Below are positions 1-64,000 of a DNA stretch of 64,000 nucleotides, piece after piece. Both the position numbers and the translations under genes were made by a program. The number at the start of each line of letters is the position of its first letter. Position 1 is the stretch's first letter. The stretch is from Candidatus Omnitrophota bacterium. GTDB lineage: Bacteria > Omnitrophota > Gorgyraeia > Duberdicusellales > 4484-171. The notes under the pieces were generated by a model, which saw only the letters and a list, made by a program, of their open reading frames with translations, was not told the DNA's origin and ran no database searches. The stretch spans positions 224,001 through 288,000 of the forward strand of contig JAIPGM010000002.1 in NCBI GenBank assembly GCA_021735655.1, written 5' to 3'.

Positions 1-1284
1 ATCTTCTTAGTCAGCCCAGGTCGTTTAGTCGCACTTTCATTCTGGGAAAAAAGCTTCATTGACAACTCTTGTTCTGCTCGCAAGCAAAAACTTGGAGAAG
101 TTGTTAAGAGTAGCGGAAATATAATTAAACTAGTCAATTATCAACCCGGAGGATGGCAACTATTGTTAAATGATAAGCCATTTATGGTCAAAGCAATAAC
201 TTACGGACCTACTAGAGTTGGAGAATCTCCTGATGATGGTAGTATGCAGAACTGGACTACTCAGGATTTAAATGAAAATGGAATTATTGACTCAGGTTTT
301 GAAACTTGGGTTGATAAAAACCAAAATAATCTTCAAGATGAAGGGGAAAAAGTGGTTGGCGATTTTGCTCTTCTTAAGCAAATGGGGGCTAACTCGATTA
401 GGCTCTATCATCAGCCTCTAGAATTAAATAAAAAAATTCTTCGACAAATGTATGAAAAATATGGTATATATGTACTACTGGGTGATTTCCTTGGTAAATA
501 CGCCTTAGGTAGTGGTGCAGATTGGGACCCAGGAACCGATTATGATAATCCGGACCAAAAGCAGAAAATGCTTGAAAGTATTGAGAAAATGGTCCGAGAG
601 TTTAAGGATGAACCCTACGTTCTGATGTGGCTTTTAGGTAACGAAAACGTTTATGGTCTAGGATGTAATGCTGACAAGAAGCCAGAAAGCTTCTTTAAAT
701 TTGCTAATGAGGCAGCCCGCCTCATTAAGTCTTTAGATCCAAAAAAGCGTCCAGTAGCCATTGTTTCAGGGGATATTCTGTATTTAGATATCTTTGCTAA
801 AAATTGCCCTGACATTGATATTTTTGGTACCAATGCTTATCGGGGAAAATATGGGTTTTTAGATATTTGGGATGAAGTTAGCCGAGTTGCGAATAAAGCA
901 ACGATGATAACCGAGTATGGTACTTCTTCTTATGCCAAGGGTTACTCTTTGGAGGAAGCTGAACAATACCAAGCCGGCTATCATCGAGCTTGTTGGGAAG
1001 ATATAATCTGTAACTCTGCTGGTTTCGGAGCTGGAAATGCCGTTGGCGGAATAGCTTTCGAATGGATAGACGAGTGGTGGAAGGCGTATAAGCCTGCTTA
1101 CCACGATCGTAAAGGTCTTTTTAGCGGGCCGTTTCTTGATGGATATATGCATGAAGAATGGCTTGGTGTCTCTGGTCAGGGCGATGGAAGTAAATCACCT
1201 TATTTGCGCCATTTAAAAAAGTCTTATTTTACGTACAAAGAACTTTGGAATCAACCTTGCGAAGAAAGGGTAAGTAAAAATTAG
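1..1284 (+). CDS. Clan GH-A (beta/alpha)8 glycoside hydrolase, 5-prime partial (frame open to window edge)
   Basis: There is no in-frame stop between pos 1 and the TTG at 163, and the upstream translation (..KLVNYQPGGWQLLLNDKPFMVKAITYGP) aligns to the N-region of the paralog at 2646. It has an LLGNENVYG (acid/base NE) motif, an MITEYG (nucleophile E) motif, and FEWIDEWWK. Confidence 0.5.
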   Translation: MFLVSPGRLVALSFWEKSFIDNSCSARKQKLGEVVKSSGNIIKLVNYQPGGWQLLLNDKPFMVKAITYGPTRVGESPDDGSMQNWTTQDLNENGIIDSGFETWVDKNQNNLQDEGEKVVGDFALLKQMGANSIRLYHQPLELNKKILRQMYEKYGIYVLLGDFLGKYALGSGADWDPGTDYDNPDQKQKMLESIEKMVREFKDEPYVLMWLLGNENVYGLGCNADKKPESFFKFANEAARLIKSLDPKKRPVAIVSGDILYLDIFAKNCPDIDIFGTNAYRGKYGFLDIWDEVSRVANKATMITEYGTSSYAKGYSLEEAEQYQAGYHRACWEDIICNSAGFGAGNAVGGIAFEWIDEWWKAYKPAYHDRKGLFSGPFLDGYMHEEWLGVSGQGDGSKSPYLRHLKKSYFTYKELWNQPCEERVSKN

Positions 1285-1364
1285 AATTACAGAAACACGA
1301 AATAACCACGGGAAGTGTAAAATTTCTGTAATTCTAGTAAGTAGTTAAGGTAGTCCGTGGTTAT
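1284..1364 (+). promoter_or_regulatory. Interleaved perfect inverted repeats (A-B-A'-B' order, pseudoknot-like) between the GH stop and the RBS of the next gene
   Basis: The 12-bp perfect arm gaattacagaaa (1284-1295) pairs with tttctgtaattc (1323-1334). A second 10-bp perfect arm ataaccacgg (1302-1311) pairs with ccgtggttat (1355-1364). The RBS aagaggagg follows at 1370-1378. Confidence 0.35.
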
Positions 1365-1386
1365 AAGAAAAGAGGAGGTTCACGAA

Positions 1387-2577
1387 ATGGGCAAAAGACT
1401 TTTGTTGAGCATTTTCTGTTTTGTTGCGGCGACTGGATTTGTCGTAGGCAGCTATGCCTTGAGTGGCGAATGTTTGGCTGTAGATAATTTCTTTGTCTAT
1501 ACCGACAAAAATTCACCACAGAATAACTTTATTCCTAGTGGTTGGATGGGTGACTATGGGGATTTGCGGATGAACGACCAGGCAACTGATGAGTACGCTT
1601 CTGGAGCAACCTCAATTAAGATCACCTATACCGCAAAAAAAGCCCAAAATCAGGGCTGGGCTGGTATTTTCTGGCAATCAGCACAAGGCAACTGGGGCGA
1701 GAAAGATACTGGAATTGATTTAAGTCGTTACAACAAGCTTGTTTTAAAAGCTAAGGGTGAAAACGGCGGCGAGGTAATAACCAAAATAAAGGTTGGTGGA
1801 ATTACTAATAATTCAGCTACTGGAGAGCCAGTATCTTTTCCTGACACTCTTGATGTAGAATCGGGACCAATACGCCTAACTAATGACTGGCAAGAATATT
1901 CTATAAATCTTGCTGAGCAAGATTTATCTAACGTTAACGGCGGCTTTGCTATAATTTTCAACGTTGATCATGCTGAAGGTGGACAAACAATCTATCTAGA
2001 TGAAATTCACTTTACTTATGATGCCGGACTAAAAAAAGAAGAAGCAAGAGTTAATCTTCCTTTTTATGTTTATGCTGATTCAAACTCTTTAGACAATCAC
2101 TTCATTCCCAGTGGTTGGATGCCGGCAACTGCCGCAAGAGATTTGCATATAAACACAAATTGGAAAAATTACCCTTTTTCAGGTGACAGCTCGATAAGAG
2201 TTGAATACAAAAATGAATCAGGAACACGTTGGGCTGGCATCTATTGGCAGCAACCGGCAAATAACTGGGGAACAGTACCTAATGCTGGATATAATCTTCA
2301 AGGGGCCAGCAAACTTACTTTTTGGGCTCGTGGAGACAGCGGAGCTGAAGTAATCAATGAATTCAAAGTTGGAGGAATTTCCAGCGGCGAGTATATTGAT
2401 TCTGACAGTGCCAGTATCGGCCCAGTTCAGTTATCTCCTGAATGGAAAAAGTATGAGATTGATTTGACCGGTAAAGACCTTTCATACATTATTGGTGGTT
2501 TTTGCTGGGCAACTAACATCGACGTAAACGATCCAGAAGGAATAGTATTTTACCTCGATGAAATTGCTTACGAATAA
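1387..2577 (+). CDS. Secreted protein built from two tandem ~185-aa CBM-like (beta-sandwich) repeats
   Basis: An ATG at 1387 follows the strong RBS aagaggagg and opens a signal peptide (MGKRLLLSIFCFVAATGFVVGSYA). The internal duplication is visible in FIPSGWMGDYGD/FIPSGWMPATAARD, GWAGIFWQS/RWAGIYWQQ, EVITKIKVGGI/EVINEFKVGGI and IYLDEIHFTYD/FYLDEIAYE. The track start (GTG 1357) is probably too far upstream. Confidence 0.5.
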   Translation: MGKRLLLSIFCFVAATGFVVGSYALSGECLAVDNFFVYTDKNSPQNNFIPSGWMGDYGDLRMNDQATDEYASGATSIKITYTAKKAQNQGWAGIFWQSAQGNWGEKDTGIDLSRYNKLVLKAKGENGGEVITKIKVGGITNNSATGEPVSFPDTLDVESGPIRLTNDWQEYSINLAEQDLSNVNGGFAIIFNVDHAEGGQTIYLDEIHFTYDAGLKKEEARVNLPFYVYADSNSLDNHFIPSGWMPATAARDLHINTNWKNYPFSGDSSIRVEYKNESGTRWAGIYWQQPANNWGTVPNAGYNLQGASKLTFWARGDSGAEVINEFKVGGISSGEYIDSDSASIGPVQLSPEWKKYEIDLTGKDLSYIIGGFCWATNIDVNDPEGIVFYLDEIAYE

Positions 2578-2592
2578 ACGGAAATAATAAAC

Positions 2593-2622
2593 CCTACTAG
2601 AGACTTTGTTCTCTAGTAGGGC
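2593..2622 (+). terminator. Hairpin downstream of the CBM-repeat gene (possible terminator; weak U tract)
   Basis: The sequence ccctactagaga-ctttgtt-ctctagtaggg gives a perfect 11-12 bp stem, but it is followed by cagtcttaatttaaatttt rather than a clean T-run. Confidence 0.3.
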
Positions 2623-2645
2623 AGTCTTAATTTAAATTTTATTTT

Positions 2646-4028
2646 ATGTTTAAAAACTTTAAATTTACTTGGGCTAATTTTAAAATAGACAGAAAACGTG
2701 CTCAACGTCTTTGTGTAGCATTCATTTTTTTAATGCTGATTGGAATATTTGGCTATCTTTTAGCTTATACCCGTTTTTTAACCCTTCAATCTAAAACGAT
2801 AAGCCTTATTTCTCTGAACAAAAAATTAACAGCTAAACTTAAAAATTGTCGGGAGCGACTTGAATTATGTCAAGATCGCTTTGTAAAAAAAGTTGAAATA
2901 ATCCCTAATTCTTGCGGTGGTTACAACTTTTATGTTAAAGGAAAACCTTTTCTAGTAAAAGGCGTAGGCTATAATCCTACGCCAATAGGTAAAGGTTACG
3001 ACTATGAACTTTTCAGCGATGAGACTAAACCTTGGCTCGTTGACGGTAAACTTATGAAAGAGGCCGGCATAAACTGTGTCCGTATTTATTCAACTGGTAG
3101 TGATTTAGAAAAAGTTAAAGAATTTATCAGTGATATGTATGAAAAATTTGGTATTTATACTTTAGTTAGCGATTGGCTAGGATTGTGGGATTATCCACGA
3201 GCAAACTATGCCGATCAAAAATTTCGTGAACGAACTAAGAAAAGAATTTTAGGAATCGTTGAAGCCTTAAAAAATGAAGAAGGCCTATTAATGTGGATCC
3301 TTGGTAATGAAAATAACTATACCTTTTCCGGGCGTATTGGATTTTGGACTTCAAATGAAATCGAAAAGCTTCCTGAAGCTTGTGATAAGCAAAATAAACG
3401 CGCTGAGATTTACTACAGTTTTGTTAATGACCTCACTTTAGCGATTAAAAAAATAGACCCGTTGCATCCAATAGCTTTAGGCAATGGTGAGGCTAACTTT
3501 CTTCAAATTGCCTCTCAACAGGCCAAAGATGTAGATCTTCTAGCAATAATTATCTATCGTGGTAAAAGTTTCGGTAATTTATTCAATAGCGTTCGTCACT
3601 CTTTCGATAAACCGATTATGCTTTCAGAATTTGGCTCCGATTCTTATGATGCTTATCGTGAGAAGGAAGACCAGGATATTCAATCTGAATTTTTAATTTC
3701 GCAGTGGAAAGATTTGTATGCTAATACCACAATCAGCGGTAACTGCGAAGCAAATGCGATCGGTGGGTCTCTTTTTGAATGGAATGATGAGTGGTGGAAG
3801 CATAATGAGGGTTACAGCGATGGCTGGAGCATCCACGATACCGAAGCTGGCTGGTCTCACGGAGCCTATTTTTTTGATATTCGTGCCAAAAATAATTTGA
3901 ATATGAATGAAGAATGGTTTGGTATCGTTAGCTTAAGTAAAGACAAGGAAAATGGAATAAATAAAAGGAATCCTAAAAAGTCTTACTACGATCTTCGTAC
4001 TTTTTTCGGCCAACCTTATACCGATTAA
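2646..4028 (+). CDS. Clan GH-A glycoside hydrolase paralog with N-terminal TM anchor and coiled-coil stretch
   Basis: It carries LLMWILGNENNY (NE acid/base), MLSEFGSDSY (nucleophile) and FEWNDEWWKHNEGY, matching the ORF at 1..1284. The N-terminus has a hydrophobic segment (LCVAFIFLMLIGIFGYLLAY). Confidence 0.5.
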   Translation: MFKNFKFTWANFKIDRKRAQRLCVAFIFLMLIGIFGYLLAYTRFLTLQSKTISLISLNKKLTAKLKNCRERLELCQDRFVKKVEIIPNSCGGYNFYVKGKPFLVKGVGYNPTPIGKGYDYELFSDETKPWLVDGKLMKEAGINCVRIYSTGSDLEKVKEFISDMYEKFGIYTLVSDWLGLWDYPRANYADQKFRERTKKRILGIVEALKNEEGLLMWILGNENNYTFSGRIGFWTSNEIEKLPEACDKQNKRAEIYYSFVNDLTLAIKKIDPLHPIALGNGEANFLQIASQQAKDVDLLAIIIYRGKSFGNLFNSVRHSFDKPIMLSEFGSDSYDAYREKEDQDIQSEFLISQWKDLYANTTISGNCEANAIGGSLFEWNDEWWKHNEGYSDGWSIHDTEAGWSHGAYFFDIRAKNNLNMNEEWFGIVSLSKDKENGINKRNPKKSYYDLRTFFGQPYTD

Positions 4029-4072
4029 TAACAGTTTTGTTGCACAGACTATTTTGATATAATGTAATTTGG

Positions 4073-4705
4073 ATGAAAAATTATTGGAATCTAGCCATAA
4101 CTTTCTCTTTGATTTTTCATAGTGCCTTAATTATACGCTTACCTCAATTGACTTTTTTTAGCAAAAAAAGAAACGCTGTTAAAACGGAAATTAAAAAAGA
4201 AGTAACCATGGTACCTGAAAATGTTAAAGAGAAGGTAAAGGTCAGGACTGATTCGATAGCCCTAATCGAACCTGCACCTTATACTGAAAATATTATGGAT
4301 ACGCTTATAAAAAATGGCGGTATTACCACAATGAGTAAAACTGATGTTTTTGAAAAAAACATTAAAGAAATCGTTCTTTCTGAAATACCGCCACACAATA
4401 AGGAACTAAAAAAAAATCCAGCCTATATGAACTATTATCGTCTTATCCGAGAAAAAATACGTAGTAATACTTATCGTTACTATCGCTCAAGTAATACTGG
4501 TAAGGTATTGTTAAGCTTCATCGTGCTTAAAGACGGTGACTTAGGTGAGTTTTTTCTAGACGATGAATCAGTGGCTGATGATGGTTTGCGCCAGATAACT
4601 CTAGAAAGCATTAAAGATGCAGCTCCTTTTCCGCCTTTCCCTGATGAGTTAAGTAATTATACCCAGCTTAGCTTTCGTATCCCAATTTACTTTAAAAATA
4701 ATTAA
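4073..4705 (+). CDS. TonB C-terminal domain-like protein (energy transducer TonB family), N-terminal membrane anchor
   Basis: An N-terminal hydrophobic helix is followed by a charged linker. The C-terminus (GKVLLSFIVLKDGDLGEFFLDDESVADDGLRQITLESIKDAAPFPPFP) resembles the TonB_C fold signature. Confidence 0.4.
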   Translation: MKNYWNLAITFSLIFHSALIIRLPQLTFFSKKRNAVKTEIKKEVTMVPENVKEKVKVRTDSIALIEPAPYTENIMDTLIKNGGITTMSKTDVFEKNIKEIVLSEIPPHNKELKKNPAYMNYYRLIREKIRSNTYRYYRSSNTGKVLLSFIVLKDGDLGEFFLDDESVADDGLRQITLESIKDAAPFPPFPDELSNYTQLSFRIPIYFKNN

Positions 4706-4709
4706 TCTG

Positions 4710-4850
4710 GGTTACCTGCGAAGTGGCCCTGCCGTCTTGCTCAGGGGCTTCTCGCCGTAACGAAGTGCGATTGAGGGTGCAAAAGGAAAGAATTAACCCA
4801 AGAGTAGCCGAGCAACTTTATGGAAATGCATAATTCGACTAAGCCCTCAT
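4710..4850. other. GC-rich, stem-rich intergenic element of unknown nature (candidate structured RNA)
   Basis: Local GC is far above the window average. Nested complementary segments include gggtta...taaccc, gccctg...cagggc and tgaggg...ccctca. No family could be assigned by eye. Confidence 0.2.
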
Positions 4851-4854
4851 TACT

Positions 4855-4883
4855 TGACATTCGAGGTTAGGATTATATAATAT
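4855..4883 (+). promoter_or_regulatory. Near-consensus sigma70-type promoter immediately upstream of amrB ATG (leaderless-type transcript likely)
   Basis: TTGACA (4855-4860), a 16-nt spacer and TATAAT are present. The ATG at 4888 lies about 6 nt after the -10 element, with no room for an SD sequence. Confidence 0.35.
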
Positions 4884-4887
4884 AGCG

Positions 4888-5691
4888 ATGATAAGGAAGC
4901 CGGCGGTAAGCGGGCAATTTTACCCTAGTGATAAAAGAGATCTTGAGGCTACAATCGATGGATTTAAGCCTAAAAGAAACAATAAAATTTCTGCTAAGGG
5001 TATAATTCTTCCTCATGCTGGTTACGCTTATTCAGGACGGGTAGCAGTTGAAACAATCAGTAGAGTTTTAGCTAAAAAAAAATTGATTTTACTTGGACCC
5101 AATCATACTGGGTTGGGTGAAAAGTTTAGTCTTTGGGGTAAAGGAAAGTGGGAGACCCCTTTGGCCTCAATTAATATTGACGAAGAGTTAAGCAAGCGTA
5201 TTTTAGGAACCGGAAGCTTAATTGCTGAAGATAAGCTTGCTCATCAGCACGAACATTCTTTAGAGGTTCAGTTACCGATTCTATATCGTTTTTTTGGACA
5301 ATTTAGTTTTGTTCCGATCGCTTGTCAACAAGCGAGCCTTGCAAATTATCGTAAGGTTGCAGCTCAGATTTGCCAAGCGATAAAAGCTCAAGAGGATGAA
5401 GTTCTTTTCATTGCTTCGACTGACCTAACTCATTATGAACCTGATATAACAGCAAGGGTCAAGGATAGGACAGTTATCGAAGCAATTATTAACTTGGACG
5501 AAGAAGAGCTACTAAACAAAGTTAAGGCAAAAGGCATAACTATGTGCGGTGTGGCTCCGGTAGCGATTCTTCTTTGTTGTTTAAAAGCGGTTGGCGCCAA
5601 AAAAGCAGAAGTTTGTCTTTATCAGACTAGCGGCGACGCAGGTGGAGATAAAACTTCAGTTGTCGGTTATGTAGGGATGATTATTAAATAA
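4888..5691 (+). CDS. amrB: AmmeMemoRadiSam system protein B (MEMO1-family)
   Basis: The N-terminal PAVSGQFYP motif and the ILPHAGYAYSG motif are typical of the Memo family. Confidence 0.75.
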   Translation: MIRKPAVSGQFYPSDKRDLEATIDGFKPKRNNKISAKGIILPHAGYAYSGRVAVETISRVLAKKKLILLGPNHTGLGEKFSLWGKGKWETPLASINIDEELSKRILGTGSLIAEDKLAHQHEHSLEVQLPILYRFFGQFSFVPIACQQASLANYRKVAAQICQAIKAQEDEVLFIASTDLTHYEPDITARVKDRTVIEAIINLDEEELLNKVKAKGITMCGVAPVAILLCCLKAVGAKKAEVCLYQTSGDAGGDKTSVVGYVGMIIK

Positions 5692-5715
5692 ACGATTTTA
5701 AATTAGGAGAAAATA

Positions 5716-6057
5716 ATGGATCAAGAAGCTCAAAAGAAAGTGGATGAAAGTTGGAAAAATCAGGTACGTAAAGAAAAGGAAGAAACCGAAAACAAAAATG
5801 ATACTTATCATCAGCCGAATTTTTCAATATTTTTATCATCTTTAGGAATGCAAGCTATGATTGCAATGGGAAAACTAGAAAACCCTTTAACTAAAAAGCT
5901 TGAGATCAACCTTGAGCAAGCAAGATTTTTAATTGACACTATCGGAGTAATTAAGGAAAAAACTAAAGGTAACCTTAGCCCTGAAGAGGAAACTTTGTTG
6001 AACGATTCACTTTATAGTTTACGCATGATTTACGTGGAGTCTAAAGGTGATAAATAA
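5716..6057 (+). CDS. Small hypothetical protein, DUF1844-like
   Basis: QPNFSIFLSSLGMQAMIAMG and KTKGNLSPEEE LL pattern resemble DUF1844. The assignment rests on memory and is not verified. Confidence 0.3.
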   Translation: MDQEAQKKVDESWKNQVRKEKEETENKNDTYHQPNFSIFLSSLGMQAMIAMGKLENPLTKKLEINLEQARFLIDTIGVIKEKTKGNLSPEEETLLNDSLYSLRMIYVESKGDK

Positions 6058-6214
6058 AGATCTTTTAAGTATTCTTGCTTGTCCGGCCTGTAAAGGTTCA
6101 GTTAATTTAGAGAATCAGACAGTTGTCTGTGAAGTTTGCGCTAAGGCTTATCCGATTAAGGACGGTATTCCAATAATGATTGTCGAGGAGGCAGAAAAAC
6201 ATGAAATCAAGTAA
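6047..6214 (+). CDS. Trm112-like / UPF0434 small zinc-ribbon protein (below 60 aa, absent from the ORF track)
   Basis: The translation is ..LLSILACPACKGSVNLENQTVVCEVCAKAYPIKDGIPIMIVEEAEKHEIK*. It has a CPxCKG...C..C...YPI.DGIP.M motif. The GTG at 6047 is the probable start, and the ORF overlaps the aroQ start. Confidence 0.45.
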   Translation: MINKDLLSILACPACKGSVNLENQTVVCEVCAKAYPIKDGIPIMIVEEAEKHEIK

Positions 6215-6665
6215 AGTGAAAAAAGTTTTAATTATCCACGGACCCAACCTGCATCTTTTGGGTAAGCGCGAACCAGACATCTACGGAAACTTTAGCTTGT
6301 TAGATTTAAATCGTGACTTAAAGCTTAAAGCTAAAAAAAGTAAGATTGCGATAGCGATTTTTCAGTCTAATTCTGAAGGAGAAATCGTTGAAAAAATAAC
6401 TAACTCTAAGTATGATTTTTTAATAATTAACCCCGCTGCTTACACACATACTTCAGTGGCCATTCGTGATGCGCTTCTTGGCGTAAATAAACCTACCCTT
6501 GAGGTGCATATTTCAAATATTTACCGGCGAGAAGACTTTAGAAAAAAATCCCTAGTCAGCGACGTTGTCTTAGGAATTATTGGTGGGTTAGGTAAATGGA
6601 GTTACTTATTGGCCTTAGATGCCGCCATTGCCTTCTTTAAGAATAACCTTTCAGCAAAAAAGTGA
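6201..6665 (+). CDS. aroQ: 3-dehydroquinate dehydratase, type II
   Basis: MKSSKVKKVLIIHGPNLHLLGKREPDIYG matches the type II DHQase N-terminal signature, with an RBS gaggagg at 6185-6191. The track start at 6180 (TTG) is probably too long. Confidence 0.8.
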   Translation: MKSSKVKKVLIIHGPNLHLLGKREPDIYGNFSLLDLNRDLKLKAKKSKIAIAIFQSNSEGEIVEKITNSKYDFLIINPAAYTHTSVAIRDALLGVNKPTLEVHISNIYRREDFRKKSLVSDVVLGIIGGLGKWSYLLALDAAIAFFKNNLSAKK

Positions 6666-7726
6666 AAGCAAGAATTAAAAAGTGCTCGCAATTAATGCGC
6701 AAAAGCGGTTACGAAGCGCTTTTTGTTTCGGACCCTTTGAATCTTGCGTATCTAACTGGATCTCGAGAAGTTGAAGGGTACCTTCTCATTTCCACCAAAA
6801 ACAAACCGATTTTTTTTACCAATTTTATATATCAAACAACGGCTAAAAAGTTGAGCGATTGCAATCTTGTTATTGCTAAGCAAGCTGAAAGCACCTTTAA
6901 ACTTGTTGCCGACTGCGCTGCCCGCTTAAAAATTAAACGTCTTGGCTTCGAGGCTCAAAGTTTTAATTTTAAACAATATCAAAAACTCAAATTTTTGCTG
7001 ACCGAGAAGAAAATAAACTGCTTGATAACTGATGGTTTAATCGAAAATCTACGGGCAATCAAAGAGCCCGATGAGCTCAAACTAATAAAGAAATCAATCC
7101 AAATTAGTGAAGAAGCTTTTCAATTTGCCAGGGAAATATTTGAAGGTTCAATGAGTGAAAAAGGGCTAAAGATTGAGCTGGAGCGTTTTTTAAGGCTCAA
7201 AGGAGACAATGAAATTGCCTTTAGTTCAATCGTTGCTTCTGGTAAAAATACAGCCTTTCCGCATCATTGCTCGAATGAAACGATAATTGGTAATAAATTT
7301 TTCCTAATTGACTTAGGTTCAAAATATTATGGATATTGCGCTGACTTGACAAGGGTATTCTTCTGCGGTAGAATGCCCCTTCTTTTTAGAAAAATACACG
7401 ATACAGTACGAAAAAGCCAAGCTCAGGCTATAGCAAAAATCAAAGCTGGGGTTAGAGCTTGTGATGTAGATAGTACAGCACGCAAAATAATCGATAAACA
7501 AGGCTGGGGAAAATATTTTGGACATAGTTTAGGGCACGGCGTTGGAATGGCCGTACACGAAGCACCCCGAATTGGACCAAAAAACACCACCGTGCTAAAA
7601 GAAGGTATGGTGGTTACAATCGAGCCGGGTATTTATTTAAATAATAAATTCGGCATCCGACTAGAAGATATGGTGTTGGTAAAAAAAGATAAGTCAGAGG
7701 TGTTGAGTGGGCATGGTAATTGGTGA
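6662..7726 (+). CDS. M24B Xaa-Pro aminopeptidase/dipeptidase
   Basis: HSLGHGVGMAVHEAP and GMVVTIEPGIY metal-binding motifs are present, together with an N-terminal creatinase-like domain. Confidence 0.75.
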   Translation: MKARIKKCSQLMRKSGYEALFVSDPLNLAYLTGSREVEGYLLISTKNKPIFFTNFIYQTTAKKLSDCNLVIAKQAESTFKLVADCAARLKIKRLGFEAQSFNFKQYQKLKFLLTEKKINCLITDGLIENLRAIKEPDELKLIKKSIQISEEAFQFAREIFEGSMSEKGLKIELERFLRLKGDNEIAFSSIVASGKNTAFPHHCSNETIIGNKFFLIDLGSKYYGYCADLTRVFFCGRMPLLFRKIHDTVRKSQAQAIAKIKAGVRACDVDSTARKIIDKQGWGKYFGHSLGHGVGMAVHEAPRIGPKNTTVLKEGMVVTIEPGIYLNNKFGIRLEDMVLVKKDKSEVLSGHGNW

Positions 7727-8267
7727 GTTAAGGCCAGGAATGGCTATTATTTATAACGATCAGCTTTATTTATTAATTAACTGCGAGCACACCAAAATTG
7801 CTAGAGGCCCGGCCTTCTGTCGAGCAAGGTTAAGAAATTTAAAAACTGATCAGGTGCTTGAGCGAACTTTGCGTGATTCTGACAATGTTGAACCGGCTTT
7901 TATTGAAAAACGTAAACTTCAATATCAGTACCATCAAGACGACCAGTACCACTTTATGGACTTAGAAACCTATGAAGATCTTTTATTGCATAAATCGCGA
8001 ATTGCCGATAAATCTTTTTGGCTAGTAGACAACCTGGAGCTGGTCGGTCTTTTTTACGATAATAAACTTATTGATTTAGAATTTCCGCCTTCTTTAATAT
8101 TTAAAGTTACTGAAACTGATCCTGGATTTAGAGGCGATACAGTTAAACAAGGCACTAAGCCGGCAACACTTGAAACCGGATTGGTTATTAATGTGCCGAA
8201 TTTCATAAATAGCGGTGAAAATATTAGGGTGAATACAAAAACTAAGGATTATTTGGGCCGAGCATAA
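7713..8267 (+). CDS. efp: Elongation factor P
   Basis: LLINCEHTKIARGPAFCRARLRNLKTDQ matches the EF-P KPGKG-loop region, and the protein has the three-domain EF-P length. Confidence 0.85.
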   Translation: MVIGELRPGMAIIYNDQLYLLINCEHTKIARGPAFCRARLRNLKTDQVLERTLRDSDNVEPAFIEKRKLQYQYHQDDQYHFMDLETYEDLLLHKSRIADKSFWLVDNLELVGLFYDNKLIDLEFPPSLIFKVTETDPGFRGDTVKQGTKPATLETGLVINVPNFINSGENIRVNTKTKDYLGRA

Positions 8268-8278
8268 AGGGGGCAAAT

Positions 8279-8698
8279 ATGGAAGTTGAAAAACTAAAAA
8301 AGTTTATAGAATTCATGGATCAGAATAATCTCGCCGAGTTAGAAATTGAGGAAGGAGACAAACGCATTCGTTTAAAACGAAACATTTCCAGTGCCCCGGT
8401 TGCAAATTATCATCCGATAATCCCGACGCCTGAAGTTGCTGGCTCTAAAAACGAAAATACTGTTGAGATAAAGTCACCAATGGTAGGAACATTCTATCGA
8501 GCTCCTTCACCAGGAGCAAAACCTTATGCCGAGGTTGGGCAAATTATTAAACCTGGAGACGTGGTTTGCATTGTTGAGGCGATGAAGCTCATGAATGAGA
8601 TTAAAGCTGAAGTTGGCGGCAAGATTGTTCAAGTTCCGGTTGAAAACGGCGAACCAGTTGAGTTTGGTCAAAGTCTATTTATAATCGAAGCGGCATAA
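8279..8698 (+). CDS. accB: Acetyl-CoA carboxylase biotin carboxyl carrier protein
   Basis: The biotinylation motif CIVEAMKLMNEI (EAMKL) is present in a C-terminal lipoyl-like domain. Confidence 0.85.
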   Translation: MEVEKLKKFIEFMDQNNLAELEIEEGDKRIRLKRNISSAPVANYHPIIPTPEVAGSKNENTVEIKSPMVGTFYRAPSPGAKPYAEVGQIIKPGDVVCIVEAMKLMNEIKAEVGGKIVQVPVENGEPVEFGQSLFIIEAA

Positions 8699-8732
8699 AT
8701 AAAATGTTAGTATTTGATTTTGAGGAAAAATA

Positions 8733-10085
8733 ATGTTTTCAAAAATACTGATAGCCAATAGAGGCGAGATCGCAATTCGGATAATTAGGGCTTGTAAGGA
8801 TCTTGGCGTTAAGACCGTTGCTGTATATTCTGAAGCTGATAAAAATTCTTTGCATTTAGAATTTGCTGATGAAGCAATCTGTATCGGCAAAGCAGCATCT
8901 TCTGAAAGCTACCTTAACATTTCAAGTCTCATTAGCGCAGCTGAAATTACTGATAGTGATGCTATACATCCCGGTTATGGGTTCTTGGCCGAAAATCCTC
9001 ACTTTGCTGAAATTTGTGAATCTTGCGGTATAAAATTTATTGGGCCTTCGGCAGAAAATATTCGCCTGATGGGAGACAAAATAAAGGCTAAAGAAACTAT
9101 GCGTAAGGCCGGCTTGCCTTTAATTCCCGGTAGCAAAGCTGGTGTAAAATCTAAACAAGAGGCCTTAGATTTAGCTAAGCAAATTGGCTATCCGCTCATT
9201 TTAAAAGCAAAAGCCGGCGGAGGCGGTAAGGGGATGCGAGTTTGCCATAGTGATGTCAGGCTGGTAAGCGCTCTCCTAACTGCTCAATCTGAAGCTGAAG
9301 CTGCCTTTGGTGATTCTGAAGTATACATTGAAAAACTTATCGAGAACCCACGACACGTTGAAGTTCAAATCGCTGCTGACAATTATGGCAATGCAGTTTA
9401 CCTTGGAGAAAGAGATTGTAGTATCCAGCGCCGTCATCAAAAAATTATCGAAGAAACGCCATCTCCAGCTATAGACGCTCGGCAACGTAAAAAATTGGGT
9501 GAATTGTGTCTTAAGGGGGTTAAATTTATAAATTATTGTAGTGTTGGCACTATCGAATTTCTTCTTGATTCCAAGGGTGATTTTTATTTTATGGAAATGA
9601 ATACTCGAATTCAAGTTGAACATACAGTAACTGAAGAAGTGACCGGAATTGATCTTGTAAAATTACAAATTGCCACAGCCGCCGGAAAACAACTCAAGCT
9701 AAAGCAAGATGACATATCTTTAAAGGGTGCTGCTATTGAGTGTAGAATCAATGCCGAAGATCCTGAAAGAGGGTTTATGCCTTCACCAGGGTCAATCAAC
9801 TTTTGCTATTTACCCGGAGGCAATAACGTAAGAGTCGATACTCATATCTACTCCGGGTATCGCATTCCGCCTTATTATGATTCATTAATTGCAAAAGTAA
9901 TTACTAAAGCTAATACTCGTGCCGAAGCTTTGAGAATAATGGATCGTGCGCTCAGCGAGCTTATCATTGAACCAATTAAAACAACGACCTCTTTTTGCAG
10001 AAGTGTAATTAACGACGTTGATTTTAAAAACGGCAAATACCATACTGGATTTTTGGATAAATTTGTTGAACTTAAAGAAGAATAA
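8733..10085 (+). CDS. accC: Biotin carboxylase
   Basis: The N-terminus MFSKILIANRGEIAIRIIRACKDLG matches, and the full ATP-grasp length is 450 aa. Confidence 0.9.
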   Translation: MFSKILIANRGEIAIRIIRACKDLGVKTVAVYSEADKNSLHLEFADEAICIGKAASSESYLNISSLISAAEITDSDAIHPGYGFLAENPHFAEICESCGIKFIGPSAENIRLMGDKIKAKETMRKAGLPLIPGSKAGVKSKQEALDLAKQIGYPLILKAKAGGGGKGMRVCHSDVRLVSALLTAQSEAEAAFGDSEVYIEKLIENPRHVEVQIAADNYGNAVYLGERDCSIQRRHQKIIEETPSPAIDARQRKKLGELCLKGVKFINYCSVGTIEFLLDSKGDFYFMEMNTRIQVEHTVTEEVTGIDLVKLQIATAAGKQLKLKQDDISLKGAAIECRINAEDPERGFMPSPGSINFCYLPGGNNVRVDTHIYSGYRIPPYYDSLIAKVITKANTRAEALRIMDRALSELIIEPIKTTTSFCRSVINDVDFKNGKYHTGFLDKFVELKEE

Positions 10086-10112
10086 TTAGCCCCGAGGGGG
10101 CCTACTAAGGAG

Positions 10113-10697
10113 GTGCATATGGGTTTTTTAACTATTTTAGTTTATATTATTTTATCCTTGGTTGTGGGAATATTGTTGATTGGGATATCTTGGGATCCAA
10201 CCGTTTTACAGATCGCGGTAACTTATCTAGAAGGGCAATTTTTTTCTGACTACTGGATGCGAGTTATTGCTGGTTTGTTAGGGATACTATTCATCCTTAT
10301 GTGTTTTAGTTATTTGCAACGAACTCTGCAACGCTCCCGACGCGATAAATCTTTAACCTTTGAATCAGAGCAAGGAAAAGTTAGTATAACTTTGTTTGCC
10401 ATTGAAGATATGCTGAGAAAAATTCTTGAATCTCGTCCAGAAGTTTCTCACATTAGGGTTAAGGTATTACTAAAAAAGAAGTGCATCGAAGTTATGATCA
10501 GAGGCATTTTAACCGCCGAAGTTAATTTGGTAGATTTCACAAAAGAAATACAAGAAAACGTTAAGGAAAAAATGCATACTCTTCTTGGCGAAGACAAAGA
10601 GGTTCAGGTTAATCTTGAAATACGTAAGGTAGCAATTGGAGCAAAAAAGGGGCTGGTTGAGGAACATGAACCAGAAATACCTTTCAGGAACTATTAA
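10113..10697 (+). CDS. Membrane protein, possibly Asp23/AmaP-like envelope-stress protein
   Basis: Two N-terminal TM helices are followed by a soluble C-terminal domain. Its position after accBC matches that of Asp23-family genes in other bacteria, but homology was not verified. Confidence 0.3.
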   Translation: MHMGFLTILVYIILSLVVGILLIGISWDPTVLQIAVTYLEGQFFSDYWMRVIAGLLGILFILMCFSYLQRTLQRSRRDKSLTFESEQGKVSITLFAIEDMLRKILESRPEVSHIRVKVLLKKKCIEVMIRGILTAEVNLVDFTKEIQENVKEKMHTLLGEDKEVQVNLEIRKVAIGAKKGLVEEHEPEIPFRNY

Positions 10698-10713
10698 TTA
10701 GGAGGTAATCGGA

Positions 10714-11736
10714 ATGAAAATAGGTATTCTTACCGGTGGTGGCGACTGCCCAGGTTTAAACTCAGTAATACGCGCCGTGGTACGTAAAGCGATTAATGAT
10801 GGCCAAGAAGTTATCGGCCTGCGCTATGGCTGGAAAGGCCTTCTTGAAAAAGATACCGTACCTTTAGATTTAAGGTCAGTATCAGGAATTCTTCCCAAGG
10901 GAGGAACCATTCTTGGCACCTCACGGACAAATCCCTATAAAAAAGAAAATGGCGTTAAAATAGCAAAGGAAAACTTTAAAGCCTTGGGCTTGGATGCGCT
11001 AGTAGCTATTGGTGGTGAAGATACGTTAGGAGTAGCCTCAAAATTATCTGAAGAGGGCTTTAAAATCGTCGGAGTGCCTAAGACTATTGATAATGATCTT
11101 GGGGCGACTGACTTTACTTTTGGTTTTGACACAGCAATTAATATCGTAATGGAGTGTATCGATCGTTTACATACAACAGCCGAATCTCACAATCGAATTA
11201 TGGTCGTTGAGGTCATGGGTAGACATGCTGGTTGGATTGCTGCCTATTCAGGGATAGCTGGAGGAGCTGATTATATACTTATTCCGGAAATACCAATTGA
11301 CATTCAAGAAGTTTGCTCTTCGATACAAAAACGCCATGAAAGAGGAAAAAATTTTAGTATCGTGGTTGTTTCAGAAGGAGCTTTTTTCAAAGAAGAGAAT
11401 TTATGCTTGCAGGAAAAGAAATTGGACGAATTCGGTCATGTACGCCTAGGTGGCATTGGCCACACCCTTGGCAAAATGATTGAAGACAAAACAGGCTATG
11501 AAACTCGAGTTACAGTTTTAGGTCACATTCAACGCGGCGGCTCTCCGTCAGCCTTTGATAGAGTTTTGGGCACCCGGTTTGGAATTAAAGCCTATGATTT
11601 AGTAAAGAGTGGCAAGTTTGGACGAATGGCCAGCTTAAAGGGAAATCAAGTTGTAGATGTCGCATTAAAAGACGCGATAACTAAGCTGAAAACTTTAAAC
11701 CTTGATCTTTATGAGATAGCCTCAATATTCTTTTAG
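10714..11736 (+). CDS. pfp: Pyrophosphate-dependent 6-phosphofructokinase
   Basis: MKIGILTGGGDCPGLNSVIRAVV matches. The PPi-specificity signature is present: IGGEDTLGVA in place of GGDGS, and PKTIDNDL with Lys in place of the ATP-PFK Gly. Confidence 0.8.
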   Translation: MKIGILTGGGDCPGLNSVIRAVVRKAINDGQEVIGLRYGWKGLLEKDTVPLDLRSVSGILPKGGTILGTSRTNPYKKENGVKIAKENFKALGLDALVAIGGEDTLGVASKLSEEGFKIVGVPKTIDNDLGATDFTFGFDTAINIVMECIDRLHTTAESHNRIMVVEVMGRHAGWIAAYSGIAGGADYILIPEIPIDIQEVCSSIQKRHERGKNFSIVVVSEGAFFKEENLCLQEKKLDEFGHVRLGGIGHTLGKMIEDKTGYETRVTVLGHIQRGGSPSAFDRVLGTRFGIKAYDLVKSGKFGRMASLKGNQVVDVALKDAITKLKTLNLDLYEIASIFF

Positions 11737-11751
11737 AAACAAATAATTCTA

Positions 11752-12315
11752 ATGAATAAAATAATTACTGAGTCTTTGAATCAACATAGAGAGGCAGTAG
11801 CTTTCCTTGAAAGTAACTGCCAACTTCTTGAAAAGATAGCTGGAATTTTTATTGAAACCTTAAAACAAAAAGGTAAGGTTATTTTCATGGGCAATGGTGG
11901 TAGTGCTGCCGATGCTCAACATCTTGCGGCTGAACTGATCGGAAGATTTAAGCTTAACCGGGCACCTCTAGCAGCATTAGCTCTTTCCACCAATACTTCG
12001 ACCATCACAGCGGTCGGTAATGATTTTGGATTCAAAGAAGTGTTTGCTCGCCAGGTTGAAGCTTTGACTGAGGCCCGTGATTGTATTGTTGGCATTTCGA
12101 CTTCGGGAAAGTCGGAAAACGTCATTATCGCAATCAAAAAAGCAAAAGAGATCGGAGCTAAAACAATAGGATTTTTAGGTAAGGACGGTGGAGATCTAGC
12201 TAAAATTGTTGATTTACCTCTAATAGTTTCAGTGAACGATACTCCGCGGATACAAGAGATGCATCTTTTGGCCGGACACATCATTTGTGAAATAGTTGAA
12301 AAAGAACTTTGTTAA
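11752..12315 (+). CDS. gmhA: D-sedoheptulose 7-phosphate isomerase (SIS domain)
   Basis: KVIFMGNGGSAADAQHLAAELIGRF matches the GmhA SIS signature. Confidence 0.8.
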   Translation: MNKIITESLNQHREAVAFLESNCQLLEKIAGIFIETLKQKGKVIFMGNGGSAADAQHLAAELIGRFKLNRAPLAALALSTNTSTITAVGNDFGFKEVFARQVEALTEARDCIVGISTSGKSENVIIAIKKAKEIGAKTIGFLGKDGGDLAKIVDLPLIVSVNDTPRIQEMHLLAGHIICEIVEKELC

Positions 12316-12364
12316 TATTTCGATTAGCCGCTTTTTAAAAAACTAAATTTCCTAAATACTCACT

Positions 12365-12832
12365 GTGACTATGGCTAAAACACAAACTTTAATTAAGCTA
12401 AAAGCGATTGCTCGCGACTTAAGAAAAAAGGGCAAGCGACTAGTTTTTACTAATGGTTGTTTTGACCTACTTCATCCCGGTCACATCAAAGTACTGAAAG
12501 AAGCTAAACAAAAAGGCGATATCCTAATTGTTGCTGTAAATAGTGATTCTTCAATTAAAAAAATTAAAGGTCCGAGTCGACCAATTCTAAAAGAAAAAGC
12601 ACGAATAAAACTTCTTGAACACATCGACCTCATTGACTATATCATTATTTTTAAAACCCCAACCCCATATAGTCTAATTAAAGCGCTGAAGCCCGATGTC
12701 TTAGTTAAAGGCGGAGACTGGCAAAAAAAAGATATTGTCGGTAGCGATCTTGTTGGTCAGGTTCATCGAGTAAAACTCTCGCCAAGGCATTCAACCACGG
12801 CCATTATCAAAATTATCAAGGAGCGGAGTTGA
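12365..12832 (+). CDS. D-beta-D-heptose 1-phosphate adenylyltransferase (RfaE domain II-like cytidylyltransferase)
   Basis: FTNGCFDLLHPGHIKVL is the nucleotidyltransferase HxGH motif. The gene lies next to gmhA. Confidence 0.7.
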   Translation: MTMAKTQTLIKLKAIARDLRKKGKRLVFTNGCFDLLHPGHIKVLKEAKQKGDILIVAVNSDSSIKKIKGPSRPILKEKARIKLLEHIDLIDYIIIFKTPTPYSLIKALKPDVLVKGGDWQKKDIVGSDLVGQVHRVKLSPRHSTTAIIKIIKERS

Positions 12833-13236
12833 AAAAAAATCTCTTGCGAGTGGTTGATGTGAATTTTAATCGCTCTAAAGAAGGCTTACGTGTCATTGAG
12901 GATATTTTTCGCTTTGTGTTCGAGGACAATTCTTCTAGACGTAAGGTGAGAACCTTGCGCCATGCATTAGATGCGATTGCTCAAGATAGACTTTTAAAAG
13001 AAGCGATTTTGAATCGAGATTCTAATCGAGATATTGGAAAAAAAATTGACAACCTTGAAACAAAACGTTCAGACGCCAAAGATATACTTTATATTAATTT
13101 TCAGCGCGTAAAAGAGTCTTTACGTGTTCTTGAAGAATTTTTTAAAATTTTGCTTCCGAATAGAGTTTCCGAAATTAAAAAGTTACGCTATAAAGTATAT
13201 ACTTTAGAAAAAGATACTCGCAAAAAATACAAATAA
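12829..13236 (+). CDS. Hypothetical protein, translationally coupled between the heptose gene and thiC
   Basis: The ORF overlaps its upstream neighbour by 4 nt and abuts the thiC ATG. No family was recognised. Confidence 0.3.
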   Translation: MKKNLLRVVDVNFNRSKEGLRVIEDIFRFVFEDNSSRRKVRTLRHALDAIAQDRLLKEAILNRDSNRDIGKKIDNLETKRSDAKDILYINFQRVKESLRVLEEFFKILLPNRVSEIKKLRYKVYTLEKDTRKKYK

Positions 13237-14489
13237 TGTTTAGTAAGAAACTAATCAAGCAAATAGCTAAAAAAGAGAGAATAACTGCCAGTTTCCTAGA
13301 GCAACAGCTAAGTCGTGGCCGAGCAGTAATACTTGCCAGCAAAAAACACCTTAATTGCCAGCCTACAGCTATCGGAGAAGGCTTAAAGGTAAAAATTAAT
13401 ACTAATATTGGTCTTTCAACCAATCGGACCAACACCGCTCTCGAACTAAGTAAATTAAAAGTAGCCCTTGATAATGGCACCGATACAATTATGGATTTAA
13501 GCGTCAATAAAAATTTAAGTATTTTTCGACAGAAACTTCTTAAAAAATGCCCGGTGCCCTTAGGGACAGTTCCAATATATGAAATAGCCAATGAGGTAAA
13601 AAAAAGAAAGGGCGACGTCAATAAAATGACGTTTGATGATATTTGGGACGTATTGAAACAACAAGCTGAAGAAGGAGTGGACTTTTTTACAATTCATGCC
13701 GGAATTTTAAAAAAAACGGTTCAAAGCATCAAGCGTACCAAGCGAACAGGTGGGATTGTTAGCAGAGGTGGAGCACTTTTAGCTCAATGGATGTTGGTTA
13801 ATAAAAAAGAAAATTTACTTTATGAAAATTTTGACAAAATACTTGAACTTGCTAAAATTCACAATATCACCTTAAGTTTGGGGGACGCTCTACGCCCGGG
13901 GTCAATAGTCGATTCGACTGATAGGCCACAACTAGCGGAATTGCGTGTTTTGGGAAAGTTAGTAAAACGTTGTCGTGAAAAAAATGTTCAAGTAATGGTA
14001 GAGGGGCCAGGTCATATACGATTAGATGAAATTGCAATGAATATGTTGTTAGAGAAAAAATTTTGCTACCACGCTCCGTTTTATGTATTGGGACCTTTAC
14101 CGATCGATATCGCTGCCGGTTATGATCATATTGGTTCAGCAATTGGAGGGGCCTTGGCAGCTTTCTATGGTGCTAGTTTTCTTTGCGTAGTTACTCCGGC
14201 TGAGCATCTGCGTCATCCGAGTATAAATGATATAAAAGAAGGGGTTATAGCCTCACGCATTGCTGCTCACTCAGTAGACGTATTACGGTTTAAAGATGAG
14301 TGGAGGAAAAATCAGGAAGTTTCTCTCTATCGATCTAAAAGGAATTGGGAAAAAGTTTTTCCTTTGTTAATCGATGAGGCTAAGGCTAGGCGCTACAGAA
14401 AGGGCCTAAATCTTTCTGAAGACCTTTGCACAATGTGTGGTGATTTTTGTTCTCTCAAAATAGCTGACAAGTGTAATCTTTTGAAATGA
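13236..14489 (+). CDS. thiC: Phosphomethylpyrimidine synthase
   Basis: The TIMDLS region and the C-terminal CTMCGDFCS cluster motif match short-form ThiC. Confidence 0.85.
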   Translation: MFSKKLIKQIAKKERITASFLEQQLSRGRAVILASKKHLNCQPTAIGEGLKVKINTNIGLSTNRTNTALELSKLKVALDNGTDTIMDLSVNKNLSIFRQKLLKKCPVPLGTVPIYEIANEVKKRKGDVNKMTFDDIWDVLKQQAEEGVDFFTIHAGILKKTVQSIKRTKRTGGIVSRGGALLAQWMLVNKKENLLYENFDKILELAKIHNITLSLGDALRPGSIVDSTDRPQLAELRVLGKLVKRCREKNVQVMVEGPGHIRLDEIAMNMLLEKKFCYHAPFYVLGPLPIDIAAGYDHIGSAIGGALAAFYGASFLCVVTPAEHLRHPSINDIKEGVIASRIAAHSVDVLRFKDEWRKNQEVSLYRSKRNWEKVFPLLIDEAKARRYRKGLNLSEDLCTMCGDFCSLKIADKCNLLK

Positions 14490-14491
14490 AC

Positions 14492-14562
14492 GCGGGCGTG
14501 GTTCAATGGTAGAATATGACCTTCCCAAGGTTGAGACGGCGGTTCGATTCCGCTCGCCCGCT
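14492..14562 (+). tRNA. tRNA-Gly (anticodon CCC)
   Basis: The cloverleaf reads acceptor gcgggcg/cgcccgc, D-arm gttcaatggtagaat, anticodon stem tgacc/ggttg with loop ttCCCaa, and T-loop ttcgatt. Confidence 0.85.
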
Positions 14563-14727
14563 AATACGATCTAATTTTTCTTAAAGTATTGCCGTCAAAA
14601 AAGTGGGACGAGGTGAAAATTTCAATAAATAATAATTGATTGAAATTTTTCTAATTTACGATAAGATATTGTAGTTTTCATCAACTAATACCTAAGTTAA
14701 CCAACAGCTCTTATACTTAATTCTGCA

Positions 14728-15363
14728 ATGGGTAAATTGTTTTTATTCTTAATTATTATTTTTGTTTTCATTTCCTGTACTGCCACTGAATCTTTCCATC
14801 GACAACCTCAACCTGAAGTAGCACCGTTAAAAAAAATAAACTATATTATTAAGTCAGGAGACTCTCTATGGAAAATATCTAAGCGTTACGGGACTACGCC
14901 AGAAGAACTTATGAAAATAAATAAAATTCCTTCTCCTAATAATTTACAAATCGGCCAAAAAATATTAATACCACATTCGGAGAAAAAAGTTAAAGGAGAT
15001 TTTAGCTGGCCGCTTAAGGGAAATGTTGTTAATTTTTTCGGCGAAAATGTCGATAACTCAGTTAATCGTGGCTTAAACATACAGACAAATTCTATCAGCA
15101 AGGAAGTAAAATCCGCTGCTAAAGGTAAGGTTGTTTTTGCTAATCAACTTAAAGGCTGGGGGCATACAGTTATTTTACAGCACCTTGGTGATTTTTATAC
15201 AATCTATGCAAATCTTGAGCCTTCATTAATTAAGGAAGGTTCAATCGCTAAAAGTAATCAAATTATCGGTAATGTCGCTTCAGGAAAAAGTGGCAATCAT
15301 ATATTACATTTTGAGATTCGCAAGCGCTATATACCCCAAGATCCGTTACAGTATCTGAATTAA
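14728..15363 (+). CDS. LysM + M23 peptidase (NlpD-like murein hydrolase/activator)
   Basis: A signal peptide is followed by the LysM motif YIIKSGDSLWKISKRYGTTPEELMKINKI and a C-terminal M23 domain (HLGDFYTIYANL). Confidence 0.75.
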   Translation: MGKLFLFLIIIFVFISCTATESFHRQPQPEVAPLKKINYIIKSGDSLWKISKRYGTTPEELMKINKIPSPNNLQIGQKILIPHSEKKVKGDFSWPLKGNVVNFFGENVDNSVNRGLNIQTNSISKEVKSAAKGKVVFANQLKGWGHTVILQHLGDFYTIYANLEPSLIKEGSIAKSNQIIGNVASGKSGNHILHFEIRKRYIPQDPLQYLN

Positions 15364-15368
15364 ATTTT

Positions 15369-16931
15369 ATGAGTAACAAACCCTGGACTACAAAACTCTC
15401 AGTTTTAGACAAAAGAGTTAGTGCTTTTAGCGAAGGCTATCGTCAAAACATTGCTCTTTTGGGTAATGATGCCGAAGAGACAGCTTATCTTTTACAGAAT
15501 TACCGAGAACTAAAAAACCACAATCAATTTGTCTATATCCATATCTCGACAGTTTATGCCGGAAAAAAAGAGTTATTGAAGGCGACAATCCTTTCTTTAC
15601 TCAGTAGCTATGCCGATAAGACTGATAGCCTCGATAATCTTATTTATGCCGTGAGCTCAGTTCTTCCTTTAACTACCGAGAATATAAAAAACTGTCTCAA
15701 GAAAAACTCTATCTGTTTTTTGGATATTTTGGAAATAATTAACGCTTTTATTAACGAAAGTGGTTCACGTTGCGTTTTTATTATCGAAGAATTTCTAGGG
15801 GTAGTTGCTCTCTTTGAAAACTTCTATTCTGATTTCTCAAAGTTTATAATTTTACAACAAAATTGCATGATCATTCTTGCCGCTTCTTCGGAACGATTGG
15901 CTCAAAAAGTTCTTTCTGATGAATTAAATTTACTATTTGGTAACTTTGAGATTATTTCTCTAAGCGAAGAGTCTTTTCTCAATAGCTTCGTTTATTTAAA
16001 AAATTTACTCCCATCAATTACCCCATCACCGTTTTTTTTATCGTTTTTTGCTAACTTTTTGGGTTCAAACTGTATATATTATGACTCTCTGGCTAAAAGT
16101 ATAAAAGACAAGTACCAGTCTGATAATGAAGAGAGCGCAATAATTTCTATATTGGAGGAATTTTTATATAGGCAAGAGACATACTGTTTCCAACGTTTTA
16201 TCAAAAATATAGACAAATTAAAATTTATTTTTAAGGATTTTCAGCCAACCCTTAAATTACTGACGTCGATCAGTCAAGGCTATATGCGTAAAAAAGAACT
16301 CTTAGCTTTAGGGTTTTGTGATTCCAAAGAATTAAATAGCAAATTGCAAAAACTGATTGACTCAAATTACATAGTTAATTTTGGAAATATCTATAAAATC
16401 CGCGATTCTTTATTCTCATTTTGGTTATCACATGTATTCGAACTACACTCTTTATTCCCCTTACATAACCCTAAACAGCGGAAACAATTTTTTAAAGAAA
16501 AACTTAAAAAGGAAATATCTCTTTTTAAAGATGAGTTTTATACGGATTCCTTAAAGAAAGTTTTGCAACTCTTTGCTTCCTTTAAAAATGACACTTTGAA
16601 ACTCGGGAAGACCAGGTACAGCTTGCCGACTATAGAACGAACCAAAACTATTTCCTACCCTCAAAGAGATTTCCACTTTATCATCGGAGAAGGAAAAGAA
16701 ATAATTTTTGCCGGAATCAAAGGTAAAGATGCCGACGATATTGACATGACTGATTTTATTGAGAAGGGAGCAAACATCCGCGGTAAGGGAGTGAAAAAAA
16801 TATTTATATCATTAGGTACATTGCCATCAGCCACACGTTTAATTGCTAAAAATAATAAAATCGCCATTTGGGATCTTCAGGAGCTCAATAAACTTTTACA
16901 TATATATAATAAACCGGTTTTTTCTCAATAA
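15369..16931 (+). CDS. Large hypothetical protein; degenerate AAA-like N-region (no Walker A lysine) plus C-terminal DUF234-like module
   Basis: The P-loop position reads LLGNDAEET, with no GK[ST]. A Walker-B-like CVFIIEEF is retained. The C-terminal region carries DFHFIIGEGKEIIF. Confidence 0.35.
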   Translation: MSNKPWTTKLSVLDKRVSAFSEGYRQNIALLGNDAEETAYLLQNYRELKNHNQFVYIHISTVYAGKKELLKATILSLLSSYADKTDSLDNLIYAVSSVLPLTTENIKNCLKKNSICFLDILEIINAFINESGSRCVFIIEEFLGVVALFENFYSDFSKFIILQQNCMIILAASSERLAQKVLSDELNLLFGNFEIISLSEESFLNSFVYLKNLLPSITPSPFFLSFFANFLGSNCIYYDSLAKSIKDKYQSDNEESAIISILEEFLYRQETYCFQRFIKNIDKLKFIFKDFQPTLKLLTSISQGYMRKKELLALGFCDSKELNSKLQKLIDSNYIVNFGNIYKIRDSLFSFWLSHVFELHSLFPLHNPKQRKQFFKEKLKKEISLFKDEFYTDSLKKVLQLFASFKNDTLKLGKTRYSLPTIERTKTISYPQRDFHFIIGEGKEIIFAGIKGKDADDIDMTDFIEKGANIRGKGVKKIFISLGTLPSATRLIAKNNKIAIWDLQELNKLLHIYNKPVFSQ

Positions 16932-16938
16932 AAAGATC

Positions 16939-17439
16939 ATGACAAGAATATTAGTACTTTCCGATACCCACATACCGACCGCTGCGGATAATCTGTCAGC
17001 AGTAATAGCCAAAGAAGCAAAAAAAAGTGATTGCTGTCTTCATGCCGGAGATTTTGTATCCTATTCGGTTTTTGAAGCTTTATCTAGCTTCAAAAAAACC
17101 TACGGCGTTTATGGCAATATGGATCAAGAACGAATTAAAATAGAGCTTCCTGAACAGCAAATTCTAAAATTTGAAGATGTTACCTTAAGTTTAACCCATG
17201 GGGCCGGGCATCCGGCAAATCTAATTGGCTACCTTCAGAATAAGTTTTCGGAAAAAATCGATGAAATTGATATTTTTGTTTTTGGTCATTCTCATTGTGC
17301 AACCGATGAGGAAATTGACAAAAAAATTTATTTTAATCCCGGATCACCAACAGACAAAGTATTTGCATGTTATCGTTCATATGGTATCTTAGAAATAAAT
17401 GGCTCTGAAATAAAAAGGAGGATTATAAAAATTGAGTGA
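16939..17439 (+). CDS. Metallophosphoesterase (YfcE/MJ0936 family)
   Basis: MTRILVLSDTHIP, GDFVS and FVFGHSH motifs are present. An internal ATG at 16939 was chosen over the track start at 16843, which overlaps the upstream gene. Confidence 0.7.
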   Translation: MTRILVLSDTHIPTAADNLSAVIAKEAKKSDCCLHAGDFVSYSVFEALSSFKKTYGVYGNMDQERIKIELPEQQILKFEDVTLSLTHGAGHPANLIGYLQNKFSEKIDEIDIFVFGHSHCATDEEIDKKIYFNPGSPTDKVFACYRSYGILEINGSEIKRRIIKIE

Positions 17440-17902
17440 ACTTTGGGCTCCTTGGAGAATAAATTATGTACAAGACAAAAAGGCAAAGGGTTGCGTTTTT
17501 TGTAAAATCCTAAAAGCAAAAAATGACACCCAAGACAATGTTCTTTTACGGTCAAAACATTGTTTTGCCGTTTTAAATAAATTTCCTTATAATAACGGAC
17601 ACACATTAATAGTAACTAATCGTCACATTAAATCACTAGAACAGTTAAAAGATCAAGAGTTATTAAACATTAACAAAACTTTAATTTCGGTAAAATCAAG
17701 ACTTAAAAAAATTCTCAAGCCCGATGGGTTTAATATCGGAATTAACATTGAAAAGTCGGCCGGGGCAGGAATAGTGGGCCATATTCATATTCATCTTGTG
17801 CCTCGCTGGACTGGTGATACAAATTTTATGCCAGTGACCGCAAGTACAAAAATAATCTCCCAAAGCCTCAAAGAATTAAGTCGACAATTTAAAAATAAAT
17901 AG
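17432..17902 (+). CDS. HIT-family nucleotide hydrolase/transferase
   Basis: The histidine triad HIHIHLVPRW and CVFCKI are present. Confidence 0.7.
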   Translation: MSELWAPWRINYVQDKKAKGCVFCKILKAKNDTQDNVLLRSKHCFAVLNKFPYNNGHTLIVTNRHIKSLEQLKDQELLNINKTLISVKSRLKKILKPDGFNIGINIEKSAGAGIVGHIHIHLVPRWTGDTNFMPVTASTKIISQSLKELSRQFKNK

Positions 17903-17916
17903 TACAATCAAACACT

Positions 17917-18957
17917 ATGGTGCACTACACAACTATATTTTCTTCCTTCCATACTCTCTATCGTCTAACTACTACGCTTGATGATTTGCCAAGCTTTGCT
18001 ATGGGTGTATGTCGCCTTTACCGCAACGCTTTTAATGCTGATAAGGTAGTAATAATTTGTAAAAGTGTTTCTAGCCAGACAACTCTTAAAGTCTGCTGCG
18101 AAAATAAAAATTCCTATATAAAAAAGGGAGGCAATTCTATTCTTACCAGAATAGAAAAAGAACTTCTTAAACAAGAAAAAGAAATTCTTTCAACCAACCG
18201 TTTCATTTACCCTTTTATATTTACCCATATTCTAGGAGGAATTTATGTGAAGCGTGATTCAAAAACCAACAAGTTTGATGAGACTGAAAAAAAATGGTTT
18301 TTGTCGCTTTGCGAAGAAGCAAGCATGAGTCTAAAAATATTTGATTTGTATAGCGAGCAAAAAAAGATAGTACTTAGCTACATTAAATCTTTATCACAAT
18401 TCTTAAACCAATATGTACCAACTTCTTATTTGCACACTAAAATTATTTCTCGTTTGATTAAAGCTTTAGGTAAAGCGATGAAGCTGTCGGAAGTTGAAAT
18501 TAAATCTCTGGAACACGCTTCTTTATTGCACGATATAGGAAAAATGCAAGTTCCTTCACAACTATTAAAAAAACAAAAACCACTAACAGACAAAGAGTTT
18601 AAACTTATCGCAAAGCACCCTCGAAAAGGTGCTAATTTATTTAAAAATTTAGAAATTCTGAAGCCGGCCATACCGATAATCTTACACCATCATGAACGTT
18701 ATGATGGAAAAGGATACCCTTCAAAGTTAAAAAAAGAACAAATCCCCTTAGCTTCAAGAATATTATCAGTGTTAGATACCTTCGACGCCATGTATTTTGG
18801 ACGACCTTATCGACGTAAACGTCGCCTAAAAGAAATTGAGAAAGAATTTAAGGAGCAGCGTGGAAAGCAATTTGACCCTAAGGTAGTTGATGTATTTCTT
18901 GCGATTTTGAAAAGAAAAAGTATACAAAAATACTTCAAATCTTCCCCAAAAAAGTAA
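17917..18957 (+). CDS. HD-GYP domain protein (c-di-GMP phosphodiesterase family) with uncharacterised N-terminal domain
   Basis: LHDIGKMQVP and HHHERYDGKGYP motifs are present. Confidence 0.75.
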   Translation: MVHYTTIFSSFHTLYRLTTTLDDLPSFAMGVCRLYRNAFNADKVVIICKSVSSQTTLKVCCENKNSYIKKGGNSILTRIEKELLKQEKEILSTNRFIYPFIFTHILGGIYVKRDSKTNKFDETEKKWFLSLCEEASMSLKIFDLYSEQKKIVLSYIKSLSQFLNQYVPTSYLHTKIISRLIKALGKAMKLSEVEIKSLEHASLLHDIGKMQVPSQLLKKQKPLTDKEFKLIAKHPRKGANLFKNLEILKPAIPIILHHHERYDGKGYPSKLKKEQIPLASRILSVLDTFDAMYFGRPYRRKRRLKEIEKEFKEQRGKQFDPKVVDVFLAILKRKSIQKYFKSSPKK

Positions 18958-19005
18958 CCACAAGGAATTCTTGATTTTTACCCCTATTTATCTTATAATA
19001 ATCAT

Positions 19006-19536
19006 ATGAGAGGAAAGCAGCTTTATCTTTTTGGTCTCAAAAGTGATAGTTCAAATACTCCGCCACAGCAAAAAATTAAGCTACCTTTAGATATATTAAC
19101 TATAGCTAGTGTGGTTTTTGTTCTTTCATTGATTATTTCATTTTCTCTGGGAGTGGAGAAAGGCAAAAAAATTGCTTCTAGTAAAATCGCAATAGAACCC
19201 CAGGAAAGATTACCCCGTTTAGACGTTGCTGTCGATAAGCAATCCGTCGAACCAGATAGTTCGAAACAGGATTCTTTAGTTGAAGAGAAAATCGTTCCAA
19301 ACGAAATAGTAAAAAATAAGCAAAAATACAATATTCAAGTAGCTAGTTTTTATAAAGAAAATACAGCTCGCAAAGAAGCAGAACAATTAAAAGAAAATGG
19401 TTATCCGACCTCAGTATCCCGAAAAGGTAAATACGTTGTTATCTATGTCGGGGATTTTGACGATGAGGGGGAAGCCAAATCTAATTTTGAACTTTTGCAA
19501 AAAAGATACAAAGACTGCATATTGCGACAACTATAA
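19006..19536 (+). CDS. SPOR domain protein (septal peptidoglycan binding), N-terminal TM
   Basis: The C-terminus YNIQVASFYKENTARKEAEQLKENGYPTSVSRKGKYVVIYVGDF is SPOR-like. Confidence 0.6.
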   Translation: MRGKQLYLFGLKSDSSNTPPQQKIKLPLDILTIASVVFVLSLIISFSLGVEKGKKIASSKIAIEPQERLPRLDVAVDKQSVEPDSSKQDSLVEEKIVPNEIVKNKQKYNIQVASFYKENTARKEAEQLKENGYPTSVSRKGKYVVIYVGDFDDEGEAKSNFELLQKRYKDCILRQL

Positions 19537-19546
19537 GGAGGATTAA

Positions 19547-19792
19547 ATGGGACTACATCCATCATTGAAACGATCAGATGTAAAGGGTAATCGTTCAGTA
19601 ATGAAACGAACTGAACGGATAAAGTGGCTTATCGGAAAAGGCAAATGGAACGAAGGCGATCCAGTTTTAGGTTTACCTAAAATAAAAATTATAAAATTAA
19701 AAGCCATAAAGAAAGAAAAGCAAAAACCTGAAGAAGAAGGGCAACCTACCGAAGGTGCAAAAAAACCAGTTGAGAAAAAATCAAAAGATTAA
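19547..19792 (+). CDS. Small lysine-rich hypothetical protein
   Basis: The ORF has an RBS (aaggagga). No family was recognised. Confidence 0.3.
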   Translation: MGLHPSLKRSDVKGNRSVMKRTERIKWLIGKGKWNEGDPVLGLPKIKIIKLKAIKKEKQKPEEEGQPTEGAKKPVEKKSKD

Positions 19793-19798
19793 CCAAGA

Positions 19799-20560
19799 AT
19801 GAAAATATTCTATATTCTTCTGATAGCAATATTTTTTTCTATGACTTTGGTTTCAGCCTTTGATCTTTATGAAGTAGCTAATGATAAGGCACAAATTCGG
19901 GTCGATTCTACAAGTTTGTCAGGCTCTTTGGGTTTCTTCAACCAAGGAGACTCAGTCGAAGTAGTTGGAGAGAAGTTTGATTGGTACCGCGTTGTTTTGC
20001 CAAAAGAGACTACTTGTTATGTTTATAGCAAGCTCATTGAAGTGCTAGACGGAGGAATGGTGAGAATTAGCGCAACAAATGTTAATTTACGCTATCAACC
20101 TTCGCTTGAAGCCCCAATTATTGGTAAAGCATTAAAAGATGAAGTATTTTCACTCCTTGGAGATAATGGGGAGTGGCTTAAAATTAATAATAATTCAAAG
20201 GCTAGAGGTTGGGTACATAAAAAATTCCTAAAAAAACAGGATTCGTCTCAAAATTTAGCCTTACTTGAAGAAAGAATTGTAACTTCCGATACGGCTACGA
20301 TCTACAATACGATTACCATTCTAAGCCAGCTAGGAAAAAATAAACCGGAGTTGCTACCCCGGTTTTTAGAAAAGGCCAAAAGATTATCACTCAAACCAGC
20401 AAGCGCCTACCTAGACATCTTACAAAACATTCTTGAGCCCAAAGATCAAAAGAAGGCTTACTTTTATCAAGCTCAAAACAACGCCCTTAGTGATCAAGAT
20501 ATTCAAAGGGCCTTAAGTTTGTTTCAGACAATGATCGAAACCAAAAATATTAGCCAATAG
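19799..20560 (+). CDS. Secreted protein with two bacterial SH3-like segments
   Basis: A signal peptide is present, along with GDSVEVVGEKFDWYRVVL and WLKINNNSKARGWVHKKFL segments. Confidence 0.4.
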   Translation: MKIFYILLIAIFFSMTLVSAFDLYEVANDKAQIRVDSTSLSGSLGFFNQGDSVEVVGEKFDWYRVVLPKETTCYVYSKLIEVLDGGMVRISATNVNLRYQPSLEAPIIGKALKDEVFSLLGDNGEWLKINNNSKARGWVHKKFLKKQDSSQNLALLEERIVTSDTATIYNTITILSQLGKNKPELLPRFLEKAKRLSLKPASAYLDILQNILEPKDQKKAYFYQAQNNALSDQDIQRALSLFQTMIETKNISQ

Positions 20561-20566
20561 ACACTA

Positions 20567-21178
20567 ATGGCAATTACTTACTTACTTATCGTATTTTTTA
20601 TCCTTTTGTTTTCAATAACTATGCACGAATTTGCGCATGGTTGGATTGCTTATAAGCTCGGCGATCCGACCCCTAAAGATCGTGGTCGTTTAACTTTAAA
20701 CCCTTTTGCTCATATTGATTTAATCGGAACAATAGTTGTGCCTTTTCTTATTGTTTTTATCAGTCGAGGATTGCTTCCGCCGATTGGCCGAGCCAAACCA
20801 ATACCGATTAACCCTTCACATTTTAAAAACCCTAAGCAAGATATGATGTTAGTTGGAGCAGCAGGGCCACTAACCAATATCGCCATTGCCATAGTTTTTA
20901 TTCTATTAGCAAAAGTAAGCAGCCCACTGATCTCGGAAATACTTGCTTTTGGTGCGGTCTTAAATCTTGTCTTGGCAATTTTTAATCTTATTCCGATACC
21001 ACCGCTTGACGGATCACGAATAGTTGCCGGATTGTTGCCATCGCGACAATACCAAGCCTATCGTAAAATCGAAAGATTTGGATTTTTTATATTGATACCG
21101 TTTATTTTTTTAATTATTGCTACCGGGTTATTTGGAAAAATTATTAATTTTTTACAAAAGATAGTTTACTCTTTATGA
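20567..21178 (+). CDS. Site-2 protease family (M50) membrane metalloprotease
   Basis: The HEFAHG zinc motif sits in the first TM region, with multiple further TM segments. Confidence 0.7.
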   Translation: MAITYLLIVFFILLFSITMHEFAHGWIAYKLGDPTPKDRGRLTLNPFAHIDLIGTIVVPFLIVFISRGLLPPIGRAKPIPINPSHFKNPKQDMMLVGAAGPLTNIAIAIVFILLAKVSSPLISEILAFGAVLNLVLAIFNLIPIPPLDGSRIVAGLLPSRQYQAYRKIERFGFFILIPFIFLIIATGLFGKIINFLQKIVYSL

Positions 21179-22284
21179 GCACTACTTTAACTGCGACGAC
21201 TATAACCGTTGGTTTAAAAAGTAATCCTTACCGGATATATATCGGGAATAACCTTTTAAAAAAAATATCAACACACATTGCTAAACTTAAGTTAGGTAAT
21301 TTTGGAATAGTGATCACCTCGCCAAAGATATACTCAATTTACCAAAAACAAATCATAAAAAACTTCGGACCCAATAAATACAAAATTATTAAAGTTGCTG
21401 ACGGCGAAGCTGCTAAATCTAAAAAGTGGCTTTTTAGAGTTCTTGATGAAATAGCTCGTTGTGATAATTACAAACTTAGTCCATTCATAATTTGCTTGGG
21501 TGGAGGCACAGTTGGGGATTTAGGCGGATTTGTTGCCGCAATTTATAAACGCGGAATACCCTATATACAAATTCCAACAACTCTTTTGGCTCAGATTGAT
21601 TCTAGTATCGGCGGTAAGACTGCGATAGACATGCCACATGCAAAAAATATCATCGGATCTTTCTATCAGCCTAAGGCAGTATTCATTGATCCTTGCTTTT
21701 TAGCCACATTACCGCTGGCCTATTTTAAAGAAGGGTTGTCTGAAATAGTTAAATATGGGGTTATTAAAGATGCTGAATTTTTTCGTTTTCTGAAAGTAAA
21801 TCATTCTAAAATCTTAAAACGTGACTCAGTTTCTATTTTTAAAATCGTCTCAGTTTGTGCGAGAATAAAAGCCCAAATAGTAGAGAAGGACGAGAAAGAA
21901 ACAAAAGGTTTAAGAACCGTGCTTAACTTTGGCCATACCTTTGCCCATGCCTTAGAAAGCGCTTTAAAATATCAAAAAATTTCACATGGCGAAGCTGTAT
22001 CTCTAGGGATGATTTACGCTGGAAAATTATCTTTACTGCTTGGAAAATGCAATAAAACCTCTTTTTTCGAACTTCTAGATATATTACGGCTTTTTGGCTT
22101 GCCGATAGGTATAAAATTTGATCCAGCAAGGATTTATCGGTCTTTAGTCCATGATAAGAAGTTTATTTCAGGAAAAATTCGCATGGTCCTTTTAAAGAAA
22201 ATAGGCAAAGTAGAAGTCGTTGATTCGATCAGCCCTTTAGACATAAAAAGAGCGTTTAAAGTTTTCTATCCCGCCTCACATTGA
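21175..22284 (+). CDS. aroB: 3-dehydroquinate synthase
   Basis: GGGTVGDLGGFVAAIYKRGIPYIQIPTTLLAQIDSSIGGKTAID matches. Confidence 0.8.
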   Translation: MSTTLTATTITVGLKSNPYRIYIGNNLLKKISTHIAKLKLGNFGIVITSPKIYSIYQKQIIKNFGPNKYKIIKVADGEAAKSKKWLFRVLDEIARCDNYKLSPFIICLGGGTVGDLGGFVAAIYKRGIPYIQIPTTLLAQIDSSIGGKTAIDMPHAKNIIGSFYQPKAVFIDPCFLATLPLAYFKEGLSEIVKYGVIKDAEFFRFLKVNHSKILKRDSVSIFKIVSVCARIKAQIVEKDEKETKGLRTVLNFGHTFAHALESALKYQKISHGEAVSLGMIYAGKLSLLLGKCNKTSFFELLDILRLFGLPIGIKFDPARIYRSLVHDKKFISGKIRMVLLKKIGKVEVVDSISPLDIKRAFKVFYPASH

Positions 22285-22312
22285 CAAAGCCCTATAAATA
22301 TGGTATATTTAT
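22281..22312 (+). promoter_or_regulatory. Promoter with operator-like palindrome overlapping the -10 element, upstream of the PilZ gene
   Basis: TTGACA (22281-22286) is separated by 17 nt from TATATT (22304-22309). The palindrome ataaatat-ggt-atatttat (22294-22312) overlaps the -10 element. Confidence 0.3.
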
Positions 22313-22335
22313 ACCGAATATAGGTTTATTAAGCG

Positions 22336-22701
22336 TTGCGGCTAATAAAATCAATAGTTGGAAGAGCTAATATGGATGAAAGACGGCAATACCCCAGAGT
22401 AAACATTTCTCTCCCAGTCGAATGTAAAATGTTACCCTCGCGGGACTATTTCTATACAGTAAGTAAGGATTTAAGTCAGGTAGGCTTAAAGATTGTAAGT
22501 AACGAATTTATGCCTAAGAATGAGCTTTTAAAATTAAGTTTGAATCTGATCAACAAGATGCTTGATGTTAAAGCTAGGGTAGTTTGGTGCAGCCAGGAAC
22601 GTGCTTCGGAGAGATACTCGGCTGGCGTTGAGTTTGTGGAAATTGAAGATCACTCGCGCAATGAACTTACCGCATTTTTAGCTACAACCGAAAACTCATA
22701 A
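22336..22701 (+). CDS. PilZ domain protein
   Basis: The RRQYPRVNIS (RxxxR) motif and the VSKDLSQVGLKI (DxSxxG) motif are present. Confidence 0.6.
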   Translation: MRLIKSIVGRANMDERRQYPRVNISLPVECKMLPSRDYFYTVSKDLSQVGLKIVSNEFMPKNELLKLSLNLINKMLDVKARVVWCSQERASERYSAGVEFVEIEDHSRNELTAFLATTENS

Positions 22702-22702
22702 A

Positions 22703-22846
22703 ATGGCAAAAGCTGAAGAAAAAAGAAAAAATTGCCTAGGTTGCAATAAGTCACTGGTGCGATCCCAGTGGTACTATCGCAATGGCGGCTATTTTTGCAA
22801 CAAGTCTTGTTTCAAAACCAATCTTAAAAAGCAAGAATCCAAATAA
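22703..22846 (+). CDS. 47-aa zinc-ribbon small protein (not in ORF track)
   Basis: The translation MAKAEEKRKNCLGCNKSLVRSQWYYRNGGYFCNKSCFKTNLKKQESK* has a CxxC...CxxxC arrangement. The ORF is wedged between two PilZ genes. Confidence 0.4.
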   Translation: MAKAEEKRKNCLGCNKSLVRSQWYYRNGGYFCNKSCFKTNLKKQESK

Positions 22847-22852
22847 ACCTTA

Positions 22853-23203
22853 ATGAAAGAGCGACGAAAATCAACGCGCATCAATAAGGTTCTTTCGGTG
22901 AAGCTATCGGATTCTGAATTTGATATTTTAACCGAAACTAAAAATATTAGCGCAACCGGTGCCTATTGTCCAGTTTCAAAACCACTGGACCTGATGACTA
23001 AACTACGCTTGGTGCTTCTAATCCCAATTCAAAAAAATCGCACGAAAACGATAAAGAAAATAAGTTGCGAAGGTATCGTTGTGCGACTTGAAACGACTAA
23101 AGACAAAGGAAAATACCCTTATCGTGCTGGAATATTCTTTAACGAAATTAATGATCAGGATAAGAAGTCGCTCCTCTCTTATATACAGTCCTCATTAAAA
23201 TAA
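22853..23203 (+). CDS. PilZ domain protein (second copy)
   Basis: An N-terminal RRKSTRINKV motif and an ISATGAYC segment are present. Confidence 0.55.
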   Translation: MKERRKSTRINKVLSVKLSDSEFDILTETKNISATGAYCPVSKPLDLMTKLRLVLLIPIQKNRTKTIKKISCEGIVVRLETTKDKGKYPYRAGIFFNEINDQDKKSLLSYIQSSLK

Positions 23204-23222
23204 AACTTTTTTAGCCCAATCG

Positions 23223-23753
23223 ATGCTCAAACTTCAATTTCCTAAACCGGTAAAGTTTATCTGTGGTTTTATCTATTCTACCGAAAAATCTTATCAGCAG
23301 GTTAAAAGTATCTTGGAAAGTAAATTCGGAAAGGTTGATTTCGAAACTCAACCAATAGACTTTACTTTTACTGACTACTACGAAGAAGAAATGGGTAAAA
23401 ACCTCAAGCGACGGTTTATTTCATTTAGAAAGTTACAAAACCCTAAACGATTTACCACAATTAAGCTTTTTTGTTTAAAACTGGAAAAAAAGTTTGCATT
23501 AAATAATAAACGGCAAATAAACATTGATCCTGGATACCTTAATGAAGCAAAATTAGTTTTAACTACTACCAAGGATTTTTCACACCGTATCTATCTTGAC
23601 AAGGGAATCTATGCTGAGATAACTTTGCTGTTTAAAGATGGTGCTTTCTGTAATTTGGAAACTACCTTTCCCGACTATCGAACTAAAACCTACAAAGGAA
23701 TCTTTCACCTAATTCGTGATACTTACCGTCAAAATCTAAAAAATGAATATTGA
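23223..23753 (+). CDS. Hypothetical protein (possibly DUF4416-like), overlaps the amrS start
   Basis: Its 3-prime end overlaps amrS by 11 nt. The family assignment is uncertain. Confidence 0.3.
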   Translation: MLKLQFPKPVKFICGFIYSTEKSYQQVKSILESKFGKVDFETQPIDFTFTDYYEEEMGKNLKRRFISFRKLQNPKRFTTIKLFCLKLEKKFALNNKRQINIDPGYLNEAKLVLTTTKDFSHRIYLDKGIYAEITLLFKDGAFCNLETTFPDYRTKTYKGIFHLIRDTYRQNLKNEY

Positions 23754-24696
23754 AGGTAAAATCAATAAGATTGAGCCATTGTTAGAGGCCCTCAACCAGC
23801 GTCTTAAAACCTGCGATATTTGCCCCAGAAACTGCTATACAGACCGCTTAGCCGGCCAAAAGGGGTATTGCGGAGGAGGAAAGGATATGGCCCTTTTTAC
23901 GGCCTTTTTGCATTGTGGAGAAGAACCAGCAATAAGTGGTGAAAACGGCTCAGGCACAGTGTTCTTTTCTGGCTGCAATCTTAAGTGTATTTACTGTCAA
24001 AACTATGAATTTTCGCAAATTAAGAAGGGTAAATTAACCACAATTGATAAGCTGACCGACATTATGCTCGGTTTAGAAAAAGATGGAGCCCATAATATCA
24101 ACTTGGTTACTCCGACCCATTTTCTTCCTCAGATACTAAAATCGCTTTATCTAGCCCTAAAAAGAGGCCTTAAAATACCAATAGTTTATAATACTTCAGG
24201 ATACGAGAAAAAAGAGGTCATAAGTCAATTAGAAGGAGTTGTTGATATATATCTGACTGATTTACGTTATCTAAATAGTGAGTTAGCGAAAAAGTACTCT
24301 AATGCCGAAGATTATCCAATGGTGGCTACTGAGAGTATTAAAGAAATGTACCGGCAATACCCACAAGCGATCTGGGACGAAGATATATTAAAACAAGGTA
24401 CAATTGTCCGCCACCTAGTCCTTCCTGGATATTTAAGCGAATCAAAAAAGGTCTTAAACTGGATTAAGGACAATACTCCTAAAGTTTTACCCAGTGTTAT
24501 GTTTCAATATCAACCTTACTTTAAGGCAAATACTTACCCAGAGATAAATCGACCAATCAACAAAAACGAATATAAAGAAATTAAACAGTTTGTCGAGGAA
24601 CTAGGCCTAGAAGGAGGCTGGATTCAAGAATTTGGACCACAGAGCGATTTGGCCGGAGTACATTTTAAGGCCGATCAAAAAGATAGCTTCATCTAG
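23743..24696 (+). CDS. amrS: AmmeMemoRadiSam system radical SAM enzyme
   Basis: The Cys-rich N-terminus CDICPRNCYTD...GYCGG is followed by the radical SAM motif FFSGCNLKCIYCQN. The protein is PFL-activase-like. Confidence 0.75.
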   Translation: MNIEGKINKIEPLLEALNQRLKTCDICPRNCYTDRLAGQKGYCGGGKDMALFTAFLHCGEEPAISGENGSGTVFFSGCNLKCIYCQNYEFSQIKKGKLTTIDKLTDIMLGLEKDGAHNINLVTPTHFLPQILKSLYLALKRGLKIPIVYNTSGYEKKEVISQLEGVVDIYLTDLRYLNSELAKKYSNAEDYPMVATESIKEMYRQYPQAIWDEDILKQGTIVRHLVLPGYLSESKKVLNWIKDNTPKVLPSVMFQYQPYFKANTYPEINRPINKNEYKEIKQFVEELGLEGGWIQEFGPQSDLAGVHFKADQKDSFI

Positions 24697-24967
24697 TCTT
24701 CTCAGTAAAGAAACCTACCTTTTTTTCCTTTTCCGGACCTTTAATAATAATATGGTGAATATTAGCAAGAGGGATAATAGCCAAATCATCACCTTTAGTT
24801 TGAGCATCAATAATCATTAAAGGCTGAAAGACGCTAACCGTCGGTTCAATAATTTTATAAATAGAATCAGTTTCGTATTGTTGACCGTTGTTAAGATAGA
24901 TAACGGCCGTGTTTTTCCTGCTTTTCTTTAAGAATTCCTCAGTAGTCTTTATTGCAATAATATCCAT
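24689..24967 (-). CDS. Hypothetical small protein
   Basis: A strong RBS is present: ggagcc tcctttt on the plus strand, which is aaaaggaggctcc on the minus strand, 7 nt before the ATG. No family was recognised. Confidence 0.4.
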   Translation of the reverse strand: MDIIAIKTTEEFLKKSRKNTAVIYLNNGQQYETDSIYKIIEPTVSVFQPLMIIDAQTKGDDLAIIPLANIHHIIIKGPEKEKKVGFFTEKTR

Positions 24968-25080
24968 AAGGAGCCTCCTTTTAGGTATTGTAACCGCAAG
25001 TAGCTAATGTGTCAAATTGAGCAATTCGATGGAGGAGAAACGGAGAAACTTTCTGTGTTTTTTAGTGTTTTTTTGTATAC

Positions 25081-25108
25081 TTGAAAATATTGTCAATTCT
25101 GGTATAAT
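25081..25108 (+). promoter_or_regulatory. Strong promoter for the RHH gene
   Basis: TTGAAA (25081-25086) is separated by 16 nt from TGg-TATAAT (25100-25108). The RBS aaggag follows before the ATG at 25148. Confidence 0.35.
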
Positions 25109-25147
25109 AAATACAAGTTAAATGGCTGCTAACAATAAGGAGTAACG

Positions 25148-25363
25148 ATGGCTATAAAAAAGACTAAAAAAGGGCGCCCCAAAAAGGCTATTAAATACAC
25201 TAAAACAATAAATGTTCGCCTAACCAGCGATCAATGGGTACAAGTCCTTAATTGGGCCCAAAGAGCCAATCTGGAGCCTTCGGTATATATCCGCAAGATT
25301 CTTCTAGACTTTCTTAATATCGAACATGAAATAAGTGTCGGTAAAAGTTCGGCTAAGAAATAG
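25148..25363 (+). CDS. Ribbon-helix-helix (CopG/MobC-like) small DNA-binding protein, orphan
   Basis: After a basic N-terminus, TINVRLTSDQWVQVLNWAQRANLEPSVYIRKILLDFL shows an RHH beta-alpha-alpha pattern. Confidence 0.45.
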   Translation: MAIKKTKKGRPKKAIKYTKTINVRLTSDQWVQVLNWAQRANLEPSVYIRKILLDFLNIEHEISVGKSSAKK

Positions 25364-25712
25364 AACCCCGGATAAGAACTCGCAACTAAAACATAAGGAA
25401 AGAGTGCCGGTTTAGAGACTAAAAAGCCCAGGAAAACCGCATACCTTCTACTTCCGATAATATATCTTATGTTAACTTTTATAAATGAGTGATTTGGCCT
25501 CTTTGTTTAATGTCACTAATGACTTTTGGTGTTTTGACAATAACCTGTGAATTTAACCAATGGTCTTTACTTTCTATTGGGTATTACATAATAACCTTAC
25601 TTTAAAGTCTAGACTAAAAGAGCTCTTAAAGTTGATTGGAAAGGGTGTTTTGGGGCGATTTTAAGTTAACTTAACTGCCTTGGAAGCAGATATAGAAGCC
25701 TTCAGTTTGGAT

Positions 25713-26318
25713 TTACCAACAACTGTAAGTACTACAAAAATCCCACTGCATTACCCAAACTGCATCAGTGCCTCCCGGATGCTGAAAGTACCCAGTAGTT
25801 ACATTACCATCATCAATCACAGCATCAATTCTTTTTGCGGAAGCAAGCGGTAAAGAGCAATTATTTGGGCCGTCGGGATAGCAATAATCTTCAAACTCTA
25901 CACAAAGTTCAATATCTCCGGCAGGATCAGTCGGCTGCCTGCGGCGATTGGTATTAGTCGTAAATGTATAGATTCCTCCCCAGGGATGTACTCCACTTTT
26001 CTGATCTAAATAGGGCCCGTCCCAACCCGGCCAATCACCAGTTAAGTCCGGTGGTGTTGTACTCGGCCAGGCTCTAGTAGGGTTTCTTATTAGGTGTGAC
26101 TCTATAACCCGACCTTCACTATCGCCTCCATGAGGCCACTTGCCTGTGTCAGCATAAAGAGATCCACAAGCAGTCTTCATGGCTTTAAAATCAGCTATTG
26201 CCTTAGCAACTTTAGCCTTCTCAATAGCCTTAAAAGCATTAGGTGCAATGATTGCGGCAAGGATAGCTATGATAGCAATAACCACTATAAGCTCGATAAG
26301 AGTAAAACTTTTTTTCAT
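25713..26318 (-). CDS. Type IV pilin / pseudopilin with prepilin N-terminal cleavage-methylation domain
   Basis: The prepilin signature MKKSFTLIELIVVIAIIAILAAIIAP is present. Confidence 0.75.
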   Translation of the reverse strand: MKKSFTLIELIVVIAIIAILAAIIAPNAFKAIEKAKVAKAIADFKAMKTACGSLYADTGKWPHGGDSEGRVIESHLIRNPTRAWPSTTPPDLTGDWPGWDGPYLDQKSGVHPWGGIYTFTTNTNRRRQPTDPAGDIELCVEFEDYCYPDGPNNCSLPLASAKRIDAVIDDGNVTTGYFQHPGGTDAVWVMQWDFCSTYSCW

Positions 26319-26340
26319 GTCGCCTTCCTCATCAATACGT

Positions 26341-27744
26341 TTAATCTTCTCTTATAATTTCAATAAGAGCCTCCACCACCTGTGGATTAAATTGAGACCC
26401 TTTACTTTCATTTAAGCGCTCGATTGCCTCTGCAACTTCCATAGCCGGCCGATAGGCTCGGACTGAAACCATGGCATCATAAGCATCAGCAACTGAAATA
26501 ATTTGCGTACAAATATCCATTTTTTTACCCTCAATTTTATCAGGATATCCTTTTCCATCGTAGCGTTCGTGATGAGAACGAACAATCGTCAATAACTGCT
26601 CATCAAAGGCCACTGGTTTTAAAATGTGCTCACCGATTATTGGGTGATTTCTGATTATTTCCCATTCTTCTTCGGTAAGACGGGTCTTTTTGTTTAGTAT
26701 GTTTTTCTGAATGCTGAGCTTTCCAATGTCATGAAGCTCAGCGGCTCGCTTAAGTAATTCTATCCTTTCGGGAGATAATTTCATTTTTTGGCCGATTTTT
26801 TCGGCATATTCAACAACCCGATCAGAATGTCCGTGAGTATAGGGATCCTTAGCCTCAAGAATTCGAATTAAAGCCTGCATTGCCCGATAAAAATAATCAC
26901 GCATTTTGTTTTGGGATTTAGATAAACTCTTAGCCATAGTATTAAAAGATTGAGCTAACTCACCAATTTCATCATGCCCCTTAATACTAACTTGATATTC
27001 TAGCTCACCATTAGCTAGATGATGGGTACCTTCGACTAATCTCTCAATACGATCGGTAATTCGCCAAGAAATAATCATGCCCAAAACCACTGAGAGCATA
27101 ATACCGACGATAAAAACTAACATGGCTCGGTTGTGGACTCGCTTGCGCAAATTATAAACCGAATCAGCCATAATATCGACTCCTAACATGGCTATAGCTT
27201 GACCGGCTTGATTAATTATCGGTGCATAACCTGACAAAGTGGCCCCCCACTCATCAATTTCTAACTTTGTGTCAGCCGACGGCCCATCAAAAGCTTTCAA
27301 CATTTCCGGAAAACGTGAGGCATCATATTTGTCACCCGGATAAGAAGTAAGTCCTTGCTCTATATCCTCGGGTGTATAGCCTGAAGGATCAACAATAAAT
27401 TGCCATACCCCCTCCTCTTCTGTCTTAGCTAAGGTATAAATATATTTAATTTGAGGGTTGACAGATCGAACCTTGTTCAGTTTTTCAGCAATTACTTTAA
27501 AATTTTCAGTCTGTATGCCCTTCTTATTTAACGGTATTTGAATGAGCTTATCCGGGTCAACCAGTAAAGCCGCGGTTTGAGCTATGATCTTAAGTTTATC
27601 GCGCAAATCATTAAACTGGCTATTTAAAGTGTATTTATAGATTAGGAAATTACTGAGGGTTCCAGAAAGAAGCATACAAAAAATAAAGGCCAAAGTAACC
27701 TTTACTTGAAAACCACGCAGTGGCTTAAAGGTAATCCGTTTCAT
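26341..27744 (-). CDS. Membrane sensor: periplasmic domain, TM, HAMP, then HD-GYP phosphodiesterase
   Basis: A HAMP region is followed by HDIGKL and HHERYDGKGYP. An N-terminal TM helix and a second TM helix precede the HAMP region. Confidence 0.75.
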   Translation of the reverse strand: MKRITFKPLRGFQVKVTLAFIFCMLLSGTLSNFLIYKYTLNSQFNDLRDKLKIIAQTAALLVDPDKLIQIPLNKKGIQTENFKVIAEKLNKVRSVNPQIKYIYTLAKTEEEGVWQFIVDPSGYTPEDIEQGLTSYPGDKYDASRFPEMLKAFDGPSADTKLEIDEWGATLSGYAPIINQAGQAIAMLGVDIMADSVYNLRKRVHNRAMLVFIVGIMLSVVLGMIISWRITDRIERLVEGTHHLANGELEYQVSIKGHDEIGELAQSFNTMAKSLSKSQNKMRDYFYRAMQALIRILEAKDPYTHGHSDRVVEYAEKIGQKMKLSPERIELLKRAAELHDIGKLSIQKNILNKKTRLTEEEWEIIRNHPIIGEHILKPVAFDEQLLTIVRSHHERYDGKGYPDKIEGKKMDICTQIISVADAYDAMVSVRAYRPAMEVAEAIERLNESKGSQFNPQVVEALIEIIRED

Positions 27745-27808
27745 ACTTAAATATTATACCAAAGTTAGATCGTTTTGATAGGGATAAAAGATATGCTTTC
27801 GGCGAGAA

Positions 27809-30790
27809 TTAAAACATTTCGATAACCAAAGTAAATTTATCTACCAGTTCAGGATCAAATTGAGTCCCAGAACATCTTCTTATTTCTGCAACAGCTTCTT
27901 CTTTGCTCACGCCTAGGTGATAAGGACGAACATTAGTCATAGCATCATAGGAATCTAAGATAGTAAGTATTCTGCACTCTAAGGGTATTTGTTCCCCTTT
28001 TAATCCAGTCAAATAACCCTTACCATTCCACCACTCATGATGGTAAAGAATCAAATTTGCAATATGCGATAATTCTTTAGAACGGCTAGCTATGATATGG
28101 CCGATCTTTACATGTTCCTTCATTTTTTCATATTCTTTTTCCGATAGTCTTTTTGGTTTAAATAAGATTTTATCCGGTATTCCTACCTTACCTAAATCAT
28201 GCATTTTAGCTAAAAGATCAAGGTTTCTTTTCTCATTGTCAGAAAGAGCTATAGCATCGGCCATTTTATCGGCCAAGACTGAAAGTCTCTCTAGGTGACC
28301 CTGAGATATAAAGTCTCTTTCCGATAAAGCAGCTACTAGCATCTCGATAACCTTATTTTCAGGAATTTCAGGCTTAGCTGAGCGATCCTCATACATATTA
28401 TCGTCGGCTCGCTGATAAACATCATAAACGGTTTCTTTTCCGGTATCTTGAGCGGTGGCCACACCAATTGAGATATGCATCGGGACTACTGGTTTCTTAC
28501 TATTATAAATATTGATTAACTTTTTTATTTTATCTCGTTTAACTAAGGCTTCCTTATAATCAACCTGTGGCAATATAATACAAAACTCATCACCACCAAC
28601 TCGAGCAATCAAATCCATCTTTCTAAAAGGAGTAGTTATGACCTTGGTTGCTGCGACTAATAACTTATCACCACTTTTATGGCCAAAGGTATCATTAACT
28701 AGTTTCAGCCGATCGATATCCAAAGATAAAATACTTAAAGGTAATGAACGGGAAAAATCTTTGCTTAAACGAGCCATCTCCTCAGCAAAAAAGGCACGAT
28801 TATAAATACCGGTGAGCGGATCATAGGAATTAACGTATTTAAGATGCTGCTCGCTTTGTTTTAATAACCTCTCGGCCCTTACGCGTTTTGTGATATCGCG
28901 GATATTGCACTGAATAATTTTCTTACTTCCAACCAAATAAAGACTACTAATTAGTTCAACCTCTACCTTTTCACCATTTTTTTTCTCAAGAGTCAAATTA
29001 TCATAGCGTAGGCTTTTTTCACTCCTTAGTTTTTTAAAAGCTTGCCAAGCAGTGTCATTGTTCTTTGCAAACCCAAGATTGCAAAACTCATTACCAATAA
29101 TTTCCGATTCTGAGTAACCCAACATATTGACTAAGGCTGGATTAACGGCAATTATTTTTTTCGACAAGACATCAATGATCATCATACCATCGCAAGCAGT
29201 TTCAAAAAGACGACGATAGCGAGATTCCGAAGATTGTAGGGCCCTCTCTGCTTTCTTTCGCTCAGTAATATCACTATGTACCTCAACTGCAATTCTACCA
29301 CATTCCGAATGATCAATCAGTGAAGACTTTACATAACACCAAATACGAGCCCCATCCTTCTTTATGTTTTCGACCTCCCCTTTCCATTCGCCTTCCTTTT
29401 TTAAAATAAGTGCAATTTTATCCTTAATTTCCTTAGGGGTTCTATTGCCTGGAGCATTAATTACCGAGATGTCCTTGCCAATCAGCTCCCCGGATTTATA
29501 ACCAAACATTTTTTCAAATTTAGAATTTGCAGAAATAATCTTGGCATCACGCAAACAAACTAAAACAACCCCTTCGGCTAGATTTTTCATTACTTCATTG
29601 TTAATGACCAACTCATTTTGGATTTTTTGTTTTTCGGTAACATCTTCTCCAGAGCCTAATGTTGAAATAATTTTCCCGTCATTGTCACGTAAAAATGAAT
29701 TATGCCAACCAATGATTCTTTTTTCTCCAGAAGCAGTCAAAACGTTGTTTTCGAAATATTCAACCGGAGCCAATTCCCCAGAAATAAGCTGACTATATAC
29801 TTCTTTAACTTTAGCCCTTTCATCTTCAGGAATAAAATTATCAAACCAATTTTTTCCAATAATTTCTTGTTCAGAATAACCTAATATTTCACATCCCTTT
29901 TTATTGATTAGGCTGACTTTCTGATCAGAATCAATCACGATAATTATGACATTGGCAATTTTAAGATATTCCTGAATGCGCGCCTTTTCCCCCTTTATAT
30001 CTTTTAGGGCTTTTCTCTGCTCATCAATATCTTGCACTTGAAAAACAAAATACAAAGGCCTACCGTCAACACCACAAACTAATGAAGCAGTTAAAAGAAT
30101 CCAGATTACTTCTCCGTCTTTGCGAACATAACGTTTTTCAATGCAATAATAAGGTAAACTCCCCTTTAGCATCTTCTCAACGTAATCGATCTCAATGCCG
30201 ATGTCCTCAGGATGAGTTATTTCCTGAAAATTACTACTTAATAATTCTTTCTTCGAATAGCCTAAGATTGAACACAAAGATTTATTAACTTTTAAAAAAG
30301 TACCATTAGGCTCAACTAAAGCTATGCCGATTCCGGAAACCTCAAACATAGTTTTAAAACGCGATTCACTTTCGTTTAAAGAATGGATTAATTCTTGATT
30401 TTTGGTGGCGTCTTGAAAGATACCTTGGACTACCGGTTTGCCACCAGAAAAAGTTAACAAAGTAGTTATCAAGACTGGTTTTACTTCTCCGGTTTTAGTT
30501 ATTATCTCTGCCTCGCGGATAATTTCCCCATTTTGCTTTATCAGCCGTTTAAACATTTTAACGTATTCTTGGGATTTCTCAGGCGGATGGATTGAAGACT
30601 GGTGCATTCCAATAAGTTCTTTTCTTTTTCTGGCAAAAAGATTTTCAGCGGCCTTGTTACACTCTATGATTAAACCAGATTCAGCTTCGGCCCAAAGGAT
30701 AGCAACTCGTGTATTATCGATTAAGGATTTTTTTAACATAAAACCGCCAAAAATAAAAAAAGCGTCAGTTTTTCTAACGCTTTTGAACAT
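27809..30790 (-). CDS. Multidomain c-di-GMP turnover protein: about four PAS/PAC domains, GGDEF, HD-GYP
   Basis: Repeated PAS-like blocks are present, along with the intact GGDEF site RVGGDEFCIIL and the C-terminal HD-GYP motifs MHDLGKVGIPD and HHEWWNGKGYLTG. Confidence 0.8.
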   Translation of the reverse strand: MFKSVRKTDAFFIFGGFMLKKSLIDNTRVAILWAEAESGLIIECNKAAENLFARKRKELIGMHQSSIHPPEKSQEYVKMFKRLIKQNGEIIREAEIITKTGEVKPVLITTLLTFSGGKPVVQGIFQDATKNQELIHSLNESESRFKTMFEVSGIGIALVEPNGTFLKVNKSLCSILGYSKKELLSSNFQEITHPEDIGIEIDYVEKMLKGSLPYYCIEKRYVRKDGEVIWILLTASLVCGVDGRPLYFVFQVQDIDEQRKALKDIKGEKARIQEYLKIANVIIIVIDSDQKVSLINKKGCEILGYSEQEIIGKNWFDNFIPEDERAKVKEVYSQLISGELAPVEYFENNVLTASGEKRIIGWHNSFLRDNDGKIISTLGSGEDVTEKQKIQNELVINNEVMKNLAEGVVLVCLRDAKIISANSKFEKMFGYKSGELIGKDISVINAPGNRTPKEIKDKIALILKKEGEWKGEVENIKKDGARIWCYVKSSLIDHSECGRIAVEVHSDITERKKAERALQSSESRYRRLFETACDGMMIIDVLSKKIIAVNPALVNMLGYSESEIIGNEFCNLGFAKNNDTAWQAFKKLRSEKSLRYDNLTLEKKNGEKVEVELISSLYLVGSKKIIQCNIRDITKRVRAERLLKQSEQHLKYVNSYDPLTGIYNRAFFAEEMARLSKDFSRSLPLSILSLDIDRLKLVNDTFGHKSGDKLLVAATKVITTPFRKMDLIARVGGDEFCIILPQVDYKEALVKRDKIKKLINIYNSKKPVVPMHISIGVATAQDTGKETVYDVYQRADDNMYEDRSAKPEIPENKVIEMLVAALSERDFISQGHLERLSVLADKMADAIALSDNEKRNLDLLAKMHDLGKVGIPDKILFKPKRLSEKEYEKMKEHVKIGHIIASRSKELSHIANLILYHHEWWNGKGYLTGLKGEQIPLECRILTILDSYDAMTNVRPYHLGVSKEEAVAEIRRCSGTQFDPELVDKFTLVIEMF

Positions 30791-30940
30791 CTAAGCTGTT
30801 TTTTAGTTAATCTATTTATTTGTTTTTTCCACATAATATTTCGTGGCATATATAATATAACACGATTTTAACATATTATCAAGGTAATTTAGGCAATCGG
30901 CCGACCGATCCAGCAATAAAATATTGCTCAGTAAGGATTT

Positions 30941-31648
30941 TTAAGATTTTTTTAATTTAAGGTAGGCTTGTCTTCTGGCCTCAGGAAATCTCTCAATGGC
31001 ATATCTAACTGTGATTCGGGGCATTTTTAGCTGATATTTACTTAAAAACCTCTCCTCTAACGACTGGTCACGCTTACCAACCTCACGTAACATCCAACCA
31101 GTTGCCTTATGAATTAAATCTTCTTTGTCGCAAAGTAACATTTTAGCTACTTTTAAAGTATCTTTAAACTGATTATTTTTTATGAAGTAAGCTGTTGAAA
31201 CAATGGCTATTCGTCTTTCCCAAAGGTTCTTTGATTTCGCTAATTTAAATAAAATGCTTCGGTTCTTATCCCAAAGGTAAGCCCCAACAATATTGGCAGC
31301 AGTTAAATCAACTAAGTCCCAATTGTTAACATAGCTGGTGTTTTGTAAATATAATCTATAAATTTCGGCTTTCTTGCCAGTAGTAGCTTCTTGAAATTTT
31401 AAAACAAGAATTATCAGTGCTAATAAGCGTTCTTCGTGAATTGGTGATTTAATAAGTTTTTTTAAAACAACCAGGCTTATATTTTGATATTCTTTGGCAA
31501 GTTTACGAATTTGAGGCACAGTGACTCCGATAAAAATATCACCTTCAGCATATTCACCGGAACCAGTTTTAAAAAAACTCTGTAAGATTTTAGCTTTTTT
31601 CTTATTACTATAATTAGCAAGAGTCTTTTTAATCTGCGGCAAAGTCAT
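30941..31648 (-). CDS. DNA alkylation repair enzyme (AlkD/AlkC-like HEAT-repeat glycosylase family)
   Basis: An all-alpha HEAT-like repeat pattern is present. The N-terminus LANYSNKKKAKILQSFFKTGSGEYAEGDIFIGVTVPQIRKLAKEY is typical of the family. Confidence 0.65.
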   Translation of the reverse strand: MTLPQIKKTLANYSNKKKAKILQSFFKTGSGEYAEGDIFIGVTVPQIRKLAKEYQNISLVVLKKLIKSPIHEERLLALIILVLKFQEATTGKKAEIYRLYLQNTSYVNNWDLVDLTAANIVGAYLWDKNRSILFKLAKSKNLWERRIAIVSTAYFIKNNQFKDTLKVAKMLLCDKEDLIHKATGWMLREVGKRDQSLEERFLSKYQLKMPRITVRYAIERFPEARRQAYLKLKKS

Positions 31649-31696
31649 AACATTGCAATTTGAAGCCCAGAAACATCAGCTTAGAGGCTTTTTAGA

Positions 31697-31897
31697 CTAA
31701 ACTTTTTTTCTAACTAGCCGCTTAATGTTTGTCGGTGGCTTTTGTATGCTTATTCCACTTCTTCGTAAAGCTTTCAACATTCGGTCGTAAACTTGATAGA
31801 GCGTTCGGCCTTCAGTGAGGTGGTTGAGACACAAGGCAGCATAACCTTTACGGTTTTCCATCTTAAAAATCCTTACCTTTTGAACGCTAATTTTCAT
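31697..31897 (-). CDS. Hypothetical small basic protein
   Basis: Only the ORF itself is seen. No family was recognised. Confidence 0.25.
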   Translation of the reverse strand: MKISVQKVRIFKMENRKGYAALCLNHLTEGRTLYQVYDRMLKALRRSGISIQKPPTNIKRLVRKKV

Positions 31898-31919
31898 GCT
31901 TACCTCCTCTCTTCTTACT

Positions 31920-32210
31920 TTACCAGTTATTCTGCTCCATTCGCTTACGATTACAAGAACCCCTTTGCTTCATTTTTCCAACAAATTCATCTTTGTAAGA
32001 AGAAATAACATACTTTTCATATTTTTTTTCAGCAATAGTGTTAAAAAGAGCGCCAACCACCGAAGAAAGAGCTAATAACCATATTGTAATTGCAAGGACT
32101 CTACCAAATTTTTTTAGGTTTTCAGAGTCAGTTTTAGATGCTCCTAGCAGTACAAAAAAACTCACAATCACCAAACCAACAGCCTTCATTAGCATTGCAT
32201 AACTTTCCAT
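31920..32210 (-). CDS. Hypothetical membrane protein (two TM helices)
   Basis: Two hydrophobic segments are present. The start is uncertain. Confidence 0.3.
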   Translation of the reverse strand: MESYAMLMKAVGLVIVSFFVLLGASKTDSENLKKFGRVLAITIWLLALSSVVGALFNTIAEKKYEKYVISSYKDEFVGKMKQRGSCNRKRMEQNNW

Positions 32211-32236
32211 ATAAACACCTCCCTTTTTTTAATAAC

Positions 32237-33169
32237 CTAGGCTTTCGTCCAAATACGTGTATTTAAATTGAGATCTTCGGCTATGCTAACAGCCATACCT
32301 AAATCTTCATAGTATTGTTTTATCGGCGCAAAGTCCAAGAGAGTTTTAAATATCCGCGGCTCAAAGAGCCTTCGGGCATAAGGTATTGCGACAAATATTT
32401 TTGATTTTACAAATGAAATGTAGATTGCTTTTTTGGTTTTCTTTCTGAAGTCAGCGATTCGTTTCATTAAGCTTGTTGAAAGAATATAGCGAGCCTCGAT
32501 CTGGTCACTTCCGTATACTGCAAAAAATTTTTCAAACTCCGGGTCTTCTAACCTTATGGGTTCTCCTCGCATCTTATTCCAGGATTGTAGCATTTTTCCA
32601 ATACCACCAAAGAGCCGTTCGGCAATATCTGGCAAAACCACAGTAATACCCTTAAAGGACTTATTAAAATCAGCAATAAAAAATAGTCCATTAAAAATCG
32701 GAGTTCGGTTTCTATTTTTGCCGCTACCGGATTCATGCGCGGCGTGCAATTCTGAAAATCTAACCTGGGTTTTATCTATGGTTCCTTGGATATAATCGTC
32801 ACCTTTATATCTGTTCGGCCGCAAGTTAAAAATCTTACTTTCAGTAAAATCATCTAAGGATATGTACTTGGTTGGCGAATATTGCAGATTGCCATCAACC
32901 GCCTTAATAATTTTCTCAATTATGCTACTTTTGAAATTTTTCCGGTAAGCACTTGAAATTATCTGTGTGGCTACAATACAGCCAACAATGCCGAAAAATA
33001 TAAAGTGAACCACATGGGCTAGAAGGGCTAAGATTATGGCCAAAGGCGTAATGATCGCCACTACTATATAGATTTTTTTTAATACTTGCTTGCGTTGCTG
33101 CTCTAGGATTTTTAATTCTGACCAAAGCACGGTGCTATAGTAATCTTCTAGTTCTCTTATCGTTTTCAT
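32237..33169 (-). CDS. Membrane protein frequently partnered with LemA (DUF3137-like)
   Basis: N-terminal TM helices are present and the gene lies immediately downstream of lemA. The family assignment rests on memory. Confidence 0.35.
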   Translation of the reverse strand: MKTIRELEDYYSTVLWSELKILEQQRKQVLKKIYIVVAIITPLAIILALLAHVVHFIFFGIVGCIVATQIISSAYRKNFKSSIIEKIIKAVDGNLQYSPTKYISLDDFTESKIFNLRPNRYKGDDYIQGTIDKTQVRFSELHAAHESGSGKNRNRTPIFNGLFFIADFNKSFKGITVVLPDIAERLFGGIGKMLQSWNKMRGEPIRLEDPEFEKFFAVYGSDQIEARYILSTSLMKRIADFRKKTKKAIYISFVKSKIFVAIPYARRLFEPRIFKTLLDFAPIKQYYEDLGMAVSIAEDLNLNTRIWTKA

Positions 33170-33191
33170 TAAGGCTTCTTTTTTCTAGAAA

Positions 33192-33752
33192 TTACTTATT
33201 AAAAAGATCCTTTACGCTAACGTTTTTACGTTCTTTTTCAACTATTTCAAATACTTGCTTGCGTTTATAATTCATCATTGAAGCTACTATATTAGTCGGA
33301 AACATTTCAACCGCATTATTGTAATCAGTAACTGAAGCATTGTAGGCTCGGCGAGCTGCCGAAATCTGTTCCTCTACTTCATTTAAAGTCCCCTGAAGCT
33401 GTAGGAAATTCTGATTGGCCTTAAGATCTGGATAATTCTCAACAGCGACCATTATTCCGCCCAAAGCTTTGGTCATTTTATTATCCAGGTCAACCTTTTG
33501 ATCATCAGAAAGTGAACTGGAAACAGCCTTAGCTCTCATCTCAGTTATTTCAGTTAAGGTGCCCCTTTCATGTTGCATGTAAGTTTTAACTGTAGCGATT
33601 AGATTCGGAATAAGGTCATACCTTTTCTTCAGTAAAGTGTCGATACTGGCAAATACATTTTGGACCTGGTTCTTTTTTCCAACCAAGCTATTGTAAAGAA
33701 AAACCGGAATTAAAACCAGTACCCCGAGAATAATAATTGTTGGTAACATCAC
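33192..33752 (-). CDS. lemA: LemA family protein
   Basis: An N-terminal TM helix is followed by LVGKKNQVQNVFASIDTLLKKRYDLIPNLIATVKTYMQHER. Confidence 0.8.
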   Translation of the reverse strand: MMLPTIIILGVLVLIPVFLYNSLVGKKNQVQNVFASIDTLLKKRYDLIPNLIATVKTYMQHERGTLTEITEMRAKAVSSSLSDDQKVDLDNKMTKALGGIMVAVENYPDLKANQNFLQLQGTLNEVEEQISAARRAYNASVTDYNNAVEMFPTNIVASMMNYKRKQVFEIVEKERKNVSVKDLFNK

Positions 33753-33821
33753 AAACCTCCTTTTTTACCTCTGTATATATTATCATAATTGACTTACTAT
33801 CTCAAGACTGAGACTATTACT

Positions 33822-34994
33822 TTAGCTTAAAAATGTTTTTTTGGCTCGATAAATAGCCTGGTTGCCGAATTTATTTCTTATTGAATCTACTGCCTGATGA
33901 ACCCTTTCTTTCTTTTTATCTTTTTCTCCCTCAAAAAGACTATCTTTGATTTCAGAGTCCATACAGTTCGATGCTTTAACACCTAACAGGCGTACTTCTC
34001 TTTTTTTAAGTTCAAAGTCCGACAAAAGTTTTCTAGCCGTCTTATAGATTGTATCGACAAAGTTAGTAGCGGCAATCAAGGTTAACGATCGAGTGTAGGT
34101 TTTGTAACCTTTAAGACGTATCTTTAAAGTTATCGTCCTTGCCTTTAAACCTTCTGAACGCAGGCGGCGTGAAACCTTCTCTGAAAGCCCAACCAGGGTA
34201 TCTTTAATTAGCTCTTTATCGTTAGTGTCACGCTCGAAAGTAATTTCGTTGCTTATTGATTTTATTTGATCGTTGGCTTCTACTGGACGTTGATCAATTC
34301 CTTTGGCTAGCTCCCACCAGTGTCGACCATTTTCACCAAAAATTTCGATTATCGTTTCTAATTTTTTTTCCGCTAAATCACCGATAGTTTTTATGCCTCG
34401 CTCTTTAAAAACTGCAGTACTTTTTTTACCTAATCCCCAAATTTTATTAATTTCTAAAGGATGAAGAAAGTCACGCAAATTACTTTCGGTAACCATAACT
34501 AAGCCGTCAGGTTTTTCAAGATCAGAAGCAATCTTGGCAGCCATCTTGGTCGGAGCGCAACCAACTGAAGCGGTAAGTCCAGTTGTTTTTTTTATCTGGT
34601 CTTTAAGTGCTTGGCAGGTTTTCTTTGGGCCGCCAAAAAGGTGAAAACTCCCAGTTATATCCAAAAAAGCTTCGTCAATACTAATCGGCTCGACCTTAGG
34701 TGTAAAATTATAAAATATTTTATAGATTTCTTCTGAGGCTTGATGATATTTATCCATATTAACCGGAAGAAAAACGCCCTGAGGACATTTCTTGTAGGCC
34801 AAGGATATCGGCAAGCTTGAATATATCCCAAATTTCCGAGCCTCATAAGAACAAGTTGAAACCACCCCCCTACCATTTCCTTTTTTGGGGTCAGCACCAA
34901 TAATTATTGGTTTACCAGCTAAATTCGGATTATCGCGCTGCTCAACAGCAGCGAAAAAGGCATCCATATCTACATGCAGGATGTACTTTAGCAT
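33822..34994 (-). CDS. dinB: DNA polymerase IV (Y-family)
   Basis: ILHVDMDAFFAAVEQRDNPNLAGKPIIIG matches. Confidence 0.85.
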   Translation of the reverse strand: MLKYILHVDMDAFFAAVEQRDNPNLAGKPIIIGADPKKGNGRGVVSTCSYEARKFGIYSSLPISLAYKKCPQGVFLPVNMDKYHQASEEIYKIFYNFTPKVEPISIDEAFLDITGSFHLFGGPKKTCQALKDQIKKTTGLTASVGCAPTKMAAKIASDLEKPDGLVMVTESNLRDFLHPLEINKIWGLGKKSTAVFKERGIKTIGDLAEKKLETIIEIFGENGRHWWELAKGIDQRPVEANDQIKSISNEITFERDTNDKELIKDTLVGLSEKVSRRLRSEGLKARTITLKIRLKGYKTYTRSLTLIAATNFVDTIYKTARKLLSDFELKKREVRLLGVKASNCMDSEIKDSLFEGEKDKKKERVHQAVDSIRNKFGNQAIYRAKKTFLS

Positions 34995-35119
34995 AATTTT
35001 GGGTTTATTTGGCCTATTTGAAGCCTATCGGTTTTAAATGCCCTAATTATATATATTATTGATATTGTCCAAAATAGAGCTATTTTTGAGCTAAATAGGG
35101 GCATTCTAGGGGGCACTTT

Positions 35120-36358
35120 TTAGGGCATCTTACGAATAGCTTCGACCCGTTTCAATACCGGCGGATGACTATAATCCAAAAATACCTTTAATCGATGCGG
35201 GCTTAAATTAGAAAGATTGTTTACAGTGAGCTTTTTAAGCGCCGAGATAAAGGCCTCCGGATTTTGATAGGTCCTTACCGCATAGCGATCAGCTTCATAT
35301 TCATGTTTTCGCGAAAGCAAATTACCGAATATTGAAAAAATAAAACTAATTGGTGTATAAAGGAAGCTAAAGAATATAAGCCCAGCGTAAACTGATATTT
35401 CATCCATTCTAAAAGCATTGAATAGCCCAGGATTTTTTATAAAAAATGAAAGCAGGTAAAACATCAGACCTTTAGTTAATGCTGAGAGTAAAAGACGTTT
35501 TATAATATGTTTCTTTTTATAGTGGCCAACTTCATGTGCTAAAACAGAAACAATTTCTTCAGTAGTGTGTTTTTGAATTAAAGTGTCAAATAAAGCAATC
35601 CGACGAGATTTGCCTAAACCAGTAAAAAAAGCGTTAGACTTACTTGACCGACGCGACCCATCAATTTTAAAAATACCCTTTATCTTGAACTTTTGCGAAT
35701 TAGCATAATCGCTAACCGCCTTTTTAAGCTCCCCATCTTCTAAGGGGGTAAATTTGTTAAAAAGCGGTAAAATTAACACCGGAGCAATAAAAATAAAAAA
35801 AGTACTTAAGAGAACCGTAGCCAACCAACACCAAAGCCAAGCTCCCTGATCGCTAAACTCGACAAAAAGACGTACAATTAAATAGAAAGCCGGACCGGCA
35901 ATAATTACCAACAATATCCAGTTTTTAATTAGATCAGTAATAAAAGTTTTTACGGTAGTTTTATTGAATCCATACTTCTCTTCAATAACAAAGGTCTGAT
36001 AAATAGAAAAAGGTATCTCAATAATTTGAAGTCCGAAAACAATAATTCCGGCAAAAATTAAACCGCTAAACTCAATATTTGAGCTCAAATCTCGGGAGAT
36101 TCGGTCAACTAAATTGAATCCTCCGCTTAGAATAAAAATGATAACAACTGTCGTAAAGACGGTTTTTTGAATAAGACTAAAGTAAGTATTTTCTTTAAGG
36201 TATTTTTGCGAACGACTATAGTCCTCAGGATTATAATAACCTTCAAATTCTGCAGGTAGACTAAAACCAACTGAGGAAATATTTAACATCTCTACGGTCA
36301 CCCGCAAGACATACTCGCCGATTAAAATAGCTAAAATAATAACTAAATAAGGATTCAT
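35120..36358 (-). CDS. M48 family (Ste24/HtpX-like) integral membrane zinc metalloprotease
   Basis: Multiple TM helices are present, together with the HEVGHYKKKH (HExxH) motif and a downstream Glu-containing segment. Confidence 0.75.
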   Translation of the reverse strand: MNPYLVIILAILIGEYVLRVTVEMLNISSVGFSLPAEFEGYYNPEDYSRSQKYLKENTYFSLIQKTVFTTVVIIFILSGGFNLVDRISRDLSSNIEFSGLIFAGIIVFGLQIIEIPFSIYQTFVIEEKYGFNKTTVKTFITDLIKNWILLVIIAGPAFYLIVRLFVEFSDQGAWLWCWLATVLLSTFFIFIAPVLILPLFNKFTPLEDGELKKAVSDYANSQKFKIKGIFKIDGSRRSSKSNAFFTGLGKSRRIALFDTLIQKHTTEEIVSVLAHEVGHYKKKHIIKRLLLSALTKGLMFYLLSFFIKNPGLFNAFRMDEISVYAGLIFFSFLYTPISFIFSIFGNLLSRKHEYEADRYAVRTYQNPEAFISALKKLTVNNLSNLSPHRLKVFLDYSHPPVLKRVEAIRKMP

Positions 36359-36396
36359 AAAACTATTTATTTTTTGAAGTTGAAACTGACAAGATT

Positions 36397-36590
36397 AAAA
36401 AAACCGACAAGGGCTTCACGGTGTGTCTACCGGCAACTCAGCCACCATCATAGTCTAAGGCTCATACTCGCAAAGTTGGGGAGCGTTGCGTTTTAGGAGA
36501 GCTTGCGAATCATCTCGCCCAAGAACTATCTTAGGTCTGTCAGTTTTGCGCCCCTTACTTTCGTAAGGTTTGCCCTTATCGGCACCTTAA
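36397..36590 (-). ncRNA. Candidate c-di-GMP-I (GEMM) riboswitch with U7-terminated expression platform, upstream of M48 protease gene
   Basis: The minus-strand RNA reads GAUAAGGGCAAACCUUACGAAAGUAAGGGGCGCAAAACUGACAGACCUAAGAUAG. For comparison, the Vc2-type aptamer reads CAGGGCAAACCAUUCGAAAGAGUGGGACGCAAAGCC..GGCCUAAACC. The 3-prime segment GAAGCCCUUGUCGG plus U7 is complementary to the aptamer's 5-prime strand CCGAUAAGGGC. Confidence 0.45.
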
Positions 36591-36649
36591 TTATACAATA
36601 TTTTTGGTGCTAATTTCAACCCAATATTCAGAATATATATACAATATCG

Positions 36650-37708
36650 TTACTTTGTCAGATGAACAGTCTGAGTAGGAAAAGCAAATTCAATCTTTTT
36701 CTTCTCAAATTCACCCTTAATGCCCAGGTTTATCTCTTGTTGAATATCCATATATTTATTATAATCACTGCTAAGCACGTAATAGACTACCTCAAAAATA
36801 AGATTAAACTCACCATAAGAAAAGAAATGAGCTCGATCCAAAGTGGCACCCTCAACACCTTCAATTATCTCCCCAATAATCTTAGGTATTTCTTTTAACT
36901 TAGAAAGAGATGTGTCATAAGTAGTACCCAGCTGAAACATCACTCTTCGTTTCTGCATTCGCTTATAATTACGTAAGCGAGAATCCGTCAAATCAGAGTT
37001 AGAAAAAACTAGCTGTTCGCCGCCTAAACTGCGAATTCGAGTAGTTTTAATTCCAATGTTTTCTACTGTTCCCAAAAGATCGCCAACAATAACAAAATCG
37101 CCAACTTCAAAGGGACGGTCAAAAATAATTGAAAAATAACTAAATAAATCCTTTAGAACTGCTTGGGCAGCCAAAGCAATGGCTACACCACCAATACCCA
37201 ACCCGGCAATAACCGTTGATATTTTAAAACCTAAGTTGTCTAAATAGAAAATAATAGCCAGGGCCCAAATAATAAACTTAGTAACCCTCAAAACACCCTC
37301 TAGACTATTCTTTAAAGTTTCACTGCGCCTAGACTTTCGCCAATAAACATCTAAACTATAGGTAATTATACGAATCAATAAACGGACCGTAAAAAAAGTT
37401 ATTAGCGCCATCACTAGAACGCCTAGGCCGCGATTAACCTGTTCACTTAAGGTCAAGGTTTTAAGACTTAAGTAGAAGGCCGCAAGGTAAAAAATCGGAA
37501 TAGCTATTTTCTCAATAATTTCAGCTAAGAAATCATCAATACTAGTAAGCGTCTTTGCAGCTAAACTTCTGAGTTTTTTTAAAATGATGAGCTCGAATAT
37601 CTTTATTACAACACAAGCTAACAGGAATGCACCAATATGAACAATATAATCCTGTAATGAGTTGCCAAGTATAATGTACTCTGAAAATTCTTGCATAGTT
37701 ACCCCCAA
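36650..37708 (-). CDS. Mechanosensitive ion channel family protein (MscS-like)
   Basis: N-terminal TM helices precede an MscS beta-domain region, FEVGDFVIVGDLLGTVENIGIKTTRIRSLGGEQLVFSNSDL. Confidence 0.8.
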   Translation of the reverse strand: MGVTMQEFSEYIILGNSLQDYIVHIGAFLLACVVIKIFELIILKKLRSLAAKTLTSIDDFLAEIIEKIAIPIFYLAAFYLSLKTLTLSEQVNRGLGVLVMALITFFTVRLLIRIITYSLDVYWRKSRRSETLKNSLEGVLRVTKFIIWALAIIFYLDNLGFKISTVIAGLGIGGVAIALAAQAVLKDLFSYFSIIFDRPFEVGDFVIVGDLLGTVENIGIKTTRIRSLGGEQLVFSNSDLTDSRLRNYKRMQKRRVMFQLGTTYDTSLSKLKEIPKIIGEIIEGVEGATLDRAHFFSYGEFNLIFEVVYYVLSSDYNKYMDIQQEINLGIKGEFEKKKIEFAFPTQTVHLTK

Positions 37709-37727
37709 AAAAATATCAGTTAAACTG

Positions 37728-38921
37728 TTAATTTTCCGAAATCGAATACCGAACTTTAGATTTTTGTATTTCCAAAGTGCTAGCCAGTTCGGTTTCAGTT
37801 ACAAACCCGAGTTCTTTTAAAATTTCTCCAAGCATAATTCCTCTTTTCCAATGAATTAAAAGAGCTTCATCGAGCTGATTTTGAGAAATTGCCTTTCGTT
37901 CAATTAATATCTGACCTAAAGGTTTATCATTGGTTGTCTTTCGATGATAGATTTCCGGTGTTGCGTCTTTATTTGTTTTGGTGTCACGACGATCAACCAT
38001 AAATTTGCTCTCAGGGATAGTTTTGAGGTAACGCTTTATTTCGGTAACTTTTTCATTAAGCTGAATCATATTTTCGATACCAGAAGTGTACTCTCGATTG
38101 ACTACGGCAATCGAAATTGTCATCAAAGGTGTATTTGTTAATTTACGAGTTCGATCGCGATTAACCACAAAACCTTGGTTGCGATCTATTTCAGAGTAAT
38201 GAAAAGGAATAATCGTATCGAAACTTTTAATAAAATTGTGGCATATTTGTGCGTATTTATCCATGGTGCTGATAAAAACAAAATCATCTCCTCCAATATG
38301 ACCGATAAAATCATCAGAATTTCCGAATTTTTTTACCGCGTCAATTAACAAGTGAGTTGTATGAAGAATTACTCCGTCACCTTTACGGTAGCCATAGACA
38401 TCATTGAAAGATTTAAAATTATCAATATCTAAATAAGCAAATGAAAATGGTTTTCCAGTTTTAAACTTTTCATTTAAGGCATCCTCAAATATTTTAGCAC
38501 CAGGAAGACCAGTTAAGGAACTCGCATAAATACTGTGTTGGGCGCGTCTTGCAGCCATTTCAATTCGAATACGTAAATCAAGCGGGTCTGGTGGTTTTAT
38601 CAAATAATCATCGACTCCTTGCTTTAGACTTAATAATTGAGCGCGTAATTGCCGCTTATTGATTAAAGTTATGACCGGAGTAAAAGCAGTGGCAAAATTT
38701 TCTTTTAAAAGCCGACACATGGCTAATTGTTCTTTACGGGCTGATTGAATATCAATGACTATGACATCAGGGGAAATTCTTTTTATTTTTTCGATATCTT
38801 GCGGTTGAGTAAATTCACGTAGGAAAACTTCGTATCCCCAACCGTCAAAACAAAAGCGCAGAACCTCTTTTAATTGACTATCCGAAGAGATAATTAAAAT
38901 TTTATGTATAGTATCAATCAT
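37728..38921 (-). CDS. Response-regulator receiver, GGDEF-like (GGDDF) domain, and C-terminal T2SSE_N/MshEN-like domain
   Basis: The N-terminus has REC features, and the GGDEF-like site reads IGHIGGDDFVFI. The C-terminus GQILIERKAISQNQLDEALLIHWKRGIMLGEILKELGFVTETELASTLEIQ has the GspE-N/MshEN pattern. Confidence 0.6.
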   Translation of the reverse strand: MIDTIHKILIISSDSQLKEVLRFCFDGWGYEVFLREFTQPQDIEKIKRISPDVIVIDIQSARKEQLAMCRLLKENFATAFTPVITLINKRQLRAQLLSLKQGVDDYLIKPPDPLDLRIRIEMAARRAQHSIYASSLTGLPGAKIFEDALNEKFKTGKPFSFAYLDIDNFKSFNDVYGYRKGDGVILHTTHLLIDAVKKFGNSDDFIGHIGGDDFVFISTMDKYAQICHNFIKSFDTIIPFHYSEIDRNQGFVVNRDRTRKLTNTPLMTISIAVVNREYTSGIENMIQLNEKVTEIKRYLKTIPESKFMVDRRDTKTNKDATPEIYHRKTTNDKPLGQILIERKAISQNQLDEALLIHWKRGIMLGEILKELGFVTETELASTLEIQKSKVRYSISEN

Positions 38922-38929
38922 TTAAACTA

Positions 38930-41900
38930 TTATACCACTTTCTTCTGTTCCTCAATTATTTTTTGGGCTATTTCCTTTGGTACCTGGGTGTACTTTTTAA
39001 AATGCATTGAGCAACTTGCCCGGCCACTAGATAAAGACCTAAGATTGGTTACGTAACCAAACATTTCCGAAAGTGGAGCCTCAGCCGAAATTAGCTTTTG
39101 GTTACCTTTTGAATCCATACCTAAAATTTTCCCCCGACGCGCACAAAGATAACCAACAATACCACTAGTATGCTCTTCTGGAGTAAGTACTTCCAAGCTC
39201 ATGCAAGGCTCAAGAAGAACCGGACTCGCTTTTAAAAAAGCGTTTTTAAAGCAAGTTCTTGCAGCAATTTTAAACGCTAACTCTGAAGAATCAACTTCAT
39301 GGTATGAACCATCAACGAGCTTTACCTTAACATCGACCACCGGATAACCGGCATAAGAACCTTTTTTCATTGCTTCAATAATACCTTTCTCAACTGCCGG
39401 TATATAGTTTTTAGGTATTGCTCCACCTTTAATGCTATCTTTAAATTCAAAACCAGCAGCTTCTTCATTAGGAGAAAGCTCAATCGCTACGTGGCCGTAT
39501 TGGCCTCTGCCTCCGCTTTGCTTAGCATGTTTATACTCTTCGCTAGTAGACTGAAGGATTGTTTCTTTATAGGCAACTTTAGGCTGACCGGCCTGCGCTG
39601 AAACCTTAAATTCTTCCTTCAAACGTTCAACGATTATTTCAAGATGTAATTCTCCCATACCAGAAAGAATTGTTTCAGAGGTTTCCTCGTCGGTATGAGC
39701 GTTAAAAGTGGGGTCTTCTTCTGCTAGTTTAGCTAAACCCTTGGCCATCCTATCCTGATCGGAACGACTCTCCGGTTTTATGCTGATTGAAACGACTGGC
39801 TCAGAAAATTCAATTGACTCAAGTAATATTGGATTTTGAATGTCAGAGAGTGTATCGCCGGTTAAAGTGGAACTGAGACCGACAATTGCCGCAATATCAC
39901 CGGCAAACACTGCGTCAACATTTTCTCGTTGGTTAGCATGCATTCGAACAATTCTCCCGATACGCTCTTTTTTATTTTTAGTTGCATTTAAAACATAAGT
40001 TCCGGCCCTTAAGCATCCCGAATAGATTCGAGCATAGATCAATTTACCTACATGCTGGTCAGCTTGGACCTTAAAAGCAAGCGCTGAAAAAAATTCATCA
40101 TCTTGAGGCTTACGTTCCAAGCTTTTTTCTTTATCATCGGGGTCAGAACCAATAACTGGCGGAATTTCAGCCGGAGAAGGTAGATAGGCAACAACTGCAT
40201 CAAGCAAGTCTTGAACACCCTTATTTTTTAATGCTGACCCGCAAAAAACCGGAACAATCTTATTTGAAACTGTAGCTTTGCGCAAAGCCTCAGTCAGATC
40301 GTCTTTGCTGATTGACTCCTCTGACTGTAAGTATTTTTCCATTAATTTACCATCATAAGAGGCTACCCGATCAACCAAACTATGGCGGTATCTTTGAGCG
40401 ATTTCTTTATAGCTTTCATGAATATCTTCCGACCTAATATCTTTGCCTAAGGATTCGTCATTATAAAGATGCATTTTCATATTAATAAGATCAATTATGC
40501 CTTTAAAGTCACCTTCCTTACCGATCGGTATCTGTAAGGCAACTGGTTTAGCCCCAATAGTATTTTCGATCTCTTCTAAAACCTTAAAAAAATCAGCCCC
40601 GACCCGATCCATTTTATTTATAAAGGCTATCTTCGGTACATGATATTTATCCGATTGGCGCCATACGGTTTCAGTTTGAGACTCTACTCCTCCCACCGCA
40701 CAAAATACAGCAACTGCCCCATCTAGGACCCTTAACGATCTTTCAACTTCAGCGGTAAAATCAACGTGGCCGGGGGTATCAATAATAGTAATTTGGCAAT
40801 CTTTCCAACTACAAGTGGTTGCAGCTGAAGTTATAGTTATACCTCTTTCCTGTTCTTGTTTCATCCAATCCATCTGAGCTGCCCCGTCATGAACTTCGCC
40901 GATTTTGTGCGACCGGCCGGTATAGAAAAGAACTCTTTCAGTAAGAGTAGTTTTCCCAGCATCAATATGGGCCATAATCCCAATATTACGGATCTTGCCC
41001 AGTTCTATTTTTCTCTCCGGCAGTGGCTCCTCTACTTTTTTTACTGCTTCAGGCTTAGGCTCGGCTTGTATTTCTGGTTCTTGAGCCGATAGCTCCGGAG
41101 TCACTTCTTCACTTGCGGTTTCAGGTTGCCCTTGGGTCAAATCTTTAGTTTCACCTTCCTGCCCTTGGATTAAAGATTCGTCTTCCTTTAGCGATTCTTT
41201 ATCTGAAGGTAACTCTTCAAATTCCTTAGTTTCTGAAATAGGTTCACTTGGCTGCGCCTGAACTAACTCATTCTCAAGATTGGAAGATTCTTTTTGAGAA
41301 TCACCGTCCTCAATTAAAAGAATATCTGCTAACTCATCGTCCTTAATAACGCCGCTTCGTTTAATCTCGCGTAATTTATTAAGAATACGAATCCGCTCCT
41401 GATCAATTTTTTCGATATCTTTACCTTTTAGCTCCAACTCCTTAGATTTAATCTCTAACTCATTTTTTAATTCTTCACTTTGTTCTTCTAAAAGAGAGTA
41501 CTCTTCTTTAGATACCCATTCGCTTTGACGTTGTTTTTCTTTCATTTGAGCAACTTCAGCAGCATGTGCGACAGTTTCTTTAGATAGCTGGTGCATTCTT
41601 TGAGTCTGATCTTTTAGCTCACTTTCCAAAGAAATAATCTTATCTTTCAATTGATTGATATTGACTTCACGAATTTTGATTACTTCTTCAGCTTGATCAA
41701 GTTCTTTTTTAAACTGCACACTCCGGGAAAACTCTTTCTCTAAATCCTTTTCCTTAGTAATCAATTTAACTCTCAAAGCCTCATAGGGACCTTTTCCTTT
41801 TTTCAAAGTAAGCTGCTGACTATTAAGCCATTTTTTATTGCGGTTAATTTCCTCGCCCAATTCTTTAGCCTTGAGGCTAAGCTTTTGATGCTCATCTTGC

Positions 41901-42139
41901 AAGCTGAGATACTCAGCCTGAGTTTTTGTTAAGGCGACAATTTCATTTTTTAATTTTGTTAGTTCCCTTTTTGAAGATTTAAGGTTTTCTGACAAGGCAG
42001 AAATTTTTTGTTGTTGCAAGTCAGGCTTAAGGCCAAACTTTGTACCCAGAGTACCTTTTAAAACTGAATCATCTTCGTTGTTAACTAAATACAGTACTAG
42101 GGCAATCGATACTCCAATTACAACAAAAATTAAAGTCAT
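38930..42139 (-). CDS. Elongation factor G paralog with ~370-aa N-terminal extension (TM helix, coiled coil, acidic linker)
   Basis: Residues ~375-1069 form a complete EF-G: [15 protein letters not shown] (G1), DTPGHVDF (G3, catalytic His retained), NKMD (G4), a G-prime insert, and domains II-V. The N-terminus [19 protein letters not shown] is hydrophobic. Residues ~40-260 are heptad-rich and K/E-rich, and residues 270-370 form an E/P/Q-rich linker. No ATG/GTG/TTG lies near the junction. Confidence 0.8.
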
Positions 42140-42210
42140 ATTAAAATTATATCATATCTTTGCTATAAACAAAGACTTGAGAGTTAAAATATGCGTGCTA
42201 TAATAAGACC

Positions 42211-42657
42211 ATGTTAGAAGAAAAAATTTACCAGGATTTTATAGCTGCCCGCAAAGCCAAAGAAAAGGTGAGTTCTGACCTTCTCGGTATTATTCGCTCA
42301 GAACTCAAAAACAAGGCTATTGATTTAAAAAAAGATAAAGTTGATGATACGGAAGGTTTAACAGGACTCAAAAAACAGCAAAAACGCCTCCTTGATACTA
42401 AAAAAAGTATTGCTCAGTCACAAAGAAACGATTTGATTGCTAACACTAATCAAGAAATCGCCCTTTTAGAAAAATATCTGCCTAAACCGCTTGCTGATGA
42501 TGAATTGATAAAAATTATCGAAATAGCTATTTCGGATGCTAATGCTTCCTCAATTAAAGATATGGGTCGAGTAATGAAAGAAGTGATCGCTAAGGTTGGC
42601 GTTCGGGCTGATTCGAAAAAAGTTAGCCAAATAGTTAAAGAGAAACTTTCAGCTTAA
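42211..42657 (+). CDS. GatB/YqeY domain protein
   Basis: The YqeY-like N-terminus MLEEKIYQDFIAARKAKEKV...LLGIIRSELKN is present. Confidence 0.65.
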   Translation: MLEEKIYQDFIAARKAKEKVSSDLLGIIRSELKNKAIDLKKDKVDDTEGLTGLKKQQKRLLDTKKSIAQSQRNDLIANTNQEIALLEKYLPKPLADDELIKIIEIAISDANASSIKDMGRVMKEVIAKVGVRADSKKVSQIVKEKLSA

Positions 42658-42658
42658 T

Positions 42659-42982
42659 TTACCACTCTCCAGACCATTCAACATCGCCACTTTTGCCTAT
42701 GTCTTGAAAAAGCTCCTGAATGAATTCAATAATTGGATGAGTGTTTTTTTGAGCGGCCTTTTTAATTAGATTTTCTAAACGTTGAGGTTTTTCTATTTCC
42801 TCACTAACTTTATCAAAATTAAAATCAACTTCCTTGTCAAAATAGTTTTCTAGATCTTTCATGAAAATTTTTGAATTGTAGTTTTGACGATAATCAGCTA
42901 ACCTAGTTATTTTCTCAGCTCTTTGACGACGAAAAGATTCAAGTCTAGGATCCTCTTTTTCGGGCCTTTTTGAATCACTCAT
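42659..42982 (-). CDS. Hypothetical protein
   Basis: Only the ORF itself is seen. Confidence 0.3.
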   Translation of the reverse strand: MSDSKRPEKEDPRLESFRRQRAEKITRLADYRQNYNSKIFMKDLENYFDKEVDFNFDKVSEEIEKPQRLENLIKKAAQKNTHPIIEFIQELFQDIGKSGDVEWSGEW

Positions 42983-42990
42983 CTTAAATT

Positions 42991-43617
42991 TTAAGGGTTA
43001 ATCTTGTCACGATTCCAAGAATGCCAAGTCCGTTGTTGGTTTTCAATTTTCCAAGAACCATCTTTTTGCTTAACAACTGAAAGATAAATCCCGGCTCCAG
43101 TAGAGCGATTCCATTGATTAGCGACATGCAAGATAGCACGAGTTCTTTGACGGTTAAAACCTACCCGAGAAAGAGTTAAAATTCCTCCTGAACTAGGATA
43201 ACGGTCATAATAACTATCCCAGTGAGGATTATGATCAAAAATATAGTCAATTTCTTTTTGACTAATAATAATGTAATCGACCCGTTGATTTATAAAGCTC
43301 TCTAAAGAATAAGTCCTTACATTCTTGGCCTTAAAATCATTAATAATTTCATCTTCTAGGACAGGCATTTGCTGTCTAACGTAGTCTAGCTCAGTTTCAA
43401 TCGGTCTGCCTAATTGGTAAACGCTGGTATGATCTCGAATCAATATCTCTTTATTTTGCTCATTTGAATACCACTCGTCAACCACCGTTGAGTAAATTAA
43501 ATACTCATCCAGTTCAAAGCCATATTCATTAATACCTAAGGCATTACCTTGGGGTAAAATGATTAAGCAGACAATCACTATGAAGATATAGCGCTTGATT
43601 TCCATTAAAAATATCAC
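42991..43617 (-). CDS. Hypothetical secreted protein
   Basis: An N-terminal signal-like hydrophobic segment is present. Confidence 0.35.
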   Translation of the reverse strand: MIFLMEIKRYIFIVIVCLIILPQGNALGINEYGFELDEYLIYSTVVDEWYSNEQNKEILIRDHTSVYQLGRPIETELDYVRQQMPVLEDEIINDFKAKNVRTYSLESFINQRVDYIIISQKEIDYIFDHNPHWDSYYDRYPSSGGILTLSRVGFNRQRTRAILHVANQWNRSTGAGIYLSVVKQKDGSWKIENQQRTWHSWNRDKINP

Positions 43618-43639
43618 TAGCTCTAAAGAGGTGAGCTCT

Positions 43640-43873
43640 TTACATCAAAGTTACTGCTTCTTGAATGAATGGTAAGATTGCTTCAGCTTCTTCTTTAGAA
43701 ACTCTTCCTAAACGGGTAAGCCTAAAGTCACCGTTTGAATCCCGATTTTCGCGGGTAATTTGCAACTTCTTAGCACCTTTGTTGTAAGAAAATACCCCGA
43801 CTGTGACTTTTGTTGTTTCTGATTCCCAAGATTTAGAAAAAATCTTCTCGTCTAAATTGCTATCGTATGGCAT
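43640..43873 (-). CDS. Small protein, possibly PC4/YdbC-like ssDNA-binding fold
   Basis: KVTVGVFSYNKGAKKLQITRENRDSNGDFRLTRLGRVSKEEAEAIL resembles bacterial PC4-like proteins. The match is weak. Confidence 0.25.
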   Translation of the reverse strand: MPYDSNLDEKIFSKSWESETTKVTVGVFSYNKGAKKLQITRENRDSNGDFRLTRLGRVSKEEAEAILPFIQEAVTLM

Positions 43874-43922
43874 ATGCCCTCCTTTTTAACCGATTTATTA
43901 TATCACATAATTTACAATTCGA

Positions 43923-44642
43923 CTATTCCTGTGCCGAATGAGTTGTATGTTTTTCAACAAAAAGTACTATTTTTTCTTGAATTTCAGGATTTATGTCATT
44001 AAATTCAAGCCCCATACCGGGAAAATCTTCCGGCTGTATCTCTTGGTCAGAAATCCAGACTATTTTAGCATCAACTTCAAGTGTACCTGGTTCAGGAATT
44101 AGGTGTATTCGAGTATGTAATAAATCACCCATTGAAAATAATTTTTGGGCAGCTACAAAAACTCCATCCCCGCTTAAATTGATAATTTTTCCGCTATAGA
44201 ACTCATCTTGACTAGAAAACTTCTGTCGGTATTCAATACTGGAGTTAAACGGTATTCGTTTAAAGCGTCGACGAAACTGACTGTCTGATGACTCAATGAT
44301 ATTCTTTTCTTCCTTAATCTTCTTTATCGCATGATCTTCGGTAACATGATATTCAAAGATTCGATCTAAACCTACGATTGAAAATAATTTCATTACATGG
44401 GAGGGAACATTGCATAGCTTCATTGCTCCCTGATGATTCGATACATTTTTATAAATTACGGCAATAAGTGATATGCCTACATAATCAATTAAATTAACAC
44501 CTTCAAAATTACAAATGACGTTCTTGGATTTATTACTAAGAACCCAGCCAACAGTTTCAACAAAATTAGAGGCATTGATATCAATATTCCCTTCTAGGTC
44601 CAAAATGGCCATGCCCTCTTTTTCACGAATATCTATCTTCAT
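43923..44642 (-). CDS. STAS (anti-sigma-factor antagonist-like) domain fused to C-terminal PilZ domain
   Basis: The N-terminus MKIDIREKEGMAILDLEGNIDINASNFVETV is SpoIIAA-like. The C-terminus RRRFKRIPFNSSIEY...GDGVFV carries PilZ motifs. Confidence 0.55.
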   Translation of the reverse strand: MKIDIREKEGMAILDLEGNIDINASNFVETVGWVLSNKSKNVICNFEGVNLIDYVGISLIAVIYKNVSNHQGAMKLCNVPSHVMKLFSIVGLDRIFEYHVTEDHAIKKIKEEKNIIESSDSQFRRRFKRIPFNSSIEYRQKFSSQDEFYSGKIINLSGDGVFVAAQKLFSMGDLLHTRIHLIPEPGTLEVDAKIVWISDQEIQPEDFPGMGLEFNDINPEIQEKIVLFVEKHTTHSAQE

Positions 44643-44686
44643 TTGTCTCGACGAAATTACCCCTCTAGGGATTTGGTTAAGTTACC

Positions 44687-45421
44687 TTAGACAATTATGC
44701 TCAGAATTGCTACTAAAATACAGTAATAACCAAAAATAGCAAATTTCTCAGATTTTAGCACTTTTTTGACTATTTTCAAAGCTAAAAATCCTGAAGCAAA
44801 TGCGGCCACAAAACCTCCACTAGCAGCCAAAATTGACATATTTAAGTCGGGTAGCTCCTTCATTTTTAGCAAAAATGCCCCTAAGGTAACTGGGATCATC
44901 ATTAAAAACGAGGTCGTAAACGCCTCTTTTGGTTTAAAACCCCTACCGATCAATCCAACGATAGTAATCCCTGAACGAGATATCCCTGGAAATATAGCTA
45001 AGCCCTGCAATAACCCGATAAATAATGATTCTTTTGTGGTAACAGTATCATAATTTCGCTGTCCGAAAACTTTTTTCATACTAAGCAAAATTAGACCATT
45101 TATGATGAGAAGTAAACCAATCCAAAGTTTATTTTCAAAAAAACCAACTAAAAAAGTGTTAATAGCTAGGCCAATTATTGCAGTAACTAGGGTAGTTATC
45201 CCTAATTGAATCAAAATCCTTCTTTTAGACAAAACTGACAATATGTCTCGACGTAAAAAAATAACGACTGCCAACAAAGTTGCTAAATGAAGAAGAACAA
45301 AGAAAGGAAGTAAATTTTGGCTAAAAGACAAAAGTCTTTTTATGATATAAAGATGTCCGGAGCTACTTATTGGAAGGAATTCAGTTAATCCTTGAGTAAT
45401 GCCCAAAGCTATGGTTTTCAC
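44687..45421 (-). CDS. uppP: Undecaprenyl-diphosphatase
   Basis: ITQGLTEFLPISSSGHL matches the UppP/BacA signature. Confidence 0.85.
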   Translation of the reverse strand: MKTIALGITQGLTEFLPISSSGHLYIIKRLLSFSQNLLPFFVLLHLATLLAVVIFLRRDILSVLSKRRILIQLGITTLVTAIIGLAINTFLVGFFENKLWIGLLLIINGLILLSMKKVFGQRNYDTVTTKESLFIGLLQGLAIFPGISRSGITIVGLIGRGFKPKEAFTTSFLMMIPVTLGAFLLKMKELPDLNMSILAASGGFVAAFASGFLALKIVKKVLKSEKFAIFGYYCILVAILSIIV

Positions 45422-45425
45422 TAAA

Positions 45426-46121
45426 TTAACCCTTTAAAAGAAGATAAAGCAAAGCGCCAAAAATAATTATACCAATAGCCAGTATGGTATATTCAAGAAT
45501 CCCTGCCTTGCTTTTATTAAGTGGGATATCATCTAACACAAATTCCTCTTCAGGTTCGCTAACCGGTGTTTTTTTCGGCTCTGGCTCCGGTTCTGGTTCT
45601 GGCTCGGGAAGAATTTCCTCTTTTTCTGGTTCGGCCAAAGTTTCAGCGGGAACTGGCTCAATATTTTCGGAAGGCTTTCCTTGATTAGACTCTGGTTCCA
45701 AAGAAGCCAAGGCCTCTTCGGTTTTTTCAGGAACAATTTCAGTTATCTCCTCAGAAACAACTGGCGTTTCTTTAATTTCTGGCTCTGGTTCTATAGCTGG
45801 TATCTCTGAAGAAATATCAGCTGCACCAGGCACATATTCCATATCCTCTCTTGGCTCAACCGGCAAAGCCGGTTCAGGAGCTAACTCTGGTTGAATCTCT
45901 GGAACTTCTTTTTCAACTGAAGGTGTTATTACTGGCTCTGGCTGAGCTTCTTCTGATTTTACCGATTCTTCGTCAATAGCCAACTTATCCATGAGTTCGC
46001 CTAAAGTACTCCGACAATCATGGCAAACACAAAGATGCTCTTCAACATTTTTTATTTCATCTTCATTCGCAGTGTGATTAAAATATTTAGGAATTATAAT
46101 TTTAATTTCTTCGCAGTCCAT
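45426..46121 (-). CDS. zf-HC2 anti-sigma-factor-like protein with Glu/Pro-rich linker and C-terminal TM anchor
   Basis: N-terminal C..(x)..HLCVCHDC is an H-x3-C-x2-C zinc motif. A PEPEPEPEPEP repeat and a terminal hydrophobic helix ILAIGIIIFGALLYLLL follow. Confidence 0.5.
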   Translation of the reverse strand: MDCEEIKIIIPKYFNHTANEDEIKNVEEHLCVCHDCRSTLGELMDKLAIDEESVKSEEAQPEPVITPSVEKEVPEIQPELAPEPALPVEPREDMEYVPGAADISSEIPAIEPEPEIKETPVVSEEITEIVPEKTEEALASLEPESNQGKPSENIEPVPAETLAEPEKEEILPEPEPEPEPEPKKTPVSEPEEEFVLDDIPLNKSKAGILEYTILAIGIIIFGALLYLLLKG

Positions 46122-46230
46122 ACAGCCTCTCCTTTTTTTAAGGATATATGATTTTGTAATATTATAGCATAGAGAGACCCTATCGCAAGAAAATATTTTA
46201 ACCAGAGAGGTTATTTAACTTAAAATAGCC

Positions 46231-48201
46231 CTAAAAGCTTACTTTACAACCGGCAAAGAAGTTTCTTTCTGGAGAAGGATAAAGTCCTCGCGTGGTACCG
46301 GTAAGATTAGTTGCAGCGTACTCACTGTAAAGTTCGTTAAATAAATTATTAACACCGGCAAAAAGCTCTAACTTTTTTCCGGTATAACTTAATTTTATAT
46401 TAGTTGTGTTGTAACTTTTTAACTTAGGGCTGATATTATTAAGATCATTAATTAAATAAACTTTATCTCGATAAAGATAATCAGCAAAAAATGAAAAGCG
46501 TTCAAAAAAATCATATTTTACCGAAGCTGTAAGCATAGCCTTAGGAACGAAAGGAACTTCCTTTCCAGCGTAAACACCGCCACGGAATTTCGCATCGATA
46601 AAGCGATAGCCGAGAGTAAACTTTGTATTGTCAAATGGGGTAAGGGTTGTAGTGAGATTCGCACCTTGACGACGAATTTTACTATAATTTTCGTTAGCGA
46701 ACGTCCCTGGGTTGTAGTATATTTCGTTATTAACATTCATTTGAAAATAATCCAAAGATGTGGTTAAAAAGTCAGTTAAACGCATATTGGCCCCCAAACT
46801 TATAGTTTTAGAACGTTGTGGTTTTAAATTTGTATTAATTGCTGCAGCCGGCCAAGTAACTAAGTATTCATCGGTCTTACCGACCCTCAAACCTCGCGAA
46901 AAATTAAGATAAATATTACTTTCGTTATCGATTTTATAGTTAAGTCCAGTTTCATACAAGCCTTCTCGAAAATTCAATCCATCATCAGTGCTTGTAGAAC
47001 CAAAATAATCAAAAGTAAACTTTTCTTTTTGCACCCTAGCCCCTAAATGCCCAGCAAGTTTTTCATTAAAGCTAATTTCATCCTGTAAAAACCAAGCTAG
47101 GCTCTGTCGATCAATGTCAGTAGCCGCGCTTGAGGTATCAGCTGATAAATCCGAACTATAAAATTCAAATCCGGCAATTAGCTCTTGTTGAATTCCTCTA
47201 GTATCAAAAGACAATAATAGTTGTGGCCGCGCTTGAAAATTAGTTATATGTTTGTCAGTAGACATGCTATAAGAAAGTAAATCCTCCAACTCATTTCGGT
47301 TACGATAAAATAAATCAACTGAAGCAATCAGCTCAGGTGAAAACTCGTTTTTAATAGTTAAGCCTAAAGTATTATCCTCTCGTTGATAGTTATTTAAAGG
47401 AGTTGTTGAGTCACGACGTGAAGTTCCAGCTAACCGTTCAGCTTCGGTTATATCATCTGGCAATCCATAGATATATTCGTGATGAGTCAAGTCAGCACTT
47501 ATCTCTAACTGTTCGGTAGGCCTAGAGTTTAGTTCTATTGAGCTGTATTTTGAGCGGTAATGACTATTTTGACGATAACCACTTGTTGAATGGTACTCAG
47601 AAAATGTGCGAAACGATAAAAGGTCTTCTCCACCTGAGGCTGAAATAGACTCTTTGGTCGAGCGGTAACTTCCGGCTTCAAAGTTAACTTCAACTGAAAG
47701 ATCCTTAGCTTGAGGATCTTTTGAAATAATATTAACTATTCCTCCGGCAGCACCCTCTCCATACAGGACAACTCCGCCACCCCGGATTACTTCTATTCGT
47801 TCAACATTTTTTAAGGGCAACTCAGTCCAGTTAACTCCGCTCATATCGATTTCATTAATTTTTCGACCATTCACTAAAACCAGCATGTTTGATGCAGCAT
47901 TATCACCAAAACCCATCATATCAACAGTTGTCTTAACGTTAGTTCCGTAATAATCGCTGACGTGTAACGACGGAACATTTCTTAAGAAATCAATTACTGT
48001 GCTTGATCCGCTAGCCTTGATATGTTTCTCGGTATATACTTTGGTCGCATAAGGAGTTTCAGAAATTGTTGTTTCTTCTACTCCGGCATAAGGAGTTACT
48101 ACTATTTGCTCTAAATCTATTTGTCCTTGCGCCAACAAAGGACTTAATGATCCAAATTGAATAGTCAAAAATAATATTAAAAATACAAAACACCTTTTCA
48201 T
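46231..48201 (-). CDS. TonB-dependent outer-membrane receptor (BtuB-like)
   Basis: A signal peptide MKRCFVFLILFLTIQFG is followed by plug and barrel domains, and the protein ends with a terminal Phe. The start was corrected to the ATG at 48199-48201, preceded by the RBS aaaggaggggg. The track start at 48267 lies inside the riboswitch terminator. Confidence 0.8.
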   Translation of the reverse strand: MKRCFVFLILFLTIQFGSLSPLLAQGQIDLEQIVVTPYAGVEETTISETPYATKVYTEKHIKASGSSTVIDFLRNVPSLHVSDYYGTNVKTTVDMMGFGDNAASNMLVLVNGRKINEIDMSGVNWTELPLKNVERIEVIRGGGVVLYGEGAAGGIVNIISKDPQAKDLSVEVNFEAGSYRSTKESISASGGEDLLSFRTFSEYHSTSGYRQNSHYRSKYSSIELNSRPTEQLEISADLTHHEYIYGLPDDITEAERLAGTSRRDSTTPLNNYQREDNTLGLTIKNEFSPELIASVDLFYRNRNELEDLLSYSMSTDKHITNFQARPQLLLSFDTRGIQQELIAGFEFYSSDLSADTSSAATDIDRQSLAWFLQDEISFNEKLAGHLGARVQKEKFTFDYFGSTSTDDGLNFREGLYETGLNYKIDNESNIYLNFSRGLRVGKTDEYLVTWPAAAINTNLKPQRSKTISLGANMRLTDFLTTSLDYFQMNVNNEIYYNPGTFANENYSKIRRQGANLTTTLTPFDNTKFTLGYRFIDAKFRGGVYAGKEVPFVPKAMLTASVKYDFFERFSFFADYLYRDKVYLINDLNNISPKLKSYNTTNIKLSYTGKKLELFAGVNNLFNELYSEYAATNLTGTTRGLYPSPERNFFAGCKVSF

Positions 48202-48239
48202 ACTACCCCCTCCTTTAAAACTAATCTTAAAATAAAAAA

Positions 48240-48545
48240 ACCCTATACCTTCTGGTATAGGGTGCACCCTGATTTACTTGGCCCTAAAATAAAAAAATTC
48301 AGGTAATGTTTCCACGCAAAACCTAAACTTTGCTTCTTACGGCAGGTCTTCTGACTTCCCTACATCTTTTAGCTACCTTCCCACCTGCATTTTAAAACAG
48401 ATAGTGGTTTAAATCGCTAAAAGGGCCCTAAAATTATCTCTAGGGGTCGGGATCACAGCACCGGGAGTGTCTCCGATTCTCACGGAGTTCCCTATTAAGC
48501 TCCTTTTGAGCACCGTAAAATTAGCTACTTTTATACAAAGAACAT
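48240..48545 (-). promoter_or_regulatory. Cobalamin (B12) riboswitch with intrinsic-terminator expression platform
   Basis: The minus-strand RNA reads UUAAUAGGGAACUCCGUGAGAAUCGGAGACACUCCCGGUGCUGUGAUCCC ... GGUGGGAAGG ... AGUCAGAAGACCUGCC, where the last element is the B12 box (plus 48341-48356). The terminator CCCUAUACC-AGAA-GGUAUAGGG plus U7 follows (plus 48232-48263). Confidence 0.85.
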
Positions 48546-48720
48546 CTGTATTATAACTTACAACTTTAACCTGTCAACATAAATAGCTCTTCATTTTCGC
48601 TAATTTCAAGGCTTTAATTTTACTGAAACTACTTTCAGCAAAGTTAAAAACTACCTTGAAATATGCATATAAATATGTTATATTTTCCTGAATCGCTAAT
48701 ATATTTAAATAGCAATAACT

Positions 48721-48873
48721 ATGAAAAAATCATTTACTTTAATCGAACTCATTGTAATTATGATAATCACCGCTCTCCTAACGATCATTATTAAGCCTCG
48801 GGTTTTTATAAGCGCAGAAAAAGCCTATATGGGGCAAAAAAATAAAGCCTTCTTCCTTTCATCTTTCCAATAA
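48721..48873 (+). CDS. 50-aa ORF consisting only of a prepilin N-terminal domain (pilin fragment or remnant)
   Basis: MKKSFTLIELIVIMIITALL... shares its first 12 residues with the pilin at 25713..26318. There is no globular domain. Confidence 0.3.
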   Translation: MKKSFTLIELIVIMIITALLTIIIKPRVFISAEKAYMGQKNKAFFLSSFQ

Positions 48874-48892
48874 AATGACCGATTTTAAAACA

Positions 48893-48965
48893 TGCCCCCA
48901 TCCCGACTCGAACGGGAATTTCAGCCTTAGGAGGGCCGCGCTCTATCCTGTTGAGCTATAGGGGC
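48893..48965 (-). tRNA. tRNA-Arg (anticodon CCT)
   Basis: The minus-strand cloverleaf reads acceptor gccccta/tgggggc, D-arm gctcaacaggatagagc, anticodon stem cggcc/ggctg with loop ctCCTaa, and T-arm cccg-ttcgagt-cggg. Confidence 0.85.
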
Positions 48966-48974
48966 GACGAATGG

Positions 48975-49487
48975 TTAGTATTTGATGAGGGAATAAACTG
49001 GATAGTCTATAATCTTGTCTTTACCTTTAAGGCCAACAAGCTCGATTAAAAAAGCAATACCAACAATCTCGGCCTTGAGTTCTTTTGCTAGATTAACCAT
49101 AGCATTAGCAGTTCCGCCAATTGCCAGTAAATCGTCTAGGATTAAGACCTTAGCTCCTTCAGGGAAAGCATCCTTGTGAATTTCTAAGGAGTCCTCTCCG
49201 TACTCTAAAGCATAAGTATGACTATGAGTCTCAGCCGGAAGCTTTCCCGGTTTTCTGACCGGGACAAAACCACAACCTAATTTATAAGCCAATGCTCCAC
49301 CAAAAATAAAACCGCGAGATTCAGCAGCCACAATATAGTCAAACTGAAGATCTTTAAGTAATTCTGCCAATTGATCAATCGCCAATCTAAAAGCCTCTTT
49401 ATTATTCAATAATGTAGTAATGTCACGAAACAAAATACCTTTCCTAGGGAAGTCAGGAATAGCCCTTATGTATTTGCTAAGTTCCAT
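48975..49487 (-). CDS. apt: Adenine phosphoribosyltransferase
   Basis: VLILDDLLAIGGTANAMV matches the PRPP-binding motif. Confidence 0.85.
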   Translation of the reverse strand: MELSKYIRAIPDFPRKGILFRDITTLLNNKEAFRLAIDQLAELLKDLQFDYIVAAESRGFIFGGALAYKLGCGFVPVRKPGKLPAETHSHTYALEYGEDSLEIHKDAFPEGAKVLILDDLLAIGGTANAMVNLAKELKAEIVGIAFLIELVGLKGKDKIIDYPVYSLIKY

Positions 49488-50305
49488 TACTCTACCTCCC
49501 TTTTTCGCTCTTCTTGAGTATACTTACGTAATTTCTTTAAAGCTTCTTGCTCGATTTGTCTTACTCGTTCTCGAGATACATTTAAAACACTCGCCACCTC
49601 GGCTAAAGTATGCGGTCGACCATCAGTTATTCCAAAGCGTAGATCAAGCACCGACTTCTCACGGTCACCAATCGAAGTAAGTAGCTGCTTGACTCTTTCT
49701 TTAGTAAAAGCCATCTCAACGTTAGCTTCGGTGTCGGCATATTCGCTACTCTCGATAAAATCACTTAATTGTGATTCGCCTTCGCTTCCTACCGGGGCCT
49801 CAAGCGAGGATTTTTTCTGAGACCAAAGTTCAATCTCAGAAATTTTATCAACTTTCATCTTTAGCTTTTTAGAAAGCTCAAGTCTAGTTGGTTCGCGACC
49901 ATTTTTTTGACGTAACTGCTCGCAAGCTTTCTTATACTTTGATTGTAGCTCACTCATATATACCGGAATGCGAATAGTTTTACCTTGATCGATTAAAGAT
50001 CTCGTTACGGCTTGGCGTATCCACCAAGCAGCGTAAGTTGAAAAGCGGTAGCCTCTGCGAGTATCGAATTTGTCGATCGCCCGCATAAGACCAATATTTC
50101 CTTCAGCAATTAAATCCATCAAGGTGAGATTAAAGTGACTGTAGTGTTTAGAAATATTTACCACTAATTTTAAATTACAATTAATTACTTTACGACGAGC
50201 ATCTCGGCTGCCTTTTTTTGCCTTTTGAATTAAATCTATCTCTTCTTTTTTAGTAAGCAGCGGTAGATCTTTGATTCTTTCTAAATAGGCTTTAATTGCG
50301 TCCAT
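49487..50305 (-). CDS. RNA polymerase sigma factor, sigma-70 (RpoD/SigA-like) family, compact form
   Basis: Region 2 DLIAEGNIGLMRAIDKFDTRRGYRFSTYAAWWIRQAV, TIRIPVYM, and the region 4 HTH HTLAEVASVLNVSRERVRQIEQEALKKLR are all present. Confidence 0.8.
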   Translation of the reverse strand: MDAIKAYLERIKDLPLLTKKEEIDLIQKAKKGSRDARRKVINCNLKLVVNISKHYSHFNLTLMDLIAEGNIGLMRAIDKFDTRRGYRFSTYAAWWIRQAVTRSLIDQGKTIRIPVYMSELQSKYKKACEQLRQKNGREPTRLELSKKLKMKVDKISEIELWSQKKSSLEAPVGSEGESQLSDFIESSEYADTEANVEMAFTKERVKQLLTSIGDREKSVLDLRFGITDGRPHTLAEVASVLNVSRERVRQIEQEALKKLRKYTQEERKREVE

Positions 50306-50313
50306 AGTATTTT

Positions 50314-53034
50314 TTACTTTTTAGATTTAGTTTTCTTTTTTTGTCCGTTTTCCATTATTACTGCTTGAGCAGCAGCCAATTTGGCAATCGGCACTCGGTA
50401 AGGAGAGCAACTAACATAATTTAATCCGGCCTTGTGACAAAACTTAACTGACTCAGAATCTCCGCCATGCTCTCCACAAATACCACATTTGAGCTTCTCA
50501 TTGGTTGTTCGGCCTAAGCGTACTGCAGTTTTTACAAGTTGCCCGACACCTTCTTGATCAATTGTTTGAAAAGGATCATCAGGTAAAATTTTCTTTTCGA
50601 TGTATTCCGGAAGAAAAACTCCGGCATCATCGCGACTGTACCCGAAAGTCATCTGAGTAAGGTCATTTGTACCAAAAGAGAAAAATTCAGCTTTTTTGGC
50701 AACTCGGTCAGCAGTTAATGCTGCCCGAGGAATTTCAATCATTGTCCCAACCATATACTTTACCTTAGATTGCGATTTAGCAAGAACTTCCTCAGCAGTC
50801 TTACGAACGATTTCTTCTAAATATTCAAATTCATTAGTTGTTCCAATAAGTGGGATCATGATTTCCGGAAGAACTTTTACCCCTTTCTTGGCCATGTTAC
50901 AAGCAGCTTCGATAATCGCTGTTGTTTGCATAACACAAAGTTCAGGATAAGTAATTGATAACCGACAACCACGATGACCAAGCATCGGATTTAACTCGTG
51001 TAATTTTTTAACCAACTCATTTACTTTTGCTGGTGTAATATCCAAGCGTTTTGCCATTTCCTTTTGCCCGGCCTCATCATTAGGTAAAAATTCATGTAAT
51101 GGCGGATCAAGAAGTCGAATTGTTACCGGCAGACCATTCATCTCTTTAAAAATCCCTTCAAAGTCTTTTCTTTGAAAGGGAAGTAATTTCTTGAGTGCTG
51201 CCTCTCGGCCTTTCAAATCTTGAGCTAAAATAAACTCGCGCACAGCCCAAATTCTTTCTCCCTCAAAAAACATATGTTCGGTCCGGGTAAGCCCAATGCC
51301 TTCGGCGCCCAATTTCCGAGCTGCCGCTGAGTCTTTAGGGGTATCAGCATTGGTTCGAACATTAAGCTTTCGATATTGATCAGCCCAAGCCATTACCTGA
51401 ACAAACATTTTGTAAATCGGGCTCTTTTTAGCAATTGGATTGTTCTCAACAACTCCGGCGATTACTGGACTCACCGTAGCTGTTACATCTCCGAGCATAA
51501 CTTCTCCGGTTGATCCGTCCAAGGAAAGACAATCACCCTCGTTAATTATAATATTGCCAACTGATATTTGTTTTTTAGCGTAGTTAATATTTAAAGCGCT
51601 ACATCCAGCAATACAACATTTACCCCAACCTCTAGCAACTACAGCTGCATGGGAAGTCATTCCACCGGTTGAAGTCAATATTCCTTCGGCAGCATGCATT
51701 CCAGCCACATCTTCAGGAGAAGTTTCGTGACGGACAAGTATAACCTTTTTTCCTTTTTTCTTCCAAGCTTCGGCATCTTCAGCGGTAAATACGACTGATC
51801 CGGAAGCAGCCCCTGGTCCAGCCGGAAGGCCTTTAGCCACTCTTTGAGCTTTATTTTTAGCTGCGGGCTCAAAGATTGGAAAAAGAAGCTGATTGAGTTG
51901 GTCACCCTCAATCCGCATGATTGCTTCTTTCGGTGTAATCATTTTTTCTTGTACCATATCATAGGCAATCTTAACTGCCGCAAGCCCAGTACGCTTTCCA
52001 GTACGAGTCTGAAGCATAAATAGTCTGCCTTCCTGTATGGTGAATTCTACATCTTGTATATCTTTGTAGTGTTGTTCGAGTTTTTCCTTAATCGCATAAA
52101 GTTGTTTGTAAATTTTCGGCATTTCTGTTTTAAGGTCCTCTATCGGCTCAGGGGTTCTTATTCCAGCAACCACATCTTCACCTTGAGCATTAATAAGAAA
52201 CTCGCCAAAGAATTTCTTTTCTCCATTTGAAGGATTACGAGTAAAAGCCACTCCAGTTCCCGAAGTATTACCCATATTTCCAAAAACCATAGCTTGAACA
52301 TTAACTGCTGTTCCCAAGAGTCCGGTGATTTTATTTATTCTTCGATAAATTACGGCTCGCTCAATATTCCAGGAAGCAAATACGGCATTAACTGCCGCCA
52401 TTAATTGATCTTTTGCGTCAGTTGGAAATGCCTTCTTTACATGTTTTTTATACACATCTTTATACTCCGCAACCAACTCTTTAAGCTGTGCGGCGGTAAG
52501 ATCATTGTCCTGCTTTGCTTTATATTTTTTCTTAATCAAGGTTAGTTTTTCTTCAAAATGTTCATGGTCAACACCCATAACTACATTTCCAAACATATCA
52601 ATAAAACGTCGGTAAGCATCCCAAGCAAGACGTTCGTTACCAGTTTTCTTTGCTAGACCGATTACCGCAGCATCATTTAAGCCTAGATTAAGAACTGTAT
52701 CCATCATTCCCGGCATTGAAACCGCGGCACCGCTGCGTACTGAAACTAACAAAGGGTTATTAGAATCACCCAATTTTGCCTGCATGCTTTTTTCTAAATT
52801 GCTAATGTTAGCATCGATTTGTCTTTGCAAATCAGCTGGATATTTTTTTCCGTGTTTATTATAATAGTCGCAAACTTCAGTCGAAATCGTAAACCCCGGC
52901 GGCACCGGTACTCCGATGCTACACATTTCAGCCAAATTTGCACCTTTTCCACCAAGAATATTCTTCATTTTTGCATTACCATCAGATTTTTCCTTGCTGA
53001 AAAAATATACGTACTTTTTCTTCTTGTCAGCCAT
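50314..53034 (-). CDS. ppdK: Pyruvate, phosphate dikinase
   Basis: The catalytic His motif [22 protein letters not shown] is present in a 906-aa protein with PEP-utilising C-terminal domain. Confidence 0.9.
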
Positions 53035-53060
53035 TTTTAGCCTCTCCTTATTTTGCTGCT

Positions 53061-54392
53061 TTAACCTATTTTTGAAGTAATAAATCCAAGCAATTTATCA
53101 ATTGAAAGTCTTTCCTGCTTCATGGTGTCGCGATCTCGAACTGTAACACACTTATCAGTTAGACTATCAACGTCAACGGTTATACAAAACGGTGTACCAA
53201 TCTCATCCTGCCTCCGGTAAAGTTTCCCGATCGCGCCGGTATCATCGTAGGTAGCAGGAACCTTATCTTTTATATCATAAAAAATATTTTTTGCAAGTTC
53301 AACTAGCTCGGCTTTATTCTTCAATAAAGGAAATATCGCCGCTGCATATGGGGAAAGCTTCGGCTTTATCTTTAGAACCGTTCTAAGCTTACCTTTCACC
53401 TCTTCTTCATGGTAAGCATCGGAAATTATGGCGAAAAAGGTCCGATCCACTCCAGCTGAAGGCTCAATCACAAAAGGAACTACCTTTTCTTTACTTAGTG
53501 GATCAAAAAAAGACAGTTCTTTTTTACTTACCCGAGCATGTTCAGATAAATCAAAATCACCCCGGTTAGCTATACCTTCCAATTCGCTCCAACCAAAGGG
53601 AAAATTAAACTCAATATCGGTGCAAGCTTTAGCATAGTGAGCCAACTCATCCTTTGCGTGCTCACGTAACCTTAAACTATCTTTTCTTAAGCCAATTTTA
53701 TCAGTATAAAAACTCAAGCGATCGCTTACCCAATTTTTATATGAATTATTAGCATCCTTGGGATAAACGAAATACTCTATTTCCATTTGTTCGAATTCTT
53801 TCATTCGAAAAATAAAACTACCGGTTGTAACCTCGTTACGAAAAGCCTTTCCGATTTGGGCAATACCTAAAGGGAGCTTTTTATGGGTAGTGTTTAAAAC
53901 GTTAGCAAAGTTAACAAATATTCCTTGAGCAGTTTCCGGACGAAGATAGCCATAGTAAGGATCGTCTTCGGTTGCGCTCATATTTGTTTTAAACATAAGA
54001 TTAAAACTACGCGGTTTATTTTTAGTAGTATCTATCTTTTCGCTGCATTCAGGACAAATATACAGATCCTCTTTACTCTTCTCCATTTTATCAATTCGGA
54101 AGCGTTTTTTACAACCTGGGCAATCGACCAAAGAATCAGTAAAACCTTCAAGATGGCCAGAGGCCCTAAACACATCCTCATGCATAATAATGCTGGAATC
54201 GAGACCAACAATATCTTCGCGGGAGTCAACATAGGTTTTCCACCAAATGTCTTTTATCTTTTTTTTAAGACGAGCTCCCAATGGTCCATAGTCCCAAACA
54301 CTGGAAAGCCCTCCATAGAGCTCAGAACCGCCAAAGATAAAGCCCCGGCGCTTACATAAAGAAACTATCTTAGATAAACGATCTTCAGCCAT
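53061..54392 (-). CDS. glyQS: Glycine--tRNA ligase (alpha2 dimeric type)
   Basis: The N-terminus [39 protein letters not shown] matches. Confidence 0.85.
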
Positions 54393-54460
54393 AAGGGTAC
54401 AATTATACCTTAAAAATTGATTTTTTTAAGCATTATTTTGAAGTTCTAAAAGATGGGTTT

Positions 54461-55000
54461 TTACTTCTGCTTCCAGATATATTGGCCATTTTCCGGAACC
54501 TGAAACCACCAACCACTAGAGGCTCGATCGTAATCATCTTCCAAGAACACCTTTCTTGTCTCGGAAATGCTAACCGAATTTCTGGTAGCGGTGTAGGTAT
54601 ATACAGCCTCACGGTCGAAATTCTCCTGAGCGATTAACTCAGCTGCATCAGCCGGAGCGCCCTTGCGTGTCTCAAGCAAAGCGTTCTGATTTTCGCCAAT
54701 AAATCCTTGATTAAAATAGCTCTCAACCTTTTGAGCCCTAGCTCTTCTTCTATCAATAATTGCCTGAATGTCGGCCGATAAATCAGAAGCATAGGCTTCA
54801 GCAAAGTTAAAAAGAGCATTAAATTTCTTTTCTTTATTACCATAAATCTGATCGTTGATTGATTCAGCATCTTTAGCAACATGTTGATAAACATCAATTC
54901 GCATATTTATGTCGACTTTAATCGGATTTTTAGTCTCAACGCTTACCTTAGCGCAACCGAACACAACTAAAGCTAACAAAATTAAACCAAGTTTCCTCAT
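54461..55000 (-). CDS. Hypothetical lipoprotein
   Basis: A signal peptide with lipobox (LVVFGC) is present. Confidence 0.35.
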   Translation of the reverse strand: MRKLGLILLALVVFGCAKVSVETKNPIKVDINMRIDVYQHVAKDAESINDQIYGNKEKKFNALFNFAEAYASDLSADIQAIIDRRRARAQKVESYFNQGFIGENQNALLETRKGAPADAAELIAQENFDREAVYTYTATRNSVSISETRKVFLEDDYDRASSGWWFQVPENGQYIWKQK

Positions 55001-55764
55001 TGAACACCTCCACCTTTTAATTCCTTCAATTTAGAACTTATATTTTTTATCCTCTGATCACTGTTTGGATGTGAACTTAGATAAAAAGGTGGCCTGGCCA
55101 TCCCTTTATTTGCCTCCTTAAGCTTTTCGAATAAACTAATCGCTGCCCTAGGATCATACCCAGCATCTGAAACATAGTTAAAAGCTAAATTGTCAGCTTG
55201 TAACTCATCGCTTCTAGAATAGCCTTTTGCCACAAGACCAAACAACTGATTAACTAACTGTTTTGCTTGAGCCTGATCAGGACTCCTTAAAAGGGTAGTC
55301 GCCAAGATGCTAAAGCCCAAAGTTGCCCCTAGTTTTTTCAAACTGTGTCGAGCAGAAATATGACCAATTTCATGAGCTAAAACAAAAGCTAACTCTGAGT
55401 CATCAACCGTATCTAATAAACCTTTATATATAAAGACATGCCCTCCGGGAATAGCCAAAGCATTCATTTGATCCTGATCAATGATATAAAACTTATAGTT
55501 AAGGTTGCTGCGATGACTCACCTTTGCTAAAGACACACCGATATCTTTAATATAATTGATTCGCTTCTGATCATCAAGAAGTTTATTTTCTTTAATAAAT
55601 TCATTAGCCATGGCGTCGCCCCAGGAAATCTCTCCTTTTTCATCAAAAAGATACCATTCCTTTTTACCGGTTACCGGATTATAAACTGAGACACATCCAG
55701 TTGAGAAAATAATAAAAGTTAAAAAACCAAACCAACTAATCTTAATCCAAAATTTGTATCTCAT
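54997..55764 (-). CDS. M48 family periplasmic metalloprotease (BepA/YcaL-like)
   Basis: A lipoprotein-type signal peptide (FSTGC) and the HEIGHISARH HExxH motif are present. Confidence 0.7.
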   Translation of the reverse strand: MRYKFWIKISWFGFLTFIIFSTGCVSVYNPVTGKKEWYLFDEKGEISWGDAMANEFIKENKLLDDQKRINYIKDIGVSLAKVSHRSNLNYKFYIIDQDQMNALAIPGGHVFIYKGLLDTVDDSELAFVLAHEIGHISARHSLKKLGATLGFSILATTLLRSPDQAQAKQLVNQLFGLVAKGYSRSDELQADNLAFNYVSDAGYDPRAAISLFEKLKEANKGMARPPFYLSSHPNSDQRIKNISSKLKELKGGGVQ

Positions 55765-56503
55765 AAGGGGTATTCACAATAATTTCCGGACCATTATACT
55801 CTCTAATTCGGCCGGAAACTTCAACTATTTTATTTCGATAAAAAGTTATAGGATCTATCTTCTGTTGAGTAAACGCACTAAAAGCGTTGTTAAAAATAAC
55901 TACAGTGAAATCATGCTTATAGTCACCGCCGAAATTTAAGAATAGACACTTAGACGATTTGTAGGTACTGAGAACTCTTCCCCGAACAGTCCTTATTTGA
56001 CCAATATATTTATAAGCCTGTTCCTGGTCTATAACTTCGTAGCTTTCCCAAAGCCCTTGTTTTTTTGCCCGGGCTTGCTTTTGTAAGCTAACAAATTTAT
56101 CGACATATTTTACATTAGGTGGATAGGTGTAAAGCACCGCCAACCCTTCTTGAATCAATTTAGCATTAACGAAAGTATCTCCGATAAAGCAATAGCCTAG
56201 TAGTCGACCGTACTTATCCTGTTTTTCTAAATCAAACTCTATTCTTACAGCCTTTCCCTCTACTAATTTTCGGTTATATTCTGTAGCTTCTAACGAAAAA
56301 GGTTGAGGATCGTAGATAAATTTTCCATCTTTTTTGCTTCGTACTTCAGGAGTATCAAGTCCGATATAACGCAAAAGTTTCCCGTTAGAAAGCTTGATCG
56401 TATCACCATCAATAACTTTTGAAACAAAGATTTGTGAATAATCCGTAGGAATTCCCGTGCAGGCAATTAAAAAAAGGGCTAAAAAAAGAAGTTTTTTCTT
56501 CAC
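55742..56503 (-). CDS. Thermonuclease (SNase-like) family lipoprotein
   Basis: A lipobox LIACTG is followed by VIDGDTIKLSNGKLLRYIGLDTPE. Confidence 0.7.
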   Translation of the reverse strand: MKKKLLFLALFLIACTGIPTDYSQIFVSKVIDGDTIKLSNGKLLRYIGLDTPEVRSKKDGKFIYDPQPFSLEATEYNRKLVEGKAVRIEFDLEKQDKYGRLLGYCFIGDTFVNAKLIQEGLAVLYTYPPNVKYVDKFVSLQKQARAKKQGLWESYEVIDQEQAYKYIGQIRTVRGRVLSTYKSSKCLFLNFGGDYKHDFTVVIFNNAFSAFTQQKIDPITFYRNKIVEVSGRIREYNGPEIIVNTPYEIQILD

Positions 56504-56871
56504 TATAAGTCTTCAACAATCTTAAAAAAGACTTTTTGTGCAAGCTGTGGCTTAGGAAGGAAATTTCTTCGAGCAGAAACCTTTAAGCGTTGACTCTCAG
56601 GAGTAAGCGTATTTATCTTTATCACTACGCTGTGATCAGAAACTTTAGCCTTAATCATCCCCTTAGATTCATTAACAACTAATATTTCTGCCTCCATCAC
56701 CTCTAGGGTATCTAAACAAATATCCCAAAGTATCCGGTATTCACTTTTTACAGTACCATTGGCTGAATCATTGCTTATGCCATAACCGGTAACTACTCCG
56801 GCAGCAATCAAGGCCGGTACGCATCCGGCTAACAACAATATACCCACCATTAGGGAAATTATATTTTTCAT
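56503..56871 (-). CDS. Hypothetical lipoprotein
   Basis: A signal peptide with lipobox LLAGC is present. Confidence 0.3.
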   Translation of the reverse strand: MKNIISLMVGILLLAGCVPALIAAGVVTGYGISNDSANGTVKSEYRILWDICLDTLEVMEAEILVVNESKGMIKAKVSDHSVVIKINTLTPESQRLKVSARRNFLPKPQLAQKVFFKIVEDL

Positions 56872-56944
56872 AATTTATTCTCTTTCGTATTTACTATACC
56901 AAATATTTTTTTCTTTTGCAAGCTATAATCATAAAATATCTCAC

Positions 56945-57562
56945 TCATTCGATGATGACCTTTAAATGCTTAAGGCTTTTAATAAGTTGCTGATGATTTT
57001 CAAATTGAATACAGTTAAGTCCAAGTTTGCTTGCCTCAATTATTAAATCCTGACGATCGTCAATATAGATTATGTCTGAAAACCGGGCCCCAGAGATATT
57101 GCTTAAAGTCTGATAGATCTTAAGTTCTGGTTTAACTGATTTAACTTCATAAGACAAAATCAACCGATCAAAAAGAGAAAATACCTGTTTGTATTCTTGG
57201 TAAAGATATTCAAAATGAAGCTGATTAATATTAGAAATTAGATATAAAGGATATTGACCTTTAAGTAACTTAACTAATTCAATAGTCTCAGTAATCGGTG
57301 AAAATATTTTACACCAAACATCAACAAATTCAGAATAAGAAAAATTAATACCGAATTCATCACAAAAGTTCTTATGGAACTGCTCGCCGGAAACTAGACC
57401 TTTTTCAAAAGGAATAGTAAAGTTTTTATCATAAAGCGAATAAATAACCTCTGAAATAGACAACTTCATCCTGTCTTTAATCTTATTCAGAGCTAAAGTA
57501 TAGTCAAACTTAAAAAGAACATTGCCGAGGTCAAAAGCTAAAATTTTACTTTTATTTTCCAT
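56945..57562 (-). CDS. HAD-superfamily hydrolase
   Basis: Motif I FDLGNVLF sits near the N-terminus and IYIDDR is the motif IV-like segment. The start was trimmed to Met7 so that motif I is N-terminal. Confidence 0.55.
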   Translation of the reverse strand: MENKSKILAFDLGNVLFKFDYTLALNKIKDRMKLSISEVIYSLYDKNFTIPFEKGLVSGEQFHKNFCDEFGINFSYSEFVDVWCKIFSPITETIELVKLLKGQYPLYLISNINQLHFEYLYQEYKQVFSLFDRLILSYEVKSVKPELKIYQTLSNISGARFSDIIYIDDRQDLIIEASKLGLNCIQFENHQQLIKSLKHLKVIIE

Positions 57563-58484
57563 AGTACAGTTTTTCAGCACTGATAATAAGACTTTTTTTG
57601 GCCTCGAAATGAGGCTTAAATCCTAAAGATTCTATCCTTTTTAAGCTGTATATTCGATCTTTCAAAAAAAAGCTAATTTTTTTACCTATACCTGGTAAAT
57701 TAAGCAATAAAAGTTCGGTTAATTTAAAAAGCCTGCCCGGAGGTTTTGCGCCTATCCCCTTTGCCAAGGCTTTGAAGATATCTTTAACCCTTAGGGCTTC
57801 TTTATCGGCAACAAAAAAAGAACCTTTTAAGAATTCATCACTCTCTAAGCAAAACAGCATCGCCGAAACAACATTTTCAACATAAGCAAGATGAAGTATA
57901 TTTTCTCCTTGATTAATTAAAGGCAGAAGCCTTGCCTTAAGCAACTTGAGTAGAAATTTTAAAGCATGGGGCTCATCCTCGCCATAAACTATTGGCGGTC
58001 GGAGTATGGTTATGGCTAAGCCTTTATTTCGAAATTCCAAAGCAACTTTTTCAGCCTCAATTTTAGACTCACCATAAGCATTAGTAGCTGCGAAAGGTAA
58101 ATCTTCCCTCAAGGGAAGTTCAGTATTTCCGCTAATAACGGCAACCGAGCTCAAGTATACCAACCTCGACACTCGATGCTCTAGGCAAATATCACAAACA
58201 TTCCTTGTGCCTTGAACATTAACCTGGTGCAGTTTTTTAATATTTTTATTCTCAACATAGGCTGCACAATGAAAAGCAAGGTCAATCTTATACCCTTTAA
58301 GCTTAGCTAACGACTTTTTATCGGTGATATCGCCATAAATAAGCTGAGCCCCTAACCCTTCAAGTAATTTTGCTTTTTTCGGATTACGAACAAAACAAAA
58401 AACATCATATTTTTTATGATGTAGCAACTCACGTACTAGATGTCGCCCGATAAATCCAGTTGCCCCAGTAACTAATACATTCAT
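57552..58484 (-). CDS. NAD-dependent epimerase/dehydratase family protein
   Basis: MNVLVTGATGFIGRHLVREL is the Rossmann GxxGxxG motif. Confidence 0.75.
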   Translation of the reverse strand: MNVLVTGATGFIGRHLVRELLHHKKYDVFCFVRNPKKAKLLEGLGAQLIYGDITDKKSLAKLKGYKIDLAFHCAAYVENKNIKKLHQVNVQGTRNVCDICLEHRVSRLVYLSSVAVISGNTELPLREDLPFAATNAYGESKIEAEKVALEFRNKGLAITILRPPIVYGEDEPHALKFLLKLLKARLLPLINQGENILHLAYVENVVSAMLFCLESDEFLKGSFFVADKEALRVKDIFKALAKGIGAKPPGRLFKLTELLLLNLPGIGKKISFFLKDRIYSLKRIESLGFKPHFEAKKSLIISAEKLYYGK

Positions 58485-59449
58485 AGCCCCTCTATTTCTC
58501 CTTGACGTTGGGTAAGAATTTTATTTATTTTCTGCATATCAACTTCAGATATTGTCCAACCTAAGCCACCTAAGTTATCTTTAACTTGTTCTAAGTTCCG
58601 CATACCAACGATAGTTGAAGTAACCCCCTTCTGGCTAAAATTCCAATTTATCGCTAGTTGAGTTAATGTCTTTTTGTAATTAACGGCAATGGTTTTTAAC
58701 TGACTAAGTGCTTCTTTATTTATCGAAAAAAGCGGTTCTCGCAAATGTCTTTTTTTCATTTTTCTATTAGTATCATTAGGAATTGAAACCTTATCGAAAA
58801 AAAACTTACCAGTTAATAAACCACTATAAAGCGGTGCGTAAGCTATTACCGCTATATTATTTTTTAGACAAAATGGAATGATCTCCTCTTCGATACCACG
58901 ATTAAACATGCTGTATTCGGGTTGTAAACAATGTAGTGGTGCATATTTCATAAATTCGCGCATTTGAGCAACTGAATGATTACTTACACCAATGGATTTG
59001 ATAATTCTCCGTTGATATAATTCATAGATCACCTCGGCGGTTTCGCCAATCGGTATATTAGAATCAGGCCAATGGACTTGGTAAAGATCAAAATAATCAG
59101 TTTCAAGACGTTTACGTGATATATCTACCTCTTCTAAAATCCTTTTTTTACTAAGATTATGTAAAATCTTTGGCCCTTCCCAGGAAAGACCGACTTTAGT
59201 AGCCAAAACTACCCTTTCACGAAGTTTCCTTTTTCTAATAAAAGCTCCGATGATCCTTTCTGAACGACCCTTACCATATATCGGCGCAGTATCAATAAGC
59301 GTAATGCCACTAGAAATAGCTTTATCTAAAACCGCTACTGAGTTAGCATCTTCCTGAGGCCCCCACCAACTATCGCCGCCAAAAGACCAAGTGCCTAAAG
59401 ATATTGGTAAAATAGCTTGATCCAATCCTTTTATTTTTCGATAATCCAT
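58481..59449 (-). CDS. Aldo/keto reductase
   Basis: LGTWSFGG is present, along with AKR active-site spacing. Confidence 0.8.
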   Translation of the reverse strand: MDYRKIKGLDQAILPISLGTWSFGGDSWWGPQEDANSVAVLDKAISSGITLIDTAPIYGKGRSERIIGAFIRKRKLRERVVLATKVGLSWEGPKILHNLSKKRILEEVDISRKRLETDYFDLYQVHWPDSNIPIGETAEVIYELYQRRIIKSIGVSNHSVAQMREFMKYAPLHCLQPEYSMFNRGIEEEIIPFCLKNNIAVIAYAPLYSGLLTGKFFFDKVSIPNDTNRKMKKRHLREPLFSINKEALSQLKTIAVNYKKTLTQLAINWNFSQKGVTSTIVGMRNLEQVKDNLGGLGWTISEVDMQKINKILTQRQGEIEGL

Positions 59450-59463
59450 ATTTATTTTTTAAT

Positions 59464-60384
59464 TTAAATTTTTATCTTAATGCCGTCGGCAATAACTGTT
59501 GGTTTTAAAAAAACAAAATCCAAATGAGACGGGCAACTTACACGGCCACCAAAAGATTTATTATTGCCAAAGGCAATGTGAGCAGTGCCCAAACTCTTCT
59601 CATCTTCAAGAATGCTTCCAGTTACCTTCGCCTTAGGATTAAGACCAATGCCCAATTCAGCGACGTTAAGAATCTTTCTACCGTATAAATGCACTAAAGG
59701 CCTCATCTTTGCTATCGGAACATTCTCAGCATAACCATTTTTTATTTTTATTTTAAGCGACTTTTTTAATTTACCAAGAAATGGAGCACTGCCATCAATA
59801 ACTAACTGCCCATTAGCAGTTCCCTCTAGAGGACTAATACAAGCCTCACCGGCCGGTAAATTTCCGAAAGCACCGGATTTTATATATAAGCCGTTATCAC
59901 TAAAACCGCGCCGACCCTTAACTGACATTGTTAAATGAGTTCCGGCTTCAGTGTAGACTTCAATCTTTTTTGCTTTAGTCAAAGAATTGGCTAACTTTGT
60001 TGTTTTTTTTGCCAAATTTGAATAATTAAGACAAATAGCGCGATTAAGCATCGCCAGAGTTACCCCCGGAAGACTCCCAATGCGCGTCCCATACTTTTTA
60101 GAAGCAATTTTACGAGCCTTAGTGTGAGAAAGGGACATCGAAGTAAATAACAATGCGGCATCGGCTTTCTTTAAGGCTTCAGCGACCACAGCCGGAGGTT
60201 CTTGGCCGTGCATTTGGCGAGGTTTAATCAAAAAACAACTGCTTTCTATCCCTTGTGACTGCGCTAAACGATAGAACTCATAAGCAAGTTTACAAAGCTT
60301 ATCATCACACACAATCAAAAGCTCTTCTGATTTTCTCAAACCAAGACATTTTCTCGTTATGGTTTTGACGATTTGCTTTTTCAC
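59464..60384 (-). CDS. M29 (aminopeptidase T/AmpS)-like protein
   Basis: GNLPAGEACISP and AHIAFG resemble M29 family motifs. The track start at 60462 has no Met codon match, so a GTG at 60382-60384 is proposed. Confidence 0.4.
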   Translation of the reverse strand: MKKQIVKTITRKCLGLRKSEELLIVCDDKLCKLAYEFYRLAQSQGIESSCFLIKPRQMHGQEPPAVVAEALKKADAALLFTSMSLSHTKARKIASKKYGTRIGSLPGVTLAMLNRAICLNYSNLAKKTTKLANSLTKAKKIEVYTEAGTHLTMSVKGRRGFSDNGLYIKSGAFGNLPAGEACISPLEGTANGQLVIDGSAPFLGKLKKSLKIKIKNGYAENVPIAKMRPLVHLYGRKILNVAELGIGLNPKAKVTGSILEDEKSLGTAHIAFGNNKSFGGRVSCPSHLDFVFLKPTVIADGIKIKI

Positions 60385-60395
60385 TAAATTTAGTG

Positions 60396-60518
60396 TTAGT
60401 CGAAGGCTTGAGAAATGCCGTAGGCTGCAGCAGCTGAGATGCCGGCTCCGATAAGAGCGCAACCCTGCATAAGCGGTAATAATACTAAAATTGAAATGAT
60501 AACAATTCTTTTAATCAT
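60396..60518 (-). CDS. 40-aa lipoprotein-like signal-peptide ORF (not in track)
   Basis: The translation is MIKRIVIISILVLLPLMQGCALIGAGISAAAYGISQAFD*. A strong RBS ggaggaaaagagg lies upstream, and LMQGC is a lipobox. Confidence 0.25.
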   Translation of the reverse strand: MIKRIVIISILVLLPLMQGCALIGAGISAAAAYGISQAFD

Positions 60519-60559
60519 CCTCTTTTCCTCCTTTAAATAATTATATCACAAGATATGCT

Positions 60560-62056
60560 CTAGAAAAAGAGATCTCTTTCGCCTTCTTTAATCCTTCGAT
60601 AATAACTCATGAATTGGTCAAAAACCTGAGGGATGTTTTTGCGGACTTCCTCTATTTCTTTCGTGATTACTTTCTCAGCTATATTTTTAGTTTCCTCGCT
60701 GGCAAAATCATCTAACCATTCACGAAAAGTTAAAACAGCATTTAATTTACAAAATTTACCTTCTTGACCAGTTTTAAGTAACTCCATAATGCATTCACCC
60801 GTTCTGCCGCAGCGATAACCAGCAGTACAAAAAGAACTGATTACCCCCATTGAGGCAAACTCTCTAATCATCTCATCTAGGCTACGAGTATCAGCCAAAA
60901 TAAATTGCTGTCGGGGGCTGTCTTGAGTTTTACTCTGATCGCTGTATGAACCAATTCCTATTTTGGTAGAAGCATCAGTTTGAGTTATTCCTAGCCTGAT
61001 TGAATCTCTCTTCATCTGAGGGGTTTCCCGACAAGTAATAATTAGACCAGTATGAGGCACAGCCAGTCTAAGCACAGTAATTAACTTTTTAAACTGCTGA
61101 TCCGAAACCTTATATTTTAAATTATCATTAAAAGGCGTGTTTTCTGCCGGTTCAAGGCGTGGAAAAGATATCGTATGAGCTCCGACACCAAATTTATCCT
61201 CTAATTCACGATTATGCGCAACCAAGCTCATTAGCTCAAACTTCCAATCGTAAAGCCCAAATAAAACACCCAAGCCAACATCATCAACCCCAGCCTCAAA
61301 GGCACGATGCATCGCATAAAGTCGCCAGAAGTAATTTCCTTTTATTGTAGTTGGCGGATGAATAGTTTTATAGGTGGTCTTATGGTAAGTCTCTTGGAAA
61401 ACTTGATAGGTACCAATTCCGACATCTTTTAGACGACCCAATTCCTCTATCGATAAGGGCGGAGCATTCACATTTACCCGACGAATCTGACCAACGCCAT
61501 TTTTGGTTTTCTCCCGAACATTATAAATAGTACGAATTGAATCAACCATGTAATTTATATCATTCGAAGGATGCTCTCCATAAACGACAATTAAACGTTT
61601 ATGACCAATCTTACCAGCCAAAACAGCGGTTTCCTTCTCAACCTGCTTTAAGCTTAAGACTCGGCGTTCACTCTTTGTGTTAGATCGTCTGAAACCACAA
61701 TAAAGACAATCATTAACACAATAATTCCCAAGATAAAGCGGAGCAAAGGTGACGATTCGATTGTCATAAACCTTTCGCTTCACCCTTAAGGCGCATTCCT
61801 TCATCAATTCTAATGTTTTAGAATCAGTTACCCTTAAAAGGGTTGCCGTCTCATCAAGAGTTAAAGTTTTAATCGCTAAGGATTTATTTAAAATGTCTTC
61901 GACTTCTTTGGAATCAGGCTCCTGAGTGCATGATAATTTCGTAAAGATTTCTTTCTGAGGAATAAAATCCTTACCCTCAATCATATAACGCTCAATTTGG
62001 TCGCGCTTTATACGTTGAGACTCCCAACTCTGAAATTTATTAGTCTTAATTAACAT
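60560..62056 (-). CDS. hydG: Radical SAM enzyme of ThiH/HydG family; size and Cys-rich C-terminal extension favour [FeFe]-hydrogenase maturase HydG
   Basis: The radical SAM motif reads CVNDCLYCGFRRSN. The 498-aa length is well above the ~377 aa of ThiH. A C-terminal Cys cluster FCTAGYRCGRTGEC...FC is present. Confidence 0.55.
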   Translation of the reverse strand: MLIKTNKFQSWESQRIKRDQIERYMIEGKDFIPQKEIFTKLSCTQEPDSKEVEDILNKSLAIKTLTLDETATLLRVTDSKTLELMKECALRVKRKVYDNRIVTFAPLYLGNYCVNDCLYCGFRRSNTKSERRVLSLKQVEKETAVLAGKIGHKRLIVVYGEHPSNDINYMVDSIRTIYNVREKTKNGVGQIRRVNVNAPPLSIEELGRLKDVGIGTYQVFQETYHKTTYKTIHPPTTIKGNYFWRLYAMHRAFEAGVDDVGLGVLFGLYDWKFELMSLVAHNRELEDKFGVGAHTISFPRLEPAENTPFNDNLKYKVSDQQFKKLITVLRLAVPHTGLIITCRETPQMKRDSIRLGITQTDASTKIGIGSYSDQSKTQDSPRQQFILADTRSLDEMIREFASMGVISSFCTAGYRCGRTGECIMELLKTGQEGKFCKLNAVLTFREWLDDFASEETKNIAEKVITKEIEEVRKNIPQVFDQFMSYYRRIKEGERDLFF

Positions 62057-62698
62057 CTAACTTCCCTGCTTTACAAAAAATATTAAACTCTCTAACTCAC
62101 AAGCCATATCAACGTTAGAAACAAATATATTATCAGGAACTTTCAAGGCAATTGGAGCGAAGTTAAGTATTCCCTTAATATTTGAATCGATTAACTGGTT
62201 AGCTATGTCTTGAGCTACTTCAGGCGGCGTAGCTATTATTGCTATTTTTATTCCATCTTTTTTAATCATTTCACTCAAATTATCAATAGCCTGAACTACG
62301 ATACCTTTTTTTGTTTTACCAATCTTTTTCTGATCATTATCAAAAATTGCAGTAATTTTTATATTAAACTTTGAAAAACCATCGAACCCCAACAAGGCCC
62401 CACCGACTCTACCTAGGCCTACCAAAGCAATATTCCAATCAATATGGGTTCCGACTATTTTTTGGATTTGTCCAATTAAAAAATCTACGTTATAGCCCAC
62501 ACCGCGCTTGCCAAATTCACCAAAATAAGACAAATCCTTTCTAAACTGAGACGGAGTTACGTTTAAAAACTTAGTTATTTTATCCGAAGAAATAACTTCA
62601 ACTCCCTGCTTTTTTATTTTTCGTAAGTTACGTAAATACAGAGTAAGCCTTCTGATCGTTTCCAAAGAAAAATGTTTCTTGTCTTTACTGTTTTTCAT
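62057..62698 (-). CDS. rex: Redox-sensing transcriptional repressor Rex
   Basis: The N-terminal winged helix IRRLTLYLRNL is followed by the Rossmann motif IALVGLGRVGGALL. Confidence 0.8.
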   Translation of the reverse strand: MKNSKDKKHFSLETIRRLTLYLRNLRKIKKQGVEVISSDKITKFLNVTPSQFRKDLSYFGEFGKRGVGYNVDFLIGQIQKIVGTHIDWNIALVGLGRVGGALLGFDGFSKFNIKITAIFDNDQKKIGKTKKGIVVQAIDNLSEMIKKDGIKIAIIATPPEVAQDIANQLIDSNIKGILNFAPIALKVPDNIFVSNVDMACELESLIFFVKQGS

Positions 62699-64000
62699 CA
62701 GATACTCTAGTATCCCGAGCTATACCTAAATCGGTAGGCGCCCGGCCTAAAGATTTAAGTAAATTAATAGTCTCAGTAATCTGATCATTAATCTCCGCTT
62801 CGCCATAGGCCTTATTAGGATAAATTGCATAATACTTTCGATATTTACGCGGAGTTAAATTGAGCATTACCGAATTTCCACCCGAAGACAATCCTTTCTT
62901 GCGTGCCTCTAAAGATAAGGTCTCAAAGGCTGTGGTTATAAGAATTTTAGCCGCTTCTGGATCGATTAAACGAGCCAAAGCAAGGTTTTTTAAAACTTCT
63001 TCTTCAGAAGGAGCTTTGCAATTGGCCAAGAGACTATTCGGGTGAGGCAAAAATGGCCCAAATGAGTACATCTCAGAGCCCAAAGCCTTAGTTAGATAAA
63101 TATCATTTATCGTATCTTGATTAGTTTGACCAGGCAAACCAATCAAGGCACCAGTCATAACTAAATACCCTAATTCATGGGCTTTTTTTAGATGATCCAG
63201 GCGACTATCTAAAGTTTGGCCAGGATGTAATTTCTCATAGATTTTAGGATTTGAAGTTTCAAAACGCATCAACAATGCTCTTGCCCCAGCCTGATAAAGC
63301 TTAAGCAATCCATCAAGCCCGACTTCACCAAAGCTTATACAAATCAAAACTGGAACCGTTTCTTTAATTTTTCTTATAATTTCCGCTAGATCATCTATGC
63401 TATAGTGTGGGTCTTCTCCCGATTGCAAAACTAAAGCCTGGAAACCATACTCTTTAACGGCACCAACTGCCGTCTCAATGATTTCCGCCGCTGACATTCG
63501 ATAACGCATAAGATTCTGGTTGTCAGCTGAAATACCACAATATTGACAACTCTGCTTACAAAAATTAGATATTTCGATTATCCCATGAATACAACATGAA
63601 TTTTTATGGTACTTTTGACGCAAAAAGTTAGCGGTTCGATAAAGAATATCTTGAGCCTCAGGCTTATCTAACTTAAGTAAATAAAATAACTCTTCTTTAC
63701 TCAATTGAATATTTTCTAAAGCTTTATCTAAAATAAGACTTAGCTGCCTGTCGATATTTTTTTTGCTAAGATCCAAGCGAGACAATCGTAAGTCCATATC
63801 CTGAAGTTCGAAAAAAAGCTCATTCCAAGCTGCCAAGGTCTCCTCAGCCTCCTTTGGGGAAACTTTTTTAATTACAAACCCGCCTTGAGCCGACACATAA
63901 TCACCGGGTTTGATATCATAAAACTCATTGATTGCTTTTTTTTCTTCACCAAAGTAATCAACCAGAACGGTTTTCCCAACTATTTCTTTTACCTTGCCAG
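62685..64000 (-). CDS. BioB/HydE-like radical SAM enzyme, 5-prime partial; reading frame continues upstream through a HypC-like domain to the window edge
   Basis: The radical SAM motif reads CKQSCQYCGI. Upstream of the GTG at 63896 the same frame stays open and translates LARVKEIVGKTVLVDYFGEEKKAINEFYDIKPGDYVSAQGGFV, which is HypC/HupF-like, with GDYV..GF and a trailing EAEE. Confidence 0.5.
   Translation of the reverse strand, partial: GKVKEIVGKTVLVDYFGEEKKAINEFYDIKPGDYVSAQGGFVIKKVSPKEAEETLAAWNELFFELQDMDLRLSRLDLSKKNIDRQLSLILDKALENIQLSKEELFYLLKLDKPEAQDILYRTANFLRQKYHKNSCCIHGIIEISNFCKQSCQYCGISADNQNLMRYRMSAAEIIETAVGAVKEYGFQALVLQSGEDPHYSIDDLAEIIRKIKETVPVLICISFGEVGLDGLLKLYQAGARALLMRFETSNPKIYEKLHPGQTLDSRLDHLKKAHELGYLVMTGALIGLPGQTNQDTINDIYLTKALGSEMYSFGPFLPHPNSLLANCKAPSEEEVLKNLALARLIDPEAAKILITTAFETLSLEARKKGLSSGGNSVMLNLTPRKYRKYYAIYPNKAYGEAEINDQITETINLLKSLGRAPTDLGIARDTRVSDEKQ

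Follow-up and report, generated by a model that had tools for sequence, protein, structure and literature searches.

We conclude that the cobalamin riboswitch, the TonB-dependent receptor gene and the zf-HC2 gene that follow one another in this Candidatus Omnitrophota DNA belong, with a probability of roughly 80%, to two separate transcription units that stand side by side by inherited gene order. The first would be a corrinoid-repressed terminator riboswitch with a receptor translated from ATG 48201, and the second a zf-HC2-uppP-STAS/PilZ operon read from its own promoter and not tied to B12. An earlier note on this DNA had viewed the riboswitch-controlled transporter and the orphan anti-sigma gene as an unusual pairing, a view that is not supported given the zf-HC2 gene's own promoter, its linkage to uppP and its varying upstream gene. 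We attribute the pairing to inherited gene order, and not to any new module of regulation, because zf-HC2 sits in a separate, independently promoted operon. The sequence features listed in that note were all recovered where it places them; absent from it are the perfect-match promoter of the leader, the conserved hairpin 1 with its U-run, the strong promoter between the receptor and zf-HC2 genes, and a non-ECF sigma-70 gene 3.4 kb upstream. All features lie on the minus strand (Table 1), and all positions refer to the window, the whole stretch of 64,000 nt that was analysed.

Table 1. Features of the riboswitch-receptor region and the adjoining zf-HC2 operon, in the direction of transcription.
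Feature	Position	Strand	Details
tRNA-Arg(CCT)	48893..48965	-	On one side of the B12 unit, with the zf-HC2 promoter on the other
Predicted sigma-70 promoter, riboswitch leader	48550..48577	-	TTGACA, 16 nt, TATAAT; 12/12 matches
Cobalamin riboswitch aptamer (RF00174)	48324..48532	-	L5 loop UCCCG, B12 box AGUCAGAAGACCUGCC
Hairpin 1, candidate P13	48294..48331	-	Apical loop CGUGGAA, 48316..48310
Box 1 (UAGGG), candidate antiterminator 5' strand	48282..48286	-	Pairs with CCCUA, 48262..48258
Box 2, CAGGGUGCACCC	48260..48271	-	Holds the mis-called GTG, 48267..48265
Predicted intrinsic terminator	48229..48263	-	10-bp stem and U7-A-U4; -16.1 kcal/mol
Ribosome-binding site AAGGAGG	48209..48215	-	7 nt ahead of ATG 48201
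TonB-dependent receptor, 656 aa	46231..48201	-	Signal peptide MKRCFVFLILFLTIQFGSLSPLLA/QG (slash, cleavage site), TonB box region, plug, barrel
Predicted zf-HC2 operon promoter	46161..46188	-	TTGCGA, 16 nt, TGcTATAAT; extended -10
Tail-anchored zf-HC2 protein, 231 aa	45426..46121	-	Zinc finger, linker, C-terminal TM
uppP/bacA (undecaprenyl-diphosphatase)	44687..45421	-	GTG start 4 nt past the zf-HC2 stop
STAS-PilZ fusion protein	43923..44642	-	Partner gene that recurs with the zf-HC2 family

A predicted cobalamin riboswitch upstream of the receptor gene

A search with RF00174 aligned the full model (1-189) to the leader at 81.7 bits (E 1.5e-18), against a gathering score of 31.5 bits, and so bore out the riboswitch that the earlier note had called from the letters. 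The core elements AAUAGGGAA and GUGAGAAUC and the B12 box, which the same note had also listed, are legible directly on the minus strand. Across the eight orthologues the L5 loop does not vary, whereas its P5 stem shows covariation; together with the invariant P13 loop described below, this agrees with the L5 consensus UCCCG and the bulged kissing loop of corrinoid riboswitches (PMC10327014).

In L002 and L005-L009 the same riboswitch precedes the orthologous receptor gene, and in L001 it is located 5' of btuFCD and the receptor. A promoter similar to that of the leader, with 9-12 of 12 hexamer matches, occurs 18-23 nt ahead of the aptamer in L001, L002, L008 and L009. On these sequence grounds, the leader is predicted with confidence to be a standard vitamin-B12-sensing riboswitch that controls an outer-membrane receptor. 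Driven from the promoter at 48577..48550, it would be repressed by corrinoids.

Architecture of the expression platform

The leader alignments support a predicted read-out by transcription termination. The stem-loop at 48263..48240 pairs ACCCUAUACC with GGUAUAGGGU in a 10-bp stem closed by the loop AGAA, and a terminator was found in all 12 related leaders, in at least four stem sequence types; among the orthologues, two compensating stem types occur. A GC-rich stem directly before a U-run, with compensatory changes, identifies it as an intrinsic terminator. The U7 run given earlier for this terminator stands, whereas the 9-bp stem given with it has to be lengthened by one base pair.

Upstream of the terminator, the CGUGGAA loop of hairpin 1 is complementary to L5 with one base bulged, and the hairpin is followed by a U7-A-U4 run (48297..48286, minus strand). 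Compared with shuffled flanks, its fold reaches significance in 11 of the 12 leaders, in which the stems differ in sequence and the loop CG(N)GGAA is invariant. As L5 and L13 are both invariant, covariation cannot prove a contact between them. Box 1 covaries with the 5' arm of the terminator: the mean contiguous run of pairs over the 12 leaders was 4.9 bp, compared with 3.8 bp for cross-pairs and 3.7 bp for shuffles. The candidate antiterminator is short (4-8 bp).

We propose that, when the aptamer is loaded, L5 (UCCCG) would dock with the loop of hairpin 1 (P13, CG(N)GGA), the 10-bp terminator would then form, and transcription would end ahead of the ribosome-binding site. When ligand is absent, UAGGG of box 1 would pair with CCCUA, the basal part of the terminator 5' arm, and this putative antiterminator would permit read-through. 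The ligand response, the kissing loop and the relay of P13 docking to the antiterminator are the inferred parts of this scheme. No complementarity or overlap between P13 and the terminator arms was detected, and the minimum-free-energy folds of nascent transcripts differ from orthologue to orthologue.

The lack of overlap between P13 and the terminator arms also leaves room for other mechanisms, which we consider rather unlikely. P13 with its own U-run could be a terminator stabilised by ligand, with the second hairpin acting as a fail-safe or a separate attenuator, or the G-rich boxes 1 and 2 could compete with L13 for L5. A run of at least six U residues follows hairpin 1 in nine of 12 leaders, and hairpin 1 is weak and AU-rich, so that stabilisation by the kissing loop could be decisive; furthermore, in six of 12 the sequence of box 1 is CGGG(A), which complements L5 perfectly or nearly so. 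However, L001, L002 and L127 lack a U-run behind hairpin 1 with the platform otherwise intact, the partner with which box 1 covaries is the terminator arm and not the invariant L5, and a strong constitutive second terminator would abolish expression. We therefore retain the terminator-antiterminator scheme.

This scheme resembles the repressing transcriptional riboswitches of the Priestia megaterium metE type in its RF00174 aptamer, its L5 UCCCG, the predicted competition between antiterminator and intrinsic terminator, the link to B12-related genes, and a P13 that directly follows P1 and whose loop complements L5. The bulged base in the P13 loop is also found in env8HyCbl. In P. megaterium's metE riboswitch, a repressing transcriptional corrinoid riboswitch, overlap of P13 with the antiterminator has been shown (PMC10327014); here, in contrast, box 1 lies after P13 and its U-run and not on the 3' side of P13, no P13-terminator complementarity was detected, hairpin 1 usually has a U-run of its own, and an invariant palindromic box, GGGUGCACCC, occupies the antiterminator loop. 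The btuB riboswitch, which is described as modulating a hairpin at the ribosome-binding site and hence translation (PMC10327014), differs from the present leader, in which control would be by transcription termination.

Box 2 has an 11-nt core, AGGGUGCACCC, that is invariant in all eight orthologous leaders and recurs in four further ones, giving 12 related leaders; the C that precedes this core is a U in L001. This invariance holds in the 12 leaders irrespective of reading frame.

The receptor gene is predicted to start downstream of the terminator

The position of box 2 bears directly on the receptor start codon. The long open reading frame, which is also the public gene call (Logan), begins at GTG 48267 within this box and encodes 678 residues, the first 22 of which (MHPIPEGIGFFYFKISFKGGGS) are a translation of the terminator and the ribosome-binding site, as the earlier note had recognised. 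That note had also placed the start at 48201, behind a strong ribosome-binding site, and the comparison sustains both points: AAGGAGG is present at 48215..48209, an AGGAGG-type site occupies the matching position in seven of eight orthologues, and the orthologues, all of which begin past the terminator, open with Met-Lys and carry a signal peptide.

Initiation at GTG 48267, with the 22 extra residues present in the precursor, is a reading to which we give almost no credence, even though the frame is open from this codon and a public gene caller chose it. The codon lies within box 2, whose RNA sequence is unchanged across 12 leaders regardless of frame, and no Shine-Dalgarno site at usable spacing was found upstream of it. 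A terminated transcript could not encode the protein, four of seven orthologues (L001, L002, L007 and L008) lack any upstream start in frame, and by hydropathy the signal peptide, with its positively charged N-terminus and hydrophobic core, begins at Met23 of the 678-residue form. Because the GTG falls in the invariant box and all orthologues start past the terminator, the alignments identify ATG 48201 as the true start, and the 22-residue extension is best described as an artefact of ORF calling.

The receptor most likely imports corrinoids

The protein has a plug (PF07715, 76 bits), a barrel (TonB_dep_Rec_b-barrel, PF00593, 136 bits), a TonB box region (IDLEQIVVTPY) that is conserved in the orthologues, and a signal peptide, judged by sequence and hydropathy alone, which together mark it as a TonB-dependent receptor; a TonB homologue is encoded within the window. 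Like E. coli BtuB, it is a plug-and-barrel receptor encoded directly behind a cobalamin riboswitch, and btuFCD adjoins in close relatives, but its sequence similarity to BtuB is limited to the plug (~51 bits). It missed the BtuB equivalog cut-offs (TIGR01779, 101.6 against 599.7 bits; NF007926, 73.9 against 836 bits) and is therefore filed here as a riboswitch-associated TonB-dependent receptor and not as BtuB. As these scores are far below the cut-offs and the closest solved relatives are YncD and PqqU, the substrate was assigned by context: btuF, btuC and btuD adjoin in L001, L002 and L011, and cobT, cobS or cbi genes in L010 and L012. From this gene context, its most probable role is to bring corrinoids through the outer membrane.

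Signalling of the FecA/FecR/FecI kind combines a receptor that bears an STN domain, an anti-sigma factor with a periplasmic domain of the FecR type and a neighbouring ECF sigma factor. The present locus is similar in that a TonB-dependent receptor gene adjoins the gene of an anti-sigma-like membrane protein. However, the receptor consists of plug and barrel only (plug from residue 46), the zf-HC2 protein has no FecR or other periplasmic domain, no ECF sigma gene was found among the neighbours scanned, and the predicted promoters are separate. Given a receptor with no N-terminal signalling domain and a zf-HC2 protein with no periplasmic domain, we excluded FecA/FecR-type signalling and do not count the locus as a member of this class.

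The zf-HC2 gene in a putative operon of its own

The second unit would start at the extended -10 promoter 46188..46161 and encode the zf-HC2 protein, UppP and the STAS-PilZ protein. This promoter is kept in 11 of 12 loci (all ten long-form loci and L133); in L005 and L012 it shares bases with the stop codon of the preceding gene. The spacing between the zf-HC2 stop and the uppP start places the two genes in the same operon, and their tight junction (4 nt or overlap) is kept in ten loci. Of 12 distinct loci, nine have STAS-PilZ beside or near zf-HC2, and the two short-form contexts are among these nine.

A single module, in which riboswitch, receptor and zf-HC2 form one unit and the co-transcribed anti-sigma-like protein relays the state of the receptor to a remote sigma factor, is very unlikely on this evidence. 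It would fit the common strand, the 109-nt gap between the receptor and zf-HC2 genes and the result that no convincing terminator was found after the receptor gene within the window. It would also fit the presence of a B12-related gene directly upstream of zf-HC2, on the same strand, in all ten long-form (long-linker) loci, a link as consistent as that to uppP. Yet the zf-HC2 promoter is the gene's own and conserved, and the upstream neighbour is variously the receptor, a PP-loop ATPase gene or a cbi methyltransferase gene. There is no STN domain on the receptor and no periplasmic part on the zf-HC2 protein through which such a relay could run. In L001 a receptor orthologue (61% identity) lies elsewhere, away from any zf-HC2 gene. 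Short-form relatives share the backbone sigma70-apt-tRNA-zfHC2-STAS/PilZ with zero B12 genes; L133-L136 have zf-HC2 and STAS-PilZ and contain neither a B12 gene nor a riboswitch, and the zf-HC2 promoter and gene of L133 come straight after the tRNA. We thus favour two units and note that, with no convincing terminator behind the receptor, some B12-dependent read-through into zf-HC2-uppP is possible.

A family of tail-anchored zf-HC2 proteins

The description of this ORF as a tail-anchored, zf-HC2 anti-sigma-like protein with an (EP)n linker held up on analysis. It scores 24.1 bits against PF13490 (cut-off 22.2), with a finger in residues 1-50 (three helices; C3, H29, C33 and C36), an acidic, proline-rich, disordered linker containing the run PEPEPEPEPEP, and a C-terminal TM helix (203-230), the stop falling 2 residues beyond the hydrophobic helix. 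PF13490 and the motif (C/H)-x23-26-H-x3-C-x2-C together assign the protein to the zf-HC2 / ZAS group. Its family is small, with 168 relatives in a set of 1.84 billion representative proteins. Each of the 18 members tested scores above the PF13490 threshold, and C-x25-H-x3-C-x2-C is invariant, with C3, H29, C33 and C36 present in 23 sequences. The linker spans 40-320 residues, is acidic and disordered, and is missing from forms of ~90 aa.

The absence of an adjacent ECF sigma gene, also pointed out earlier, was confirmed by a scan of the genes between 43 and 50 kb, and an RpoE probe of the window (an approximate query sequence of low sensitivity) matched nothing. No sigma gene was present within the zf-HC2 operon at any of 12 loci. 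The closest sigma gene is a non-ECF, group 1/2-like sigma-70 gene 3.4 kb upstream and at least two genes away; an RpoD/RpoS-like sigma factor of 272 aa is encoded at 49487..50305. A sigma-70 family gene two genes upstream of zf-HC2 is the ancestral arrangement.

RsrA and RslA are zinc-binding (ZAS / zf-HC2) anti-sigma factors. The present protein shares with ZAS anti-sigma factors such as ChrR an N-terminal helical domain, H-x3-C-x2-C with a Cys 25 residues earlier, the PF13490 match, and a cytoplasmic domain that is membrane-tethered. It differs in having ~50 ordered residues, a tail anchor with 2 residues past the TM, no sensor domain, a long acidic linker, and uppP and STAS-PilZ as partner genes in place of a co-transcribed sigma gene.

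It is a real possibility, if one somewhat short of an even chance, that the protein is not an anti-sigma factor but a membrane-tethered zinc finger with another role, for example as partner or anchor of a STAS-PilZ c-di-GMP receptor or as an accessory of UppP. Its AlphaFold model contains three helices only, to residue 50, whereas a complete anti-sigma domain has four helices in about 80-90 residues. The operon has no sigma gene, the recurrent neighbour is STAS-PilZ, a profile search against PDB sequences reached ChrR below threshold (E 0.44), and Foldseek against the PDB returned zero matches. Against this, every member tested passes PF13490, the finger motif does not vary, searches with the family profile recover classical zf-HC2 proteins that have their TM in the middle (E 1e-5 to 1e-4), and the ancestral arrangement includes the sigma-70 family gene.

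A STAS partner-switching module with a HATPase_c-type anti-sigma kinase was considered and rejected: STAS is present, fused to PilZ, and a HATPase_c gene is absent from the conserved operon in every locus examined. More speculatively, and in our view improbably, the zf-HC2 family and STAS-PilZ could form an undescribed, membrane-tethered partner switch responsive to c-di-GMP. The 50-residue finger would tether a sigma factor to the membrane, perhaps the 272-aa RpoD/RpoS-like one, and c-di-GMP-loaded STAS-PilZ, oxidation or loss of zinc would release it; uppP would have been acquired in one Omnitrophota lineage, and the B12 unit would be an unrelated insertion.

Significance

Overall the region is ordinary, contains one mildly interesting protein family and leaves current concepts unchanged. 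The receptor annotation should move to start 48201, and gene callers that are blind to riboswitch terminators can be expected to err in the same way wherever a conserved RNA box holds an in-frame GTG. The 12 related leaders form a clean natural set, in which L5, L13 and the palindromic box are invariant and the antiterminator covaries with the terminator, in a platform that departs from the P13-antiterminator overlap demonstrated for P. megaterium metE.

For the Omnitrophota, the comparison reveals a variable B12 locus, for uptake or biosynthesis, with a tRNA-Arg gene on one side and a conserved operon for envelope and signalling on the other. A compact, uncharacterised family of zinc-finger proteins with a tail anchor is defined by it as well, and, if the partner-switch reading were true, the gain of uppP would tie this operon to the recycling of the cell-envelope lipid carrier.

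Riboswitch leader and receptor start codon

The riboswitch-receptor unit of the window, which is part of a Candidatus Omnitrophota metagenome-assembled genome, is a well-formed case of a known kind, and all its features are on the minus strand. An Rfam search matched its leader to RF00174 over the full model length (81.7 bits, E 1.5e-18; gathering score 31.5), confirming the cobalamin riboswitch that the earlier note had called by eye. The same note had described a 9-bp stem and a U7 terminator; the terminator and its U7 stand, and the stem is 10 bp long. Across 12 related leaders (eight orthologous and four metagenomic), every one has a terminator followed by a U-run, with folding energies of -12 to -28 kcal/mol and several compensating stem types. 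As the terminator lies ~25 nt 5' of the RBS, which is not sequestered, control is transcriptional. The strong RBS read earlier (AAGGAGG, 48215..48209) is present, and the next ATG, at 48201, is the Met of a 656-aa receptor.

Both the public gene call and a mechanical ORF open instead at GTG 48267, giving 678 aa. It had been proposed that the 22 extra N-terminal residues are translated terminator and RBS and that 48201 is the true start, and our comparison of the eight orthologous leaders (window, L001, L002 and L005-L009) bears this out. From aptamer to gene, 8/8 show identical parts in identical order, the gene is called 3' of the terminator in all seven orthologues, and an AGGAGG-type RBS is found in seven of the eight leaders. 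Orthologue N-termini run from Met-Lys through a hydrophobic signal sequence to a TonB-box region, (I/L)xLExI(V/I)VTP. The window GTG falls within a box, CAGGGUGCACCC, whose AGGGUGCACCC core is invariant in the eight orthologous and the four metagenome leaders. Four orthologues lack any in-frame start codon further upstream, and in the long form the charged MKR start and the signal-peptide hydrophobic core begin only at residue 23. Because of these orthologue starts, the invariant box, the missing upstream starts and the signal-peptide position, a start at 48201 is well supported, and the correction stands.

Features of the window
Feature	Position	Strand	Remarks
PPDK gene	53034..50314	-	backbone shared with short-form loci L133-L135
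Sigma gene, 272 aa	50305..49487	-	same backbone
apt	49487..48975	-	same backbone
tRNA-Arg(CCT)	48965..48893	-	same backbone
Sigma-70 promoter	48577..48550	-	TTGACA-16-TATAAT, perfect; 18 nt 5' of aptamer
RF00174 match	48532..48324	-	
Aptamer core		-	AAUAGGGAA, GUGAGAAUC loop, B12 box AGUCAGAAGACCUGCC; direct sequence reading
Hairpin 1 (candidate P13)	48331..48294	-	each sequence folded against shuffled flanks; L13 loop CGUGGA
Box 1	48282..48286	-	candidate antiterminator 5' strand
Box 2	48260..48271	-	CAGGGUGCACCC, also written GGGUGCACCC; equivalent position in relatives' leaders
Terminator hairpin	48263..48240	-	ACCCUAUACC-AGAA-GGUAUAGGGU, then U7-A-U4
zf-HC2 ORF	46121..45426	-	
EYxPG motif	~45825..45842	-	residues 94-99
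STAS-PilZ fusion	43923..44642	-	STAS (anti-sigma antagonist) and PilZ (c-di-GMP binding) domains
77-aa gene	43640..43873	-	MPYDSNLDE...
Unannotated gene, ~200 aa	42991..43617	-	
Unannotated gene, ~100 aa	42659..42982	-	
1069-aa ORF	38930..42139	-	
GGDEF response regulator	37728..38921		
MscS-type channel	36650..37708		
c-di-GMP-I riboswitch	36429..36584	-	RF01051, 60.8 bits
M48-family peptidase	35120..36358	-	HtpX/Ste24-like, membrane
Second STAS-like ORF	22333..22698	+	25.6 bits to STAS-PilZ protein
TonB homologue	4058..4702	+	79 bits to L136 TonB

Expression platform

Four conserved elements lie 3' of P1: hairpin 1, a U-run, box 1 and the terminator. Hairpin 1 is far more stable than shuffled flanks in 11 of the 12 leaders (z -2.5 to -5.8), with differing stem sequences, and its apical loop always contains CG(N)GGAA. 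If the single variable base bulges out, CG(N)GGA complements the L5 loop UCCCG. PMC10327014 reports UCCCG as the L5 consensus, describes a bulged L13 base for env8HyCbl and, from mutants, shows P13 of a repressing transcriptional switch to be stabilised when L5 and L13 dock. L5 is invariant here and the P5 stem covaries (CAC/GUG, CUG/CAG, CUC/GAG). Given the loop complementarity, the invariant L5 beside a covarying P5 and the match to the published case, we identify hairpin 1 as P13. As both loops are invariant, we can only infer the L5-L13 contact. RNAalifold found no pairs in the hairpin-1 sequences, because indels misalign their stems.

Across the 12 leaders, changes in box 1 are matched by changes at the base of the terminator 5' arm (UAGGG:CCCUA, UAUAGG:CCUAUA, GAGGG:CCCUC, UCGGG:CCCGA, UGGACGGG:CCCGUUCG, UUGGG:CCCGA and CGGG:CCCG). 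Contiguous runs average 4.9 bp, versus 3.8 in cross-pairs and 3.7 in shuffles, and runs of at least 5 bp occur in 58% of cases versus 20%. We therefore propose box 1 and the base of the 5' arm as a candidate antiterminator, whose loop would carry the invariant AAG.AA...CAGGGUGCA. Two other routes to an antiterminator were set aside: minimum-free-energy folds of the nascent transcript gave partners that differ between orthologues, and a pairing between the terminator arm and the aptamer P3 strand (UAGGGAA), though possible in the window, shows, by eye, no covariation in orthologues.

Unlike in P. megaterium metE, where a P13 strand pairs with a terminator arm, neither P13 strand here complements either terminator arm above cross-sequence controls, and we rejected that model for these leaders. 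P13 docking would thus disfavour the candidate antiterminator by a coupling step other than detectable P13-arm complementarity. One rival reading makes hairpin 1 itself a regulated terminator with its own U-run, a run that follows it in 9/12 leaders. In another, L5 is contested between L13 and the G-rich boxes.

Box 2 could be a competitor for L5, an RNA tertiary contact or a DNA-level protein operator. It occupies the equivalent position in L001, L002, L005-L009, L024, L093, L119 and L127, and it contains a perfect 10-nt palindrome, GGGTGCACCC, placed in the candidate antiterminator loop. A metagenome scan with the box-2 pattern gave ~120 matches, mostly chance occurrences in coding sequence, among which four were real leaders.

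Receptor identity and substrate

Plug and TonB_dep_Rec_b-barrel domains were identified in the receptor; its plug starts at residue 46, leaving no N-terminal STN extension. Its nearest relatives are from Omnitrophota MAGs. It fell far short of the BtuB equivalog cut-off (101.6 vs 599.7 bits), its best NCBIfam match was a siderophore-receptor subfamily, under that family's cut-off, and the nearest solved structures were YncD and PqqU, with BtuB aligning only across the plug. By sequence, it is best described as a generic TonB-dependent receptor. We infer a corrinoid substrate from the riboswitch and from the B12 genes beside the receptor locus in relatives: btuF, btuC and btuD in L001, L002 and L011, and cobT/cobS in L010. 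No btuFCD genes were found within the 64-kb window, which does encode a TonB homologue. A literature search on Omnitrophota cobalamin found no direct precedent.

Gene order around the zf-HC2 operon

The earlier note had regarded the riboswitch-controlled transporter and the orphan anti-sigma module as an unusual pairing. Synteny across 12 distinct loci with a family member explains it otherwise. In all ten long-linker loci, uppP follows zf-HC2 within 4 nt or overlapping, and an extended -10 promoter (TTGyrA, 16-17 nt, TGnTAnAAT) precedes zf-HC2, 8-40 nt from the ATG (118 nt in L007); its -35 overlaps the stop codon of the upstream gene in L005 and L012. STAS-PilZ comes next after uppP in 7/10, then a conserved 77-aa gene. 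The gene upstream of zf-HC2 varies: most loci have the receptor there, L005 and L007 have a PF01902 PP-loop gene, and L012 has a cbi methyltransferase closing a cobalamin biosynthesis operon. Conversely, the L001 receptor orthologue (61% identity) sits in riboswitch-btuFCD-receptor-tRNA-hrcA-grpE-dnaK, where the zf-HC2 gene is absent.

The short-form loci (~90-aa zf-HC2 proteins) have no B12 genes at all. L133-L135 read PPDK-sigma70-apt-tRNA-promoter-zfHC2-STAS/PilZ, without riboswitch, B12 gene or uppP, and L136 reads rpsU-zfHC2-STAS/PilZ. Since the window shares the backbone of L133-L135, its B12 unit being an insertion that separates the tRNA from the zf-HC2 promoter, the adjacency of receptor and zf-HC2 is inherited gene order round a variable B12 locus and not a functional module, with the caveat that B12 genes lie upstream of zf-HC2 in 10/10 loci of the long-linker clade. 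We found no convincing terminator 3' of the receptor gene in the window, so read-through into zf-HC2 is possible.

A tRNA gene (anticodon CCT, read for the window only) forms the left boundary of the variable locus in all relatives examined (L006-L009 and L133). What lies to its right ranges from nothing (L133) to riboswitch and receptor, with DUF6580 in some (L006-L009), which suggests a recombination hot spot. L010-L012 carry cobT-cobS-rSAM, btuFCD or cbi genes 5' of zf-HC2, and their fetched stretches end short of the tRNA.

Other genes recur in these loci. A DUF6580 (PF20221) membrane protein of 160-170 aa, absent from the window and without an NCBIfam or PDB relative, is encoded in L003 (5245..5724), L005 (2595..3101), L006 (3134..3640) and L007 (2416..2922). 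In these four its gene runs into the 5' end of the cobalamin aptamer or stops within a few nt of it, so the riboswitch there is intercistronic or has its promoter inside the DUF6580 gene. The Dph6-like PP-loop ATP pyrophosphatase PF01902 (L005 5320..5961, L007 5119..5790, L010 3127..3816, L011 457..1128), adjoined by a radical-SAM/SPASM gene in L010 and L011, may have an uncharacterised corrinoid-related function. The 77-aa protein, kept in ten long-linker loci and absent from L133-L136, matched nothing in Pfam or NCBIfam; two unannotated genes follow it. The 1069-aa ORF, placed by position, sits where relatives encode a 1018-1064-aa EF-G/RF3-type protein with GTP_EFTU, EFG_III, EFG_IV and EFG_C domains and ~350 residues beyond standard EF-G.

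The zf-HC2 protein and its STAS-PilZ neighbour

The protein had been described as a tail-anchored zf-HC2 protein with an (EP)n linker, and this holds: PF13490 scores above threshold, as in 18/18 tested members, PEPEPEPEPEP is present, and the C-terminal hydrophobic helix is conserved, ending ...YLLLKG. C3, H29, C31, C33, H34 and C36 are invariant, containing the zinc-binding anti-sigma motif C-x25-H-x3-C-x2-C. In the AlphaFold model, three helices span residues 3-13, 20-29 and 34-50; residues 54 to ~200 are predicted to be disordered, and a further helix, at 203-230, is confident. Linkers are 25-37% Asp+Glu and 6-24% Pro, and whole-protein pI is 4.1-4.5. The long-form linker is unalignable outside a nearly invariant E-Y-(F/V/I)-P-G, perhaps a short linear motif for binding.

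The family is small: just 168 relatives came out of an exhaustive profile search, and many of these are ~90 aa long, sharing the finger and the C-terminal helix but with a short linker. The family profile reached classical central-TM zf-HC2 proteins only at E 1e-5 to 1e-4 and, among PDB sequences, aligned the motif exactly with the ChrR anti-sigma domain at a sub-threshold E of 0.44; Foldseek matched the AlphaFold model to nothing in the PDB. That no ECF sigma is adjacent was also correct: the nearest sigma is RpoD/RpoS-like (regions 1.2-4), and none lies in the operon. A phmmer search of the window with E. coli RpoE detected no ECF sigma, a weak negative since the probe also missed the window's sigma-70 gene; no second sigma-70 family ORF was found there. 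We file the protein as a tail-anchored zf-HC2 family variant without a sensor domain, and put the odds that it has anti-sigma activity at about 60:40. A literature search found no direct precedent for tail-anchored zf-HC2 anti-sigma factors.

STAS-PilZ is a recurrent neighbour of tail-anchored zf-HC2 (L005-L007, L009, L010, L012 and L133-L136, short-form loci included), with no HATPase-type anti-sigma kinase beside it in these loci. Literature searches found no direct precedent for STAS-PilZ modules and none for their pairing with zf-HC2. The window holds a second STAS-like ORF and a c-di-GMP-I riboswitch whose second stem-loop carries a 71-nt insertion; directly downstream of this riboswitch lies the M48-family peptidase gene, and just upstream lie the MscS-type channel and GGDEF response regulator genes. 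L005 likewise carries a c-di-GMP-I riboswitch (2326..2439, minus strand).

The remaining interest of this locus lies, on the riboswitch side, in the coupling step of its expression platform and, on the protein side, in the small zf-HC2/STAS-PilZ family.

Follow-up and report, generated by a model that had tools for sequence, protein, structure and literature searches.

A HypC domain joined to a HydE-type radical SAM enzyme in Omnitrophota: a possible link between [FeFe]-type iron-carbonyl chemistry and [NiFe]-hydrogenase assembly

Background

HypC binds the Fe(CN)2CO unit together with HypD and delivers this iron unit to the large subunit of [NiFe] hydrogenases. In the [FeFe] pathway HydG uses tyrosine to build the [Fe(Cys)(CO)2(CN)] synthon, and TmHydE removes the cysteine backbone and transfers the resulting Fe-CO/CN species to the bottom of its barrel. 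The HydEF protein of Chlamydomonas is a precedent for the fusion of hydrogenase maturases which pass on an intermediate; there HydE is joined to its [FeFe] partner HydF, whereas the protein described here has its HydE-type part joined to the [NiFe] chaperone HypC and, in some genomes, to HydG as well. Unlike HypC, HybG and HupF, which are stand-alone proteins of 75–100 amino acids, the HypC domain is here joined to a radical SAM enzyme of 350 amino acids, referred to below as HydE'.

Two sets of residues are useful in comparing this protein with its relatives. In TmHydE, Met224 is a ligand of the Fe(CO)2CN species, in whose movement Met291 assists [PMC10114646]. His51 of HypC may coordinate the iron in the HypC-HypD complex, and its exchange abolishes activity [2025 review, PMC12134894]. 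We found no paper in the literature which describes a HypC-HydE' fusion.

Results and Discussion

The window, that is, the whole stretch of 64,000 nucleotides which was analysed, ends with three genes on the minus strand. These are hypC::hydE' (62685–64000), an open frame with PF01455 and PF04055 matches which, cut by the window edge, is short of its first six codons (predicted MCYAIP); rex (62057–62698), specifying a redox-sensing repressor of 213 amino acids [NF003995; Put_DNA-bind_N and CoA_binding, PF06971 and PF02629]; and hydG (60560–62056), specifying a tyrosine lyase/Fe(CO)2(CN) synthon synthase of 498 amino acids, of the Omnitrophota "type A" [TIGR03955]. The fusion gene and rex overlap by 14 nt (62685–62698), and rex and hydG abut with a gap of 0 (62057/62056); the ORF coordinates thus bear out the minus-strand gene order and the 14-nt and 0-nt overlaps given in an earlier note on this DNA. 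Judged by these overlaps the three genes look co-transcribed as a single operon, as that note had also suggested, though promoter and terminator scans of the operon gave no signal above chance and add no support.

The frame of the fusion gene has its stop at 62685 and then remains open to the window edge (438 codons from 63998). Since 111 of 120 homologues begin with MCYAIP, the GTG at 63896 was listed as a start only because the window edge cuts the gene. The full-length homologues begin MCYAIPG and the window fragment picks up at GKVKEI, so that the window copy lacks six codons only; the true start, correctly placed outside the window by the earlier note, is put by the homologues at an ATG 18 nt past position 64000.

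Could a missed stop codon or a frameshift, arising in sequencing or assembly, have made one frame of two separate genes, a hypC and a radical SAM gene? Beyond the unusual architecture nothing speaks for this, and we consider its probability negligible. More than 100 full-length homologues of 432–445 amino acids, P0001 among them, can be aligned across the junction at 60–80% identity, and they run uninterrupted through the region around 63890–63900 in which a missed stop had been suspected. The same unbroken architecture recurs in no fewer than 80 species-level genomes, most of them from Omnitrophota, and in more than 100 independent database clusters (90% identity; NCBI, JGI, ENA and Logan), and the junction helix is strongly conserved. 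The artefact reading was therefore rejected. The in-frame fusion is real, with a statistically supported HypC match and a conserved architecture; it is not "unprecedented", as it had been called, since the sequences are already public in the clusters and genomes just mentioned. NCBI names them "HypC/HybG/HupF family", "HydE" or "radical SAM protein". The fusion-bearing MAGs, from uncultured anaerobes, are labelled as about ten phyla and have three different types of [NiFe] hydrogenase.

Neighbouring genes were analysed at 84 loci, 78 of them species-level, and [NiFe] hydrogenases were counted on the 67 with at least four upstream genes. A [NiFe] large-subunit gene lies nearby in 55 of these 67 species-level loci, in 52 of them upstream and on the same strand. 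Of the remaining 12, at least six still have hydrogenase or Mrp genes within the stretch that was retrieved, and five (L043, L044, L053, L057 and L083) have neither there. The neighbouring large subunits possess the canonical cysteine motifs at the N-terminus (60/62) and the C-terminus (62/62). Directly before the fusion one usually finds hycI and hypA, and this holds across the three hydrogenase types and the roughly ten phylum labels. No locus has HydF near the fusion, and 4 of the 84 (3 of the 78 at species level) have HydA there.

In the syntenic relatives L001–L006 the upstream genes are hypA, hycI, a ferredoxin gene and those of an Mrp-linked group 4 [NiFe] hydrogenase, rather than the hydF and [FeFe] hydrogenase which had been expected beyond the window edge. 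Going by this synteny, the last 3.4 kb of the window are probably the distal end of an Omnitrophota [NiFe]-hydrogenase gene cluster, with the [NiFe] genes themselves outside the window. Taken together with the score of HydE', which falls below the equivalog cut-off (see below), the synteny leaves the proposal of an [FeFe]-hydrogenase maturase operon fitting hydG only; the fusion belongs with the [NiFe] cluster.

The HypC-like OB-fold domain (63825–64000, minus strand) matches Pfam HupF_HypC [PF01455] with 37.7 bits against a gathering cut-off of 28.5, residues 1–58 of the fragment corresponding to profile positions 7–65; a full-length protein, from L012, gives 48 bits. Without its first six residues the window copy is below the cut-off of TIGR00074, unlike HypC, HybG and HupF (27 against 48 bits); with the six residues restored phmmer relates it to the solved HypC 2Z1C [E = 4.6e-12]. 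In common with HypC, HybG and HupF [solved: 2Z1C, 3VYR, 2OT2, 3D3R] the homologues have MCxxxPG with Cys2, an OB-fold followed by a C-terminal helix, and a gene placed with hypA and hycI after the [NiFe] structural genes. Cys2, essential in HypC and part of the motif MC(L/I/V)(G/A)(L/I/V)P, is present in the fusion homologues; in the window copy its position lies beyond the edge.

One residue sets the fusions apart from HypC, HybG and HupF. The position of E. coli HypC His51, which is His in the solved HypCs 2Z1C, 3D3R and 2OT2, is Gln in the window (GDYVSAQGGF, 63876–63905), and this Gln is invariant in 72 of 72 aligned fusions and 78 of 78 locus ORFs. It might be taken to mean that the HypC domain has left [NiFe] maturation and, in [FeFe] maturation, carries or scaffolds the [2Fe] precursor in place of a HydF, which is never encoded next to the fusion. 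We regard this as very improbable given the near-constant place of the gene right after the [NiFe] structural genes, hycI and hypA, and given that no second hypC is found in any of the loci; L089, moreover, has a HydF of its own.

The two domains are joined by a conserved helix (WNELFFELQDMDLRLS, 63780–63827, minus strand; alignment A1 and model) in which W64, E66, F68, F69, L71, Q72, D75 and S79 show little or no variation. The AlphaFold model of homologue P0001 (pLDDT 91.3, pTM 0.90) has one long helix at residues 54–78, and as modelled the two domains are rigidly arranged via this continuous linking helix.

The remainder of the protein is predicted to be a HydE-family radical SAM (beta/alpha)8 barrel (62751–63728, minus strand; TIGR03956, Foldseek). 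Its CX3CX2C radical SAM cluster motif is CKQSCQYC (63537–63560, minus strand), and the corresponding C153, C157 and C160 are invariant in A1. With the HydE equivalog TIGR03956 the window sequence scores 249 bits, below the cut-off of 254.6, as against 165 for PylB, 100 for BioB, 66 for ThiH and 65 for HmdB; in the earlier description of the domain as HydE/BioB-like, the closeness to HydE thus holds, and an ordinary HydE does not. Fusions from three phyla behave alike (227.6, 246.8 and 244.8 bits). A canonical HydE scoring about 360 bits (359.6 in L033) coexists on the contig of the fusion in L033 and L089, where it lies in Rex-HydCBA-HydF-HydG-HydE clusters. In a neighbour-joining tree the fusions cluster apart from canonical HydE, the stem of the clade being very short (0.007).

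Foldseek matched the P0001 model to TmHydE 3IIZ with a TM score of 0.93, an rmsd of 1.4 Å and 37% identity. HydE' shares with HydE [TIGR03956; TmHydE 3IIZ, 7O1O], its best match in sequence and fold, the CX3CX2C motif, frequent pairing with HydG, and equivalents of Tm Met224 (EMYSFGPF, 63051–63074, minus strand; M316, nearly invariant in A1) and Met291 (NSVMLN, 62859–62876, minus strand; M384, invariant in A1). It differs from canonical HydE in being a coexisting paralogue below the equivalog cut-off, in lacking the auxiliary-cluster cysteines, and in its genomic setting, which is in [NiFe] rather than [FeFe] operons and never adjoins hydF. Where canonical HydE has V-H-I-R on strand beta-1 (Tm 51–54) the fusions possess a specific, invariant CCxH motif (63585–63596, minus strand; C141, C142 and H144 in A1), the group-specific changes being Tm H52 to C and R54 to H. 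In all, twenty positions are conserved within the fusions and within canonical HydE and yet differ between the two groups. Its sequence marks HydE' as a specialised paralogue, not an ordinary HydE; the fold match and the kept methionines make HydE-type chemistry plausible.

The identification of the window HydG, the first of the two radical SAM proteins in the earlier note, is confirmed by TIGR03955 (448.5 bits against a cut-off of 312; residues 27–497 on profile positions 7–469). It can be aligned over its full length to the solved HydG 4WCX at about 50% identity [E = 4e-128] and keeps the radical SAM motif, CVNDCLYC (61697–61720, minus strand). One of its His residues aligns with the position which we take to be the dangler-Fe ligand of 4WCX. 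It departs from 4WCX and 4RTB (CTACYR) in the C-terminal auxiliary-cluster motif (60749–60829, minus strand), which is C-TAG-YRC-GRTG-E-C...C and not CX2CX22C: the first and last Cys are kept, the middle one is Gly, and there are additional Cys at +6 and +12 (CTAGYRCGRTGEC). About 30 HydG relatives keep this variant. Since HydGs of the same subtype, bearing the same motif, are found in the canonical hydF-hydG-x-hydE clusters of L089 and L090, the variant is probably functional.

Unlike those of canonical clusters, the window hydG is placed after rex and behind a [NiFe] cluster. Among the 67 loci with at least two downstream genes, hydG is within three genes of the fusion in 28 and is not nearby in 39; all the Fibrobacterota-type Ech-like loci are without a nearby hydG. 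In L012 HydG is itself joined to HypC-HydE' in a triple fusion of 921 amino acids, from a chromosome-level record [CP070797.1]; P0122 and P0131 are further examples, and both HydG subtypes are represented among the triple fusions. The 39 loci without hydG, like the tree stem of only 0.007, weigh against the role for the fusion which we prefer below.

The loci without hydG might also suggest that HydE' aids [NiFe] maturation by a chemistry independent of the HydG synthon, turning a small metabolite into CO or some other ligand, or modifying HypC or the large subunit, in the manner of BioB-, PylB- or HmdB-like enzymes. The twenty group-specific substitutions, the new CCxH motif, the loss of the auxiliary-cluster Cys and the PylB and HmdB matches would suit such an enzyme. 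Nevertheless no other family matches nearly as well as HydE in sequence and fold, the HydE-specific methionine equivalents are kept, and HydG adjoins or is fused to HydE' far above chance, all of which makes this explanation improbable.

That the second gene encodes Rex, as had been proposed, is well supported (NF003995, 257.6 bits against a cut-off of 126), the product having a winged-helix N-terminus and a Rossmann NAD(H) domain. It would couple expression of the operon to the NADH/NAD+ ratio. The Rex operator TTGTGAAnnnnTTCACAA was not found, at two or fewer mismatches, in 60–64 kb of the window, the operon start lying outside the window; L036 and L055 have perfect Rex boxes ahead of rex as well as ahead of [NiFe] 3b operons.

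From its place at the ends of [NiFe] operons, often beside or fused to HydG, the fusion may link [FeFe]-type iron-carbonyl chemistry to [NiFe] assembly. The reading which we prefer, and on which our confidence is evenly divided, is that association and sequence point to a [NiFe] maturation factor handing a HydG/HydE-type Fe-CO/CN unit to HypC. The window HydG would produce [Fe(Cys)(CO)2(CN)] from tyrosine; the HydE' barrel would accept this synthon, a 5'-deoxyadenosyl radical would strip off the cysteine backbone and, to judge from the fold and the Met224 and Met291 equivalents, the mononuclear Fe-CO/CN species would be shifted to the bottom of the barrel. Instead of being passed to HydF it might there be captured by the N-terminal cysteine of the tethered HypC, which, as the operon position suggests, would carry the iron unit on to the large subunit, still in its apo form, of the [NiFe] hydrogenase encoded next to it; nickel insertion by HypA and cleavage of the C-terminus by HycI would follow. 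Because HydG supplies Fe(CO)2(CN) and the [NiFe] site holds Fe(CN)2(CO), an extra ligand exchange would be needed. The pathway could contribute the CO ligand only, beside HypD/E/F, or could stand in for HypD/E/F.

More tentatively, Omnitrophota, together with organisms whose MAGs bear the labels Atribacterota, Fibrobacterota, Riflebacteria and others, might obtain the [NiFe] Fe-CO/CN unit at least in part by radical SAM reactions taken over from [FeFe] maturation, the unit passing as the HydG synthon to the HydE paralogue, the fused HypC and the large subunit. If true, the [NiFe] CO ligand would have an anaerobic source which in some lineages might replace HypD/E/F, and iron-carbonyl chemistry so far found only with [FeFe] hydrogenases may serve the assembly of [NiFe] hydrogenases. 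In common with HypX [PMC6802093, PMC12134894], the fusion would offer an accessory route adding a diatomic ligand to HypC-held iron beside the core Hyp proteins. HypX, however, is related in neither fold nor chemistry and works with formyl-THF and CoA when oxygen is present, whereas the fusion system is radical SAM based and belongs to strict anaerobes.

The main rival, which we think rather unlikely, assigns the protein two independent jobs: the HypC domain would serve the [NiFe] enzyme with ordinary HypD/E/F, while HydE' would be a working HydE which, with HydG and HydF, matures an [FeFe] hydrogenase encoded elsewhere, the genes having fused because they were neighbours under shared Rex control. 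In L008, L029, L031 and L041 the fusion indeed has a [NiFe] operon on one side and, on the other, an [FeFe] hydrogenase cluster under Rex control, and Rex boxes precede both rex and [NiFe] operons. HydF, HydE and HydA are commonly carried by Omnitrophota, the fusion-bearing O. fodinae genome (L026) has a HydF TIGRFAM match, and the fusions retain the HydE-type methionines. With a complete [FeFe] system on the contig of the fusion in L089, HydE' might be no more than a second HydE. Yet HydE' is a paralogue distinct from the canonical HydE beside it on the same contig, and the architecture persists over many phyla and three types of [NiFe] hydrogenase. No HydF adjoins the fusion at the species-level loci, and HydA does so at just 3 of the 78; the recurrent triple fusions with HydG, furthermore, retain the HypC domain. 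Full Hyp and HydEFG sets occur together in some Omnitrophota, among them genomes 104 and 231 [supplement of PMC10066038], an observation which goes against the preferred role as a [NiFe] maturation factor. Other Omnitrophota MAGs have a 4g or 3b [NiFe] hydrogenase only [Williams et al., PMC8542988], which argues against two separate jobs.

Gene organization and profile matches

Three genes are tightly packed on the minus strand at 60560–64000. A radical SAM ORF with the motif CKQSCQYC has its stop at 62685 and runs uninterrupted as far as the window edge, 438 codons being readable from 63998. It is overlapped for 14 nt by rex (62057–62698), and a radical SAM gene of 498 aa (60560–62056) begins directly after the rex stop. 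The product of the last was identified as HydG (TIGR03955, 448.5 bits, cut-off 312) and that of the middle gene as Rex (NF003995, 257.6 bits, cut-off 126). Residues 1–58 of the first, truncated product match Pfam HupF_HypC (37.7 bits, cut-off 28.5), and residues 91–416 score 249 bits against TIGR03956 [HydE], for which the cut-off is 254.6; PylB (165 bits), BioB (100 bits) and ThiH (66 bits) all score lower over these residues. Since the profiles matched are HydG, Rex, HupF_HypC and HydE, an earlier note made from the sequence alone had accurately described the gene order, the overlap, the abutment of rex and hydG, and the in-frame joining of a HypC-like domain to a radical SAM enzyme. Its HydG assignment holds and its HydE-like reading of the other radical SAM is borne out over BioB and ThiH, with the reservation that the HydE match stays under the family cut-off. 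Promoter and terminator scans returned nothing above chance. An exact-sequence look-up of the Rex protein had no match.

Reality and distribution of the HypC-HydE fusion

The fusion is real and widespread. A missed stop between the HypC-like and radical SAM parts, which the earlier note had considered, is excluded by more than 100 clusters of proteins of 432–445 aa carrying both PF01455 and PF04055, recovered with the window fragment from 5.8 billion proteins at 60–80% identity over 97–100% of its length. Among the matches listed, 111 of 120 homologues start with MCYAIP, the HypC signature with its essential Cys2; the window copy therefore lacks six codons only. The GTG at 63896 was rejected as a start codon, being an artefact of the window edge, as the homologues extend to MCYAIP.

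When each GTDB species was represented by a single genome, the scan recovered the full architecture at a minimum of 80 loci, mostly in Omnitrophota. Other fusion-bearing genomes are labelled Atribacterota, Fibrobacterota, Riflebacteria/Ozemobacteraceae, Margulisiibacteriota, Spirochaetota, Auribacterota and Elusimicrobia. One of them, Atrimonadaceae strain G-SL-SR-0-11 (CP184673.1, locus L078), may be a cultured isolate, its record having no "MAG" prefix. Chromosome-level records with the fusion include CP070797.1, CP184673.1 and CAWCLF010000001.1. A library clustered at 50% identity holds about 20 representatives with the fused architecture. Two fusion copies in one MAG (L082 and L085) are 94–96% identical and are probably strain duplicates rather than paralogues.

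The fusion is a variant of known families, and its database names are inconsistent (HypC family, HydE, radical SAM protein, biotin synthase). We found no paper describing a HypC-HydE fusion or the participation of HydG or HydE in [NiFe] maturation, and the fusion is apparently undescribed in the searchable literature.

Genomic context

The fusion is tied to [NiFe], not [FeFe], hydrogenases. From 50 kb onward the window is syntenic with six relatives (loci L001–L006), in which hypA, hycI, a ferredoxin gene, Mrp subunit genes and a group 4 [NiFe] hydrogenase lie upstream of the fusion. ORFs were called and clustered in all loci, and upstream counts were based upon those species loci that have four or more genes upstream (n = 67). 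A [NiFe] large-subunit gene is nearby in 55 of these, upstream and on the same strand in 52; at least six of the remaining 12 still have hydrogenase or Mrp genes in the fetched stretch, and five have none. The hydrogenases are of three types (Mrp-linked group 4, group 3b-like and a small Ech-like group 4), and canonical Ni-Fe cysteine motifs are found in their large subunits. Among 67 loci with downstream sequence, HydG is no more than three genes from the fusion in 28, and Rex in 17.

The [FeFe] hydrogenase HydA occurs in only four of the 84 loci analyzed (3/78 at species level). None of the fusion loci analyzed encodes HydF, HypD, HypE, HypF or a separate HypC; HypB is present in five. Two candidate stand-alone HypC ORFs beside the fusion in L022 and L032 proved to be membrane proteins sharing only an MCYTVP start, and ORFs of HypD or HypE size near the fusions of L022, L032, L056 and L023 are unrelated proteins by Pfam. 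Motif scans and BLAST against the locus proteins found no HydA, HydF, HypD, HypE, HypF, HypB or [NiFe] large subunit elsewhere in the window. Because the fusion loci hold [NiFe] genes, lack HydF and rarely have HydA, the expectation that hydF and [FeFe] structural genes lie past the window edge is unsupported; in the relatives this place is taken by hypA, hycI and [NiFe] genes. What survives of the earlier interpretation is the fusion itself and the HydG and Rex identities, and not the [FeFe] setting or an orthodox HydE.

Several features of these loci deserve mention. The hypA gene adjoining the fusion specifies only 80 aa (L001, 9267–9509; likewise in most Mrp-type and 3b-type loci), retaining the N-terminal MHE nickel motif but without the zinc domain's two CxxC pairs; the HypA of Fibrobacterota-type loci is normal, at 110 aa with zinc motifs. 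The Ech-like large subunits of L058–L082 (e.g. L070, 8216–9301) end in DPCISCTER with no C-terminal extension, and these loci have no hycI protease gene, hypA and the fusion still being present. Five loci (L029, 7415–8128; L039; L087; L023, 18053–18814; L026) share a conserved ORF, some 240 aa long and lacking any Pfam match, which either adjoins the fusion or is flanked by hyp genes. The glycine cleavage system feeds the dithiomethylamine bridge in [FeFe] maturation; in L032 a gene for its T protein (15747–16868) follows the fusion and hydG at a distance of a few genes, which may be coincidence.

The two domains of the fusion

The HypC domain aligns to solved HypCs across the whole OB-fold and helix. 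It differs at a single conserved position: an invariant Gln replaces His51 of Escherichia coli HypC, a residue which may coordinate iron in the HypC-HypD complex and whose exchange abolishes activity (PMC12134894).

Judged by its sequence, the radical SAM domain (hereafter HydE') is a paralogue of HydE. Against TIGR03956, fusions from three phyla reach 227–249 bits, always below the cut-off, and in L033 and L089 a canonical HydE (335–366 aa, 360 bits) is encoded on the same contig. Among the up to 120 matches listed for each of the fusion, canonical HydE and HydF, comparison by longest contig paired only the L089 contig (127,175 bp). In a neighbour-joining tree the fusions cluster, on a short stem, apart from canonical Omnitrophota HydE and from TmHydE. 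Canonical HydE has 128 columns with at least 90% conservation; in the fusions 66 of these have the same residue and 20 are conserved with a different one, among them an invariant CCxH where TmHydE has V51-H-I-R54. Unlike canonical HydE, the fusions have no auxiliary-cluster cysteines. The predicted structure (pLDDT 91, pTM 0.90) has the HydE fold, with a TM score of 0.93 to TmHydE [3IIZ], and the equivalents of TmHydE Met224 and Met291, which bind the Fe(CO)2CN product and pass it on (PMC10114646), are both kept.

Between hydG and canonical hydE, L089 (9721–9978) and L090 (9732–10004) encode a protein of 85–90 aa with no Pfam family in the gene tables; elsewhere it forms an N-terminal extension of about 105 aa on canonical HydE (P0147, P0284, P0299, P0311, P0324, P0361 and P0364). 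It is possibly an unrecognised HydE partner domain, occupying the position that HypC has in the paralogue.

HydG and multiple maturase fusions

The window HydG is of an Omnitrophota subtype that has Gly instead of the middle Cys of CX2CX22C, and extra Cys at +6 and +12. The variant motif, C-TAG-YRC-GRTG-x-C...C (60749–60829, minus strand), recurs in the HydGs of L089 (8217–9713) and L090 (8239–9735) and is kept in about 30 sequences; it implies that the cluster assembling the Fe(CO)2(CN) synthon is ligated differently. As the same subtype serves canonical hydF-hydG-hydE clusters, it is a normal lineage variant and no specialisation. Other fusions adjoin HydGs of about 462 aa with the canonical motif.

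Both HydG subtypes occur in HypC-HydE'-HydG triple fusions (L012, from the chromosome-level record CP070797.1, and the database proteins P0122 and P0131), which suggests that fusion happened more than once and that the three modules are functionally linked. A further maturase architecture is seen in P0145 (803 aa), one of the 50% representatives: a HydE-HydG fusion with no HypC domain, in which CX3CX2C occurs twice and the HydG CxxC motif is canonical.

A possible route into [NiFe] cofactor assembly

Operon position, HydE paralogy, the retained iron-handling residues, coupling to HydG and the absence of hydF from the loci examined are most simply explained by a model running from HydG through HydE' and HypC to the [NiFe] large subunit. 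HydE' would process the Fe(CO)2(CN)-cysteinate of HydG, a mononuclear Fe-CO/CN unit would pass to the cysteine of the tethered HypC, and the HypC domain would deliver it to the large subunit. The synthon and processing chemistry is established for HydG and TmHydE; that the unit goes on to HypC and is used in [NiFe] maturation is our inference. We see a substantial chance, if somewhat short of even, that the fusion points to a way into [NiFe] cofactor assembly, by radical SAM chemistry, that had not been recognised before. A 2025 review (PMC12134894) mentions neither radical SAM enzymes nor HydG.

The chief alternative is a bifunctional protein with separate halves for [NiFe] and [FeFe] hydrogenases. 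Loci such as L008 and L089, which contain both enzymes, favour it; in L089 the two systems lie within 20 kb, Rex-HydC/B/A ([FeFe])-TM1266-like-ammonia lyase-HydF-HydG-x-HydE being followed by [NiFe] 3b genes, HycI, HypA and the fusion. Omnitrophota genomes in which the Hyp and HydEFG sets are both complete likewise favour this alternative. Against separate roles, Williams et al. (PMC8542988; supplements with no maturase data) described Omnitrophota MAGs with only a 4g or 3b [NiFe] hydrogenase, and the O. fodinae single-cell genome, though only 65% complete, has the fusion and no HypB-F hits (PMC10066038 supplement, with per-genome lists for a few genomes only).

On the HydG-to-HypC model, a fusion located in [NiFe] operons and repeatedly joined to HydG offers a concrete, cloneable candidate for a route from tyrosine via Fe-CO/CN to HypC. 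Should the domains prove independent, the family still matters for annotation: its HydE-like match should not count as evidence of an [FeFe] hydrogenase.

Rex operators and neighbouring ORFs

Rex boxes were sought with a pattern having a 4-nt spacer, and the last 4 kb of the window contains none. Operators TTGTGAAnnnnTTCACAA, perfect or with one mismatch, were found before rex and before the first [NiFe] 3b gene in L036, L055 and L027, where the 3b operon ends with the fusion. Because these operators precede them, such [NiFe] operons are probably controlled by Rex. In L008 and L031 Rex operators lie between the fusion and rex.

Just 3' of hydG, an ORF of 40 aa (MIKRIVIISILVLLPLMQGCALIGAGISAAAAYGISQAFD; 60396–60518, minus strand) has a lipoprotein-like signal and lipobox, and a 40-aa gene is called at the equivalent place in L001–L006. 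The real start of the 332-aa ORF at 59464–60462 is probably further downstream, as its L004 homologue has 306 aa.
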